From: Lepidodermella squamata
Lineage: Eukaryota; Animalia; Gastrotricha
DNA: 64,000 nucleotides
Reading direction: 5' to 3'
Assembly (NCBI GenBank): GCA_047495785.1
Contig: JBLDXI010000001.1
Coordinates: forward strand, 1,116,001-1,180,000
The stretch's first letter is position 1; every line of letters begins with the position of its first letter. Positions 1 through 64,000 of the stretch are shown here, piece by piece. Position numbers and translations under genes: made by a program. The notes under the pieces were generated by a model. That model was not told the origin of the DNA. It searched no databases and saw only the letters and a program-made list of their open reading frames with translations.

Positions 1-929
1 GTCGCGCCGATTTTCGCGTCTATCGACACTGGCGATGTAAATGATTTCAAAGCAAAATTCAACTGCCACTTCGCCGCATCTGGATGCGAATCGCCATCAG
101 CCTTGTTTCTCGCCGAGTTGTTCCATTATTCGATCGCTGCTGGTCAGCTGAAAATTGCACAGTTTCTCCTCGACGATTATCTAGTGCCTGTTGACGCTTT
201 GAATCCAGTCAACGATCGAACGTTACTCCAGGAGGCGTCGGAGGTTGACAACTTGGCCATAGTTCGATTTCTAGTCAGAAACAAGGCCAATCCACACTCG
301 AAAAGCCTGTCTCCGCTCGATCGTGGCATGACTGCTCCACATCTTGCTGCTTGGAAAGGACATCTACATATTCTTCAATTTTTCTTCAACTTTTACAAAG
401 GTGATTTTTAAATAAAACTATTTAAAACCCCACCTTAAATAATTTGTGTGTGATTTCAGATAGCGAAGCCGACATCGAGAAATTGGTTTCGATGCAGACA
501 GATTTTGGCGCCGATGTTTTACTTGTTGCGGCTATTTTCGGTCACAAGTTCGTAGTCAAATACCTGCTGACCGAAACGTCTGTCAATCCGCTATCGAATA
601 ATTCTACCGGCACGACAGTGGCTCACATTTTCGCTCAGGAACGCTGGACAGGAATGATGCGCTATCTAATTGAAGCCCATGGAAGCCCGGAGCTGCTTCT
701 AGCTACGAACAACCGAGGCGCCAACCCACTGCATTTCGTTGTGTCGGGCACGGAAAACGGCAGGCTAAAGTACTGCTACGATATTCTCGAATTATTGCTT
801 AATTACGCCCCGCAGTTGCTGATCATGAAAGACAGAAAAGGCCAGACTCCCATTGACCTGGCTTTCAGAACCGGAATCGCTGATTTGGCTGGATATTTGG
901 AGCGCAGGAAATTAACTTGCGGCATTTAA
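1..929 (+). CDS. Ankyrin-repeat protein, 5' end outside window; 2 exons visible (intron 401..459)
   Basis: Frame open from base 1; ankyrin motifs (GMTAPHLAAWKGHLHIL, GANPLHFVV, GQTPIDLA); a GT..AG intron joins the two ORFs in frame (YK-D-SEAD). Confidence 0.9.
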
Positions 930-1023
930 AAAGCGATTAAAATGCTCAAAGACTTGATTTTTTATTTCAATTTTGATTTTGGTTTTCATGGTAATAAAAT
1001 TCGCTTGCTCATCACTGGGTCTT

Positions 1024-2037
1024 TCAAACATTGGTCAGGTTAAAAAAATTCTTCAGCCGAGTACACTTCACCCGCGTTGGATGTAAGCTGATTAGCTTCT
1101 CGTTCATATGATCGTAATGGCGAGCTGAAATATTCGAAGACTCGAATTTTAATGGAAGGAAAAAAAACAAATTGTAAATTTACCTTGACAGAGCCCATAT
1201 TTCGGGTAAGTAGATTTGAGCACAGTTTTCGGGTCGTTAGGTACAAAAACACTCAAGGCCGATTCAAAAACTGATTGTTGGAGCGGGAAAATCGAATCAT
1301 AACCGAACTTCACCTTCAATTTGCAGTTTCAATTAAAACAATTGATCGTCTATTCTTCAACTGACCCTGGGGAAGTCTTCGTAAGCCACCACGTCGTATT
1401 GATAACCGTAAGGCGGTTTTCGCATGACAAAAATGTCAACAAACGGCCATCGCCAGGTGTAATTGCTTTTAATCTGCCTTGAAACGTCGGGCGATGTCGA
1501 AAAACACTTGATTTTAGACCTGCCGACCGGCTGAAACTCGTAAGATCCGAAAGTTTTCACAAAGTAAACGCTGCGAGCAGTTGAATCGCGTAAATTTTGC
1601 GAAATCAACTGCGTGTTGAAACTACGCTGTTTTCTCGTAAAAGCAGGTAAATCTGTATAGACGGCAAGGTCGAGATCGTCATCCCAGGGTATTGCCACGC
1701 CTGCATGTCGATACCAGCCGAGCAACGAGCCGTAAAATAGCGAAAATTCGAATGTTGCTAAATTTAAAGCTTCGACGCAAGCGCGTAATGTTTCGACGTA
1801 AACTTCTCGATCTTTTCCTCGGAGAACAGGAGCAAAAATTTGCTGCAGCATCGACCGGGTATGATTAACGCGGGTTCTTCCATTATCAGGTCGTTTCGCC
1901 TTGACTTTGACCGATATTTCTATAATATGAACTGGTATTGGTCTCGATTTTTCTGAATTTGTGATGAAAATGAAAACTACGCTGCTAAATGCTGAAAATG
2001 CAATCACTAGTAAACCTAAGCAGCTTATTGTCTTCAT
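1024..2037 (-). CDS. LicD/fukutin-family nucleotidyltransferase-fold protein, type II membrane; 3 exons
   Basis: N-terminal TM; YGSLLGWYRH..IPWDDDLDL and VDIF motifs; splicing two short introns adds IFPLQQSVF..VPNDPKTVL..Y, with stop at 1024-1026. Confidence 0.88.
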
Positions 2038-2588
2038 CTAAAAGAGTCAAGCGACATGACGTTGTGAGAATTTGCGCAAAATAACTTTTATCACCCAGTT
2101 TTTCTCGCGAGGCGCCGCTCATAAATTTAGCACTTTCGCCTGAAATGGGACATTGTTGTAGCAAGCATGTTGTAGCGAGAAGACCGCGCTAGCCTGGCGC
2201 ATTCTCGAGACATATAAACTGAATTAATGAGAACGACTGTAAAAAATTTTTATGATCATGGCTAGGTTTGTTGGCTGAAGAATATCGTCCATTTAGTAAT
2301 CAGTGCAAGGCTTGCTGTCACTAAGGGTGCGCCAATATTGCACCTTCAGCAACGCGCGTTAGAATTGGAGGACGAAAGTAAGTTTGAAAGTTTTTTTTTC
2401 ATTTTCTAGCCCCGCAATTTCCCAAGACTTTCACCCCCTCCCCATCCAAAACCCTCAAATCTCAATGTTCAATTTTATAAAAATTTCCGTAAATTTCTAC
2501 TTCATATTTTTATTATCAATTTCCGGAAATATTCTTCAGTTGCTCTCTGTATTACACAGTATAAATAAAACAAAAAAATTAATCATCT

Positions 2589-3925
2589 CTAAATAAATAA
2601 CAATAAACTCGAGGGCGCTAGTTGTCGGTGTAAAAACGCGAGAGGTATTAGCGTAGAACTGGCTAAAACCGCCAGTAAGGATGATGTAGAGTAGAGGCGG
2701 CGATGGTGAGAAGGCGCCGCCGTGTTGCACAACGGCGAGAAGCAGCACGAATGTTCGACGACAGCTTGAGTAGTCAAGTGCTCGATACCTAAAATTAGAA
2801 AAAAAATCATCATTCAACTAAACTGTTAAATTTAAGATTAGGAATCCAGAATAGGAACAACTTCTGTTCAACAAATTTGGAAAATCTGAATTAAAATTTT
2901 GAAACTAATTTTATTTAAACGATAACCTTGAAAGAACAGTACCTATAATTTCAGAAATCAAACTTTCATAAAATATCCAGTAGTTTTTTTTTTAACTTGC
3001 GCGGCTCATGCAAAGCCATCTCTAAAATGCCCAAGTCAAATTCGAATTTTCTATAATTTTTTAAAGCTGCCCATTGGGGGAAAATGATGGCTTTTATTTG
3101 AATGAAGCGAAAATACTAGGTCAAATTCTTCTAAAATTAAAAAAAATTCCAATTATTGCCCCGACATTTTTCAGCAAATAAGCTATATATTGCTTAGCCA
3201 CCGTATAAACAAAACTTAATGTAAAAATGATCATAATGAAATTTACTTGTGCCGCAGTTGATGCCCTCTCCCTCCTCGAGACATCGTTTCCGCACCGAGC
3301 GCGCATTGTTAGCATAGGTCACCGAAACTGTCGCGCAGCCGATCGGCTGCCGGCGCCGGCCGTTCGCCGTCAACCGCGACGGGCACCGAACCGCGATAGG
3401 CACCGATGGCGCGTAACAGTCATTGCATACGTAACACGACAGGTTTGCAATAGGTGGGCGGCGTTTTCTGCCCAGCGGCTTCCGCGTCGTCACCTCGGGC
3501 GCGCCGACAACACGCGCTGGCCGAGACAGTGACGAGTCATTCTGCGCTAATCTATGCCGGTAAAACAACCCATTCTCGTCATCTCCAGCTAATTCGACAA
3601 CCATGACGTTTTTGTGAATGAATTGCTGCTGCGGGATAGCATCTACAACCGTCGGTTCGACGACATCGAAATCGTCTTCGAAATCGAAAAATTCTTCGCG
3701 ATGGTTATTTTGACTGTTAATGAATATCGGTTGTTGCGGCCCTGTCCTCACGGCATTTATAATTGGTAGTAATACTGAGGAAACGATGAGACTGGTTAAC
3801 AATAAAACCGGTGACCATTTCTTGTCAACAATAGCAGTATTTTTGCTAGAGGTAGGGGACGAGTGGATTAAAATGTTGAGATAGTCGAGTAGCAGCCTGG
3901 TTCGCGATCGCCGTTTCGTCGGCAT
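2589..3925 (-). CDS. Ly6/uPAR three-finger protein (quiver/sleepless-like) with long N-terminal extension, probably GPI-anchored; intron 2789..3246
   Basis: Exon 1 has SCYVCNDC...GC...RKRC...NC; exon 2 has SCCFSPLCN followed by a hydrophobic tail; the splice is in frame. Confidence 0.85.
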
Positions 3926-6497
3926 ATTATTCTCGTGTAAAAAATGCAGTCAGCGATTTATCATTCTATGCGAAAAAAACAGAATACTTAATCAAAAAAT
4001 TTCGTCTGATTTCATCGCGGTAATTAAAATTATTGGAACGCGACAAAAAATAACAAAAGGCCGGAAAGCGGTGGAAAGTTTTGACCATGAAAAAAAATAA
4101 TCGATTGAAAGGTGGTATAATTTAAGCGAGAGAGCTAGCCTATAATAATTTCAGAAAAAAAACATGAAAATTGAAGTTGCGATCGATGGTCGCAAAAAAA
4201 TAAAATGACCGCACCTGTTTTAGACCTCGATTTGAGCTTTTCAGGCTGAACTATTCGAGAAAAATTGTACTGAGAGCGTAGGCAATAAAATTATCTGCCG
4301 CCCTGTGATTTTTGCCCGCGCCAGCGTTTGAGTGGCCGTTGCGAGGTTTTTCAAATCTAATAATAAAAATTCATGAAAAAATATTACTGCGGCGCAGAAA
4401 ATAAAATTTATTGCTGCTTTTAACGCTCATCTTTTCACAAAAAATATAGGACTGATTTGATAATAATTATTATTTACTGCAACAGCTCAGCGATGACTCG
4501 TGATGTCTAAATGAGGGGAAAATTCTGTTCAGACGGTACTACATAGGCCCTGCCCGAAAAAATATCGGATTGATATATCACACGATGAGCAGCGATTATT
4601 GAGGCGGGCCACGCGCGTCGTGGCCGGCTGCTCGCGCGCGCGCGATTTTATCAATAAAATGTAACAGCAATGATAATCGCGCGAGATATCATCTTTTCTA
4701 ATACTAATAATAGCAATAACGATAAGAAACGGCTTTATTTAAGACGTGGCGCGTCGTCAATCGCACGCGCGCGGTCGAGTGTGGTTTAACTCAACGCCGC
4801 GATTCCGGTTCGCCTTTTCAAACATTTTTCGCGCACATCTCGCCAGGCGCGGCTCAGCCATAGATAGCAGCAGCAGCATAGGATTTAATAATCGCAAATA
4901 ATAGCTATGTGACTCATCAGCGTAGTAGTTTGTCGTAGTAGTAGTAGTAGTTCAACTCAAAACGTGCAGGCTGAATTCGAGCCGAATCACGATAGTAGTA
5001 ATCACGATGATGATATACTTAGACATTGACTAACTTGACGGCGGCGCTAAATGGCGCGCATGGGTGAGCGGGTTGTAAGGGGCCCGCCACAAAAAAATTG
5101 AATGATGCGCGCAATCAAAGTTTCGGCACGTTTCAATATTTTTTCAAAGATATTACCGCCTTAGAAATATTACGCATTCCTTACATCAAATACCTTGCCA
5201 CAATTCGCACCGGCAATAAGTGCAATGGATATAGAATTATAACACGCCCAGATGGGTTTCCTACTGAAAACGCGTTAGGAACAGTACTTTTTTTTTATTG
5301 TTTTTGTTTAATGTAAAGCTAATAACTACAGCATAGGATCAGAACGCGGCGAGAAAACATGAGGTTTTCCGATACAGTAATTTAGCGGCTAATAATAGAT
5401 CGCAGGCGCAAAAAGTTGTTACACTTATTTACGCCTGGGGCGCGCGGTTGCGCTTTTTATTAAAAAAAATATGCGTTCCAGTGATTAAAACAATAAACAA
5501 TGAAAGATGTATAATAAGTGCGATCCCCTGCAGGACTTGAATTCATCGTCCGAGTATCAAAAAAAAATGCAACAAAATTTGTGAAGCGTGAAATTTCCAA
5601 CTGCGCAAAAATCAAATCAAAATAACAACGATATCAACTTAACGTGTGAAAACTCTGGAAAAGTTGCGGCGATTTTGTATCAAATTGCATTTTTCCGGCC
5701 TTTTAACCTATCAACGCTGAATCGGTCTATAAGCCTTAGAATAAATAAATAACTGTAAGAGTGTATGCGCGCGGCCTTCCGTAAACATCAAGAGTTTTGC
5801 TGACTTTGTTATGCGCTTAAGTTCTTCAAAATAGCAATACGAAAAATCGGCAGAAATAATGCAGTGAAAAAGCCAAACCGTCTGGCAGTCTATTATTGCG
5901 GCTAGACAGTCTCTTCGGCTGCGGAATTTTTTGCTGTTGTTTTGGCTAGGGTGTATCGTAAGATAAAACAAATTACGGCAACAAAAGAAAATCTTATCGA
6001 ATTTTTGCAATTTTCTGTCACGGAATAAAGGCCACTAATATAGTTTATCTCGACGCTTTCATATCCAATGCGATTCGGAAATGCCTATATTCGTGAGAAA
6101 ATTTGTTTGGAAAGAGGGCTACTATTCGAGAAAAAGTCTAGACATATATGGCTTGAAATGGCTGAATGAAAAAAGTAATATAGGCCTAAATAGTTAACGA
6201 AGCATTAACAAGTCAATTGAATTTGCCGAGATGAATACATGCCTGTTACTGTAAAATGCGGTTTTACCAAAATCGATAACGCTGCTAAAAAAAAACCATA
6301 CAAGAATTGGCTTATCTCGTTTAGAAAATTTGAATATTATTAATAAAAAATTTCAATAAATCAACTTTATTAGCAATAATTCATAGAGCAAGAAATCAAC
6401 GGCGTTGAACCGATCATATTATAAGAAATGCCTTTTCAATTTATTAGAATTGATTATGCGATGATATAAGGCGAAGGTTGATGAATCCAAACAAGTT

Positions 6498-7540
6498 TTA
6501 ATCAGCCAGAATGAGCTCACGCGGAAATTTAGCCTCGACGTAGGCGTTGAAATCAGCTAGCAACTGAGGATCCGTGAAATAGTTTTCCCAATCGCCAACA
6601 GCGCCTTTGCGAATAAATTCTTTCTCCTTCTTCCAAAGTCCCATCTGAAAAATTGGCTTACGAACAAAATTTAGTATGATGCTATATATCAAACCTGTTT
6701 CATTTTCGACCAATTCACAGCCGGATTTGAACGCATATTTTCGACAGTAGCCGCCGAGCAGATACTCGACACCATCGTGTTGTCCAGAGTCACGCCTAGA
6801 AACGAAGCGAGTTTCCTTATCCCAGTCGGCAGGTCCGCCTTCAGCTCTTCGTATCTCAGGAACAAAATCGGAACACCGCTCTGGCGAAGTTGTAAATAGC
6901 TTTCGAGATGGCGGTCATATGGGCCCCATGTCACCTCGCCGGCGATGAAACGGCGCGCGAATTCTTCGAAAGAGCCAGTAAATTCCCAAGCAGGATGCGG
7001 CGCCATTGCTAGGTAATGGTGGTAGTAGGACACAACGGTGTCTTTCGGATCGCGGTAGATGTAAATCAACCGGCCGTTGGCGATGCTTTTCGGTAGCAAA
7101 GTCGCTGGCAGGTGGGTGACTATCTTCCGAGGCCCAGGTTGTTGCGCCAGCTTTTGGATAGCAGCTATAGTAGGCGGTTGCGGAATTTCAAGTAACCCTA
7201 ATTTGTACTCGGCTTTACACTCGATATCGCCGGTTAGAACCATGTAGGTCAAGTAATTTAACCAGTTAGTTCCTGAAATCGAAAGAATTAATTCACTGAG
7301 TTTGATGATTTTAAAGATTTTTTTACCTGTTTTAGGGAAGCTAATGACAAATGTGTCAGTCTCGCGGACTGGAAAATTCGAGATTTCCGGCCAGAAGCCA
7401 GGAAATGATGGGCTCAGCCAAAATCCGCCGTATTGAGAGATGGGCGGACCGCCAATGTGATTACGAAGAGGTTCGAAGACATCCATGTCCATGATATTAG
7501 AAAAGTGAGCTGCCTTTGAATTGTTGTCCTGATTTTCCAT
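6498..7540 (-). CDS. Cytosolic sulfotransferase (SULT1-like); introns 7273..7326 and 6645..6694
   Basis: SFPKTGTNW (after splicing), THLP, YRDPKDTVVSYY, FIRKGAVGDW. Start could instead be the Met at 7591. Confidence 0.93.
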
Positions 7541-9156
7541 CGCAGAAAAATGCTGCTCTTGATTCCTGAAAGCTGCTGACGATGCAGACATGATGAGTAA
7601 CAATTTAGCGTTTAAAATGCGTGGTAGTGTGACCGCGCAGTCGGCGGTATTTATATTCTTCTCAATTGGAGCTGAGCAAACAATACGCGACATCAGAGTC
7701 AAGCGCAGCTGGTCCTCGAATATCTCCGCGACTTCCGCTAGCCTTGTTATCAGATAAAGAGATGTTTGTCAATCGGCGTCACAAGGACTTAGATTAGAAT
7801 TCACCTAGAAATCAGGGACAAACCATTTAGCGAAAGCGCGGCAGCCTTCTTGGAATAGAAGAAATTATTCCTATTTAACACTTTAACTCCCAAAAATAGA
7901 CCGTGAGATCTTACTGCCTTTTACTGCGAAATAAATAAAATTTTGCGGAACCTAAGTGTGATCAAACAAGGTGGAGGGCCGGTTGGCGAGTAAAATTCGC
8001 CCCAGGTGTAAATGAATCTTTGAAATATAATTTTAGTAATTACAGAATGAGATGTTAGAAATTATAAAAAAAATCCCACCCCAGCAGGAATTACAGGCGA
8101 GTCGCTGAAATTCGAAGAAGTTAAAACTATTTTGCGCTAAACAAGCAGTCGCATAGAGATATCCTGGGTCACGTGATTGCGCGCGATTAAAAAAACTCTC
8201 GGTGGTAAATGAGAAGTAACTAAAATAAGCTTTTGCAATTCACGATAATCACCTTGCAGGTTCATTGGATTCAAATTAAAATATTTTTTTATTTCTAAGG
8301 TCAAACGAATGAAACATACTCTTTTCCCTGCAAAATTCCACAACAATTTTTTCCAATTACTTTGCCATCGCCGATTTTAAAAATCAAGTAAATTCCAATT
8401 TTTAATTCTGTTGACAGTAAAACACATAGGCTCAGTAGCTTAGTGGTAGAGCGTCTGTCTCATAAACAGACGAACGCCGTTCATATGTTTTCAAGGCAAA
8501 TTCATACGTGTTTCATAAGGTTGTCATATGAATTGATATCTGGTATGAAAAATACTGTAATTTTCATATGAATATCATATTAGTATTAAATTTAGCAAAA
8601 ATTAATATTAATTTGTAAGTTACATTCATATGAATTTCATATTGTCCTGATTCTCGTCCTGACATACGAATTAGTATGAAATGTTCGAGTAGCGGTCATA
8701 TGAATGTCGTATTACTAGCAACTATATGAAATGTTGCTTCTAGGGTAATATTGATTTAATATGATCGGCTATTCTTAGAAGTTCTGAGCATAGCCGCTTG
8801 TAATTCATATGAAACTTCATATGAAAGAAGACGCTTCTCTTCATATTAAAAAGATGCTTAAGTTTCTACAAATTTTCTGGTAGTAGTGAGATAAACCTCT
8901 GGGGTCATGAGTCCTGCTATTAGGTCCAGTAGGTGTGAAATAAAGAGGTTCGCCTATGCCTCATTTCGCCATTAAACTTGAGTATTCGAAATTTCTTTTG
9001 TGTGCGCCAAGTCGCAATTTTCGCAGCGCATGCACTAATTTCTAAATGCTCGTTTTGATTATTTAGGCGATTTTTTACACCAAACTAATATTTGAATGAT
9101 TCTGTAATGAATACAATTAACACAAAAAGACTGATAAATATAAGAATATCTTGTAG

Positions 9157-9420
9157 CAGAACCAAATTTGCCTGTTGCGGAACCTAATTTTAGATAAGCT
9201 AAAGGTCGCTTTTCGAATATTTCTGCGAAATTCAGGAATTGAATGCATCTTATAGTGAGGAATGCGTCTTAAACAAAATTTTACTCTGAATTTAAAGGTG
9301 ATTTATTTAATCTATTTAAAATTATGCTGATTGATCACTACATTTTTGAAATTTTCCATGAGTGGCTTTAGGCCCCTTGAATATTTCAAAATTTTGTTCC
9401 GGTAAAAGTAAGACTCTATA
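9157..9420 (+). repeat. Dispersed repeat copy (second copy at ~53700..53998)
   Basis: Shared blocks GAACCAAATTTGCC, AAAGGTCGCTTTT, GAATGCGTCTT, GTGGCTTTAGGCCC and TAAAAGTAAGAC in the same order. Confidence 0.75.
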
Positions 9421-9652
9421 AGTAGCATCCAATAAATACAACGCAATAAATAAAACAGAACATACAATGAACGATATTGGGAACTGGGAAGCATAGATAC
9501 TAGGCGCCCCCTGTGAGTACCATGGATGACCGGATACCTGTTTCCAACTGCTCTATGAGCAGTGCAAGCTACATGATTTGCCCTCTGAAGTTTGAAAACT
9601 GGAAAAAATCTTGAAACTCATATACCCCTATTAACATCCACCGTATAATAGC

Positions 9653-9724
9653 GACGACGTGGTCTAGTGGTAGCGCGTCGCTCTTAAAGCCAAGGCGACC
9701 CGGGTTCGACTCCGACCTACGACG
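9653..9724 (+). ncRNA. tRNA-like Pol III unit (degenerate tRNA or SINE head) nested in the TIR element
   Basis: A box TGGTCTAGTGG and B box GGTTCGACTCC at tRNA spacing; stems imperfect. Confidence 0.55.
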
Positions 9725-10568
9725 TAAGTAAATTATCCCTTTCGATTTATTCATATTTAGTTCTGAGCCACCTGGAACCCATCTCAAGATTCCCTTCACC
9801 TCCTGATGACATGGGTGTCACCTTGGAGCCCCCAAGTAGGTGTCCCTTGGCATGGCCCAGGTGGCGAGCACTTCTTTTGATTATTCATATGACAACCGTA
9901 TGAAATTCGGTTTTTTGGTTAATATGATTCTAATGACGTGATTAATATGAATGTCATGTGAATTTCGCGGAAAATTCATATGAATTTTTCCCGAAATTCA
10001 TATTACATTCAGGACATTTTACCATATGAATGTCATATGAATTGTAAGGCATGATTAATATGAATTTAAGCGTATTTTAATATGACAGTAATATGACCGG
10101 CGTTCGTCTGGGAGAAGATCACGGGTTCGATTCCCGCCTGGGCTTTAAGGGCAATTTCCTGTACGGACAATTGGGGACAACGATAATAATAGTGTGGCAC
10201 AAATATTCAAGTGGGTCAATTTTTTGGACAAATCGATGACAGTTTGCCACATCCGTAATAGTGGCGTATAGCTCAGACCTCAGACGACTGAGTAACATTC
10301 CGCTCGCTCTACGCCAGAAACGTGCGCAATTTACAAAGCCGAATGAGCCTTGTAATTGCTCTCCAGGCTTGTACTATGGACAGTTTGACAAATTGAATGC
10401 ATTTAAGTTGAACTGTCACTTCCGATTGACAAGATATTGCATCCGCTATTAGAGTCGAATGAAAGGGGAAGTTCGAGAAATGTTCACACCAACGAAAATT
10501 CCGGTCAGACACAATTTAGCTTTTTATATTATGCTGGGCAAATTTTGAAAAAACATACGAGTTGAAAC

Positions 10569-12992
10569 ATGAATTATCTTAAGATTCTCATCCTTGCTGT
10601 TGTTTTCGGGCTGGCCTCCTGTCGGAAGCCAAAGACTTTAAAACTGCTACAACTGCTTCCGCTATCCGGTCAAGTCTCAGAGGCTAACTTCGAGTTGGAA
10701 ATCGCTAAAATGATCGTTTCAATCGTCAACAATCGAAGTGACATATTGCCAGATTATCACATTGAACTTCAATCGCTGGACGAAAAGCTTGGCATTTTGC
10801 CAGCTAAACAACTAGTCGAATTTTCGAGATCAAACGAAATATTTGAGGATGATCTTTCGACCCCATCCCCGCTAGTTATTGGTCCCCAATATTCAACGGG
10901 ATGTAAGGCGATCGGACCTATTCTGCCCAGATTAAACATGATCGCCCTCAGCTCACAATGCGCCGCCCCAATTTTCGCCGATCATAGCCGATATCCTAAT
11001 CTGTACCACACCTTGCTGCCAGGTCAGATGACTGCAATTGCCATTCTTCGCTTCATTCGTGACGTTGGGAAATGGTCTCGTTTCGGTCTGATTTCTAACG
11101 CTGGCAATGTGAATGATTACGGTAACGCAATGTTTCTCCACAAAACTGCGATTGACAATGGATTCAACATACCTTTATTCACTTTAGTCCTTCAAGTTGA
11201 AGAGCAAACAGCGATATCTGTGAAGGAGAGTGATGCTCGAATTATCGTTTTCTACTCAGGGAACGACGCTTTAATGTTTCGATTCCTATGCCTGGCTTTC
11301 AAGTTAGGTCTGAGCGGAGATCGTTACGCCTTCATCGGCTTGAATAGCGCCTACAGCAATCCTGAGACCCTCCAGGACGAAGTCTCCCCGGGTTGTTTTC
11401 GAAAGGTCCTAATGGAGCAATTTAGGCGAACTTACTGGATCGGGTCGGTTCTAGCCCTGGAGGAGCCGAATTTGAAATCTGAACTTGGCTTCTCCCGCGA
11501 GGATTTCGATAAAGAGCTTGACAAATTCACCGGTGGCGCGAGAGGTTCGGACTACTTTTTCAGGTATCTACACCACGACTACGTCGTCCGAGGCATTTTT
11601 GTGCTTCATCAAACCGAATTGAACCTCAGGAAGCTGAATATGACCTTGATGGACTATCGAACTGACCCAGATTTTGTAATGCAAGTGGCGAATGAATCCC
11701 TTCTTAAAACCGAAGTTTCAGGACTAAGGATAGGGAAAATGAAATTCAACGACCGGGGTTTGGGTACTGGAGACGTTCGAAGTTTGACCTACTGGGTGCA
11801 GGGTTCAGGAGAACGGACCTTACTAACTGTCAATGAGAAGAGAAGTGGCGAGGATGGTTTCATTTTCGACAACTATTTCACAAAGGTTCTTCGGTCAATG
11901 ATTTGGATGACCAAGTCACGATCTCCCCCAAAAGATAGTCGGACTTATTTGAAATCGATCAATGAGATAGACGGCAAGTTCTCGTTGGCCATAGCCATCA
12001 TTTCAGGAATTTCAACTTGTTTCCTAATCGGATTTTTGAGCTTCGAGTTGCTATTAAATAGTAACTTTGGGAGATCGAAATTCAGTCCCGATTTTACTAA
12101 AATCTTTGGCTACATCGGCTGCATCATCCTTCAGTTGACATCAGCGATTTTCGGAATTTCGGATAATTTCCTAGAATTTAAATTTGAAGATCAATGGATT
12201 TTCAGGATCGTTCTACTAGTTGCGGGTTTGAGCATTTTGAACGGTGTCCTAACTCTTAGAGCTTTTCATCTACCCCCTTTGACGAGTGGCATGATTCGAT
12301 CTGCTAGCCGAGTTCATCCTCTAGATCCTTTAACGAGGACAAAATCAAGTCACACATCATTAGATCCGAATTCTTCGAATAAACGAGTCACAATAGTCCT
12401 ACCTAACTCAACATCGAATTATTGGACACCCTCTGGCGGCTATTTAAAAATTTTCGGCCGATGCTTTGAATTCATCATCTTCAACTTGATGCTGATAGGT
12501 TGGGTCTTAACAGCAGATCGTATCAGATGCGGGTACAAAATTGTGGGCAAACAGACGTATGACGTTAGTCAGGATGTAACTACGGAAGTTTTTTACCTCT
12601 CCTGCAGCTCAGATTACATGATAGCGTGGAGCCTCGTGCTCTTAGCCGAACACATTTTTGTTCTTTTGTCTGGGCTTTACATGTTCTATCAGACAAAACG
12701 TCGGTACATGCGTTTAGGAGTGCCAGTTCCTGTTTGTTGTAATCACGTTGGGTTGAGTTTGGTCAACGCTTCTACGCTGGAATTCGGCTCGATTTTAGTT
12801 GTCCTGGCGCTGAATGACCCTATTGAACGGGCAATGGCGGTTTCTATTGCAAGTTCGGTTCTCTCTGCTGTAATATCTGTGGGTTGGTTCTATAACTCAG
12901 CCGCTGTGAAGTTGGATCTTTTAAGAAGGGATGCTACAATTGACCGAAATAACGGCGAAAGGACAGAACGAACTAGCAGCCGAATGGAATGA
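10569..12992 (+). CDS. Divergent GABA-B-like class C GPCR (Venus flytrap + 7TM), intronless
   Basis: Signal peptide; VNNRSDILPDYHIEL, IGPQYS, RYPNLYHT, W..FGLI, DARIIV, SPPKD; multiple C-terminal hydrophobic helices. Confidence 0.88.
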   Translation: MNYLKILILAVVFGLASCRKPKTLKLLQLLPLSGQVSEANFELEIAKMIVSIVNNRSDILPDYHIELQSLDEKLGILPAKQLVEFSRSNEIFEDDLSTPSPLVIGPQYSTGCKAIGPILPRLNMIALSSQCAAPIFADHSRYPNLYHTLLPGQMTAIAILRFIRDVGKWSRFGLISNAGNVNDYGNAMFLHKTAIDNGFNIPLFTLVLQVEEQTAISVKESDARIIVFYSGNDALMFRFLCLAFKLGLSGDRYAFIGLNSAYSNPETLQDEVSPGCFRKVLMEQFRRTYWIGSVLALEEPNLKSELGFSREDFDKELDKFTGGARGSDYFFRYLHHDYVVRGIFVLHQTELNLRKLNMTLMDYRTDPDFVMQVANESLLKTEVSGLRIGKMKFNDRGLGTGDVRSLTYWVQGSGERTLLTVNEKRSGEDGFIFDNYFTKVLRSMIWMTKSRSPPKDSRTYLKSINEIDGKFSLAIAIISGISTCFLIGFLSFELLLNSNFGRSKFSPDFTKIFGYIGCIILQLTSAIFGISDNFLEFKFEDQWIFRIVLLVAGLSILNGVLTLRAFHLPPLTSGMIRSASRVHPLDPLTRTKSSHTSLDPNSSNKRVTIVLPNSTSNYWTPSGGYLKIFGRCFEFIIFNLMLIGWVLTADRIRCGYKIVGKQTYDVSQDVTTEVFYLSCSSDYMIAWSLVLLAEHIFVLLSGLYMFYQTKRRYMRLGVPVPVCCNHVGLSLVNASTLEFGSILVVLALNDPIERAMAVSIASSVLSAVISVGWFYNSAAVKLDLLRRDATIDRNNGERTERTSSRME

Positions 12993-14079
12993 AAAAGTAG
13001 GAATGCCGTCTAAAATGACACAAATTAGGTAATTTCGCATTCTAGGAATGTTAAAATAATAAATAAAACCGAGTGGATACTTTCGTACTAGAACTTCACG
13101 CATTCTCTTTGGCTAGCTATCTAATAATCCTTTCATTCTTCATAGTATAACATATAACAGACCGATAAAGGATTCAAAGAGAACGAATGAATCCTTCCTT
13201 TATTCTACTCTGTCCGACCCTATGCTCGAATTTCACTAACAAATGCACCCTTTCTACTCCGATTGGCAATGCTGCCGCATTCGAAGCCGAAATGAGTTCG
13301 AAAACCCATCAACCTGGTTTGAAAACAGACAAGTTTTCAGGACTGAGTCGCCCGTTTAAGTGCCTAAACAGAGATCAAACTTCTATCTTTTATCAAATCG
13401 TTTTCCTGCACGTATTAGTGGAAAATCGTGACGAAATATTTAGATCACTGTTTATGATATTTTATAGCCACCATGTTGGAATGCTTCAGTCATTGGTTTC
13501 AAACAGATCACACCAGGTCAAATTTTGCCCAACACAATCGTAATCTTACTCGAGTCTAAAAAAAGTGGCGATGACGATATTACATAGTCGATATCGATCT
13601 TGGAACACGGTCAAATATCATTAAGTTGGCTTATTACTGTGGTGTTTTTTTCAACCGGACTAGGACCGCGACATGGAAATTAGCTCGGGGGATTATTACA
13701 TGTTGAAATGAACCAGACTTGTCCGGTGGGAGCAATTTTTGGGGTCACATTTTGTCCATTAGCTTCTTGGGGCCGAATAGCGTCGAGATAATGCTTTGTT
13801 TTTACGTAAAAAACGTTTTTGCAACGATCCACTGAAATTGGCCTAGGTTATACACGTTGTACAAAAATCGAACCTGAGATGAAGTTCTCCAATATTATGC
13901 TAGCTGCTCCACTCAGGTATAACAAGATGCCGGCTTTATGCCACAAAATACTTTGTTCCATTGTTTACTTGAACTTTAAAACCACATCGACTTGTACATG
14001 AAACTTATGACTACAATTTTCGGTTAAATTCAGAATAAGAATTCACCATCATAAATATAAGGTCAACTTGGGATTTTTC

Positions 14080-15414
14080 TCAATTTTTTGACTGAATTAG
14101 GGGGCTAACAGTTTGACTCGCATAGCTCGACGGATATAACGTCTGGTTAGCTTTCCCGAATAGTCGCGATTTCAGCTTGACCAGATCATCGGTAAAACCT
14201 GGCTTGAGACTTTGAAGAGCAGGCCCGATGAATGCTTCACAAATGTAAATCAGCGTCGTGGCCTTATGAATTGTGCCAGTCATAACTTGCGGACCAAGGT
14301 CTTCGAAGAATATCTCAATAATGAACGCTATCAAAACAGGAACCCGAGAGACAGTGTACAGAATTAATGACAAGATCAGCTGTTTGACGAAAAATAGTTC
14401 CCTTGTCCTCCAGTCGCCTTCCATGTTTCGAACTGTTGCGGATGATGAATTTGTATCCAGAGTGTTAACCCTTATCAAACTTCTCGCCCATCTGCCTAGC
14501 CGAAGTTTGATCGACCGAAATCGGCAGTATATCTTCCTGATAAACGGCGAAAAGATTAGAATTGAACATCAGATTCTTGAAAAATCTTACCAATAGTTGA
14601 TAGCAATGATACAAAAAGGAATGCTGACTGCAACAGCGTAGTAAACTACTACCAAAATCATAGTGTCATAATTTCCGATAACTCGATAGCCAAATCCGCC
14701 ACAAAAGGCTAGCTCAGTTGCGTTGTTGATGACCGGAACACTTATGTATTGCATGCTGAAGGCTTGGAATGGGTAAAAACAGATTGTCACCCACATTAGG
14801 GCGAAAATAATCAATCCGGAGATCGCCAACATTGCAACCTTAATAAACCATGTTTTAATATTGATTCTTTTAGTGGTTTTGGTTTTCCTTACGCGCTTTG
14901 AGTTGGCAGATGAATTCAAGCCATCAGATAGTAGACATAGTCTTCTTTCGTAGCTGATGAGCATGTGTAACCATGGGGTGACAGTTCCGCTGGTGAACAT
15001 GATAAAATGGAGCAAAGAGCAGCTTTCAGGCCCTCCTTCCCAGAAACCGCTTCGCAAGTTCAAGCCAATCATAATCGCATAGGTGATGGCTACCATTGAA
15101 TTAGCAGCGCCTAGAAGAGCTACCAGCACCAAGAAGTCTCGCCTAACAGAACGTTTGTAATAGAGAACAGCATTGCAAATGCTGGCAGTTGACGCCAGTA
15201 GGGCTAAGATTGAAAATGCCAGGAAGAATGGTAGTCGCTCATTCACCGTCGATTTGTCAAGGTCGTGAAACCAGCCGACGAAGTAGGGCCGCGGCTTCTC
15301 GTCGCCGTGCCCAGGTAGGGCAGCCATCACCCATGATGTTCTAATTGGATCGACTAGGGAAGAATTTGACATCGTCAAAACGATATGAAATAATGATGAA
15401 AACGCCGGAGTCAT
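14080..15414 (-). CDS. Orphan rhodopsin-like (class A) GPCR; intron 14537..14590
   Basis: Seven hydrophobic segments; TM3 C...ISYERR (DRY-like); TM5 IPFCIIAINYWKIY across the splice; TM6 Pro; TM7 IGPALQ. Confidence 0.75.
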
Positions 15415-17143
15415 TAAGAATTATATAGATTAAGCTAATTAGCCTCGGCATGGAGAAACGCACGACCTAGCTCGTCAATAAAATCTTATGCAATTATTTG
15501 ACCGTTCATATTTTCCTTAGTCTGGATTAGTTCAGGCATGTGAGCCATGCATTACGGGCGGTTTCGAATAATCAGAATGTTTGACAGTTTATTAGTTAGA
15601 TCGGGTAGGTACGTTTTTTTCTAAAATGTCTGCTGCTCATCCCAACCCCAGCACTCAATTAATAAAGGGGCGGTCGTCTCAATAATATAAACCTGTGCGT
15701 GATGTTCTGGAAATTCTGTCACATCCAGCCGACGAGGGAAAGTGACAAAATGGGTATGTCTGCTGCATTGCTTTATTAAACTGTCTCATTGTTACACAGC
15801 GATATCGCATTTCCAGAAAAGTCACGCCTGATCTAAAGGGGTGTGCACAAACAGTCATTTCATTGCGCATAAAAACGAGTAATTTGCAACATATTCAAGC
15901 AGTAGGACAACGCGCGATTTTCAGCCCCTGGTGGGATGAATAGGTCGTGAGAAGAATCGTTTCAGCTTGATAAAATCAGCAGTGAAGCCCGGTCGAACGC
16001 TCTGACTAATCGGACCTATGACCATCTTCAACATGTGTTAGAGTATTTGTGAAAATCAGCCGAAGCTTACTTGGGGCCAACATCTTCGTAAAAAATAATC
16101 AGAACAAAAGCAATCATAACAGGTTAGTGGAACAGGGTGAAAGCAAGAAGGAAACGATAGATTGCTTGACGAAGAACATTTCACGCTGTCCCATTCGCCT
16201 GGAGCCGATTAGCTTCTCTGATAGGGTAAATTACAGCGCTGTTGTTAGAGTGATCTGAAGCCCCGAGCATTTGTCTCTTCACAGATCTCAGCTGACTGAA
16301 GGTTTTCCTGTAAAGCACTGGTTATGAAAACTTCGAAATTGTTCAAATTTAATGATTACTGATTATCAGTAGTTGTAGGCAATGATTGTTGACGGTAGGG
16401 AGAAAATGACAACGGTGTAGCATACCAAGACTAGAATTGCTGTACCGTCGTTTCACCCCAAACGACGAATTCTGAAATGTCTTCCGCGGTCTAGGATTTC
16501 CCGACAGGGCGATTAAATATGCAATAAAATCATAATTTTTCACTGACCAACTCGCCCCGAACGACGGTAGGGTCACTTCCTAATGGGCCACAATGCGGCG
16601 AATTAGGCATATCAAAAAATGAAGTCTGAAGTTAATTCTTGATGTTATTGACCTTTTAAGACAACTAGAAACATCCCAGGAGCCATTCGTAATGCTGAGA
16701 TAACCCCTTATATGAAGTGGCTAACGTTTGCGTAACCGTCGAATGCTAACGAAAACAATACCTTTGCCGAAATTTTATTTCCCCAAAATCAAGTTGTATC
16801 AAGTTTCCAAGTAACTAGTAACGTTCCCCTTAGTTCATCTCCTTCTGAATGCTGCTCACATTTTTCACCTTTGTTGAAGTAGCATGCTGGCTCTCTAACT
16901 TATCCTCTTTCATCGCAGCATTATCAGAAAATCAGTACGCCAGTAGGTGCAAAGAAGATGAATTGTTTATTACATTATTCACAAATGGCTGCTTTATCAA
17001 GCCAGCTTGGTGGCATCATGTGATCAGGTCTATCCTAAGTAGAACTGTGTGACACATAATGATTAATTGTCTTTTATGCAGGTATACTAGTCTGGTAATG
17101 CAGCGAACCTGTTTTTCGACGTTACCAGTGCCAACGTCTGCAC

Positions 17144-19318
17144 TCAAGCCGCAGCGGGCAGACAATATGGGATATATGGATACCACTTGTAGAGCAAATT
17201 GCATGAAGGATAAAAACTCATCGAAGGATCGTTGATCAGCTTGTATCCAGGTTGGCAGGTGCACTTTAAACTCGCGCCGGTTGTGGTAATAGTGCAAGGA
17301 TTCGTGTTAACACAGAACAAATAGCTTGACACGAGACAGCTACCAAAAGCAATTTCTGGTATTGGACAACCAGTTATATTTGTACTTAGTAGACAGTTCG
17401 GGAAGGGTTGAGTGTTCCATTGATTCGTTCCCAGGCAAGTGAAACTCTCCGACCCGACAAGGTTGTACCCAGATTGGCAGCTGCATGATACTGTTTCACC
17501 AACCGGTGTTTTCGGTGTGGTACGGAAATTGCAAGTTCCGCGGACGAGGCCAAAGTTAGGACAGCCTTGGAAAGCAGACACAGTAGGTGAGCATGTAACA
17601 CTGGAGGTCCAATTTCCAGTATCGAGGCATTTGATAGTTGCCGATCCCGATGTTAGTTGAGAACCAGTATTGCAAGCACAGGTTGTCGTTTCACCGGGCC
17701 AATAATCGCTCTCCTTATCAATACAGAACCCATTCGTGACAGGAGGTGCATCTCCACATTTGACAGTCGAGCATCTAGGTCCAGAGGATGACCAAGTGCC
17801 TCCACGCTGACACGAGACAACAGAATTTTCAGGATTCAACGATCTGGCATTATCGTCACATTCACAATCGATGGTCTCGCCAACGGAAAAATCAGTCGAG
17901 CCGTCGTCATTCGAGGCAGCACAAACACCATTGGCAATAGTCATCAGGCTGCAGGTGTTTGGTGCCGCCGTAGTAGGTTTCATCGTTGTTTTCTCGACCT
18001 AGTGAAAGAATAATGCTAAAAATTGGGTGAATGGGCCAGTGGTCGATACCTTTGTGCATGTTGGAGCTGTGCTCCAGACTCCAGAGGCTTGACATGTGAT
18101 GACAGGACTGCCTGTTAGGCGATATACGTTATTGTCATCCTCGTCGATCCCACAAGAGCAGGTCGCAGTTCGCGAAGTGCTGAATTCATTATCCTCATCA
18201 TCATCGTTGTTGTCAGTTACCAAACAGCGACCGTTCACCATCGTTGGAAGTTGATTGCACCGAATAGGCTTGGGCGTGGTCGCTCCTTGGACGCACGTAG
18301 GAGGTTTAGTCCAGTTTCCGCTGACTTGGCATGTAACCGTCGGATTACCCACGGTCGCGTAGCCGGGCCGGCATTGATAGGTCACTGTATCGCCGGGTTT
18401 GAACGTGAAAACACGATTAGGGCCGGTGCAGTTCATACAGCCAGCATCTGGAACGTCCGGAGGCTTCGTGCAATTATTCGAAGGACAGGCGATTGAGTCT
18501 GAAATGCAAGCAGGAACATTGGAGAATTTGCCACCGCCCAAGCACTTGATCGTGGTCGTTGAGTTTAACTTGTAGCAGCGGTCGCATGTACATTTGGCTT
18601 CATCGTTCTGATTAAACACGTTGCTACTTGGCGACTTGACGTTGACACACTTCCCGCTCTTGATTATTGGTGGGCCATTGTAGCAACCATCAGGACGGCC
18701 CGTGGTTGTAGTAGTGATTGGTCGACAGCTTGGATGCGTAACCTGCTTGTTGTCATCGTAGTACAGCTCTGCAAACGATCCTCCTGGTGCGCAAGTGATG
18801 TTCGCATTGCCAACAACGTAGTAACCTGCTTTGCATGTGCAAGTTGCTCGAAGTCCCTGCAGCACGATTGACAGCCCGTTGGCGGAGCAAGCAGCATTGG
18901 TGATATTGGGAATAGCGCAAAAGTACTGTCGAATGCAAGTAGGCGCCTCGGACCAAGATCCGTTCGTTAGGCATGTCAAAGATGTCGGTCCTCGCAGGGT
19001 GTAGTTGCTGGTTTTGCTGCGATAATACACTATATCACCGACGTCAAACAGCATTACGGCACGATTGCTGGTGGAGTTCATCGGAACAAGCTTTGGTACG
19101 AAATTTCGAGAGGCCGCCTGAGTAGTTGGCCGTTGAGTGGCAGAGCATTCGGCACACGAGACGAATGGTGGATTTGCACATCGAACTGTCTTTTTAACCG
19201 TGGTTGTAGTTCGCAAAGCTCTGTCTTGTCCAGCTGTCGACGTAGACGTAGAGGAGAGCGCAGCTTGGCAGATTCCTGCTAGAAACGTTGCAGTAGATAT
19301 GAACGAATATGATACCAT
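17144..19318 (-). CDS. Secreted multi-Sushi/CCP-domain protein; intron 17999..18049 joins the two ORFs
   Basis: Signal peptide; about ten C..P...G.C....G....C..GY...G...ITC...G.W...P.C modules; in-frame GT..AG intron (CTK|VEKTT); no TM. Confidence 0.9.
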
Positions 19319-20340
19319 CTTTGTGTCGAAATATTCAGATTAGTAGCTTCTCCAACGGTTATGTAGTCGAGTAACTTCCGCAATATGCACGCACATGCGG
19401 TGAGTTTCCTGTTTAATTTGAAAGAATCGTTATAACGTGAAAAAAGGCATTGTTGGGTAATTTAACGGCACGCCGGTGACACGACAAGTAGCTTTCATGC
19501 TCAATCCTTGAATCTCACGCCGATATGAACTCAACTGTAACACAAACCTTCTGTAACATGCGATTATTTGGCGTGCCGTATCACCTGCCTTCCGGTTTGT
19601 CTCATTCACTATTTGTTCCCTCTCTAAACGTCAACGCGTCGACGGGATAATTTTGAGCAGCAACGTTTTGTTTTCAGTTACCGCGCGTGCTCAACCGTTT
19701 AATAAATCTAGGAGAGCGAGTCCCATACCACAATTGTTAGCGGTTAACGGAAGGCTTATTTTTCAGTGAAAGGCGCTAAATAAAATGCACTCATTGACAA
19801 GGTATTGCAGTCTCCGCAGGTATCCATGATCGATTAGTTGATGATTGTTCTCAATTAGATGAGAGAATGACTGAGCGCATGAGTGGCCATTTTATTTTTC
19901 GCATTATTATTTACCGAATAAATTAACCCGAAAGGTACCAATATGTCGACCAGGCATCACCAGCAGGTCGAAATAAATAGAAACAGGATGAATCAGTTGA
20001 ACGAACAGTTTCACCAGCCGAACTCGAGTGAAAGCTTGACCGAACGTGAGCATTGGTCGTTGGGCTTGGCGAGGCTGTAGCCGCCATAACTCACCGTCAA
20101 TGCGTTCGTGGAATAATGCGCAAAGGCAGTCCAAAGCACCAGATCATAACCTGCCGAAAATTCTGCATACGCATAAGATTGGCGTCGTGCTTGCTTAATT
20201 GCTTGCCGGTGCTGCCGTGCTAGAATTATCAAGATCGAGATAGGAGGAGAACGGAATTAAAAATTTGACATCAAAAGTGCCTGCAAAGCCCAGGTAAGTT
20301 TCAATATTCTCATTTCAAACTTTCAAGTCGAAATCAACCG

Positions 20341-20412
20341 GGCTCAGTAGCTTAGTGGTAGAGCGTCTGTCTCGTAAACAGAAGATCGCGGGTTCAATTC
20401 CCGCCTGGGCCT
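20341..20412 (+). tRNA. tRNA-Thr(CGT)
   Basis: 72-nt cloverleaf: acceptor GGCTCAG/CTGGGCC, anticodon arm TCTGT-CTCGTAA-ACAGA, T arm GCGGG-TTCAATT-CCCGC. Confidence 0.93.
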
Positions 20413-20422
20413 CGAAATTATA

Positions 20423-20612
20423 TCGTTAGCGGCGTTGAAATACTCGGATTTAGGCTTGTTTACATCCGTTTCAATGTCACGGGTGACAAGTAAAAAGCGG
20501 TTTTTTTCAACGTGAATGAAGAGGCAAAAACAAAACACTTTTTACTTGTCGCCTATCACCTTGAAATGAAAGTAAACAGGCCTAAATCCGAGTTATTCAA
20601 CGTCGCTATCGA
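20423..20612. mobile_element. 190-bp MITE with ~80-bp TIRs and TA target-site duplication
   Basis: TCGTTAGCGGCGTTGAAATACTCGGATTTAGGC...GCCTAAATCCGAGTTATTCAACGTCGCTATCGA; the empty site (single TA) is seen in the paralogous segment at ~27075. Confidence 0.9.
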
Positions 20613-20825
20613 TATTGCTTTTTGAACTCGCCAAGCCACAGAAGACTCGGGAAGTTTGTGTGGCAAGTTGTCCCACGTCTGTATTTTTCTCAGTTTATTA
20701 CAGTATTTATCTGTATTTATCACTAATGATTTAAAATGACTAATGACTAAAAGCGAAAAGCACCGTCTGTGGGTAATGGGTTAGATTTTCCGACATGATT
20801 CTCCTGTTTTTGTTGCTTCCGATTT

Positions 20826-20920
20826 TAGCATTTCTGATGCATAAATGCAAGAAACGAGAACGTGTCATTCGCCTTCAGTCGAATGTAGTTCGGCGAGTTG
20901 TAGTTGTGGGCGATCGCTAA
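20826..20920 (-). pseudogene. Duplicated 3' tip of LC8-like gene A (part of the 20335..20920 copy of 26989..27348)
   Basis: Near-identical to 27254..27348, including the stop codon and 3' flank. Confidence 0.85.
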
Positions 20921-21049
20921 GAAAATTGATCGAAATCGATCCAATCCATTTGCTTAATCTCTCGGCGGTTGTTATTCGCGACTTCTTTCGTCTTATCGTT
21001 ATCGAAAAATTCAACGTAAAAGACGTGGCTGAGTGGCTGAGTAATGAGC

Positions 21050-21305
21050 AAACGAGTAACAATAGTCCTACCAAACTCAACATTGCATTATTGGACACCG
21101 TCTGGGAGCTATTACCAAATTTTCGGCCGATGTATTGAATTCACCATCTTCAGCTTGTTGATAATAGGCTGGATTTTAACAGCAGGCCTCGTGCACTTAG
21201 CCGAACAAATTGTTGTTCTTTTGTCGCACACTGGAAGTTGCTACAATCGACCGAAATAACAGCGAAAGGTCAGAACGAACTTGCAGTCGATTGGAATGAA
21301 AAAGT
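21050..21305 (+). pseudogene. Internally deleted remnant of a class C GPCR 3' end
   Basis: Three colinear blocks match ~12381-12516, ~12630-12670 and ~12932-12998 (KRVTIVLPNST..YWTPSG..IFGRC.EF). Confidence 0.85.
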
Positions 21306-22561
21306 GAAAATGGCCTCCAAAAACCTGCCGGAGGAAAATAATTAAAACATATTAACAGATATTGCCGTAGAGCGCAGAGACTCGGAATCGCTATTGAAAC
21401 AGGTTAGGTATTGAGACCCCCAGACGATTCGTGGCAAAGACCCCAAGGCCGTCCCAAACTGCGCTACTCAGACTGCATGAAAAGGCAGTTGAAGAAAATT
21501 AATATTGAGAATTGGGAAGACGCCGCTGTATTAGCTCAGAATAGAATTTAGTGGCGTACGAAATTGAAAAATATCACAGATGATTAATTTTTGAATTATG
21601 AATTCATTTCGCTCATTTTTCGAACAAAAATATCGAATCTTTCAACATTTTTCAAGATACTTTGATTTAGGTTTGACTTAGGATCGACTACCGTTGGTCC
21701 TCCTCCGACACTCAGTATGGTTGGAGGAACACCATATTGCACTGGCCAAGAATGCACTGGTTACTCTTTTTTAGAGTTTATTCTATCATTAATTAGCGGA
21801 ATAAACAGATTTTGTTCTTAATGATTTTCTAGCAGACATGACTCATCATTAGCTGGTTTTTTCGATTTGTTTCTGCAAAAAAATAAATGAATTGCCGTCA
21901 CTGAAGAGGTGAAAACAATTACCTGACCATCTCCCTGTACGACCAGCAACCGATGGCAACGGCAAGGCTAAGGGAAATTGCAGCCCAAACAATAGTGAAG
22001 TATGCAAACGGCCTCAACTGTTCAGAACAATTGCGCTCTTCAATCGAAAAAAACAGCCGATAAGCCGTAGTAGCAAGCAAAATTAAAGACAGTTTGTGTG
22101 ATGTTTCAAGCAATAAGGGATGAAGTTCTTGATGGCATTTTGCTTTGATAGCGTAAACAATGACTAATTCAATTACGGTAGCGGCTATTAGAGCCAAAGT
22201 TAAAAGCAAGGTTATGTAAAAAGCAGGGAAAAGAGTAAAGCCGATTAGCAACGTTTGAATAGCGCCGGCGAACAATTCAAAACAGAAATGTAATGTTGTT
22301 ATCTGGCTAATGCAAGGAGGCCATTCTTTTGAACAAGGATCTTTTGCCAATATTTTGAATAATCATTTGAACACAGGGGAAAAGTGTTTGAAGAACGTTC
22401 AGAGATATGCACCAAGCAAAAGTCCGAATAACAAATCGTGTCTTGAAATGAACCGCGTCATGCCAAATTGAGGCCACTTTCCACAGAATTGGGGCGGAAA
22501 GAAAACATATTACAGCAATTTTCTGAATCCGATTCAGTTTGATTTTCTGTTTGTTTGTTCC

Positions 22562-23803
22562 ATCGCCAGGCTGAGAGCAACAATGTTCAGTCTGCCGGGT
22601 ATACAGGAACAATTGCAGATCTGGTATAATTTATAGGAAACTTACGTCACTATTATTAGTGACTGATTGATAGCCTTCGGGGATATCCACAGCACACATG
22701 TCAACGACAGCTTCAACCTGATAGGCAGCATGAAACCATTGCGGATCCCTCGTTTAGGATGAAACTTACGTTGGGTCTGGCTAATTCATCGCGGGGCGTA
22801 AAAGCCGTAAAAGCACATTCGGATTCAGAAATTTGAACGCTGATAGTTTCAGTCTATTTATTTTCAGATGATGAGCATTATTTGTTTGAAAATACTTGAA
22901 CTTACTTGATCATCACCGGGCATAGAAAATGGTTCTATATTCTCTACGCTAGTCCGGTGACGTCCGGTGTCATCTTGCTCTTGGTCGTGCGAGCCCTCTT
23001 CTTCCGTGCAAGGCGTAGCTATCGGTTCCGTTGTCGATGGAACTTCAGTTCCCTGTTTTGCTCCTATTACTGAATTACTGATGCCCGGATTGTCCATCGG
23101 CAGCGAGTTTGAATTCAGTTTTAGTAGCAAAACATGCTCTGTATGAGTTATATCGCCAGGCTGATAGCAACAATGTTTAGTCTACCGGGTATACAGGAAT
23201 AATTGCAGATCTGGTTTAATTATAATGGGAAACTTACGTCACTATTGTTGGGAACTGGTTGATACCTCTCGGTAGCGTCGTGGCTCAAGAGTTGATTCAC
23301 GCTTCCAAGCTCCAAAACAAAACTTTCAGCAGCTTCAACCTGATAGATTTTTATCAAACCTCAAGCCATTTCAGAAGCCTCGTTTTGGATGAAACTTACG
23401 TTAGCTCCGACTAATTCGTCGCCGTGTGAAATAGCCACGAAACCTAATTCGGATTCATACATTTGAACGCTGATAGTTTCAGTCTATTCGTTTTCAGATT
23501 ATGGACAATCTTTGTTTGAAAAACAGAGACTTACTTGATCGCGACCGAGCATAGAAAATGGTATTGCCACGTTATCGGTTTCATCTTGCTCTTGGTCGTG
23601 CGAGCCCTCTTCTTCCGTGCAAGGCGTAGCTATCGGTTCCGTTGTCGATGGAGCTTCAGTTCTCTGTTTTGCTTCAGGTAACCCGACCGTCGTCGCTCGA
23701 CTGTCCTTGCGGCTTTGGGCCGAGCGAGTCAAATAGCGCCCAGAATTACTGATGCCCGGATTCTCAAGCGGCGGCGAGTTTGAACTCAGTTTTAGCAGCA
23801 AAC
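22562..23803. repeat. Tandem duplication of a ~0.6 kb multi-exon unit (22562..23131 and 23153..23803)
   Basis: Both units start TCGCCAGGCTGA.AGCAACAATGTT and encode LLKL.SNS...STTEPIATPCTEEEGSHDQEQD. Confidence 0.9.
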
Positions 23804-23918
23804 AGGCCGGCGCAAGCGCCCGCCAAAGTAAACACTCTTCTTCCTTAAAGTTAGAGCTGAAGTTTTCTACAGGAATCTGTTTTTTTTTCAGAATTAGCGC
23901 ATTGATATCACCCTAATT

Positions 23919-24969
23919 CAGGGGTTCTCAAACTGGGGCACGCGTGCGACTTGGGGCATTTTGAAGGGCCGACGGGGAATGCGTGCGACTTGGGGCACGC
24001 CGGCCCACTTTTGTCTGTTTCCAGTTTTTTTATTTCTCATTCATAAAACGCAAAACGAACTCATTGTGCGTGTGTGTAATGCGTTGTCTGCAATAAAATG
24101 AGGGCGCGTGATTCTGCTTCCGAGTCTGAAGTTGGAACTCCTGCCTCGAAAAAATCCAAGAAAGCCCCAAAGAAGAAGACCTATCACTTCAATCCAAAGT
24201 GGGAAGCCGATTACATGTTTTCCACAATGAGGAAACAGATTCACCGGAGTGCTCCAATTGCGAATTGGTCATGAGTGAAAACCGCGTTCACCTCGTTGGG
24301 AACCATTTCAACTCGACGCACGCAAATCTCTTCAAAAAATTTGCGAGCGTGGACGACTGAAAGAAGCACGTAGCCGCTGTCAAACAGCAGAGATCCAAGT
24401 CACGTAATCTGATCGAGCAGTTCCTTACAGCTAATGAAGCAACTACTTATTCGAGCTACATCTTGAGTTGGAATATCGCGAAAGGTTAGTTTCCAGTTAT
24501 GATGATAGAAGTCATTTATCAGCTATTTTTGTAGCCAAGAAAACCATATGGTTGAGGGTGAATTTCTCAAAGCTGCTCTTCCATCTTAGGCCGGATTTTG
24601 CGGAGTCAAAGTCCAACTACGTGTTGCTCTGATGGTCGATATGATAGCATCAATGGGATCAATGGGGCTTGGCAGCAGTCTATCAATTGATTAACACAGT
24701 GTGAAAAAAAATCACACCCACCAACCCGACCAGCCCCACTATCGCGACCGACCCAGCAACAAGTAGTTGGACTTTGACACTGCATATCCAGACTAAGATG
24801 TCTTGAGATTGCTCCTACTTTTATTTTTTTGTTGCGTTTTGTTCAAATGAGTGTCAAATACCAACTCGAACCGAATAAAATCAAGTTAACTGCAAAGAAA
24901 AAGAGATATCTGCGTTTTTAGATGGATTTAATAGTGGGGCACCGCCGCGAAAAAATTTGAGAACCCCTG
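23919..24969 (+). mobile_element. Internally deleted hAT (Buster/Charlie-like) DNA transposon
   Basis: TIR CAGGGGTTCTCAAA/TTTGAGAACCCCTG; perfect 8-bp TSD CCCTAATT; transposase remnants YHFNPKWEADYMF, CSNC...NHFNSTH, KPY..EGEFLK with stops and frameshifts. Confidence 0.93.
24582..24800. mobile_element. MITE nested inside the hAT transposase remnant
   Basis: CATCTTAGGCCGGAT..GTCAAAGTCCAACTAC is inverted with GTAGTTGGACTTTGAC..ATCCAGACTAAGATG; removal restores KAALEIAP. Confidence 0.8.
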
Positions 24970-26466
24970 CCCTAATTAAAGAAGGTTTAGCCAGAGAGTT
25001 GAGATTGCTACTATGGACTATGATACAGCAACCCTGATTTGAAAAACAAAGCTGTTAATAATATTCAACTATTGAATTGATATGTAGAAGTGGTTGCGCG
25101 AACGATTATTGCGCAGCGAAATTAGAGCAAGGGCAATCGTTTGCGCAAATAAGCATAGAACCGTAGAAGTGGTGAACTCGAAATTAAGTCGTACGTTATG
25201 GCAGCGTTTATTTGTATGTTTCTTGTTCAGTTAAGGAGGTAGAATAGTTAATGTGGTACACATTTTTAACACATTGATCTTCTTTCTTCACATCCACTTT
25301 TTCTCGCCCCGCATAATCATCCCAGACAGACGGCCAATGAACTTCGATAAACAAAGAATGATAAGTTCTTAAGCAAGAAAGAGTTTCATTAGAAGAACAG
25401 CAGCGGTGTTGCTGGGATAGGCATGCGTTACTGAAGAAGAATGCACGGGAATTCTCACTCAGCAATGACTATTCAACATGAAAAACATGTCGATCCGAGC
25501 AGGCCATGAAACTGCGGCAAGCAAATGATTCTACTACACGGAAAAACGAGAAATTTGAAAATTCTTTTTAGAATCAATTAATCTCCAATATTCTTCTTAA
25601 ACCCTGATGCCTTAGCAAATGTAGATGAGCACATTGGTACGGAATGCTCATTATTCCCCCCCCCCCCCCTCCCCCCAAAAAAAATCCTGACTACGCCTCT
25701 GAGGAGAGCCATTAGAAATTTGTCTATAAAGGCCCGTGGTCAATTTCTGGTGTTCCAGCCCTGACTACCATATTATCCGAAATAAAAGAAACGCTTCACA
25801 TTTTTTGTTTTCGAAATCACCGCCCCTTATTGGAGGTTGTCCAATAATATTACACTGTCGCTTAATTGGGGTTATGCGGCAATCCTATTTTATGCGGGTA
25901 ATAATAAATATATAAAATTTTATAAAATGCGGAATAACTAATATATTTGGCGCAATTGAAGTTAGCGCAAATGTCGGCTTTTCATTTAGCGAAGTTTTTA
26001 GCGCAATTGTCGTTTGCGCGCAATGTCGAGCGCAAATTTCGTTGGCGCAAATGACGTCATACGAATAATACAGAAGTTTTACGCGGCGGCTCGTTAATCC
26101 TGGCTGAATTTTTGCTGAATTGGGTCTTCATAAGACTTGAGCCCATACACCACGACCAGGTATCAGTAAAGGATGAGATTCTGATCGGAGTCTGGTGTCA
26201 TCGCGCTCTTGGTCATGCGAGCCTTCTCCTCTCGGGAAAGGCGCAGCGAGCGTTTTCATGGACGATGAAGCTTTGGTTTCATAAATTCTAGGTGTATTCT
26301 GATCTACGTAGAGTAAATTTCACATCTCATTGGTTCTTATTGGTGTGGTTTTTAATGTGGAGCGAGAGAGGCGTCTTGAGAGGGTTAGACGTGTTAGATA
26401 ACACATGTCGGTCTCTTTTTATCTATGCTCCTTTAAACCCTTGATGTGCTTATACTGTTATGCGTG

Positions 26467-26492
26467 ATATATATATATATATATATATATAT
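26467..26492. repeat. (AT)n microsatellite
   Basis: About 13 perfect AT units. Confidence 0.95.
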
Positions 26493-26994
26493 TCAGCCAG
26501 CAGCGCGAAAACATACCGAAGATAACCGAGTGTAAAGCGCATTTTAGTGGTCGGCCACCGTCGGGGTTAAGCGTCATTGATAAATCACAGTTGCGCCCTA
26601 CACTTCTCGCTATGTTTTCAACCGCTAGCTGTATAGATATCGCGGGGTGTGGGCGACGACAGAATAGAAACAAATGTCGTAAAACTTAAAGTTTCGCATC
26701 TCCGCCAAATCAGTCGTGTGCCATATCACTGGAATGACTAAGCGTCAGCTTTTTCCACTATTTTTCCACATAATCGCCACTTCCCCACGGCACATTCATT
26801 GAGTCCAAGCTTCAAGGGTAGTAGCCTATAACTAGGTCGCATTAATTTTTGGTTCATACAGTTTTCAACCTTCAGTTCGAATTGTTTGAATTTCCGAGCA
26901 AAAGCTGATCCTATATTCGATAAACTGCTAATATTCATCCTGTAGGTAAATTGGATTCAAGCCTGCATTTCTCACTGCTAATATTTCATCAACC

Positions 26995-27066
26995 GGCTCA
27001 GTAGCTTAGTGGTAGAGCGTCTGTCTCGTAAACAGAAGATCGCGGGTTCAATTCCCGCCTGGGCCT
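26995..27066 (+). tRNA. tRNA-Thr(CGT)
   Basis: Identical to the 20341..20412 cloverleaf. Confidence 0.93.
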
Positions 27067-27253
27067 CGAAATTATATTGCTCTTTGAACTCGCCAAGCCA
27101 CAGAAGACTCGGGAAGTTTGTGTGGCAAGTTGTCCCACGTCTGTATTTTTCTCAGTTTATTATCACTAATGATTTATAAAAGCGAAAAGCACCGTCTGTG
27201 GGTAATGGGTTAGATTTTCCGACATGATTTTCCTGTTTTTGTTGCTTCCGATT

Positions 27254-29419
27254 TTAGCATTTCTGATGCATAAATGCAAGAACCGAGAACGTGTCATTCG
27301 CCTTCAGTCGAATGTAGTTCGGCGAGTTGTAGTTGTGGGCGATCGCTAGGATGTCACCAGCCGCCACAGTCCAGTAGCCGCCATACTTGTTCTCATACTC
27401 ACCTCGCATGTACTGGCAGATACCGCCGGCATCCTGACCACGCCCGATAGCACCCGTCGCCCAGTTTAGCGTGTCCTGGGTTTTCCCACCTCCAAATCCG
27501 CTGTCACTATCAGACATAAGGGTGAACATGCCATAAGAAACGACTCGCGCATTCGTTGTCACTGCCTTGATCGACTTGACCTATAAAAATATCAAAAATT
27601 AAAATAGGTCATAACAAGAAAGTAATAAAATGCCTGTGTGCATAATTGCTGGTAAATTTGAAGGAACGTGTTCGAGGTCGCCCCAGCCGCCATTAGAACA
27701 ACCATGTTATTATCCTGCAAGGGATAGCGAGCCGACCACGATTTGCCGGCGCCGCAAAACCACCGCCCGCCATACCGTTGTTCCATCTGGCTTCTGATGT
27801 AATTACACCTGTCATACGTTGAATTCAACATTTGAATCGACCGCTGGGCGTGTTGGAGGCACAGATTTTTCACTTCATCCCTCGCTTTCGTGGCTGAATG
27901 AATCGTGAAAGAAATGCTGGTACGAGTCGCGGGAGAAGGAGCAGGAGCAGGAGCAGGAGCTGGAGCCGGAGCAGTCGGCATCGGCTGGTATTGGGGTGGG
28001 TTTGGATTATTCACTGGAGGAACGTATGCCTTGGAGTCAAACTGAGTTGTCGCAACCGTGGTCGCACTAGTGGTTACACGAGGCATATCAGGGATACGCC
28101 GGATAACATTGCAGTCCGGCAGGACAATTACAGCGTTATCGTTCCCTTTTCGCAAGAATATCAGGTTATTGCTGGCGGGGGCGAAAGACCCGGACAAATC
28201 GCTGTCACCGACTGCTACAATCCAATTACCACTGTACTTCTCCTCCATTTGATCCTTGATGTACTTGGCCATTCCTTTTCGTGTTGACTCGAATTGAGAA
28301 GCGAGTAGGAAAAAAGCGACAGCGTCTTGTTTTACTGACAGTTCCATCCCAGGGTCAGTTTTATCAGCCAAAATTTGCACATCACCCTAAAAAATATTTT
28401 CTATTTTTTCTGACATTTTCCCCGATTTTTCATACCGTTTGCAGCTCATTCACTGGAATGGGCGGTGGAGGTTTGAATTCGCTGCAAGCTGGGCGGAAAA
28501 TCTGAATCAGCGCCGGGTTGGTCGATCGGCGTTTCATAGCGATAAAATCAGCATCGGCATATTTGACCGATGTCGTGTGATTGCCACTGGTCGGTGAAAT
28601 AACCACAGCCCAGCTGTAAGGTCCGTACTTGGTGTTAAACTGCGTTCGGATGTAGTCGGAAATCGCTCGATCCGCGTTAGGTTTTTGCCCGTTGAAGGCA
28701 TAAGCTAACGTTGCGATATTCACTGCATCTTGGCGAACAGCTGGCGACATGCTAGGATCACTGTTGGTCAAGATTTCGAAATCACCCTGAAAAATGGTAA
28801 AATAAAATTTAAAAATTATAATAAAATTAATTAGTTGAAAAAGCGATTAAAGAAAGCGTTTAAGATTTTAAGATTTCTTATAAATACTCGAATTTCTGCA
28901 TTGCTTCTAGGTGGTGCTTCAGGTGACTGCGGTGCCGAGTCACCGCCGATATTGTCCCAATTTCCAGACGCTGTTGTAGTAGTCGATGTGGTCTCAGTTG
29001 TTGAATCGGTGATCGGACTCCCGGTCGAGTCAGATCCCGTGGTGGAAGTAGTGTCATCATTCGACGTATCGACTTTAGCCTGTAAATTGCGAATAACCAA
29101 AATTTAGATTTACCATTATTAAAGGCTTGTTTGTGTTAGTTGAGCTTGAAGCAGCCTCGTCTTCAGCCGCAGCCTGCGTGATTTTAGCCACACGATGACT
29201 AGCGGGTACTTCGAAGTCTGAGAAGCCGGAATCATGCTTAGCAGATGGTGTAGGTTCAGTTATAAAGCTTTTAGGCGTTATTGTAACTGTAGCAGGTATT
29301 TTAAGCGTTGTAGGCGGGCTTTGGCCTTCATCACTCGATCGCTTGCATGCACTTACTGATCGGACCGATTCCGAAACCAACAGGAATAGCAGTGTTACCG
29401 AAGTAACTCTAAACAACAT
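27254..29419 (-). CDS. Secreted protein A with four tandem dynein-light-chain (LC8)-like domains; 5 exons
   Basis: Signal peptide, S/T-rich region, then 4 repeats such as MELSVKQDAV...MAKYIKDQMEEKYSGNWIVAVG, resembling LC8 MQQDSV...[22 protein letters not shown]. Confidence 0.8.
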
Positions 29420-29493
29420 TATTCAATGATTAGCCCTAGAAAACAATATTATGACTTAATTCGAGAATTTTCATGTGCCAAAAAGGTAGCCGA

Positions 29494-29565
29494 AGGCCCA
29501 GGCGGGAATTGAACCCGCGATCTTCTGTTTACGAGACAGACGCTCTACCACTAAGCTACTGAGCC
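29494..29565 (-). tRNA. tRNA-Thr(CGT)
   Basis: Reverse complement of the same 72-mer; T5 terminator ~10 nt downstream. Confidence 0.93.
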
Positions 29566-30279
29566 TGAGATGACGATTCGATTTGTTAAAAATTCAGGTT
29601 TTACGATGATTGAGCCTTGAGCGCAAGTTTTTTCCAGAAATTTCATTATTAAAAAGATACATAGGAGTTCGGTAAGGAGAGAGGACTCAATGCGGCAACC
29701 GAAGTCACTGCTTGTAAATTTGTCTAAAATTGTTTGCACAAGTCTGTACGGGCACACCTTGAGTTTGATGTCAAACGAAAGCTGAAGAGACAGAGAATTT
29801 CACGCGATTAATCACATGTTTTTAGCGTTCAAAGTTGAAAAGTTAATTACCTGCGAATCTAGAGCCGAGTATAAAAAAACTATTCAAAATGTCCCCGCAT
29901 TGCGGTAGAGCAATCTAGTAACTCTAGTATAGTAACCAAAAGATTTTGGGTACTCAAACGCAATAGGGATTAAAGCAAACAAACACATCTGGTAAGGTTT
30001 ATATAATATCATTTCGTAATTCCAGAGCATCCTATGACATAGATGGTGCGTGCTATCGCATTACCGCGAGGCCAGTTATATGTATCACATCGGAATGTTT
30101 AATTTGCAATTCATTAGTTACCGCAGCAGAATGAACCCTAGTTTACATAGCACATTTCTGTCATTGGCTTCATTCTGTAATAAATTTATTCGTATCAATT
30201 TCCAACAAGAGTCATAAAATCAAGATAATAAAAATTACTGGGTCATTGTATAACTCCTTTCAATTTTTTCGCAGCTGAT

Positions 30280-32063
30280 TTACTTGCAGGAAGTTGGGTG
30301 CATGAAGGCAACGACTGCAAACGTATCATTCTTTAGAATCTGGATAAAATTCGGCACTGCGTATTCCGTCACCGTCACTCCTGTATCACCGGCTAAAACT
30401 GACCAAGCGCCGCCGTACTTGTTAACCAGCTGTGTCTGGACGTAACTAGTCAAAGAGCCGATTTTATCATTTCGCCCGAGTGATCCCGTCGCATAATCGA
30501 TCACGTCCTGCTTCTTGTACGATTCAACCCCGTAATTGTCATTAGGAACAGGCTTGAAGATGCCGTAATTCACCGCGCCAAGTCGCCCTGTTACACGCTT
30601 GATGTTGGCCGAACAAAACATGTTGTAAATCTGAATATCAGTCGATCGGCCAGGTGTCGGTCCGTTAACTTGCAGGGCGATGCTTGTATCCTGGTAGGGG
30701 AAAGACGCGGCCCAGGGTAATCCATTCGACCCGCTCCACACGCAGGTCCACTTGCCGCCGTAGACTTGTGTAAATTGCAACTTGATATAACTGCACCTGG
30801 TAGCGGCTGTCTTGCCGCCTAGCGTTATCGATTGTTCAGCTTGCTTCTTCGCGAAATCTCGCATCGAAAGTTGACTGAATTTCGAAGAGATTTTAACTGA
30901 AATGTCGTAGCTTTCACCCCGCGTTGTCGTAGTAATAGATCTAGTCGAAGTCGTTGTTGCTTTTGTTGTTGTTGCTGTTGTTGGTGTTGTTGGTGGTGAA
31001 GTCAGAAAAGCCGAACATTTCGCATTTTCAGGCATCAACTGGGCCATATGAACATCTCCTCGTCTAAGGTACAACAAATTTCCGCCCCTGGTTGAGTAGG
31101 AGCCGCTGAAAGGCCCGTTGCTGACAAGTGTCACCCAAGAACCTCCGAATCTCGTCGTCGTGCTGATATTCATAAATCTCGCAAGACCAGCCTTACTTTG
31201 GTCAGGATTCAGGGCATTGTTAGTCGCTAGAATGAAATAATTGACAATCTCCTGCCGAACAGTTGGATTTATGTTGCCATCAGATTTAGCCTTAACCAAC
31301 TCGATATCTCCCTGCAATTTAATTTAAATTTTTTAAGGAGGATTTTTCTTTTAAATTTCTTACCAAATTGAGATTTGCTGTAGTCGGAGCTGGCGCAGTG
31401 GCTGAGGTGCAGCTACCTCGAAATACCAGAACATAGGTAAGGGGTTCTTTCCTCCTTACAACGACGAATTCCGAAGGGTCAGATCGGTTGAAAAGCGCTG
31501 TAATTGTTTCATTCCCGCAGCCTACGGCAACATTCCACCACAAGCCGTACTTGACTGTCATGAAAGCTCTCGCCTGATCAGCAACAGCCTGGCACCAGTT
31601 ATCTTTTGAGCCAAGCATTGCGAAAGCAGTTTTCACGAACATGACAACTTCTTCCTTGAATTTAACCGGCGCTTCAGCACTGCTTTCCTCGGTATATCCG
31701 TAATCAGGCTACAATATGGTTAAAATAAATAAAATTATCGAATTTTTCAGGAATACAATGGCTTACCCAGGATTGTTCAGGGGTTGTAACATTTTTCGAT
31801 TCCTGTTAATTGATAAGATTATTTTTTTTATTTACCGATAAAATTCCTTACAGTCGAATTGCTGGCAATGGTATTGTTGACGTCTGGCGCTCCAATGAAT
31901 ATATGCACACCACTATTAGGAGCCATCGTAGTAACGGCAGGCTGTCAAAAATAATCAAGGTATGATCCAAGAAAATGGAGATACTTACCGAATTTTGCGC
32001 AGAACATATCCCGCTGATCAACGTTATCGCGAGTGCGATAAAACCTATTTTCCAGGCAGCCAT
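30280..32063 (-). CDS. Secreted protein B with four LC8-like domains; multi-exon
   Basis: Signal peptide MAAWKIGFIALAITLISGICSA; cores VKYGLWWNVAVG, TRFGGSWVTLVS, QVYGGKWTCVW, NKYGGAWSVLAG; ends NDTFAVVAFMHPTSCK. Confidence 0.8.
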
Positions 32064-33382
32064 TTCTGAGCTTTTTGTTTCAATTTTTAATCACAAAATT
32101 TTCAAACTGAGGTAGGCAGCTCTGTACGGAACAAGGCTACACGCCTCTGCACGGCAATAAAAAATGGCGAATTCCACAGATACTTTAAATTTAAAGGACA
32201 GCTATAATTTGATGATAAAAGCTTAAGATATTTGAGCCAGCTACATTTCTTTCAAGTTGGCAGTAAACACCTTATTAAGTCGTTTAAGTCTAAAGCGTTA
32301 TTCGAAGGATTTGTACTGCATGCTTTTTATATTCACGAGTAGGCTAATTTTTCATAGTTTTTCAACGTGAAATTCTTGTTCAGAGATTATCATAAAAAAT
32401 AGTAGGTCACCAATGAATGCGCTTTTTTATGTTTTAATCTCTGCCCTATAGTCAAAATGGTAACAAAATGGTAAGGTAGCAGCCCCCTCCTCGTGATAAG
32501 GTCTACGATCTACTTCAGGTATAATTCATCTTCGACTAAGTGAAGTCGAACTAGTCAAAGCCATCTACCTGGTTCATAATGGTAAATGTTAGCAACTTAA
32601 TAGGTAAATCCTATACCAAAAAGTCGTAGACTTCTAGTCATATACCAGAAGAATACCTGTAGTCGTTTCTACTGCCATTCATTTCTGACTTTATTAAGGC
32701 AGGCATTATAAGGAATGAAAATCTTAACAAAAGACTTTGAATTCGTGTAAGACCACACGGGTATAATAAGAGGATTCAAGAGGATATAAGTACATGTTCG
32801 AGTAAATAACAGTATATAGGAAATATTGGGAATATAAGTGCCCATGCACACAAAGACTAAAGACGAGAGGGCATGCTACTTTTTCGGTCTTCTTGCCATC
32901 GCGATGAACATCTGATTGTCGCGAAGTGGGCGTCCTACACATGGCAGCCAAGGCTCGGAAAGCCATTGGAACAATTCAGAAAGCCAAACATAATCTGTGG
33001 TTAAAGAAACACGAAATTAATCGAACGTTAAACGGTAAAGCGTAATGCTTACCGATTTGTAAGAGAGTAAGCGATGGCCGACGGCCAAGGTTCGAGCCCT
33101 CCGCCCCTCAAAATTTGACAGCCCAAACCGATTCTTTTGCTTCGCCCAACCTGTAAATTTCAAATTGGGGAAGTAAGCATCAAGTCTCCGCTTACCTGAG
33201 CGAGCATCGTATATTCGAGGCCATTCAAATAGTCTCATGCGAGACACAAAACCAACGGAGCTTGAAATCGTTGAGCATTCACCGAGTTTCTAGCTGAAGT
33301 ACCGTTTACTCCAGTTTGAAGAGATTGCTATGTTGGAGGGCGTTGAAAATTGAAAATCGAGAAAAATAACCAATCGAAAGTT

Positions 33383-35186
33383 TTATTTGCAAGAAGTCGG
33401 ATGCATGAATGCTACAACAGAAAAAGTGTCATTCTTCGTCATGCTGATGAAGTTGGGCGTGACGTAAGCTGCCGGCCTAACCGCGCTCAAATCACCCGCA
33501 AATATCGCCCACATACCGCCGTACTTGTTCTGCATCAGCGTTTGGACAAAATTAGTCAACGTCCCAACTCGATCATTGCGAGCAAGTGACCTTGCCACAT
33601 AATCTACGAGGTCCTGCTTCTTGAAAGATTCTGCCGATGTATTTTCCCCCGTCTGCTTGAACTGGCCCCAGTTGACCGCAGAAGGAACGGCCGTGATTCG
33701 TTTTATCGAATCAGCATCCGAGCAAAACATGTTGTAGATCTGCAAGTCGGACGAATCCGAGTTGTTTTTCACATCCATCGCTAGATTGGTGTCAGAGTAG
33801 TTGTAAGACCCAGCCCAAGCTTCGCCGTTCACTCCGCCCCAGGCACACACCCATTTTCCATCGTAAGTCTTCTGAAATTGCGAGCGAATGTAATCGCAAC
33901 GAGACTCGAATGACCTGCTACCAGATTTCAAAGATTCTGCAGCAACCTTAACCGCGAAGTCTTTCATCGAAGCCTGGCCTAACTTCGAGGAACCTTTAGT
34001 GCTGAAAACATAATCGATTGAGCTGGATACAGTAGTTGGACTTGAATTAGCCGTTGTTGATAGTTCTAATTTCATGGTCGTCGAGTTGTTATTAGGACCC
34101 ATAGTAGTAGTGAAGCCTGATTTTGTAGTCACCGGCCGCTGGCTTGTCGTAGTCGGATCTTGCTTAGCAAGGACGCAATAGTTCCAATCTTCGGGCAGGA
34201 ATTGCGCGAGATGAACACTGCCTCGCTTCAGATAGATGAGGTTGTTACCTCTCGTCGATAACGCCCCACTAAATGGGCCCTTGCTTACAACGGTCGCCCA
34301 GGATCCGCCGATTTTCGTCGAGATGCTCCTATTCATCGCCTCAGCAATGTCAGCCAGGCTTGCTGATTCGTTGGTAGCCTCAATGAACGAATTCACGATC
34401 ACTTGCTGAACTGTCGGATTCATTTTGGCATCAGATTTCACCTTATCAAACACGACGTCCCCCTTAATAAAAAAAATTAGATGAAAATTCTAAAGTTTTA
34501 TGTTAAAATACCAATTTCAGCGGAGTAGCAGGCTGTGCTTGTGGTATTTTGTAAGTTGCACAGTTAGCTCTGAAGAATACGAGGTATTTCCGAGGTTCCT
34601 TTTGCCTAACAACGTAGTGATCCGTTTTCGATCGGTTGAAAACAACCGTTATCGCATCATCTTCACACCCGGCTACAACGTTCCAGAACATTCCATACTT
34701 GGCAATGATGAGTATCCTAGCCATTTCTGCGGTAACCTGACACCCATCGGCTCTTTTAGAACCCGCGACGAATCCAGACATTGCGGACGTCATAACGTCC
34801 AATTTGAAATTCTCAGTAGCATCAGGAGCGTGATAGATAAGTTCATAGTTATCTAGCTGTTATGAATAAAATTTAGCATGAATTTATTTAAAATTATTGA
34901 CTTCCTATACCGCATTCGATGGTGTCGCCAATTTTCCTCGATTTGTTGTTGTTGATGACGAGGGCTGCGTAGTTTTTACAGTCGGCTGTGCCGTTGTCAC
35001 TTGAGTTTTATTGCGCCCTTCGTCCTTTTTATTATCGTCGTCGCTCTTTGAAAGTCATAATAATGTTAGGCAATAATTATATGAGAATGAAGGTGACCTC
35101 TCACCAACTTTTTTATCGGCAATGCTGGATTGAAATATCAACAGGCTGATAATAGCAGTGAATCCAAATCTCAAACAGTAATTCAT
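33383..35186 (-). CDS. Secreted protein C with four LC8-like domains; multi-exon
   Basis: Signal peptide MNYCLRFGFTAIISLLIFQSSIA; cores AKYGMFWNVVAG, KIGGSWATVVS, KTYDGKWVCAW, NKYGGMWAIFAG; close paralogue of B. Confidence 0.8.
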
Positions 35187-35365
35187 CGTGAGGGCCCTTG
35201 AAAAAATTTAAATAAAAGCTTTTCGTTTGTTTGGCATGAAATATGTAGCTATTTTTTGTAACCCTCCGTGTTCAACTGGATTGAACTGTCAAAGAAATGA
35301 AGATACGCCCACTTAACCATGATGAAAAACAAGAGATGGCCCGGTAGTTACGCTTTTATTTCATG

Positions 35366-37536
35366 TTAAAGAATGCCATTTTGAGCGAGAATTTTCGCGT
35401 TATCAGAACACCTGTCTTCAACGAAAACCAACGGCAGAAATAACCCCATAGGAACGAGTGAAACCAGGGCTAAACTGCTGGCGAACGCTAAAAAGTCGAC
35501 TTTAAACGCGATATCGCGCCACAATCTGTTATTTTCAATTCGCTTCGTGTGAATCCTCAAGCGAGTTGCCTCCAATTTAGCTTCGTAGTACTCTTGCGAT
35601 AGAAATTCATCGGACCCAGAATCCTCGGATGATTCATCGAAAGACGGTGTTACTCGATCTTCATCATCTGTTGAATCGCTTGAGGGTATTGGCGATCGTA
35701 AAGGTTGGGAAACAGCCGATTGCGAACGCCCTCGATTGCTACGTGATTCCATCGACAAAATCTTCTGGCGCATAGATTCGGCTTGTTGCTCACTTTCGTG
35801 AAGAAAAACCTGAATAATTAAAATTGAAAAAATACGTGATTTGCGGAGTACAAATAATACCCTGTCCAGGTCATCCGAAGATCCGTGATCTTCAGTATGC
35901 AAGGCTGGGACGTATCTAAAGAATGTGACGAGAATTTCTGGAGGAGGTACCGACCAAACAGCCATCATTCGCTCGACAAATACCGACTCCATTATACCGA
36001 AAGAAGAAATCAATATTAGGCCCATGATATACTGGGCTAAAGCCGTTACTGCATCATTAGTTTTAGGCTGGAAATTATTGAAAAATAGCAATTTTTCGAA
36101 TTTTTTTATGAACTTATTCCTACCAATTCTGCGGTTGAAATTGTTTGAAATACCACCAAGCTGAGCATGTTGGTGATGCCGAAGCCAACTCTATCGCCAC
36201 TTGTTCCGAAGAGATTTATCGCGAAAACAAACAATGAAACTATCGACAAAATTATGCACTGAAATTTACGATTTTTAGTTAATTTATAACGGATTTAAAT
36301 TTAAATTTACTGGGAAAATTAAGTTGATGACGTAGAACGTTGTCTTTCGCTTCACTATCATCGAGTACTCGATTCTCGTGAATGTTTCTCCCAGCGTTTT
36401 GTACGTATGATTGTAAATCTGAAAAAAATTCTGAATTTTGAATAAATTAAATATATTTGCTCACGGTGGTTCGAAGTTGGCACAGAAAGAATTGATTTGA
36501 ACCGAAGCGGCTGTCAAGCTGAAATTTAACCAATTTTATTAAACCTATAAGATAAGCAGACTATTTACTACTTACCCCCATTGAGCTCTTACGGCTGAAA
36601 ATTAGCTGCTGATTGTTCAAGCTCCAGCTTAAAATCAAATGGAAAGGGTCAAAATCTCAAGTTTTCCTTGAAATTCCGCAACTCCAACCTTTCGAACTCG
36701 AAGGTGCACTAAAAAATTAATGATTTATTTATTGCAATATAAATTCGTTGGCAGTTACTTACCACTTGAAAGTCGAACGGAAAGGTTATGAGGTGGAGTT
36801 CTGGTTTGAGTAATCAAAGACTAATTTTCATAATAATTCATGAAAAATTCAGCAAAAATTTACCGCACCACGTACGAGCCGAGCCCGTGGGAACGTATTT
36901 CACCCATCCGCGATAGGAAACGCGAGCTAAGAAGCCGGAATCTCGAGTGATGGCATAATGATGATCAGCTGAGTTGGTCATCTGAATGACAACAATTTAG
37001 TGGCAATTAATGGCGAAATTATATCACTTTCATACCGCTATATCAGGAAGCCATATTTGGCTCGGATCGAAGGTTAAATGAGTCAAGCCGCCGTAGTCAC
37101 GTGGAGCCCTGCAGAAAGGATTGCCAGAGTGCTCTGTGAGAAGAGAAGACCTTACCATTGAATTCTACGATCCCTCCATTCGATGAACAAGGCTATAACT
37201 GATTCGAAGATGCCCTCCCTTTCATTCTTAATCAGAAAGTTTGAATTGTTTTTCAATTGAATTTGCAAATCGGAAAAGCTTACTGCAGCTTTGATTTTCA
37301 ATAGCAAAATATGCAATTTTATGACAACAGGCCTGAAATTTGGAGATAATAGCGAGGAATTAAGTGGGAAATGAAACCAACTTCGCTGGAACAGCCTGTT
37401 TTCTGTAGTCAGCAAGGATATCGCCGAATGGCTTCGGACCTTGTGCAGTTAGGCTAACCGTTACATTTGTAACAGTGTGATTGCCCTCATGGCACCAAGC
37501 CAAATTAACGCCAGCTAAAAATATTAGCAAGATCAT
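35366..37536 (-). CDS. Cys-loop ligand-gated ion channel subunit 1 (nAChR/5-HT3-like, non-alpha); many tiny introns
   Basis: Spliced: EWRDRRIQW, IWLPDIA, Cys-loop CELHLITFPFDFQVC, ESWS, KRKTTFYVINLIFPC, M2 GDRVGFGITNMLSLVVF, LPKT, M4 WRDIAFKVD. Confidence 0.9.
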
Positions 37537-37658
37537 TATTATCAAATTTTTATAATAAGAATTTATATTAATACGCCATTGACGAATTTTTGTCCAGAAA
37601 AGCTGAGTAAACTTTGAGAAAGCCATGTTTATTGACAGCACCACATAAACAATAGGCA

Positions 37659-39896
37659 TTAAAACCTTGCCTCATTGCCACCCTTCGTCAACATGCTCTC
37701 AGCGTTATCCGAGCATTCATCATAGACTAGAACAAGAGGAAGAAACAACGCTAGGGGTACTAGGATAGAGGCAGATAGGCTAGTCACAAAACACAACATG
37801 TCAATTTTATAGGCGACTTGATGCCACAGCCGGTTGTTGTGCGCGCTTTCGGCCTGTTTGCGCATTCGCAGGACTTTCAACGATTCAAGGAGAACCTTAC
37901 GGGCTGTGTCGTCAGTATCACTGTCTAGCACGATGTTGACAGAAGGCGAGAAAACTTCGCTTGAACCGACTGAGGGTGTTAGAGATGCGCCAGTATTCAC
38001 GTTTGTTAGGCCTACGCCAGATTTTGACAGGATTAAATTCCGCTTTCGAAACGCTTCCATGCGGCTTGCGAGGGAGCTTTTCGAATAATTAGCGTCACTT
38101 TTTCGAATCTCAGCTTCAGCTCTTCGAACGACTTTAATCTCATTCATCAGTTTTTCCTGTTGAGATAAAATTAAAAAAATTGAAGCACAACACAAAGTCT
38201 AACCCTATCCTCGATATTTTGCAGCTTCTCAAGATGAAACGGTGGAATTTCTCGGAATATACGAAGAATAAACTTAGGCGGCGGGGATTTGCTGTTATCC
38301 ATGAGCCGCTCGACAAAAATTGTTTCGACAATACTGAAAGCTGAAAGTAGCACAAGAGATACGATGTATTTTGACAGCGAAGTGACTGCGTCGCTTGTTT
38401 TCGGCATTTCGGCTGTTGCGATGGTTTGAAACACGACCAAGGTTAGCATGCTGGTCGTGCTGAAGATTATTCGATCGGCTGTTGACTCGATGGGCGAGAT
38501 TGCGAATGCGAGTAGGGAAATAACAGACAAAATGGCGCACTGAAAAATTGAGAAAAAGTCTTCGAATTGTTAACAAACTCTTTTCCGAACTTACAGGGAA
38601 AATTAGGTTAACCACGTAATACATCGCTTTTCTCTTGACAATGACAATAAATTCGATCCGGGCGAAAGCTTCTCCAGTATGGACGTAGGTGTGATTATAT
38701 ATCTTTTAATAGGAATATTTCAAGAAAGTTGGAAAAATCAAACAGGATTCACCTTGGTTTTCAGTTCACACAGAAAAAACTGACGCGATCCGAAATTAGA
38801 ATCGAGCTTTGACATGAAATAGTTCTTGATTTAGGAGTAGATATTTTCGCGCTACCTACCGATATTTGACTCCTGTCATCAAAACTGAGCGCGTCACTTT
38901 CGAGAGACCAGCTCTCAAAATCATAAGTGCACTAAAACAAAAATTTGGACCATGAAACTTGAAATGTTGAAATATCGGAACTAACCGTTTGGAAATCGAA
39001 CGGAAATGTCAGCAAATTGAATTCTTAAAATGAAATTTTCGCATTAAAATTCAATAATCATGGAAGCAGCGACTTACCACACCAAGTCCGGGCAGTTCCT
39101 ATTATAAAATTGGATTACTGGCTTTGAAGAGCATCAGTTATTAATTCATACCTGTTGGGACAAAGTTGATCCATCCTTCATGAGAGACTCGAGCCAGGAA
39201 GCGGCTATCCCTCGAAATTGAATAGTAGTGATCCGCAGAGTTGGTCATCTAAGTACATTTTTAAGTCCTCGCTATGTGGTTATATTGAATAAATTACCGC
39301 AATATCTGGCAACCAAACCTGATGTGAGAAAATTTTATAAAATGTAATAACTGAAACGAAAGCCCTTACTTGATCGGAATCGAAAGCTAAATAAGTCATG
39401 TTATTGTTGTCAATTGGGTTCCTTGAAAATATTATTTGAAGTGACGCGCATTTTTTACTCGCATGATCATTACCAGGTCATCCTTTTATCGCGCCATTCG
39501 ACAAAAAGCGCGATTACCGACTCGAAAATGCCATCCTTTTCTGACTATAGAAATCGACACATATTGAAATAAAAGCGTGAATGAAAAATTTTACTAACCG
39601 CGGATTTTAGCTTCATTAGCAGTACATGGAACAGTACTTTGACCGGCCTAATGAATGGAATTTTTCTAAATTTATTGACGGATCTTTTGAAAAGCTTGCC
39701 TTTCAGGAATTGCCTCCTTGTTATAGCCACTGAAATGGCCGCCGTCGCTCCAGGGTTTGCCGGCTACCGGTACATCTTGCGATCCCGTCGATACGAATGC
39801 AGTAGGCGGTCCGCTGTCTGGTACCAATGTGCCGAAAGCATTGGGAATAAAGCAGACGAATGGCCAGCAAACGAATGACCAACGGATAATTTTCAT
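37659..39896 (-). CDS. Cys-loop ligand-gated ion channel subunit 2
   Basis: VWLPDIA, CEFNLLTFPFDFQTC, ESWS, KRKAMYYVVNLIFPC, ADRIIFSTTSMLTLVVF, MPKTSDAV, WHQVAYKID. Confidence 0.9.
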
Positions 39897-40254
39897 AATA
39901 TTAGTTGCGAATGTTCAATTTTCATGTGAGGCTATTTCTATCTTTAATAGTGAATTAAAAATTATTCAATTGGCTGAGCTATTACTGTTGGCCAGCTGAG
40001 CAAACTGAGAGCTTCACGTGGAGTAGTTTTGTTGTTTGAAAACAATAAAAGCTGATATTTACGCTCTAACATGAATGAATATTCGACTTCTACACATTTT
40101 TTCAATGATTCCCCTGGTTCAAAATTCTATATTATGAAAATGATCGGGTTTATTACTTTTATTCAGGCACAAAATCATTGAATACTAACGATAAAGGTGT
40201 TCTCAGTTCGTAAATTTGATATTGGAAATTTCAAGGATAGGAAGTTGAGATAGC

Positions 40255-42860
40255 TTAGGAAAACGACGTTCCATGCGGCGCAACATGGGCGAGCAAATAC
40301 CGAGCATCGTCCGAGCAGTCGTCTTGAACGAGAAGAAGCGGCAAAAACAAAGCCATCGGCACCAGTAGAGCAAGTGCCGTGCACGTCAAAAATGAAATTG
40401 TATCCACCTTATACGCAACAGTGCGCCACATTCGATTGTTTTTCACGCGTCTAGCGTGACGCCGAGATCGGAGAGTTTGAATAGCCTGAGCGTCGATAGC
40501 GTCCTGATTCGCATCAGCACTGTTATCAGCCGCCCATGATCCGCTGTTCATCACCGCGCCAAGAATGTCCCTTGATACATTCGACGACGAGCTAGACGAT
40601 GAGGATGACGATAACGACCCGATTGAAGACATTGGATGAGGCCCGCAGCAATCAGTTGGCTCGAGGCTGTTGATATCATCGCTGGGGGACTTGCTCGGCA
40701 GTTGGATATGCCGCGAGATTTCACCTGATGGAGAGGGCGTTACGGCACTCGCCACGCTGCCCGCCAGGCTATGGTTCAATGCCGCCAGTTGTTCACCGGA
40801 CACGTAATTGAACCGCGTTTGGCCAGTTGAACTTTGAGAATTACTGAGCCTTTGCCGTCGCTTTATTCGCCGATTCATATTTTTCCTAATCTGAAAAAAA
40901 TAAAAAATAAAAACTCCAGCTTAAAAAATTAATATTTTACTTTATCAAGCTCGTCGTCGGTATCGTCTTCATTCGGCTTCTTTTTATCGCTGTGGAATTC
41001 AGGCACGCCCTCGAGCATTCTCAGCAGAAGTTTCGGCGGCGGTTTCGAACATCTCTCCATGAAGCGTTCGACTACAACGGATTCAGTTATTCCAACGGCT
41101 GAGATTAAAATCAGAGCGATAATGTATTTTGATAGTGCCGTAACAGCATTGCTTGTTTTAGGCTGAAACATGAAATTTGATAATATTTTGAATTTTCGGA
41201 AAATTTTCCCACCATTTCAGCCGTCACAATAGTTTGAAATACAACCAAAGTAAGCATGTTTGTGGTCCCGAAGCCGATCCTATCCCCTGTAGTTTCGACC
41301 GATGGTATAACGAAAACCAGTAATGAGATAAGCGACAGCGTTGTGCACTGAAAAATCGAGAAGTCTTGATACATTTCGAGGAAAGCTAATATCGAGCAAT
41401 ACCGGGAAAATCAAGTTGACGATATAAAAAGTTGACTTTCGCTTGACGATGATCGAAAATTCAACTCGAGTAAATGTCTCTCCAGTGAAAGAGTAAGTGT
41501 GGTTGTACGTCTGCCGATGAAGCATGAAAAAAACTCGACATAGTTCGATGAATGAAAAAAATCGCGTCATACCGTTGTTTTAAGTTGGCAAAGCCAAAAT
41601 TGGCATGATCCGAAATTTGAGTCTATCTGCAGAAGGAGTTGGGAAAATTTCGGAGGTATTTGTTTCATGAATCTTTGTTTTACCATCAAGGCGCTTTCTC
41701 CATTGAATGTCATCGTTGAACTATCTAATGACCAGCTAATAAAGTCAAATTTTCCAATCTCGCCGATAAATGGAGAATATTTCTTACCTTTCAAATTCAA
41801 GCGTGCACTTGGTATCAGTTTCAAATTATAAGCTTTCATTATTTTTTTTGTAATGAAATAAATCATACCATTTGAAAATCGAAAGGAAAAGTCAGAAGAT
41901 TGAGGTCTATTGTAAATTGATATTTTTACGAATTTCCTCGAATTTTGCGAAGTAACTTACCACACCAGGTTCGAGCCGTGCCTAAAATTTAAGCCAACAG
42001 TTCACAATTTTCTAATTAAATCGTGTTACTTACCCGTTGGCACGTATTTTAGATGTCCTGTATGAGTAATTCGAACGATGAATCGCGAATCTCGAGATAT
42101 AGAATAATGATGATCAGCCGAGTTGGTCATCTAAGGTAGAAAATATATAATTAATCGAACAACACGCTCGAGCAGATTATACAGCAATATCCGGAACCCA
42201 CACCTGCAAAATTGGTAGATTAAAATTCTGAAAAATTACTGTCATAAGCTTTTACTTGATCTGAATCGAAAGCGAGTAGCGTCAAATTGTCGTAGTCCAT
42301 GGGATCCCTACGGCGAAAATGCAAGAAATTGCCAAATGGAGAGACTTTAGCTTACCAAACCATCCTTTTATCGCGCCATTCGATAAATAAGGCAACAACG
42401 GATTCGAAAATGCCTTCTTTCTCGATCTGTAAGAAAGAAAGTATCGATAGGCATCGATTTTCACAGTGAATCTTACCGTTGATTTGACTTTGATAAGCAA
42501 AACGTGAAGGCTAACAACCAGTGGCCTGCAAAATTGAGAATCATTTTTATAATTTCCAGAGTTTGAATGTAAGAATAACTTTTCAGGCATCGCTTCCTTG
42601 TTGTAGTTATTGAGTATTTTCGACAAAAGACGTTGGTCTGAGCTGACATCATCGCCATCAGCCAAGTTCATGTTGGAGTTGGAGTTGCCGTCATTGTTAC
42701 TACTACTTTGGAATCCACCACCCGAGCTACTACCACCCCCGCCACTTGTCGGCGCCGACTTCGGCGGCAATTTCGGCGGTCTATTCTTAACTGCTGCTTG
42801 ACAAAACGAACAGCATACAGTTAAGCATAAAACTATGAGGATTCCGAAAGTTTGAACCAT
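40255..42860 (-). CDS. Cys-loop ligand-gated ion channel subunit 3
   Basis: Signal peptide, DQRLLSKILNNY, VWVPDIA, CDLNLLTFPFDFQMC, KRKSTFYIVNLIFPC, GDRIGFGTTNMLTLVVF, WRTVAYKVD. Confidence 0.9.
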
Positions 42861-43735
42861 CTAAATGAAACAAAAAAAAACAAGAAATTTCTGGAGGAAT
42901 CAGGTTAATGTTACTTCTTGATATAGCTTTCTAGGGCATTTTTATATTGCGTAGCACAGATTACAATTTTTTCAACACATATATTGGCATTATCAAGGCG
43001 ATCGGCGGTGAAATAAATGCTGAATGGAAGTATATAATAGAGTGAGGGTGCGAAAGATCATTATTTAGGTTTATTTGTATAACATCTCACTGCAGCTCAG
43101 TCCGAAGAATAAACACACGCTCGCATCTTCAACGGCATAAATCAACGCAAGAATTGCCTGAAATTACAATGACTTGAAATGCAAGTAATTCGCGCATAAT
43201 AAAAGTTGAAGCAGCGAATTACACCGAATGCAATTATCGAAATCATCGATGCGGAACAGGAAGGCCTTTCTAGCAATTATTCATTTCCAATTACTAATTT
43301 AAAGGACATGCTCAATATTTCACCGAAAAATCAGGTTAAACCGAAATAGCATGAAATCTATAAATTTCTATCAATTTATTAAGAAGGCATTTATTAGAAT
43401 CACACGATTGATTAAAATGTTCTTTTTGCCAGTTGAGTTGCTTCTGAATTCATTTTTCAGCGAAAAAATCAGCTGTTGATATTTACCTCATACCTGCTAG
43501 ATAATCCTCACATCGTTGTTTGGATTATGCGGATTTTCCGCCTTCATCGCTCGCTGGAAAAATAACCATAGGCGCCGGTTTCGGAAGATAATAAACTTGT
43601 TCCCACTTTTTTCATGTTCTACCGAAAGTTCTTTATTGATAAAATCCTGAGAAAAACTCTTCGAGGACAAATAAAATAATGCATCTAATATTCACGAACG
43701 CTAGCATTTCCTGTGTAAACACGAGTGCTGCCCGT

Positions 43736-45244
43736 CTAATCTTGGCATTTCGGGTTCATGTAAGCCGCCAGTGAAAATCCGCCACTCTTCCTTTGAATAT
43801 GCAAAAAGTAGGGCGCCACGTAGCTAGCAGTCGCGTCCATCAGCGATTCGCCGACAATTACAGTCCACACGCCGCCGTAGGTCAATTGCAGCTGCGACCG
43901 CACGTAATTTCCAATAGTGCCGAAAGTGACGACTGGCAATTTAGACGCAACAAAAATGCCATACATGACCTCGCTAATAGTTGTATCGTTAATATCATCA
44001 TCAGTGCTGTTTAAAACCATGTAATCATTCTGCAAAAAGACGAAAAAAATAATTAAAAAACCTGAGGATAGATTAAAATTACCGTGACATTCGAAGCTTT
44101 AATTCGATCTTTTGAGATCGTAAGTTGGCCACCGTAAATCGTTTGAGCAAGTTGGGAAACTGTAAATGTAGAAAAATAATAATTGTTGATGCTCAACTGA
44201 CCAATTTTTTGCTTACTAAATGATGGAATGCAGGTTTCTTGGAAAATGTGGATGACCATGGTGCGATTCGGCACGACACTTGGGTCATTTACCAGTTTAT
44301 CCCTCGACGTGTGGTAATCGTCGACCTGGAGCAGCATCACCGTTCCATCTATCGCGTCAGTTTGGGCAATTGCGTCTTTCCCAGCAACTGCTACAGCCCA
44401 GGGAAATTTCGAATATTTCTTATCCAAATTCCTGATTTGAAAATTAATTAAAAAATTGCAATGAATGTAATATTTTTGCTTACGCTTTTATGTAGCCAAT
44501 ACGATCAGAGGTAGACCCTGACGCTGGCGCGAGAGTTGCCAATTTAACGGCATAGGCGACCATTTCCCATCGATTCGGCGAAATATCCCCCATTTTCACG
44601 GTTACAATTGTTGTAATTTCCTGTTGGGAGACTGATGACACCTCAGCGGCTACGAGTGATCGGATAGTAGCGACCGTTGGCGCATTTATTTGAGGAGCGG
44701 GTTTAGCTGTGGTTTGAGCCATAACAGTCGTAGTCACGCTTGGTTGAGCACTTGTTGCGGGTCTTGTCGCGGTTGTGACGTTAACCGCTTGGGCCATTGT
44801 TGTTCCCATTGCCATTGCTGTTGTCATAGCCATTGTTGCGGCGGCTTTAGTCGTAGCTTCCGCCACAATCGATCGATTATTGCCAGTGGCTGACCAGTTT
44901 CCAGTTGAGGCGGCCCAAGTTACATTAGTCATGCCAGGGGTGGTCCAGCTAACATTATTCGCCATCTGGGTCACGTTTGACCAGGTTCCCGCCGGCGCAA
45001 CCGTCGATGAATTCATCCACATTCTAGCCCAAGTTGCATTTGCGGTTGTGATTTCCGGTTTAATTGTGGTCACGCTTGACTGGTTAAAAGCCGTGATGGT
45101 TACATTTACTACCAATAACGGTGCAACAGTCGTGACTGTTAAATTAGTAGCAGCGGTGGCGTTCGCAACTTGAGTCACATTTTCCGCTGCTCGAGAGAAT
45201 CCAGCTGCGATGATAACCAGAGTAACAGTCAATAAGCTCTTCAT
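43736..45244 (-). CDS. Secreted protein D: mucin-like Thr-rich stalk plus two LC8-like domains; 3 exons
   Basis: Signal peptide; many NxT sites; RIGYIKA|NLDKKYSKFPWAVAVAG and IGNYVRSQLQLTYGGVWTVIVG; ends LAAYMNPKCQD. Confidence 0.8.
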
Positions 45245-45626
45245 TACGTTCAAGTCCCCTTGAAAAGTAAATAACTAAATTTAGACGTGAAGAAAAACAG
45301 TTTTAAGTTGTTGTTTCCTATTAGAGGTTTCTTTTTATTGCGCATTGATAAAAGGCATTATTTAGTGATGATATTTGTTTATCATTTTTATTACCGTTCT
45401 CAAAGCACCTACCTACTCATTTTAACGCAGTTTGGGTTCAAATTCCAACCACGCAAGCACGGTGTGTTTGGTACTCGAGTATATGGCACCACCGCGGCGT
45501 CTTTTTATTCTCATATATTACGTCAAATTTTTTATTTCAAAAAAATGAAAACATATTATAAAGATGATGATTCACTCGATCGAGAAATTTCTTCGTAAGG
45601 TGATGAACTCACGATGACCTCGTTTC

Positions 45627-46722
45627 TCACATTTTACACTTTGGCTGCATGTATGCGATGAGTGTGAAGCCGTCGGCGCCTGTTTTTTGCAGCTGGAGAA
45701 AGTAAGGTGCCACGTAATCGGCGACAGACTCAAATACATCACCTATGGCAATCGTCCAAATGCCGCTGTGTATCATCGACAGTCTCGACTGAACTGCGGC
45801 GGCGATAGCGCCTTTCTCCTTTCGATAATAAGGAAGGTTCAGTTGAAAGGATTTTATAGTCGCCATCACATCTTCAGCTACCGACTCGTTCAAATTTTTA
45901 TCAGTCCCTTCCATGATTCGATAACCATCCTAAAAAATTAGGATTTTATTTCGCGATTTGTTCTACGAAAAAAATTACCGTGACGTTATCCATAATTGAC
46001 TTGGGATAGCTTGGAATGTTAAATTTTGGTATTCCGGAGAAAACTTGAGACAAAAAAGATGGAAAATTAGATGGAAAAGAACGAAACTATCATACGAAAT
46101 GAAGGCAGGCAAAACTGTTGAAAAATGTGAACAAGCAGCGTTCGATTCGGGGAGATCGACGGATCTCTCTGGAGATCGGGCGGCGTTAAATAGTAATCGT
46201 CGACTTGCAGCAGCATTGAATTGCCCTCAGCAGCGTCAAATTTAGCCGCCATGTCCCTACCAGCCGCTGTTACAGCCCATTTGCTATAAGTGAATCTAAT
46301 GTCCATTTTTCTGTTAAATTTGATATTAATATTTTAACACGATTTGTTTCCGGAATTTACGCTTTAATATAAGCTATCCGTTCAGCAATACTGCCGAGTG
46401 GGGGCGTTAGAGATGCCACTTTGATCGCATAAGCTATTACATCGTGGCCTTTCGTGGTCGATTGTTCAGTTCGAAGGCTAACCAGTACCAGAATGATGTT
46501 TGGTTTGTAGTCGTAAAGCGCTCTTTGATTCACTGTTGTCGTTGTTTGTGGCCGATTTGTCGTAGTAATTGTAACTTGATTGGTGCCATTGTTATTAGCA
46601 GTTGAATTCACAGAAATTTGGGCACTAGCAGGACCAGGGTCCATCAATGTAATAGAAAATTCTGCAGAATTCGCCGTCTGTATTGTTACAACCAACAGCA
46701 AGGCAATGAAAATACCAACCAT
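45627..46722 (-). CDS. Secreted protein E with two LC8-like domains; multi-exon
   Basis: Signal peptide; RIAYIKA|KMDIRFTYSKWAVTAAG and IAAAVQSRLSMIHSGIWTIAIG; ends IAYMQPKCKM; paralogue of D. Confidence 0.78.
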
Positions 46723-46909
46723 GCTTTAGGAATAGGCTCTAAATTCATTGGAAATTGACAGAATTAATAATTTCCGAAAAATCCATCTTAAAATATTTTT
46801 TATTTATTTACAAGCTGTCAACTATTTTCTGAAAATTATCATTTCATGCAGATTTTCAAAAAAGCTCAAACAAAAAAGTACAGTTCTGGGGGCGGGACCT
46901 CGGCTCATC

Positions 46910-47857
46910 CTAATCGGATTGAGCTTTGTAAAGCTCAAGTGGCATTGTTGAGCGCATTTTGTTGTTAAATTCCGCCAACAGATCGGCGTTTATGAAGTAG
47001 TTTCGCCAGTCGCCTACAATGCCTTTACGCATGAACGGCGTATCGCTTTTCCACAGCCCAACAGCCTGCATCCAACTGTGATTCGCTGCGTCGTTTTGCC
47101 GCATTGTTTCAAATTCAGTCGCGTGGTAAATTTCATCGACAATTCTATCGTCATGAATTGGCTTCCCAAGAAAATCAGCTATCGCTCGAATCATTGATCG
47201 CCGATTTGTTACTAGGTCTTCATAGCGCAGGAATAACATATTTGGCAACTGGCCAGATTTGTAAAGATTGTAATAGTCCGTTAAATGTTTACCGTATGGC
47301 AAATAGATTATATCGCCATCCATGAAAAGCCTGGCAAATTCTTCGAACGATCCTTTAAAGTCGCCATGTCCTGCGAATGAAACTGACCTCGTGTGGTGGA
47401 AATAGGAGACTGCTACGTCTTTCGCCTCGCGGTAGACGTATATTAATTTGCCTTTGCCAATATTTCGCGGTAGAAACGGAGCTGGTAAATGGGTCTTGAA
47501 CAGCCGTGGTGGGGGCCGTTTGCCTAGCTCACTTATAGCCGATGGGGGTTTCGGAATTATTATGGCAACCTCTAAAAATGGTGCTCGACTAGACAGGTCA
47601 ATTGTTTTAGCGCCTTCAAAGTCCAAAGTCGAAATCATGTACACCAACTGCTGCATCAGTGTTGTTCCACATTTAGGCAGTGTAGCTATGAAAATATCAC
47701 CATTCTCAACGTTGAAATTTCGGATCTCTTGCCAATAGAAGGGAAACCACGGCGGAAGGGAATAGCCGTTGAATTTTGCGCACTTGCCTCTAGGATCGTT
47801 GAAAAGTGGGCGAAAAAAGTTCTCCACTTCGGGTATTTCCACCGGAAGGCCAGACAT
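46910..47857 (-). CDS. Cytosolic sulfotransferase, intronless
   Basis: TLPKCGTT, KTHLP, YREAKDVAVSYF, FMRKGIVGDW. Confidence 0.95.
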   Translation of the reverse strand: MSGLPVEIPEVENFFRPLFNDPRGKCAKFNGYSLPPWFPFYWQEIRNFNVENGDIFIATLPKCGTTLMQQLVYMISTLDFEGAKTIDLSSRAPFLEVAIIIPKPPSAISELGKRPPPRLFKTHLPAPFLPRNIGKGKLIYVYREAKDVAVSYFHHTRSVSFAGHGDFKGSFEEFARLFMDGDIIYLPYGKHLTDYYNLYKSGQLPNMLFLRYEDLVTNRRSMIRAIADFLGKPIHDDRIVDEIYHATEFETMRQNDAANHSWMQAVGLWKSDTPFMRKGIVGDWRNYFINADLLAEFNNKMRSTMPLELYKAQSD

Positions 47858-48058
47858 TTCTTCACTGCGGTAACTCTATTCAAAAATGTCAGCTTGCCAC
47901 GGTCAGAAGTCGACAATTTTTGTCATATTAAATTTCTGATAGCTTATCTTTCAGAGCCTAGTGACCTGCTTCATTGTTGCTGATAATTTTACTCTGGATC
48001 CGAGTGCGAGCCGGCGAGATGTTTTGATAGAACAGGAGAGGGCGCAAAATCAAGTATA

Positions 48059-49055
48059 TCACGTCATTGGGCTAATGAAACCCGCTACGTTTATAGGAGA
48101 AATATTTTCAAACTCGACATGAATCGAATTTAACAAATTTGGCCTTGAATTTGGTATCAACAAATTAAAGCCCAGAATGTTGTTGAGAAAATCCTTCATT
48201 TTTTTTTCTCTAGCAACACGCGCTAATTTGATAGAGAATAAACTGGGGAGCAAAATTCGAAAACCCCATATTTTTATCACTTATGGCTATGGAGAAATTC
48301 CAATGTCAAGTTGGTCACGTGACCTTACATGATGTCACACTTCAGCGGTCATCTCGAGAACGGTGGTAGCTAGGAAGCTGCTTTCAAATAAAAATCTACC
48401 TAGATATGCATTCAGTTCGGTTACATAGGTGATAATTCGGGCAAAATCGATTTTGATGACACTTTTGTGCAGTTTGGTGACTGTCCCAAATATGGTTCCT
48501 AGCTCATCTTCAAGCCAACGAGACACTGGTAATTTATCCGTTTTCGCCGAATTAATACGATTTTACAGCGGGGAGATGCGGTTTTTAGACACTCTGGGGT
48601 TTTAGTCACCCTGCAGGATTGTTTAAATATAGGGTGGTCGAAAAAGGTACCATTGGGCTCTAATGGTAAAACTATAATAGGGATGAAAAGGAAAATTTAC
48701 CTATGTCTACTTTAAAATTATGCAGATTGTTAACGGTCGCAGCTAGAAATTTAAGTCATGTCTCATATTAATCGGCATAACCCGGTGATTGCTGCTATTT
48801 AAATTGAAAAAAGGAAAATATATGTATATTTTTTTTTAATAAAAAATCAAAATCTTCCGTTTTTGCAACTAAATTAATTGAAAAAATCACCCGTGCATTT
48901 GAGCTGCAACAAAATTGTCTAGGCTCCCCTCATGATGAGGGATTTCTAGGTTCCAAATTCAACTCCCAAGTCGTAAAATGTAAAATTCGATTCATGTCGA
49001 GTTTGAATTTTTCTTCTATATATTCGTAATGAGTTTCATTAGCCCAATGACGATG
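48059..49055. mobile_element. ~1 kb non-autonomous element with long (>100 bp) imperfect TIRs
   Basis: CGTCATTGGGCTAATGAAAC...TTCAAACTCGACATGAATCGAATTT is inverted at AAATTCGATTCATGTCGAGTTTGAA...GTTTCATTAGCCCAATGACG. Confidence 0.8.
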
Positions 49056-49490
49056 AATGTGCTTTGAAAAGTAGTGACACTATTTTTCTTTTTTTTTCGT
49101 CAAATGTTTGAATATTCTTCGGCTCAACTTATTGATAAGCTTCGCAGAGGAGCTGGAGGGTTTAGATTACTGTCGAAATGTTCATCAATTGAGTAAATTA
49201 GGAACGTTTGAATATTGCCGTTGGCACAAATTTCAAGTATTTTATATTATATTTTTTATTTTATAAATTTTGCTCAGTTAATACCATAAACAAGTTGCCT
49301 TGGCGCAATTTAACATAGTCAGTTATCATCTCGAGATAGAAATACAAACAAACAAGCGACTAAGCTTGATGCGACAAGCGACACTCGAGCCATATATAGA
49401 CACACTTTTATTATTAGTAGTAAGTAGCGAATAGTTGTAAATGGAGAGCTGCATCGTTAACCTTTTTAACGAAGACCATAGCCTGCGAAA

Positions 49491-50137
49491 ATGTTGCGAT
49501 CTATCGCCACATTTTTCAATAAATTCGAACCCCTGCCTACTTCTATAGGATTATCGTTTATTATTTACGCCGTGATAGGTATGTTACCTACCCCGACCAG
49601 TTTCTGAATCAATTTAATTCAATGCTTTCACTAAAATCTGAACAGCCATCAATCTGAGCGCGTACACCGCATCTGGACAAGTGCTTTACACAAATGCAAC
49701 ATGTTCGAATTCTTCGAGCAATTTAACCACGTGTTTCTATCACGGGCTACAAGACGCTTCGGTTGCATATTCGCCAGTGATAACCTGTAAATGTGGATAC
49801 GGCTGCTATGTGAGTATTCGTTAAGGACAAGTTGTATCAAATTTTTGAATCACATGAATATAACGAAACGCTTTTGTCACAACAATTTGTTTTACAGAAA
49901 GAATACATGTACATTATGGGTGGTACTCAGCAGTTTGTTAAACGCGGATGTTACTCTGCCTGCGTTGAGCTCAACATCAGTCAAACAGTCTCTGGCAGTA
50001 AATATCAAAACGCGACGTTCTGCTGCCGGACAGACTTTTGCAATCAATCTTCCAAATTGATCGATAATGAACTTTCTCGATATTTGCTCATAATATTCAC
50101 GCTTTACTTCATTCTCACAAATTTTCACAAAAATTAG
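49491..50137 (+). CDS. Ly6/three-finger protein, probably GPI-anchored; 3 exons
   Basis: Spliced: TC..TTCFYH..TCKCGYGCY|KEY..KRGCYSAC..FCCRTDFCN plus hydrophobic tail. Confidence 0.85.
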
Positions 50138-50176
50138 CGACGAGATTAAACAAAAATGATAATTTTGTGTTGTCTT

Positions 50177-51079
50177 TTACAAAATTTCTTCAGGGAGGTT
50201 GCAGACAGTGAAAGTTTCGAAATCGGTCAATAGTTCTGAATCCGTAAAATGCTGTTTCCACGCTCCGACCTCAAGTTTTTGAATGAAATCTCCCAATTCG
50301 AAAGTTCTCTTATTCAAAGTCTCCAGAGTATAATCACTCTCCAATTTGTCAATAATCCCTTGCTCGACATCTTTGCTGAGGAATGAGGCAATTTTCACGG
50401 CAATATCCGCAATATTCTCCGCAAGGTCCTCGTAACGGATGAACAGAATTTCTCTGCCTTGCTTCTGAAGCTCGACGATTTGTTTCGGCTGTTCGGAATA
50501 TGGGCCGAACAACATTTTTCCCGATATAAAAAGCTGAATCCAGTCTTTAAATGAGGAAATTTTATCAGAATTCGCAGCATGGGCCTTATGATGGTGGTAA
50601 TAGGAAACTGCCACGTCTTTCGGATCTCGGTGGATAAAAATCACTCGGCCGTTAAATATTTGATCTGGTAGCATAGATGGCGGCAGAAGGGACATTATTA
50701 TGGAATTCCCTGATGTCTCAACGCATCGCATTACCGCAGAGACAGGTGGAAGAGGAGGCTCAAAGCTCCCCTCTGGTTCAGAATCACCCGAAATTCCATT
50801 CACTAAGACGTGAACAATTTCACCAAGAAGAAATAGGCCTTTTAATTAGAGATGAAATTAAAAAAAAGCGCTTCACAGATTTTTTAACTCACCTGATTGA
50901 GGAAATCCGATTATGGTTATGTCATTATCAGTTATTGGCAAGTTATTAGGAATAACAGGCGAACTCAAATTATGGCAATCAGCCGGTAGCCAAGTTGCGT
51001 CAATCAATGACAAAGGAATAAGATCGCCATCAGGAGCTAGCGGCGTCTGAACTTGCAAAAAGCTTTCAAAACCTGCCAT
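50177..51079 (-). CDS. Sulfotransferase-fold protein with degenerate catalytic motifs; 1 intron
   Basis: GFPQSG|LFL, HRDPKDVAVSYY, RYEDL, FIQKLEVGAWK. Confidence 0.85.
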
Positions 51080-51285
51080 AATAGTTTGTATGGAAATTAT
51101 TTGAACTGCGATATAGGGAGATGTGAGAAAATCGACCTCACCGCCTGTATCAGATTTCAATCAATAACAACTTTGAAACGCGATAGCATAAGTATGATCA
51201 AGTAACGTTAATAATTCATGCTTCCTGTGTGTAAACTTTTCACTTTTAAAAAATCGAAGCGAATTGCAGAGGACATTTTGAAAAA

Positions 51286-51835
51286 TTATTTTATCAATAT
51301 GGATGATGATAAAATTGTTAAAATAATATCTGTAATTAATTTCCAATAGTTCGCGCTCAATTTGCCGACTCCATTGCAGTAGTCGGTGTTGCAACAGTAG
51401 GTTTGCATCAATATAACGACACCATTAACTGTTGCGCTCTGCGCACGTGCTGTACACGACTCACTGCACCCACGTCGAACAGTCGAAATCTGTCCTGTGG
51501 TGAAGATATTCTTCTGCAAAGAATTTTCGAAAGTTATACTGAGATTGACAACAGTCTAAACATTTTACGTAACAACCGAATCCGCAGCTGCAAAGAACGT
51601 AACCCAAGCCGGTGGGTAGTTCTTGAGCATCGTGTTGGTGGCAGTAAACGCCGGCTGGATTCACGCAGTCATGGCCGGATGTCGCATTCGATTCCTTAGT
51701 GATCGCTAACATTACAAAGCAAGAGACAATCACTGATTTTTGCAATGACCGACAGAGCGTGACTGGCTTAATAAAATGCATGCTCGTTTTTTGTAAAATT
51801 TTAGCGAGCTTATTTTTAACAATTACTATTGTCAT
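51286..51835 (-). CDS. Ly6/three-finger protein; 2 exons (start uncertain)
   Basis: DCVNPAGVYC..LCSCGFGCY|KNI..RRGCSESC..YCCNTDYCN plus hydrophobic tail. Confidence 0.85.
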
Positions 51836-52297
51836 CGTTTTTCCTGGTTGCGGTTGCAACGGTTTTCATTTTTTGCTATTGTCTCATGAGACGTACCGGG
51901 ACGCAGCGGCTTCGAAGCTCCCGTTATTCGCGTTTGCGTAAAAAAGCACGTGACGTGTTTAGCATAAGTGTGCATAATAATTACTTTCGATGGCAAATTT
52001 TTTATTGAATATAAAAACGGCAAACTAATAGTTTTTTCGTTACTTGTCGTCTCCACAGTCTGCGATTAGCTTCCCATATTTTTCGTTCAAAGAAATAAAA
52101 AAAATATCCGTTCTAGATCGATGAGTCTAACCAAACCCAGACGTTATTTGATGGCTATCTTTTGAACTTTCCTAAAACTTCGAGATATTAACGACCGAAA
52201 TCTAAAAGCCTTTGATGCCTATCATCTTGTCGACTCTTCGAATGCGAATGAGTTATTCTTCCGGAAAAAATGTGGAGTGAAATATTTTGTTGTATAA

Positions 52298-52383
52298 AAC
52301 CGGCGACGAGTTGACTAGGTACTTCCTCATACCCCTCCCTAAAATATTGCCTTTACTAGACTAGTCTGGACAGTTTGGACATA
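52298..52383 (+). repeat. ~85-bp dispersed direct repeat (second copy ~54009..54085)
   Basis: CCGGCGACGAG.TGACTA...TAGACTAGTCTGGACAGTTTGGACAT occurs in both places. Confidence 0.8.
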
Positions 52384-52436
52384 TTTTTTACTAGGACTAA
52401 TTTTTTAGTTCAAATTAACCTGATAACTTGCTCTTT

Positions 52437-52950
52437 TTACTCGCTTACATCTGACAAGACAATGAATTTGATCGAAATCGATGATAATAAGATAGCTGTC
52501 CAAATTATTTTCCAATATTTCGCGCTCAATTTGCCGACTCCATTACAGTAGTCGGTGTAACAACAATAGCTCGCCATCGATGTCGTGACGCCATTTACGG
52601 TTGTGTTTTTTATAATGGTACTTCCACATGATTGAAGACACCCACGTCGAACAGTTGCAGTCGATCCGGTTATATAGATAGACTTCTGCAAATGTGTTCA
52701 AAATTTATCCAGAGTTAGACACAGGTCTAAAATTTACGAAGCAACCGAATCCGCAGCTGCAAAGCACATAGCCCAAGCCGGTGGGTAGTTCTTGAGGATC
52801 GTGTTGGTGGCAGTAAACACCGGCTGGATTCACGCAGTCATGGCCGGATGTCGTATTCGATTCCTTAGTGATAGCTAACATCACAAAGCAAGAGACAATC
52901 ACTGATTTTTGCAATGTCCGACAGAGCATGACTGGCTTAATAAAACGCAT
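52437..52950 (-). CDS. Ly6/three-finger protein, recent tandem duplicate of the 51286 gene; 2 exons
   Basis: Exon 1 nearly identical to the neighbour; exon 2 RRGCLQSC..YCCYTDYCN. Confidence 0.85.
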
Positions 52951-53699
52951 GCGAGTTTTTTGGGAAATTTTAGCAGCACATTTTAGTCTTATTTAAATTG
53001 CTATTGTTATCGTTTTTCCTGGTTGCGGTTGCAACGGTTTTCATTTTTTTGCTATTGTCTCCGCTAAATTGACATCATAGATAAATAAATACACTGCAAC
53101 TTAACGAAAACCGGTGTTGTAACGAACTTCAGCTAAAACACGAACAAAATTGAGAGGCAACAGCCAAAAACGATGCACTTCAGCATGTTGCCAACATCAT
53201 TTATAGCGAAATTTGTATAACGAGATGTTCGCTATAACGAACGATTCTGAGTGGCTCGGCGGCAGTTTTAAGCGTAACATTGAGGTTATTTATAGCCAAC
53301 TTGGGTCCGGTCAAGGTCACAGGCCACGCTACATTCTATTTTCGTTATTGTGGCCCGGTCACGCAATCGACAGGGACACATTTTTTGTCACAAGATTGCG
53401 TTTCAATGTACTATTTTTTCAAGTGGCATCCAATTTTAACGAGTGCACTGATTAACTTTCCATATTTCGCGTACATTGAAACCAAAGAAACATATCCGGT
53501 CATTTATAGATCGATAGGTCAAACCCAGTTGTTGTTTGATAGCTATTTTCGGAACTTCAATCAATTTCGACCGAACTTTCGAAGCCTAATGCCGATGACA
53601 ATTTGCGAATTTAAAAAAAAATAGAGGGTTTTGCGAGGAGTTTTCCTTCTGGGAAAATTTTGGCGTGACATTTTTTGATATTTAAACAGAATACCGTTT

Positions 53700-53998
53700 A
53701 GCGGAACCAAATTTGCCAGTTGCGAAACCAAATTTGACTGTATAGCGAAACCAAATCGGCATTTTCGGGAACATAATTTTAGGTAAAAGAAAGGTCGCTT
53801 TTGAATATTTCTATGAAATTTAGGCAATGCCTGCATTCTATACTGAAGAATGCGTCTTTTACGGAATTTTTCGCTGAATTTAATGATGATTTATTTCAAA
53901 TTATTCTGATAAATCATGAAAATCTTGAAGGCTTCAAAAAGTGGCTTTAGGCCCATAGAAAATTCCAAAATTTGGTTCCGCTAAAAGTAAGACCCATA
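53700..53998 (+). repeat. Dispersed repeat copy (paralogous to 9157..9420)
   Basis: Colinear shared blocks as listed for the 9157 copy. Confidence 0.75.
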
Positions 53999-54209
53999 TT
54001 TTTTAAAGCCGGCGACGAGGTGACTACTTCCCCATAAACCTCCCTGAACTTATCTTTATTAGACTAGTCTGGACAGTTTGGACATGAGCAGACTAGTTTT
54101 TGTGTACAAAACTCGGTCAAACATCAAACGTCAGCGGATTTTCTGCGCTACATGCCTCGTCAGCATTTGCCCCTGAGTTCACCTCAATATTGCTCCCCGA
54201 GACCTGTTA

Positions 54210-54370
54210 ACCTGATAAAAATATAAGCTACGTACGCAGCAACACCCCATATAAACTTACTTGATCAAAGAATGGATCAAAAAATAGTTTCTGTACTTGT
54301 TTGCCGCTGATAAGACAATGAATAACCGCGCCTGAAGATAAGATTGCGAGCTATTAATAGCCTATATAAC
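54210..54370 (+). promoter_or_regulatory. Putative CYP promoter: three WGATAA sites followed by a TATA box
   Basis: TGATAA (~54213), TGATAAG (~54308), AGATAAG (~54336), TATATAA (~54363), ~90 nt before the ATG. Confidence 0.45.
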
Positions 54371-54453
54371 CCTGCCGGCATTTCGGTCGTTTCCTTACGA
54401 CATTGTCATAATCATTGTGGTTTTCCTGAATTCTGACTTTTCTGTATAGGTAA

Positions 54454-56078
54454 ATGGTGTCTGTCTTCGCAGGCATAGCGGCGCTATTGGCGTCAGGCCT
54501 TTTCTCATTCTACGTCTATCGCAAATTTTACAGAATGCGCCTATTCAAGCGGCTCGGAATTCCCGGCCCAGAGCCTCATTGGCTGTTCGGCAATTTACGC
54601 GAGCTTTTCAAACACAACAGAAATGAAGTTCTTCGCGAATGGTCGAGAAAATACGGCTCTTGCTATGGCTACTTCCAGGGTTCGAGCCCGGTGTTAGTCG
54701 TTAGCGATCCAACTATGATCGAAGCCTTAATGATCAAACAACGCTCAGACTTCCAAGGCCACTCAATCTCACCGATTTATCCAGATCCGGAAAAAGACCC
54801 TGACGGTGAGTTGAAAAATACAATTAATTAAGGTGGAATATTCATTTTTTTTAAACAGCTGGTAACAATATGTTTTGGGCTCGTGGCGACCGGTGGAAAC
54901 GCCTTCGAACAATTTGCAACCCTGTTTTCACCTCAGGCAGACTAAAGTCCTATATGAGTCACCTTACTAAGAGCCAGAAAGATCTGATCGACCTGCTGCG
55001 GGAAAAAGCTGACAGTGGTAAAACTTTCGACTGCAACGATCCCTACCAACTTCTAACGCTTGACGTCATCGGCGCCGTGGGGTTCAGCATTCAGTTCGAC
55101 GCCATCAAAAACCGAGGCGAGAAGAATAAATTTCTCGAGGCGATTCGCATAATGTGGGGCGGCCTGATAGATGTCCCACCTGTCATGAGATGGGCTTTGA
55201 TTGTTCCCGAACTCGAGCAATTTTTCCGAGCACTGCTCAAATTCGTCGGGGATATTCTGCCAAATAAATTTTTCAAGGCCAGAATGGAGACGATGAGAAC
55301 AATGAAAGCTATTGTCGATCAGCGAGTCGAAGCGAACGATTCTAATTACACTGATATTCTTCAAATGATGATGGCGTCTTCGGACGACCGTCAAACTAAC
55401 AAAAACCGTCAACTTAACCGAGTGGAGCTTGTTCAACAGTCGAACATGCTATTCCACGCCGGTTACGAGACAACATCGACCGCCTTAGGTTTCTGCTCAT
55501 TCTGCCTCGCGCAATACCCCGAGACTCAAGATAAGCTAGTCAGCGAAATTATGAAGCATTTCCAGCGAAATGCGGACGGGCAGTGGCCTGAGCCTGATTA
55601 CGAGACAGTTATGAATGAAATTCCTTATCTCGACTGGTTCTGCCGCGAGGTTTTGCGGCTTTTCCCCGTAGGCTGGCAGGCCCTGGGTCGCTTTGTAGTT
55701 AACGACTCAGCGATCTGCGGCGTTCCTGTTCCGAAATCGATTTTCACTGTCTATGCCGATACGTGGACCGTCCATTTCTCCGAGGAACATTGGGGCCCTG
55801 TTGATCCTATGAAATTCTACCCAGAACGCTTCTCGCCCGAAAACAGCGCCAACCGGCCGGATTCGGTATTTATGGCTTTCGGCCTCGGCCCTCAGCAATG
55901 CATTGGAATGAGACTTGCTTTGTTGGAAATGAAGCTGACCCTGGTCAATATGTTGCTAAGATTCAGGTTTCTTGAACCCGATGGAGGCTACCCGAATGGC
56001 AATTTACCTGTTACGTCGATAAACGGCACCTTGACTGCCCTTGGAGGAGTCCCCGTCAAGCTAGCTCATCGAGTCTGA
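54454..56078 (+). CDS. Cytochrome P450, CYP3-clan-like; intron 54806..54858
   Basis: TM anchor plus GIPGPEP, WKRLR, AGYETTS, EVLR, PERF, heme motif FGLGPQQCIG. Confidence 0.95.
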
Positions 56079-56179
56079 AATTCAGCTATAATCGATGATG
56101 ATATTTATTATAAATCATATTCAAGATTATTAAATAAAATTCCTTCATATTCAATGAAAAGGTTCAGTTTTTGAGTTTT

Positions 56180-57187
56180 TCACTCAGAAGGCGCGATAAG
56201 TTCTGGCGGTAAGTTGTCGGCAATGAATTTCTCGAAATCAGCCAACAGCTGCGGATCTGTGAAGTGATTACGCCAGTCCCCGATCTCGCCTTTACGAATA
56301 AATTCCATGTCCTTTCGAAAGATGCCGATTTTCTTGCCATGCGACCAGTTGTAGGAATCATTTTTTCTCATTTCGCCAACACTGGTCGCCAGCTCGATGC
56401 GACTTACCGTCTCTTCATCAAGCTCTTTGCCAAGAAATTGGGCAATTTTTCGAATCGCTGATTTCGTGTCCTGAAAAATCCTGTAGCAAGGATTAATGCT
56501 GTGAAATTATCCTACCTTTTTCATATCTTCATATCGGAGTAGCAGAACAGGTTTCCCACTGTTTGCAAACTCGACATAGGCTTTCACGTGTTCCGGATAG
56601 GGACCGAACAAAACTTTACCAGACATGATTTTCCGCGCGAATTGCTCGAACGTGTCAGTGGCTTGCCACATGTCGTTTGACATCGCCTTCAGGTGATAGA
56701 AGTAAGAAACCGCAACATCCTTAGCATTTCGATAGATGTAAATCAACCGGCCGTTGAAAATGCTCTTCGGCAACAGGGCGGGTGGCAGATGCGTCAGGAA
56801 AAAGCGCTGGCCCGGCTTTGCGCCAAGCTTTTCCAAAGCCGACGGATGCGGCGGTTTCGGCATTTCGAACAACATCATGTCTTCTACCGGGTACGGCGTG
56901 TCGAAATTGCCGGTTTCGATGAGGTAAACCATGTTATGCAGCCAGTGGGTGCCGCATTTGACGAAGCTAGCCACGGTTACGTCACCCTGCCTGATTGGGA
57001 AATCGTAAATCTGTGGCCAGTAGATTGGCATGAAAGCGGGTAGCCAAAAGTTGTTGAACAACGCGATCGGAGCGCCGTCTTTGTTGTTATTCAGCGGGGC
57101 GAATGTTTCACCGAACTTGACTAACATTTTAGACATTTCCGCTGCGCCGGGCGGTCCTGCTGCCATCTTTTGCGAATTATCACTCAT
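56180..57187 (-). CDS. Cytosolic sulfotransferase; 1 intron after YEDMKK
   Basis: SFVKCGTHW, THLP, YRNAKDVAVSYF, FIRKGEIGDW. Confidence 0.93.
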
Positions 57188-58124
57188 TTTCGTTGAAACA
57201 AAATGTATAAAGGAATTATAACTGTGGCGAAATAGCGAAGAAAACGACGGTTTATAGAGCGGTCGGTGTCTACCGAGGTAGTTCAATTCATGTCGCGTGT
57301 ATTGTTGATAAAAAATGTTTCCTCATTTTCTAGCGGACATAACGCCGGGTGCATAATGCTGTGTGCTATATACGCGCGTTTTACTCGGTGTGGCTGTAGC
57401 TTGAATTTTTTGTTGTCAGTTGCCGCCAATTGTCGACTGCAGCGTTATAAGCGTGTGGATAATTTTTCAAAAGCTTCAATTTTTTATATTTTTTCCTCCT
57501 GGATAAAAACTAAACAGCACCATCTCCTCTTTTTCCCGCTATAATTTTTTATTTTAATGACAAAGTTCGCTCAACCTGAAGAATTTTCATGAACTTTTGA
57601 TAATATTACGAGCAGACAGTCCAATGCTGAAAGAACAGAAAAAGATGAAATTTAACCAAGAATCAAACCATCTGCAGTTTCGCCATAAAAATAATATTTA
57701 TCTCGAATATTTTCTTAATTTTCCCATGCGGTGTCAAACGAATAAGGTTTTACAGGATTCGGCCATTTTTTCAATCGAAAACATCTTTCATCGGGGATTG
57801 ATTTCAGACTTCAAACATTTCTTAATCCGATAAGGCTTTTCCTTTTAAGGAATAGGTTTTTCGATAGCCACTTTTTACGTTTGAACCCTGTTGAAACCAC
57901 CTGAAATCCAAAATTTTACCCGTTTCTTGTCAAATACTTCGAGATAAATATTGATTTGAGCGGTTGCCTCCAGCTTGGGACCGGATCCAATTAGAAGACT
58001 TAACAGGCCTACTTCAACTCATTTTTATGGAATTAAAAATGACATCTAATTACTTTTGTCGAAAGGATCTAAGAAGTAAAGAAATTCATAGATTAAAACC
58101 AGCTTTTATTTCAAAACCATGTGA

Positions 58125-59104
58125 TTATTCTTCAATAGCAAACCTCATTTCTTGAGGAAGTGATTTCGCTATGTATTCATCAAATTGCTTCAAAAGTTCC
58201 GGATCTGAGAAATACTCTTTCCAACCTCCTGGAACGCCCTTCCTAATGAAAGGATTTTTCGTTGAAATAAACCCAGTATTGACCAGCCAACTGTAATTCG
58301 TCGCATCGTTGTTACGCATCGCTTGAAAATCGGTCTCGTGAAAAACGCGATCAAGCATGTCGTTGGAAAGCGGCTTTTCCAAGAACCTGGCTATTCGTCG
58401 AATCGCCGCTCTGCGGTCTTTGATCATATCTTCATAGCTGATTAGAAGAATAGGCTTCCCAGCTTTGAAATAATTGTAATATCCAGCAACATTTTCACCA
58501 TATGGAGTATATTGTACTGAAAATTAAAAAAAATCCCGAAATTTCAGGAATTGAATCCTAAATGCTTACCCTCTCCGTTGATGAAATTTCGAACGTAGTC
58601 ATCGAACTTTGTTTCGGCCGGGCATAGTTTGAAGTCAATGTTGTGCAGGTAGAACGACACTACAACATCTTTCGGATTTCGATAGACATGGATTAATTTG
58701 CAATTGTCAACATTCCGCGGCAGAAATTGAACCGGCAAGTGCGTTTTCATGATCCGAGGCGGCTGTTGATCGGCAAGCTTCTGCAGCGTCTCTTGAGCAG
58801 GTGGACACGGCCATTCAATGAAAGGAACGCGCTCGTCGATAGGAACAGTCGAGCCCTTTTCAAAGTCTTCTGTCACAATCAGCCAAACCATATGCTGCAT
58901 CCAGGTGGTTCCGGAGCGTGGAAATCCAGTTATCAGCACGTCATTTTGCGTCAACGGGAATGTGTAGATTTGCGGCCAGAAGTAGCCGAATTGCGGGCCT
59001 AACGAGTAGCCGCCGTATTTGACTTGGCCGAATTTATTCGAGCCCAGTTTGTAAAAAATATCGTAAAACGAATCATGGTCACATTTCGACGCTTGGAGAG
59101 CCAT
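58125..59104 (-). CDS. Cytosolic sulfotransferase; 1 intron
   Basis: GFPRSGTTW, KTHLP, YRNPKDVVVSFY, FIRKGVPGGW. Confidence 0.93.
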
Positions 59105-60316
59105 TTTTTCACTACAAAATAAATGGGAAATCACGAAGTGCGAAATAAAGTGATTTTTTCGCCTTTGAAGAAACTTAAGAAATCACCTTAAAAATTATTC
59201 AATAAAATCTGCTACCTAAAATTGATTTATGACGGAGAGAGTGTTAGAGTAGCTATCAACTAGTAGTAAATCTGAGGTGGGTTAGAAGCTGAAAATTTGC
59301 TCAATAAACAATAATATACGATTCATTTGAATTTCCCAATTAGGTTTACCAATACGCGGATTAAACGTCCCGCGCCTATTCCTGTTGTTGTCACGAATTG
59401 AAGCGAAAAATGCAAGGTTACCACGTGTTAAGCTGAAAAACAAGCCGAAAAACGCGTGCCATCATCGTGGAATATGGTTTCACCCGCGCGCCGGTCGTAT
59501 TATAAACATTTCACGAAATACTTTTTACTCCGGTTTTGTAAACATTTTTATAAGCAATAATTCGGAATTCGAAGTAAACCTGACATATTAATGGTTAAAT
59601 GCGACAAGTGCAAGCGCGGCAAGTGTTAGTTCTAACAATCAAATTTTGCGATTTTGAAGTTTTTTGTTAAGAATAAAACTTCCTGGTAAAGTGGAATTTC
59701 GTCCATGTAAAATGTAAACATGTAATGAGAGGATTAGCCGCGCAGAGATTATCACTATAATTGTAGAGGTGTGTCCCACGCAATAATGGTAAACTTGCAA
59801 TGGATTGGCAAAATCGCATGGGGAAAGTTGAAGACACCCAAAAAACGTAAAACCATATTCTGACGGTGAGCCTAATCAGGGCAACCGCCTGATGTTCATA
59901 AATAAATTCGGGTAATTTTTGTGATGAAAATTTTCAAAAAAAATGAACTTCAATTCACCCAATTGAAACCAATGAAACTGACAAGGACGAGTTTTATGCA
60001 AATGAGCCTGAAATCAATCGCTGAATAGTCAACGCCTAGATAAACGTGTTTAAAATGCCCAACTATGAGAAAAAAATTCTAAAAATTTGAACTCATGCTC
60101 AAATCTTGCCTGAAATTTTTTACTTCTAATCTTCGAAAAACATGATTACATACAAAGTTACCGATCGTTGCGATAGTATGACTCATGAGCCGCGGCGTAA
60201 TAAAACATGTTATCTGAGACGCCTCCTTCGCAAACAAAAGGACCCTTTATCAGCTGCATAAATACAGGTACGTATAATGTAAAAGTAATATACAAGCTGT
60301 GACCAAAAAAAGAAAG

Positions 60317-60781
60317 ATGGCAGAAGTCATTCAAGCTTTTGGAAGCAGCTTCTACAAAGCCTTAGTCGGCCAGCGTAACACATGGATCGTGAACCAAGCT
60401 GATACATCCGTCAAATACCGCCTCAGCGAGTACGGTAATGAATTCCGTTGCATTGCCTTCGGAACCCTGCAATCCGGGGCTGAAGTTTGCATCCCAACAC
60501 CCTGGGTTAGAGTTGCTTTGACTGTCACGGAATGCGGCAAGGATGAACCTAGTGCTCTGTTGAGCAACGAGGCGAATCGAAATTTCATTATTCGAAGGCA
60601 GGGTGAAGGATCCCTGGCGGTTGGACGGTCGATCCGGGGCGATATCTACAAGGAAGACACTGGAAAACAGCGAAATGGCCTGCAGAAAAAACGTCACGTT
60701 GTCTTAGGGGCAGCCATTCCCCTACTCATTCTAGCATTTCTTATTCACTATTTATTCTTTCGCAAATCCAACGAATGTTAA
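60317..60781 (+). CDS. Small unknown protein with C-terminal TM (tail anchor)
   Basis: 154-aa ORF with AAGATGG start context, CATAAAT upstream and AATAAA downstream; tail VVLGAAIPLLILAFLIHYLFFRK. Confidence 0.7.
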   Translation: MAEVIQAFGSSFYKALVGQRNTWIVNQADTSVKYRLSEYGNEFRCIAFGTLQSGAEVCIPTPWVRVALTVTECGKDEPSALLSNEANRNFIIRRQGEGSLAVGRSIRGDIYKEDTGKQRNGLQKKRHVVLGAAIPLLILAFLIHYLFFRKSNEC

Positions 60782-60880
60782 ATTAAAGCTTGCAGCCGGT
60801 GAGGCAAATAATAAATGAATAAATGCTTTATTTCAATCATTTTTATTTCATTAATCGGCCCTCATCTTTTCTCGATCGAT

Positions 60881-62121
60881 TCATTCAACATCCTGAAGCC
60901 ATTCGGCTGGAATATTTTCCTCGACATATTTTTCGAATCGCGCCAACAGCTCAGGGTCTTTGAAGTGGTTGCGCCAGTCACCAACGATGCCTTTTCTCGT
61001 GTAAGAGTGTTCTTTGTTGAAGAAACCAGTCTTCCGGTACCAAGAATTGTCAGTCCAGCTGTGAACTTCTTTGTTTTCCTCGCGCATTTTTTCGAAACTG
61101 CTCAAATCGCGAATTTTCTCAACTGTCGCATCGTCCAAGTTTTTGCCTAGAAATGCGGCTATTTTACGAATTGTTCCAACATGGTCCTGAAAAAATTGGA
61201 ATATAGTGAAATCATATCCAAATCATTGAATTCAGTTCCAAATCTCCAATTTTAAGACCCAGCCTTCAACCCTAACCTAACCCAAATCTAACCCTCGCCC
61301 CAATCCTAACCCTAACCGGTTAAATAACGAATAAAATGGTTAGGTATTGAATTAAATGAAATTTGGTACCGTCGTAAGATTTTCCCGAAAAAAACTAAGT
61401 TGGATTATTTCTTGAAAATTTTTAAACATACTCTTCTCATGTCCTCATATCGAAGGATAAGGATTTTCTTTCCCTGTTTTTGCAACTCATACATCGAGCC
61501 AACGTGTTTGTGGTAAGGACAGGCGTAGATTTCGCCTTTAATGAAATAGTCCGCCCATTCTTCAAAGGTAAGGCTAAACGGGAAAAAACCACCAGCCAGG
61601 CCTTTAACATGGTGGTAGAACGACACGACCGTGTCTTTCGGGTTTCGGTAGACGTAAATCACTCGGGCTTTAAAAGTGTCCTTCGGCAGCATTTCGCCGG
61701 GCAGATGAGTCATCCAAAAGCGTTTCCCCGGTTTTGCAGCCAGTCGCTCGAGTGTCGCTGGCAGGGGCGGTTTCGGCATTTCCAACGGCATTCGCTCATC
61801 AGCCGGCATTACGTTGTCGAAATCGCCCGTCTCAACCAGCCATATCATGTAGTGAAGCCAGTGAGTACCCGATTTCGGGAAGCTCAGGCAAAATATGTCC
61901 TCTTCTTTCACCGGCAGGTTGCGGATTTGAGGCCAGTACAGGGGAAGATAAGTTGGGAAGTAGTAGCCTCGGAATCTGGCGCAGGGTACGCCTTGACCAT
62001 TTGCGTTGCCTAATTCATTATAATTTTCGGCAAATTTTTCCATAAATCGCCGCGTGGCATCGTAATCCGGCTGTGCGTCCGGACCATCCGGTAGCATTTG
62101 CTTCACCTCGGGAGTATCCAT
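60881..62121 (-). CDS. Cytosolic sulfotransferase; 1 intron after YEDMRR
   Basis: SFPKSGTHW, THLP, YRNPKDTVVSFY, TRKGIVGDW. Confidence 0.93.
61268..61317. repeat. Degenerate CCCTAA/CCTAA (telomere-like) repeat in the sulfotransferase intron
   Basis: AACCCTAACCTAACCCAAATCTAACCCT...CCTAACCCTAACC. Confidence 0.6.
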
Positions 62122-63305
62122 TTTCTTCGGACTTTGTAACTGTGCTTGAAATGGGTGGGATTATTAAGCTATAAGAATACTTATGTGTGGCCGGCAGAAA
62201 AAACCCGACGATAGTCGAGATAAGGATGTACAGAAAACTAATCCGCTACTACAATAACAAGTTATCTCATCCTATGGTAGATTTTTGTCCTATTCACGGA
62301 GTAAATTGAGTATCAGGTCAAAAAATAATCATAGCATACACGTGACGGGACTGTTATTTACAATCAGCAAATTTCAGAAATAATATTATAACGGTACCAA
62401 GAATCAGGTCCATTTTCTGCTCATTGAGGTCTCTAATGTAGAGGACGAGCAAAAAGATAAAAATAAGCTATTAAACGCAGCTTAATAAATCAGGTCATTG
62501 CTATAATTAGACAATTTAAAAGGCGATTGCGACCTCAACATAAATTGCCCACTATAATCCACTAATACTCTCTCTAAAGCTTTTTCATTTGACAGTTGAC
62601 ATCGGACAATATTAGCTTTTCAATTGCGGAAGGCTAGCCGGATCGAACAGACAAAGGATTTTATATTTGACGAATTTACGTGAAAAAATCCCGGGATTTT
62701 ATTTAAAATAATTTTTATAAAAAAAATTAATTGACGAAATCGGTTAAATTTAACCTGAAGTCACATTCACGTCAAAACTAGTAATTTTGAATGTCACGTG
62801 GGCACGTGCCCTTTAATCCTCGAAAACTGGGAAGTACAAAAATCAATTATTTAATCCTCACTTGACCTGCCGATTGCTGCTCTAGACAGTGTTTGATTCA
62901 ACACGTGCCAAAATAGTAATCTTCGCTGTTCCGTTCACTCGCGTCTTGAAAGGTTCACTCACGATGCATTCTATGGTAGCCACTAAACATCCGGTGCTGG
63001 AGACGAAACATCGTGCCTCGCTGATCGAAGCGTTCGAATGTTATGGCATAGCACGCGTAATGTATCTACGAAAAATTCACATTTTTTGAAATTTGATTCG
63101 AAATTTCGAGCACCTGACTTCCTCCTATATGCATTGTCCCGATGAAGCGAACGCGAGAAAAACAGCCGCTTCCTCCCGTCGTGAAAGCTTTGACCGAGCG
63201 CTGTAAGATGATCTTAATGCATAGGCCAAGGTCAAGGTTAAATAGATCAGAAATTATTCATTTTTCGCCGCTTCTTCCTCATCATTTCAAAGGTCAATTA
63301 AAGAA

Positions 63306-64000
63306 ATGATGAAAACCGCAGTTTTCGGCCTGATTGCTTTCGATGCAATTATGGCTCAGAATTTACTTGTCAAGCAAAATATAACAATCCTAGCTCTAGT
63401 CCCTGTTACCGGGCAAAGTCCATTCAATGGCAGATTATGCTCAGCCGCGATGCAAATAGCGATCGATGCAGTGAACGAAAATCGAAATATTCTACCTGAT
63501 TACCACGTTTCAGCTCGGTATGTCGACGAAGGTCCTCAAACATTGGTTGGGATAAAAAATCTCATCGCATTCAACGACGACGCAACAATTCGAAAAGCCC
63601 CGATCATAGTCGGGCCGATGAATGCCTGCCAAAACATCGCACCGGTCGCTCGGGGCTTGAACTACGTCCAAGTCACCACGCGATGCGCCGGGCCGGTTTT
63701 TACTGCAAATAGGAAGGCCTTTCCTAACCTGTACCGCATCGTCCGTCCTAACGAGATGATGGAAATAGAGCTGCTGTACTTCGCGAAGGAAATCGGTATG
63801 TGGAACCAGGTCGGCTTCGTCTTCTCGACTCGCGTTGTTCCATCTACAACATGGCCGATAGCTGCGAGAAAGGCTGGGATAGACATTTTATTCTACGGAG
63901 GCGCGACTGACTACAACTCTGAGTTCATGCTGACTTTGAAGCTATCCAAGGCGAGAATTATCATCGCATCTCTTCAAGACGCGCCGTCGATAGTTCAATT
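63306..64000 (+). CDS. Second GABA-B-like class C GPCR / Venus-flytrap receptor, 3' end outside window (absent from the ORF track)
   Basis: MMKTAVFGLIAF..ILALVPVTG..AMQIAIDAVNENRNILPDYHV..IVGP..AFPNLYRIV..W..KARIII; open to the window end. Confidence 0.85.
   Translation, partial: MMKTAVFGLIAFDAIMAQNLLVKQNITILALVPVTGQSPFNGRLCSAAMQIAIDAVNENRNILPDYHVSARYVDEGPQTLVGIKNLIAFNDDATIRKAPIIVGPMNACQNIAPVARGLNYVQVTTRCAGPVFTANRKAFPNLYRIVRPNEMMEIELLYFAKEIGMWNQVGFVFSTRVVPSTTWPIAARKAGIDILFYGGATDYNSEFMLTLKLSKARIIIASLQDAPSIVQ

What the first reader, a model, noticed from the sequence alone, without database searches (positions are those of the whole stretch)
27254..46722. LC8-like domain count is always even (4,4,4,2,2): single-chain pseudo-dimers
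Seen: A, B and C have four repeats and D and E have two. In A-C a P/T-rich linker separates domains 1-2 from 3-4, while the links within each pair are short. Known: LC8 works as a dimer with peptide grooves at the dimer interface. Inference: each pair is a covalently fused asymmetric dimer giving two non-identical binding grooves, possibly locked by the Cys that ends nearly every repeat (FRPAC, LPDC, QQLC, HQKC).
Basis: inference. Interest (0 to 1): 0.75.

Follow-up and report, generated by a model that had tools for sequence, protein, structure and literature searches.

The report
Secreted proteins built from LC8-like pairs
A small invertebrate carries five neighbouring genes for exported, mucin-like proteins whose folded parts are two or four copies of LC8, a module that normally works inside cells as a dimer. 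The copies probably pair up within one chain, but this is predicted, not shown, and the even number is not a rule for the wider family.

Summary
Five minus-strand genes (A-E) each encode a signal peptide, a Thr/Ser/Pro-rich stretch and 4, 4, 4, 2 and 2 LC8-like domains. All 16 domains end in a Cys. Links within pairs are 12-30 residues; links between pairs are 35-65 residues and T/S/P-rich. RNA contigs confirm three introns of gene A.

The pseudo-dimer reading is partly supported.
- For: AlphaFold2 docks B d3-d4 (pLDDT 90.8, pTM 0.87), and each domain matches dimer-state LC8 (Z 10, rmsd 1.3 Å).
- For: the d3-type/d4-type pair recurs as the whole folded part of D, E, a paralog on contig C29 and the only close public relative.
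- For: Cys counts are usually odd per domain but even in every adjacent pair in this window and in the C29 paralog.
- For, weakly: ESMFold2 pairs A d1 with A d2 (0.60 against 0.00 for controls).
- Against: a control chain, A d2-linker-d3, which the reading treats as non-partners, also docks (pTM 0.73). Prediction therefore does not identify the partner.
- Not tested: no coordinates were available, so superposition on LC8 and S-S distances are unmeasured.
- The canonical LC8 peptide-groove residues are not conserved.

"Always even" fails outside these genes. I found at least eight secreted single-domain LC8-like loci in this genome, and the scan had noted others. Distant tandem LC8 proteins with three domains exist.

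The parts
27254..29419 (-). Gene A: signal peptide, T/S-rich region, four LC8-like domains. Exons: 29357-29419 (or long form 29114-29419), 28888-29079, 28436-28786, 27634-28386, 27254-27580.
   Evidence: RNA contigs give joints 27581-27633, 28387-28435, 28787-28887, plus alternative joints 29080-29356 and 28787-29113.
28484..28786 (-). A d1, LC8-like, one Cys (terminal)
   Evidence: Pfam 25.7 bits; alignment A1; scores best against the d2-type profile.
28111..28386 (-). A d2, LC8-like, one Cys (terminal)
27916..28110 (-). A inter-pair linker, 65 residues, Pro/Thr/Ala-rich
   Evidence: AF2 pLDDT 39-59 over this stretch.
27640..27915 (-). A d3 (d3-type), four Cys
27257..27550 (-). A d4 (d4-type), two Cys
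30280..32062 (-). Gene B: signal peptide exon near 32062, small exons, d1 exon 31364-31708, then one exon 30280-31311 holding d2, linker, d3 and d4
   Evidence: Low-depth RNA contigs cover parts of it. These introns are inferred from splice signals and were not confirmed.
31409..31669 (-). B d1 (d1-type), three Cys
   Evidence: No Pfam hit alone; recognised through the domain alignment and profile.
31015..31311 (-). B d2, one Cys
30283..30909 (-). B d3-d4 unit (d3 30613-30909, d4 30283-30582); this is the chain that was modelled
   Evidence: AF2 pLDDT 90.8, pTM 0.87; LC8 matches.
33383..35185 (-). Gene C: signal peptide exon near 35185, T-rich exon, d1 34560-34811, then one exon with d2 34175-34462, d3 33722-34018 and d4 33386-33685
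   Evidence: Pfam 53.9 bits.
43736..45244 (-). Gene D: signal peptide, about 190 residues rich in Thr/Ala and N-x-S/T sequons, d1 split by an intron (44483-44617 and 44230-44430), d2 43745-44029
   Evidence: d2 scores 53 bits on the d4-type profile. The d1 pieces score best, but weakly, on the d3-type profile. Introns are inferred from splice signals.
45627..46722 (-). Gene E: signal peptide, T-rich region, d1 split (46360-46503 and 46109-46309), d2 45636-45929

Best explanation
A-E are a lineage-restricted family of secreted, probably O- and N-glycosylated, mucin-like proteins. Their only folded parts are LC8-fold domains arranged in heterotypic pairs. The unit is an N-terminal domain of one type joined by a short tether to a C-terminal domain of another type (d1+d2, d3+d4). 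Within a unit the two domains most likely associate in the way the two chains of an LC8 dimer do: beta3 of each completes the sheet of the other. This gives a single-chain pseudo-dimer. The invariant Cys just past the last strand of each domain, near the pseudo-twofold axis, probably forms the inter-domain disulfide that replaces the reversible LC8 dimer equilibrium outside the cell. Four-domain proteins are two such knobs on a glycosylated stalk.

Shown: the genes, their splicing (gene A), LC8 homology, domain counts, Cys pattern, and the recurrence of the d3/d4 module.

Predicted: that the domains dock.

Inferred: the partner choice, the LC8-type geometry, the disulfide, and any ligand binding. 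The ligand is unknown and is not expected to be a canonical TQT motif.
For: - Homology: Pfam PF01221 above cut-off; profile against PDB LC8, E 3e-10.
- Export: all five genes have signal peptides, and every protein ends right after the last domain.
- Docking: AF2 of B d3-d4 gives pLDDT 90.8 and pTM 0.87, with beta3 formed in both domains and linker pLDDT 78-93. LC8 beta3 is reported to be unstructured unless paired with beta2 of the partner (PMC12017986).
- Dimer-state fold: residues 1-98 align to LC8 residues 4-89 at Z 10, rmsd 1.3 A in dimeric crystal structures. Solution structures of monomeric LC8 give Z 7.0-7.9, rmsd 2.1-2.3 A.
- Weak, repeated matches to PP2C beta-sandwiches span both domains (Z 2.5-3.2). 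A tandem Tctex-1 Atlas model aligns over 180 residues (TM 0.59).
- Module conservation: D d2, E d2 and the C-terminal domain of the C29 paralog score 44-53 bits on the d4-type profile and at most 20 bits on the others. The N-terminal domain of the C29 paralog, and more weakly D and E d1, fit the d3-type profile. The only close public relative, P0001, is signal peptide + T-rich region + d3-type + d4-type.
- B and C are 39-58% identical position by position, but only 10-19% identical between different positions.
- Cys counts per adjacent pair: A 1+1 and 4+2; B and C 3+1 and 3+1; D and E 1+1; C29 3+1. All sums are even. In gene A the alternative pairings give odd sums: d2+d3 = 5 and d1+d4 = 3.
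- The terminal Cys is present in every domain of the tandem members of this clade: the 16 window domains, both domains of C17, C29 and P0001, and the distant P0040. Among the single-domain paralogs examined, only two (on C2) have it, and both have a second Cys N-terminal to the domain.
- The d1-d2 tethers keep their length (16, 15 and about 16 residues) while their sequence varies. The d3-d4 tether is conserved between A, B and C.
- ESMFold2 on A d1 + A d2 as separate chains gave a median ipSAE of 0.60 against a best control of 0.00, verdict 'weak support'. Partner pLDDT was at least 75 and the runs agreed in at least 36% of contacts. The mark was reached by 51 of 78 solved complexes and 2 of 108 mismatched pairs. 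A score of 0.60 or under was seen in only 5 of those 78 solved complexes and in all 4 mismatches that passed, out of 180.
Against: - The AF2 control on A d2-linker-d3, a pair the model says are not partners, also docked: pLDDT 84.4 and pTM 0.73, although 65 of the 249 residues are disordered. For undocked domains I estimate about 0.4. AF2 therefore joins any two of these domains, and both runs used alignments containing distant two-domain proteins.
- The complex score may come from memory of solved LC8 dimers.
- No coordinates, PAE or contacts were available. LC8-type geometry and Cys-Cys distance are inferred, not measured.
- The even count is not general. I found at least eight single-domain secreted paralogous loci in this genome. 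In the top 150 public hits the domain counts were 1:80, 2:53, 3:10, 4:6 and 6:1, with apparently complete three-domain proteins such as P0033, P0015 and P0091.
- The C17 paralog has 1+2 Cys and P0001 has 3+2, plus N-terminal Cys whose fate after signal cleavage is unclear.
- A symmetric interchain disulfide in a homodimer would explain the invariant terminal Cys equally well.
Confidence: 0.45

Rival explanations
1. Chains pair side by side. Each domain forms a symmetric LC8-type homodimer with the same domain of a second chain (d1:d1', d2:d2' and so on), and the terminal Cys forms a symmetric interchain disulfide on the twofold axis. The even domain count would then be an accident of duplication history.
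For: - LC8 is a homodimer, and a residue near the axis meets its own twin.
- 13 of the 16 window domains have an odd Cys count, as this model requires.
- Secreted single-domain paralogs exist and would have to dimerise in this way if they dimerise at all.
- AF2 docking is not partner-specific.
Against: - A d3 (4 Cys) and A d4 (2 Cys) would each be left with a free thiol.
- The single-domain paralogs mostly lack the terminal Cys.
- This model does not explain why d3-type and d4-type always travel together in that order, nor why the d3-d4 tether is conserved and modelled as ordered.
Confidence: 0.2
2. The domains are independent beads on a glycosylated string. The lone terminal Cys serve to cross-link the proteins covalently into a polymer or to other matrix or cuticle components, as in gel-forming mucins.
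For: - Mucin-like T/S/P linkers, many N-x-S/T sequons in D, and secretion signals.
- Many domains have a single unpaired Cys.
- The LC8 ligand-groove residues are lost.
Against: - LC8 beta3 needs a partner strand to fold.
- AF2 and ESMFold2 both predict domain-domain docking, with controls at 0.00.
- Even Cys sums per adjacent pair would be coincidental.
Confidence: 0.2
3. In the four-domain proteins the chain folds back as a hairpin, so that d2 pairs with d3 across the long linker and d1 pairs with d4.
For: AF2 docks A d2 with A d3 with confidence (pTM 0.73). In B and C the Cys sums for d2+d3 and d1+d4 are also even.
Against: - In gene A these pairings give odd Cys sums, 5 and 3.
- The two-domain members (D, E, the C29 paralog, P0001) consist of d3-type plus d4-type alone, so d3:d4 is self-sufficient.
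- The inter-pair linker varies from 35 to 65 residues and is probably heavily glycosylated.
Confidence: 0.05

Closest known systems
LC8 / DYNLL dynein light chain (Pfam PF01221), a homodimeric hub protein
   Same: Homologous sequence and the same predicted fold (Z 10, rmsd 1.3 A over 85 residues). The core Trp (W54) is invariant. The domains are predicted to associate with one another.
   Different: - Secreted, with a signal peptide, and set in mucin-like chains.
- Two or four diverged domains in one chain rather than one 89-residue protein.
- An invariant C-terminal Cys.
- The TQT-peptide groove residues (E35, K36, F62, Y65, T67, H68, Y75, Y77) are not kept.
- The genome has an ordinary LC8 gene elsewhere (contig C13).
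DYNLT1:DYNLT2B (Tctex-type) heterodimer, PDB 8rgi, and tandem Tctex-1 proteins in the ESM Atlas
   Same: A precedent for two different light-chain-fold subunits forming one dimer. An Atlas tandem Tctex-1 model aligns across both domains of the B d3-d4 model (180 residues, TM 0.59).
   Different: Tctex is a separate, cytoplasmic family. 8rgi is made of two chains, not one. The structural match to these domains is weak (Z 3.8).
Trematode tegument proteins with a DLC-like domain (FhCaBP2/4, CsTAL3; PDB 5fx0, 9voa, 5x2d)
   Same: An LC8-like domain used outside the dynein context in an invertebrate surface tissue. Structural matches at Z 6.7-8.5.
   Different: Those proteins have one DLC-like domain fused to EF-hands. 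Here Pfam finds no EF-hand, each gene has a signal peptide, and the domains come in tandem.
Nematode Ground-like domain (PF04155; GRL hedgehog-related proteins)
   Same: An extracellular, Cys-bearing domain that these data indicate is an LC8 homologue. The profile of the 14 domains hits a protein with five Ground-like repeats at E 8.9e-11. Pfam Dynein_light scores that protein 45.6 bits. hhalign gives probability 90.6%, E 1.3e-6.
   Different: The window domains lack the Ground-like Cys-Cys ... Cys-Lys pattern. They score only 19.7 bits against a cut-off of 35.4. PF04155 found nothing in this genome, although its control search found nothing anywhere either.
Uncharacterised tandem LC8 proteins in public data, e.g. 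the mite protein KAI1280722.1 (Halotydeus destructor)
   Same: Signal peptide plus two LC8 domains (P0022, P0013, P0023, P0026, P0047, P0050, P0058). P0040 has exactly two Cys, one at each domain end.
   Different: Only 12-20% identical to B d3-d4. They are much closer to canonical LC8 (Pfam 82-105 bits) and have no four-domain members. I found no paper that describes them.

Membership tests
Dynein_light / LC8 superfamily (PF01221) | Sequence match to the family model above its curated cut-off | tested here: met
   56.5, 42.8 and 53.9 bits for the A, B and C multi-domain exons against a cut-off of 29.1. Single-domain exons score 13.7-25.7 bits or nothing. The domain profile hits PDB LC8 at 3e-10.
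Dynein_light / LC8 superfamily (PF01221) | LC8 fold: two helices followed by a five-stranded sheet | tested here: met
   The AF2 model (pLDDT 90.8) aligns with LC8 chains at Z 9.6-10.1, rmsd 1.3 A, over 85 of 86 residues. Both sides of the claim rest on a prediction for the window protein.
Dynein_light / LC8 superfamily (PF01221) | Dimer formed by beta3 pairing with beta2 of the partner | tested here: inconclusive
   Docking is predicted (pTM 0.87; ipSAE 0.60 against 0.00, weak support). No coordinates were returned, and a supposedly non-cognate pair docks too (pTM 0.73).
Canonical LC8 hub (DYNLL) | Conserved groove residues that bind TQT-type linear motifs | tested here: not met
   The positions equivalent to E35, K36, F62, Y65, T67, H68, Y75 and Y77 vary in all 16 domains.
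Canonical LC8 hub (DYNLL) | Cytoplasmic single-domain protein of about 90 residues without a signal peptide | tested here: not met
   All five genes start with a signal-peptide-like segment and carry 2 or 4 domains. The signal peptides were judged by eye, not by a predictor.
Ground-like domain (PF04155) | Match above the curated cut-off, plus the conserved Cys-Cys ... Cys-Lys pattern | tested here: not met
   The best score is 19.7 bits (E 0.0013) against a cut-off of 35.4, in the gene C exon only. The Cys-Cys motif seen in the P0016 repeats is absent from alignment A1.
Trematode tegument-allergen-like / CaBP (EF-hand + DLC) | N-terminal EF-hand pair fused to one DLC-like domain | tested here: not met
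   No EF-hand family appears among the Pfam hits at E up to 1.
Mucin-like secreted glycoprotein | Signal peptide and Thr/Ser/Pro-rich low-complexity stretches | tested here: met
   The linkers are 45-69% T/S/P. T-rich N-terminal regions and many N-x-S/T sequons are present in D. Glycosylation itself cannot be tested here.

The most novel reading that the evidence does not exclude
An undescribed extracellular branch of the LC8 superfamily. Here the reversible LC8 homodimer has been turned into a covalent, single-chain, disulfide-stapled heterotypic pseudo-dimer that serves as the folded knob of mucin-like proteins. The nematode Ground-like domain of hedgehog-related proteins would be another offshoot of the same move of LC8 to the outside of the cell.
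Probability: 0.35. Interest if true: 0.7.

Novelty: new variant of a known kind. Interest (0 to 1): 0.55.

Why it matters
LC8 is a textbook intracellular dimerisation hub. A secreted, glycosylated, Cys-terminated version arranged in fixed pairs would be an example of a homodimer becoming a fused heterodimer, and of a cytoplasmic fold being re-used in the extracellular space. It would also give a structural handle on the Ground-like domain of nematode hedgehog-related proteins; I found no description of that domain's fold in the open literature searched. The family seems very restricted: one close relative turned up in a search of representatives of about 15 billion public proteins. Its biological role in this animal is open; surface coat, mucus, cuticle or adhesive are possibilities. 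The practical lesson is that structure predictors dock any two LC8-like domains, so pairing claims for such arrays need controls or experiments.

Tried and rejected
- The word-based protein search with the B exon found nothing. The exhaustive profile search was needed.
- Foldseek and VIA-align against the PDB, including the wide search, found no solved single chain that covers both domains. The geometry could therefore not be checked against a precedent.
- I looked for a way to read inter-domain contacts or Cys distances from the models. No tool returns coordinates, PAE or contacts, and complex prediction withheld contacts because support was weak.
- Ground-like membership was rejected.
- A nematode origin is unsupported but not excluded. 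PF04155 found nothing in this genome, and its control search rang nowhere, so that negative is weak.
- Organism identification failed. The neighbouring sulfotransferase has a best public hit of only 41% identity, to a nemertean. Run names were coded.
- Literature searches for secreted or tandem LC8 proteins, and for Ground-like together with LC8, found nothing relevant.
Spliced gene models (A d3-d4, D and E d1, and all d1-d2 pairs) were searched and modelled exon by exon, by reference only. No full-length four-domain chain and no single-chain d1-d2 unit was folded.

Full report
**What is there**

The window is eukaryotic. Introns are about 50 nt, and the genome is 121 Mb in 151 contigs. Between 27254 and 46722 five genes lie on the minus strand. 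A, B and C are adjacent (27254-35185). D and E are adjacent (43736-46722). Three Cys-loop receptor genes lie between the two groups.

Each gene opens with a hydrophobic signal-peptide-like segment, followed by a Thr/Ser/Pro-rich stretch. In D this stretch is about 190 residues and full of N-x-S/T sequons. After that come only LC8-like domains, and each protein ends 0-2 residues after the last domain's Cys.

Pfam Dynein_light scores the multi-domain exons 56.5, 42.8 and 53.9 bits against a cut-off of 29.1. Isolated domains score below the cut-off or not at all. A profile of 14 domains (A1) finds solved LC8 chains at E 3e-10. The counts are 4, 4, 4, 2, 2. The first domains of D and E are split by an intron.

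Contigs of two runs carry spliced forms. They confirm gene A's introns at 27581-27633 (GC-AG), 28387-28435 and 28787-28887. They also show two alternative 5' splice forms. Introns in B-E are inferred from splice signals only.

- Within-pair tethers are 16, 15 and about 16 residues for d1-d2 of A, B and C.
- They are 12 and 14 residues for d3-d4 of B and C, and about 30 residues in D.
- Inter-pair linkers are 65, 35 and 52 residues with 45-69% Thr/Ser/Pro.
- Only two columns of the domain alignment are invariant: the Trp equivalent to LC8 W54 and the C-terminal Cys. The two split domains also end in Cys.

**Domain types**

B and C are 39-58% identical position by position, and A d4 is 33-40% identical to B and C d4. 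Different positions within one protein share only 10-29%. The four-domain architecture is therefore old, and each position has its own type.

Type-specific profiles place D d2, E d2 and the C-terminal domain of a paralog on contig C29 with d4 (44-53 bits, against at most 20 for other types). The C29 N-terminal domain fits d3 (25 bits against at most 8). The pieces of D and E d1 fit d3 weakly.

The only close relative among 1.84 billion representative proteins is P0001, from metagenome contigs (E 3.8e-33). It is signal peptide + T-rich stretch + d3-type + d4-type. The d3-type/d4-type pair is thus a conserved, self-sufficient module. A-C carry an extra N-terminal pair.

**Cysteines**

| Pair | Cys per domain | Sum |
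|---|---|---|
| A d1, d2 | 1, 1 | 2 |
| A d3, d4 | 4, 2 | 6 |
| B and C d1, d2 | 3, 1 | 4 |
| B and C d3, d4 | 3, 1 | 4 |
| D and E d1, d2 | 1, 1 | 2 |
| C29 paralog | 3, 1 | 4 |

Most domains have an odd count, yet every adjacent pair above has an even sum. In gene A the alternative pairings d2+d3 and d1+d4 would give 5 and 3.

The tandem members of this clade all keep the terminal Cys. Most single-domain secreted paralogs lack it; two on contig C2 have it together with a second Cys N-terminal to the domain. A distant two-domain protein, P0040, has exactly two Cys, one at each domain end.

Exceptions or uncertainties: the C17 paralog has 1+2, and P0001 has 3+2 plus N-terminal Cys near the signal cleavage site.

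**Structure prediction**

AF2 on the B d3-d4 unit (209 residues, 34-row alignment A2) gave pLDDT 90.8 and pTM 0.87. The beta3 strands formed in both domains, and the tether pLDDT was 78-93. A review states that LC8 beta3 is unstructured in the monomer and is stabilised by beta2 of the partner, and that Ser88 lies close to the dimer interface (PMC12017986).

VIA-align maps model residues 1-98 onto LC8 residues 4-89 at Z 10, rmsd 1.3 A, for dimeric crystal structures. Solution structures of monomeric LC8 give Z 7.0-7.9, rmsd 2.1-2.3 A. The crystal-versus-NMR difference is a confounder here. The second domain maps at 116-205. On this mapping the terminal Cys sit at LC8-equivalent positions of about 90 and 92, just past Ser88 and Gly89.

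No solved single chain covers both domains. Weak, repeated PP2C beta-sandwich matches across residues 59-176 (Z 2.5-3.2) are compatible with an alpha/beta-beta/alpha sandwich like the LC8 dimer. So is an Atlas tandem Tctex-1 model aligned over 180 residues (TM 0.59). Neither proves it.

**The control**

I folded gene A's d2-linker-d3 exon (249 residues, alignment A5) in the same way. On the hypothesis these two domains belong to different pairs. The result was pLDDT 84.4 and pTM 0.73, with the linker at pLDDT 39-59. Sixty-five residues are disordered, and by my arithmetic undocked domains would give about 0.4. AF2 therefore docks this pair with confidence too. AF2 tells us that these domains are dimerisation-competent LC8 modules. 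It does not tell us which domain is the partner of which.

ESMFold2, used without alignments, folded A d1 and A d2 as separate chains. The scores were 0.61, 0.60 and 0.27, median 0.60, against a best control of 0.00. The verdict was weak support, with partner pLDDT at least 75 and at least 36% of contacts shared between runs. The mark was reached by 51 of 78 solved complexes and 2 of 108 mismatched pairs. A score of 0.60 or under was seen in only 5 of those 78 solved complexes and in all 4 mismatches that passed, out of 180. The pass may also reflect memory of solved LC8 dimers.

**Is the count always even?**

In this genome every multi-domain member I found is even: A-E, C17 and C29. The genome also encodes secreted single-domain LC8-like proteins:
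- a near-identical pair of loci on C42 and C85;
- three adjacent genes on C2;
- one each on C66, C34 and C38;
- a single domain on C3, whose upstream exons I did not resolve.

Earlier scan notes mention further fusions, with a WAP-like module and with cathepsin L, which I did not check.

Among the 150 best public hits my domain count was 1:80, 2:53, 3:10, 4:6 and 6:1. Some three-domain entries are fragments. Others look complete: P0033, P0015 and P0091, the last with a signal-like N-terminus. Evenness is a property of this clade's multi-domain members. It is not a rule of tandem LC8 arrays. Because A-C are orthologous in architecture, and D and E are recent duplicates, the number of independent observations is small.

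**Function**

The residues that form LC8's TQT-peptide groove are not conserved in any domain. 'Two non-identical binding grooves' therefore remains a hypothesis without support, and any ligand would differ from LC8 clients.

My best reading, at about 45%, is that each pair is a single-chain, probably disulfide-stapled LC8-type pseudo-dimer that forms a compact knob on a glycosylated stalk. The rivals are:
- side-by-side homodimers with symmetric interchain disulfides (about 20%);
- independent beads whose lone Cys cross-link the proteins into a matrix (about 20%);
- a d2:d3 / d1:d4 hairpin (about 5%).

**Comparison with what is known**

These are members of the LC8 superfamily by sequence and predicted fold. 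They are not canonical LC8 hubs: the location, the groove and the architecture all fail that test.

The nearest analogues are trematode DLC-like tegument proteins, the Tctex-type heterodimer, and uncharacterised signal-peptide-bearing two-domain LC8 proteins in other animals, for example a mite. A further analogue is the nematode Ground-like domain, which these data indicate is itself an LC8 homologue. I found no paper on tandem or secreted LC8 arrays, or on a link between Ground-like and LC8. That is absence from the searchable library only.

**Limits**

No full-length chain and no single-chain d1-d2 unit was folded. Signal peptides were judged by eye. Expression was checked for A, and weakly for B, but not for C-E. 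The organism could not be named; the neighbouring sulfotransferase is at most 41% identical to any public protein.

Noticed in passing
P0016 (public protein); window 33386-34453: The nematode Ground-like domain (PF04155) appears to be an LC8 homologue. The LC8-like profile A1 hits a protein with five Ground-like repeats at E 8.9e-11. Pfam Dynein_light scores that protein 45.6 bits, above its cut-off. hhalign of A1 against the five repeats gives probability 90.6%, E 1.3e-6. No open-access paper holds both terms.
   Followed up: partly
window 20798-20920 (-): A pseudogene fragment copies the last 31 codons, the stop and the start of the 3' UTR of gene A. It lies about 6.4 kb downstream of gene A, with no upstream exons in frame.
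   Followed up: partly
window 27581-27633 and 28787-29356 (-): Gene A has a GC-AG intron between its d3 and d4 exons. It has two alternative 5' splice forms: the signal-peptide exon joined to the T/S-rich exon, or a long first exon joined directly to the d1 exon, which skips the T/S-rich exon.
   Followed up: partly
window 29488-29821: A high-copy element lies between genes A and B. Summed contig depth in the DNA-like run X1 is about 33,000 here against 50-100 nearby, and many loose ends occur at its borders.
   Followed up: no
window 35366-42860 (-): Three Cys-loop ligand-gated channel-like genes lie between the A-C and D-E groups of LC8-like genes. The scan has a separate note on them.
   Followed up: no
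G000 contigs C2:2609850-2610898, C42:1605879-1606151, C85:163572-163844, C66:686304-686465, C34:1183520-1183672, C38:392811-393056: Secreted single-domain LC8-like genes occur elsewhere in the genome. Three adjacent ones on C2 each have their own stop codon, and two of them have their own signal peptide. Most lack the terminal Cys.
   Followed up: partly
L015 (G000:C17:1924180-1927455): A two-domain LC8-like paralog lies next to exons that encode a Thr-rich stretch and sushi/CCP-like Cys-rich modules on the same strand. It may be a larger mosaic gene.
   Followed up: no
window 46910-47857 (-): A single-exon cytosolic-type sulfotransferase gene whose best public match is only 41% identical (a nemertean). 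The animal therefore has no close sequenced relative in the collection.
   Followed up: partly
P0022, P0013, P0023, P0026, P0047, P0050, P0058, P0040 (public proteins): Other animals and metagenome eukaryotes encode a signal peptide plus two LC8 domains, for example Halotydeus destructor KAI1280722.1. Several have a Cys at domain ends. They are annotated only as hypothetical proteins.
   Followed up: partly
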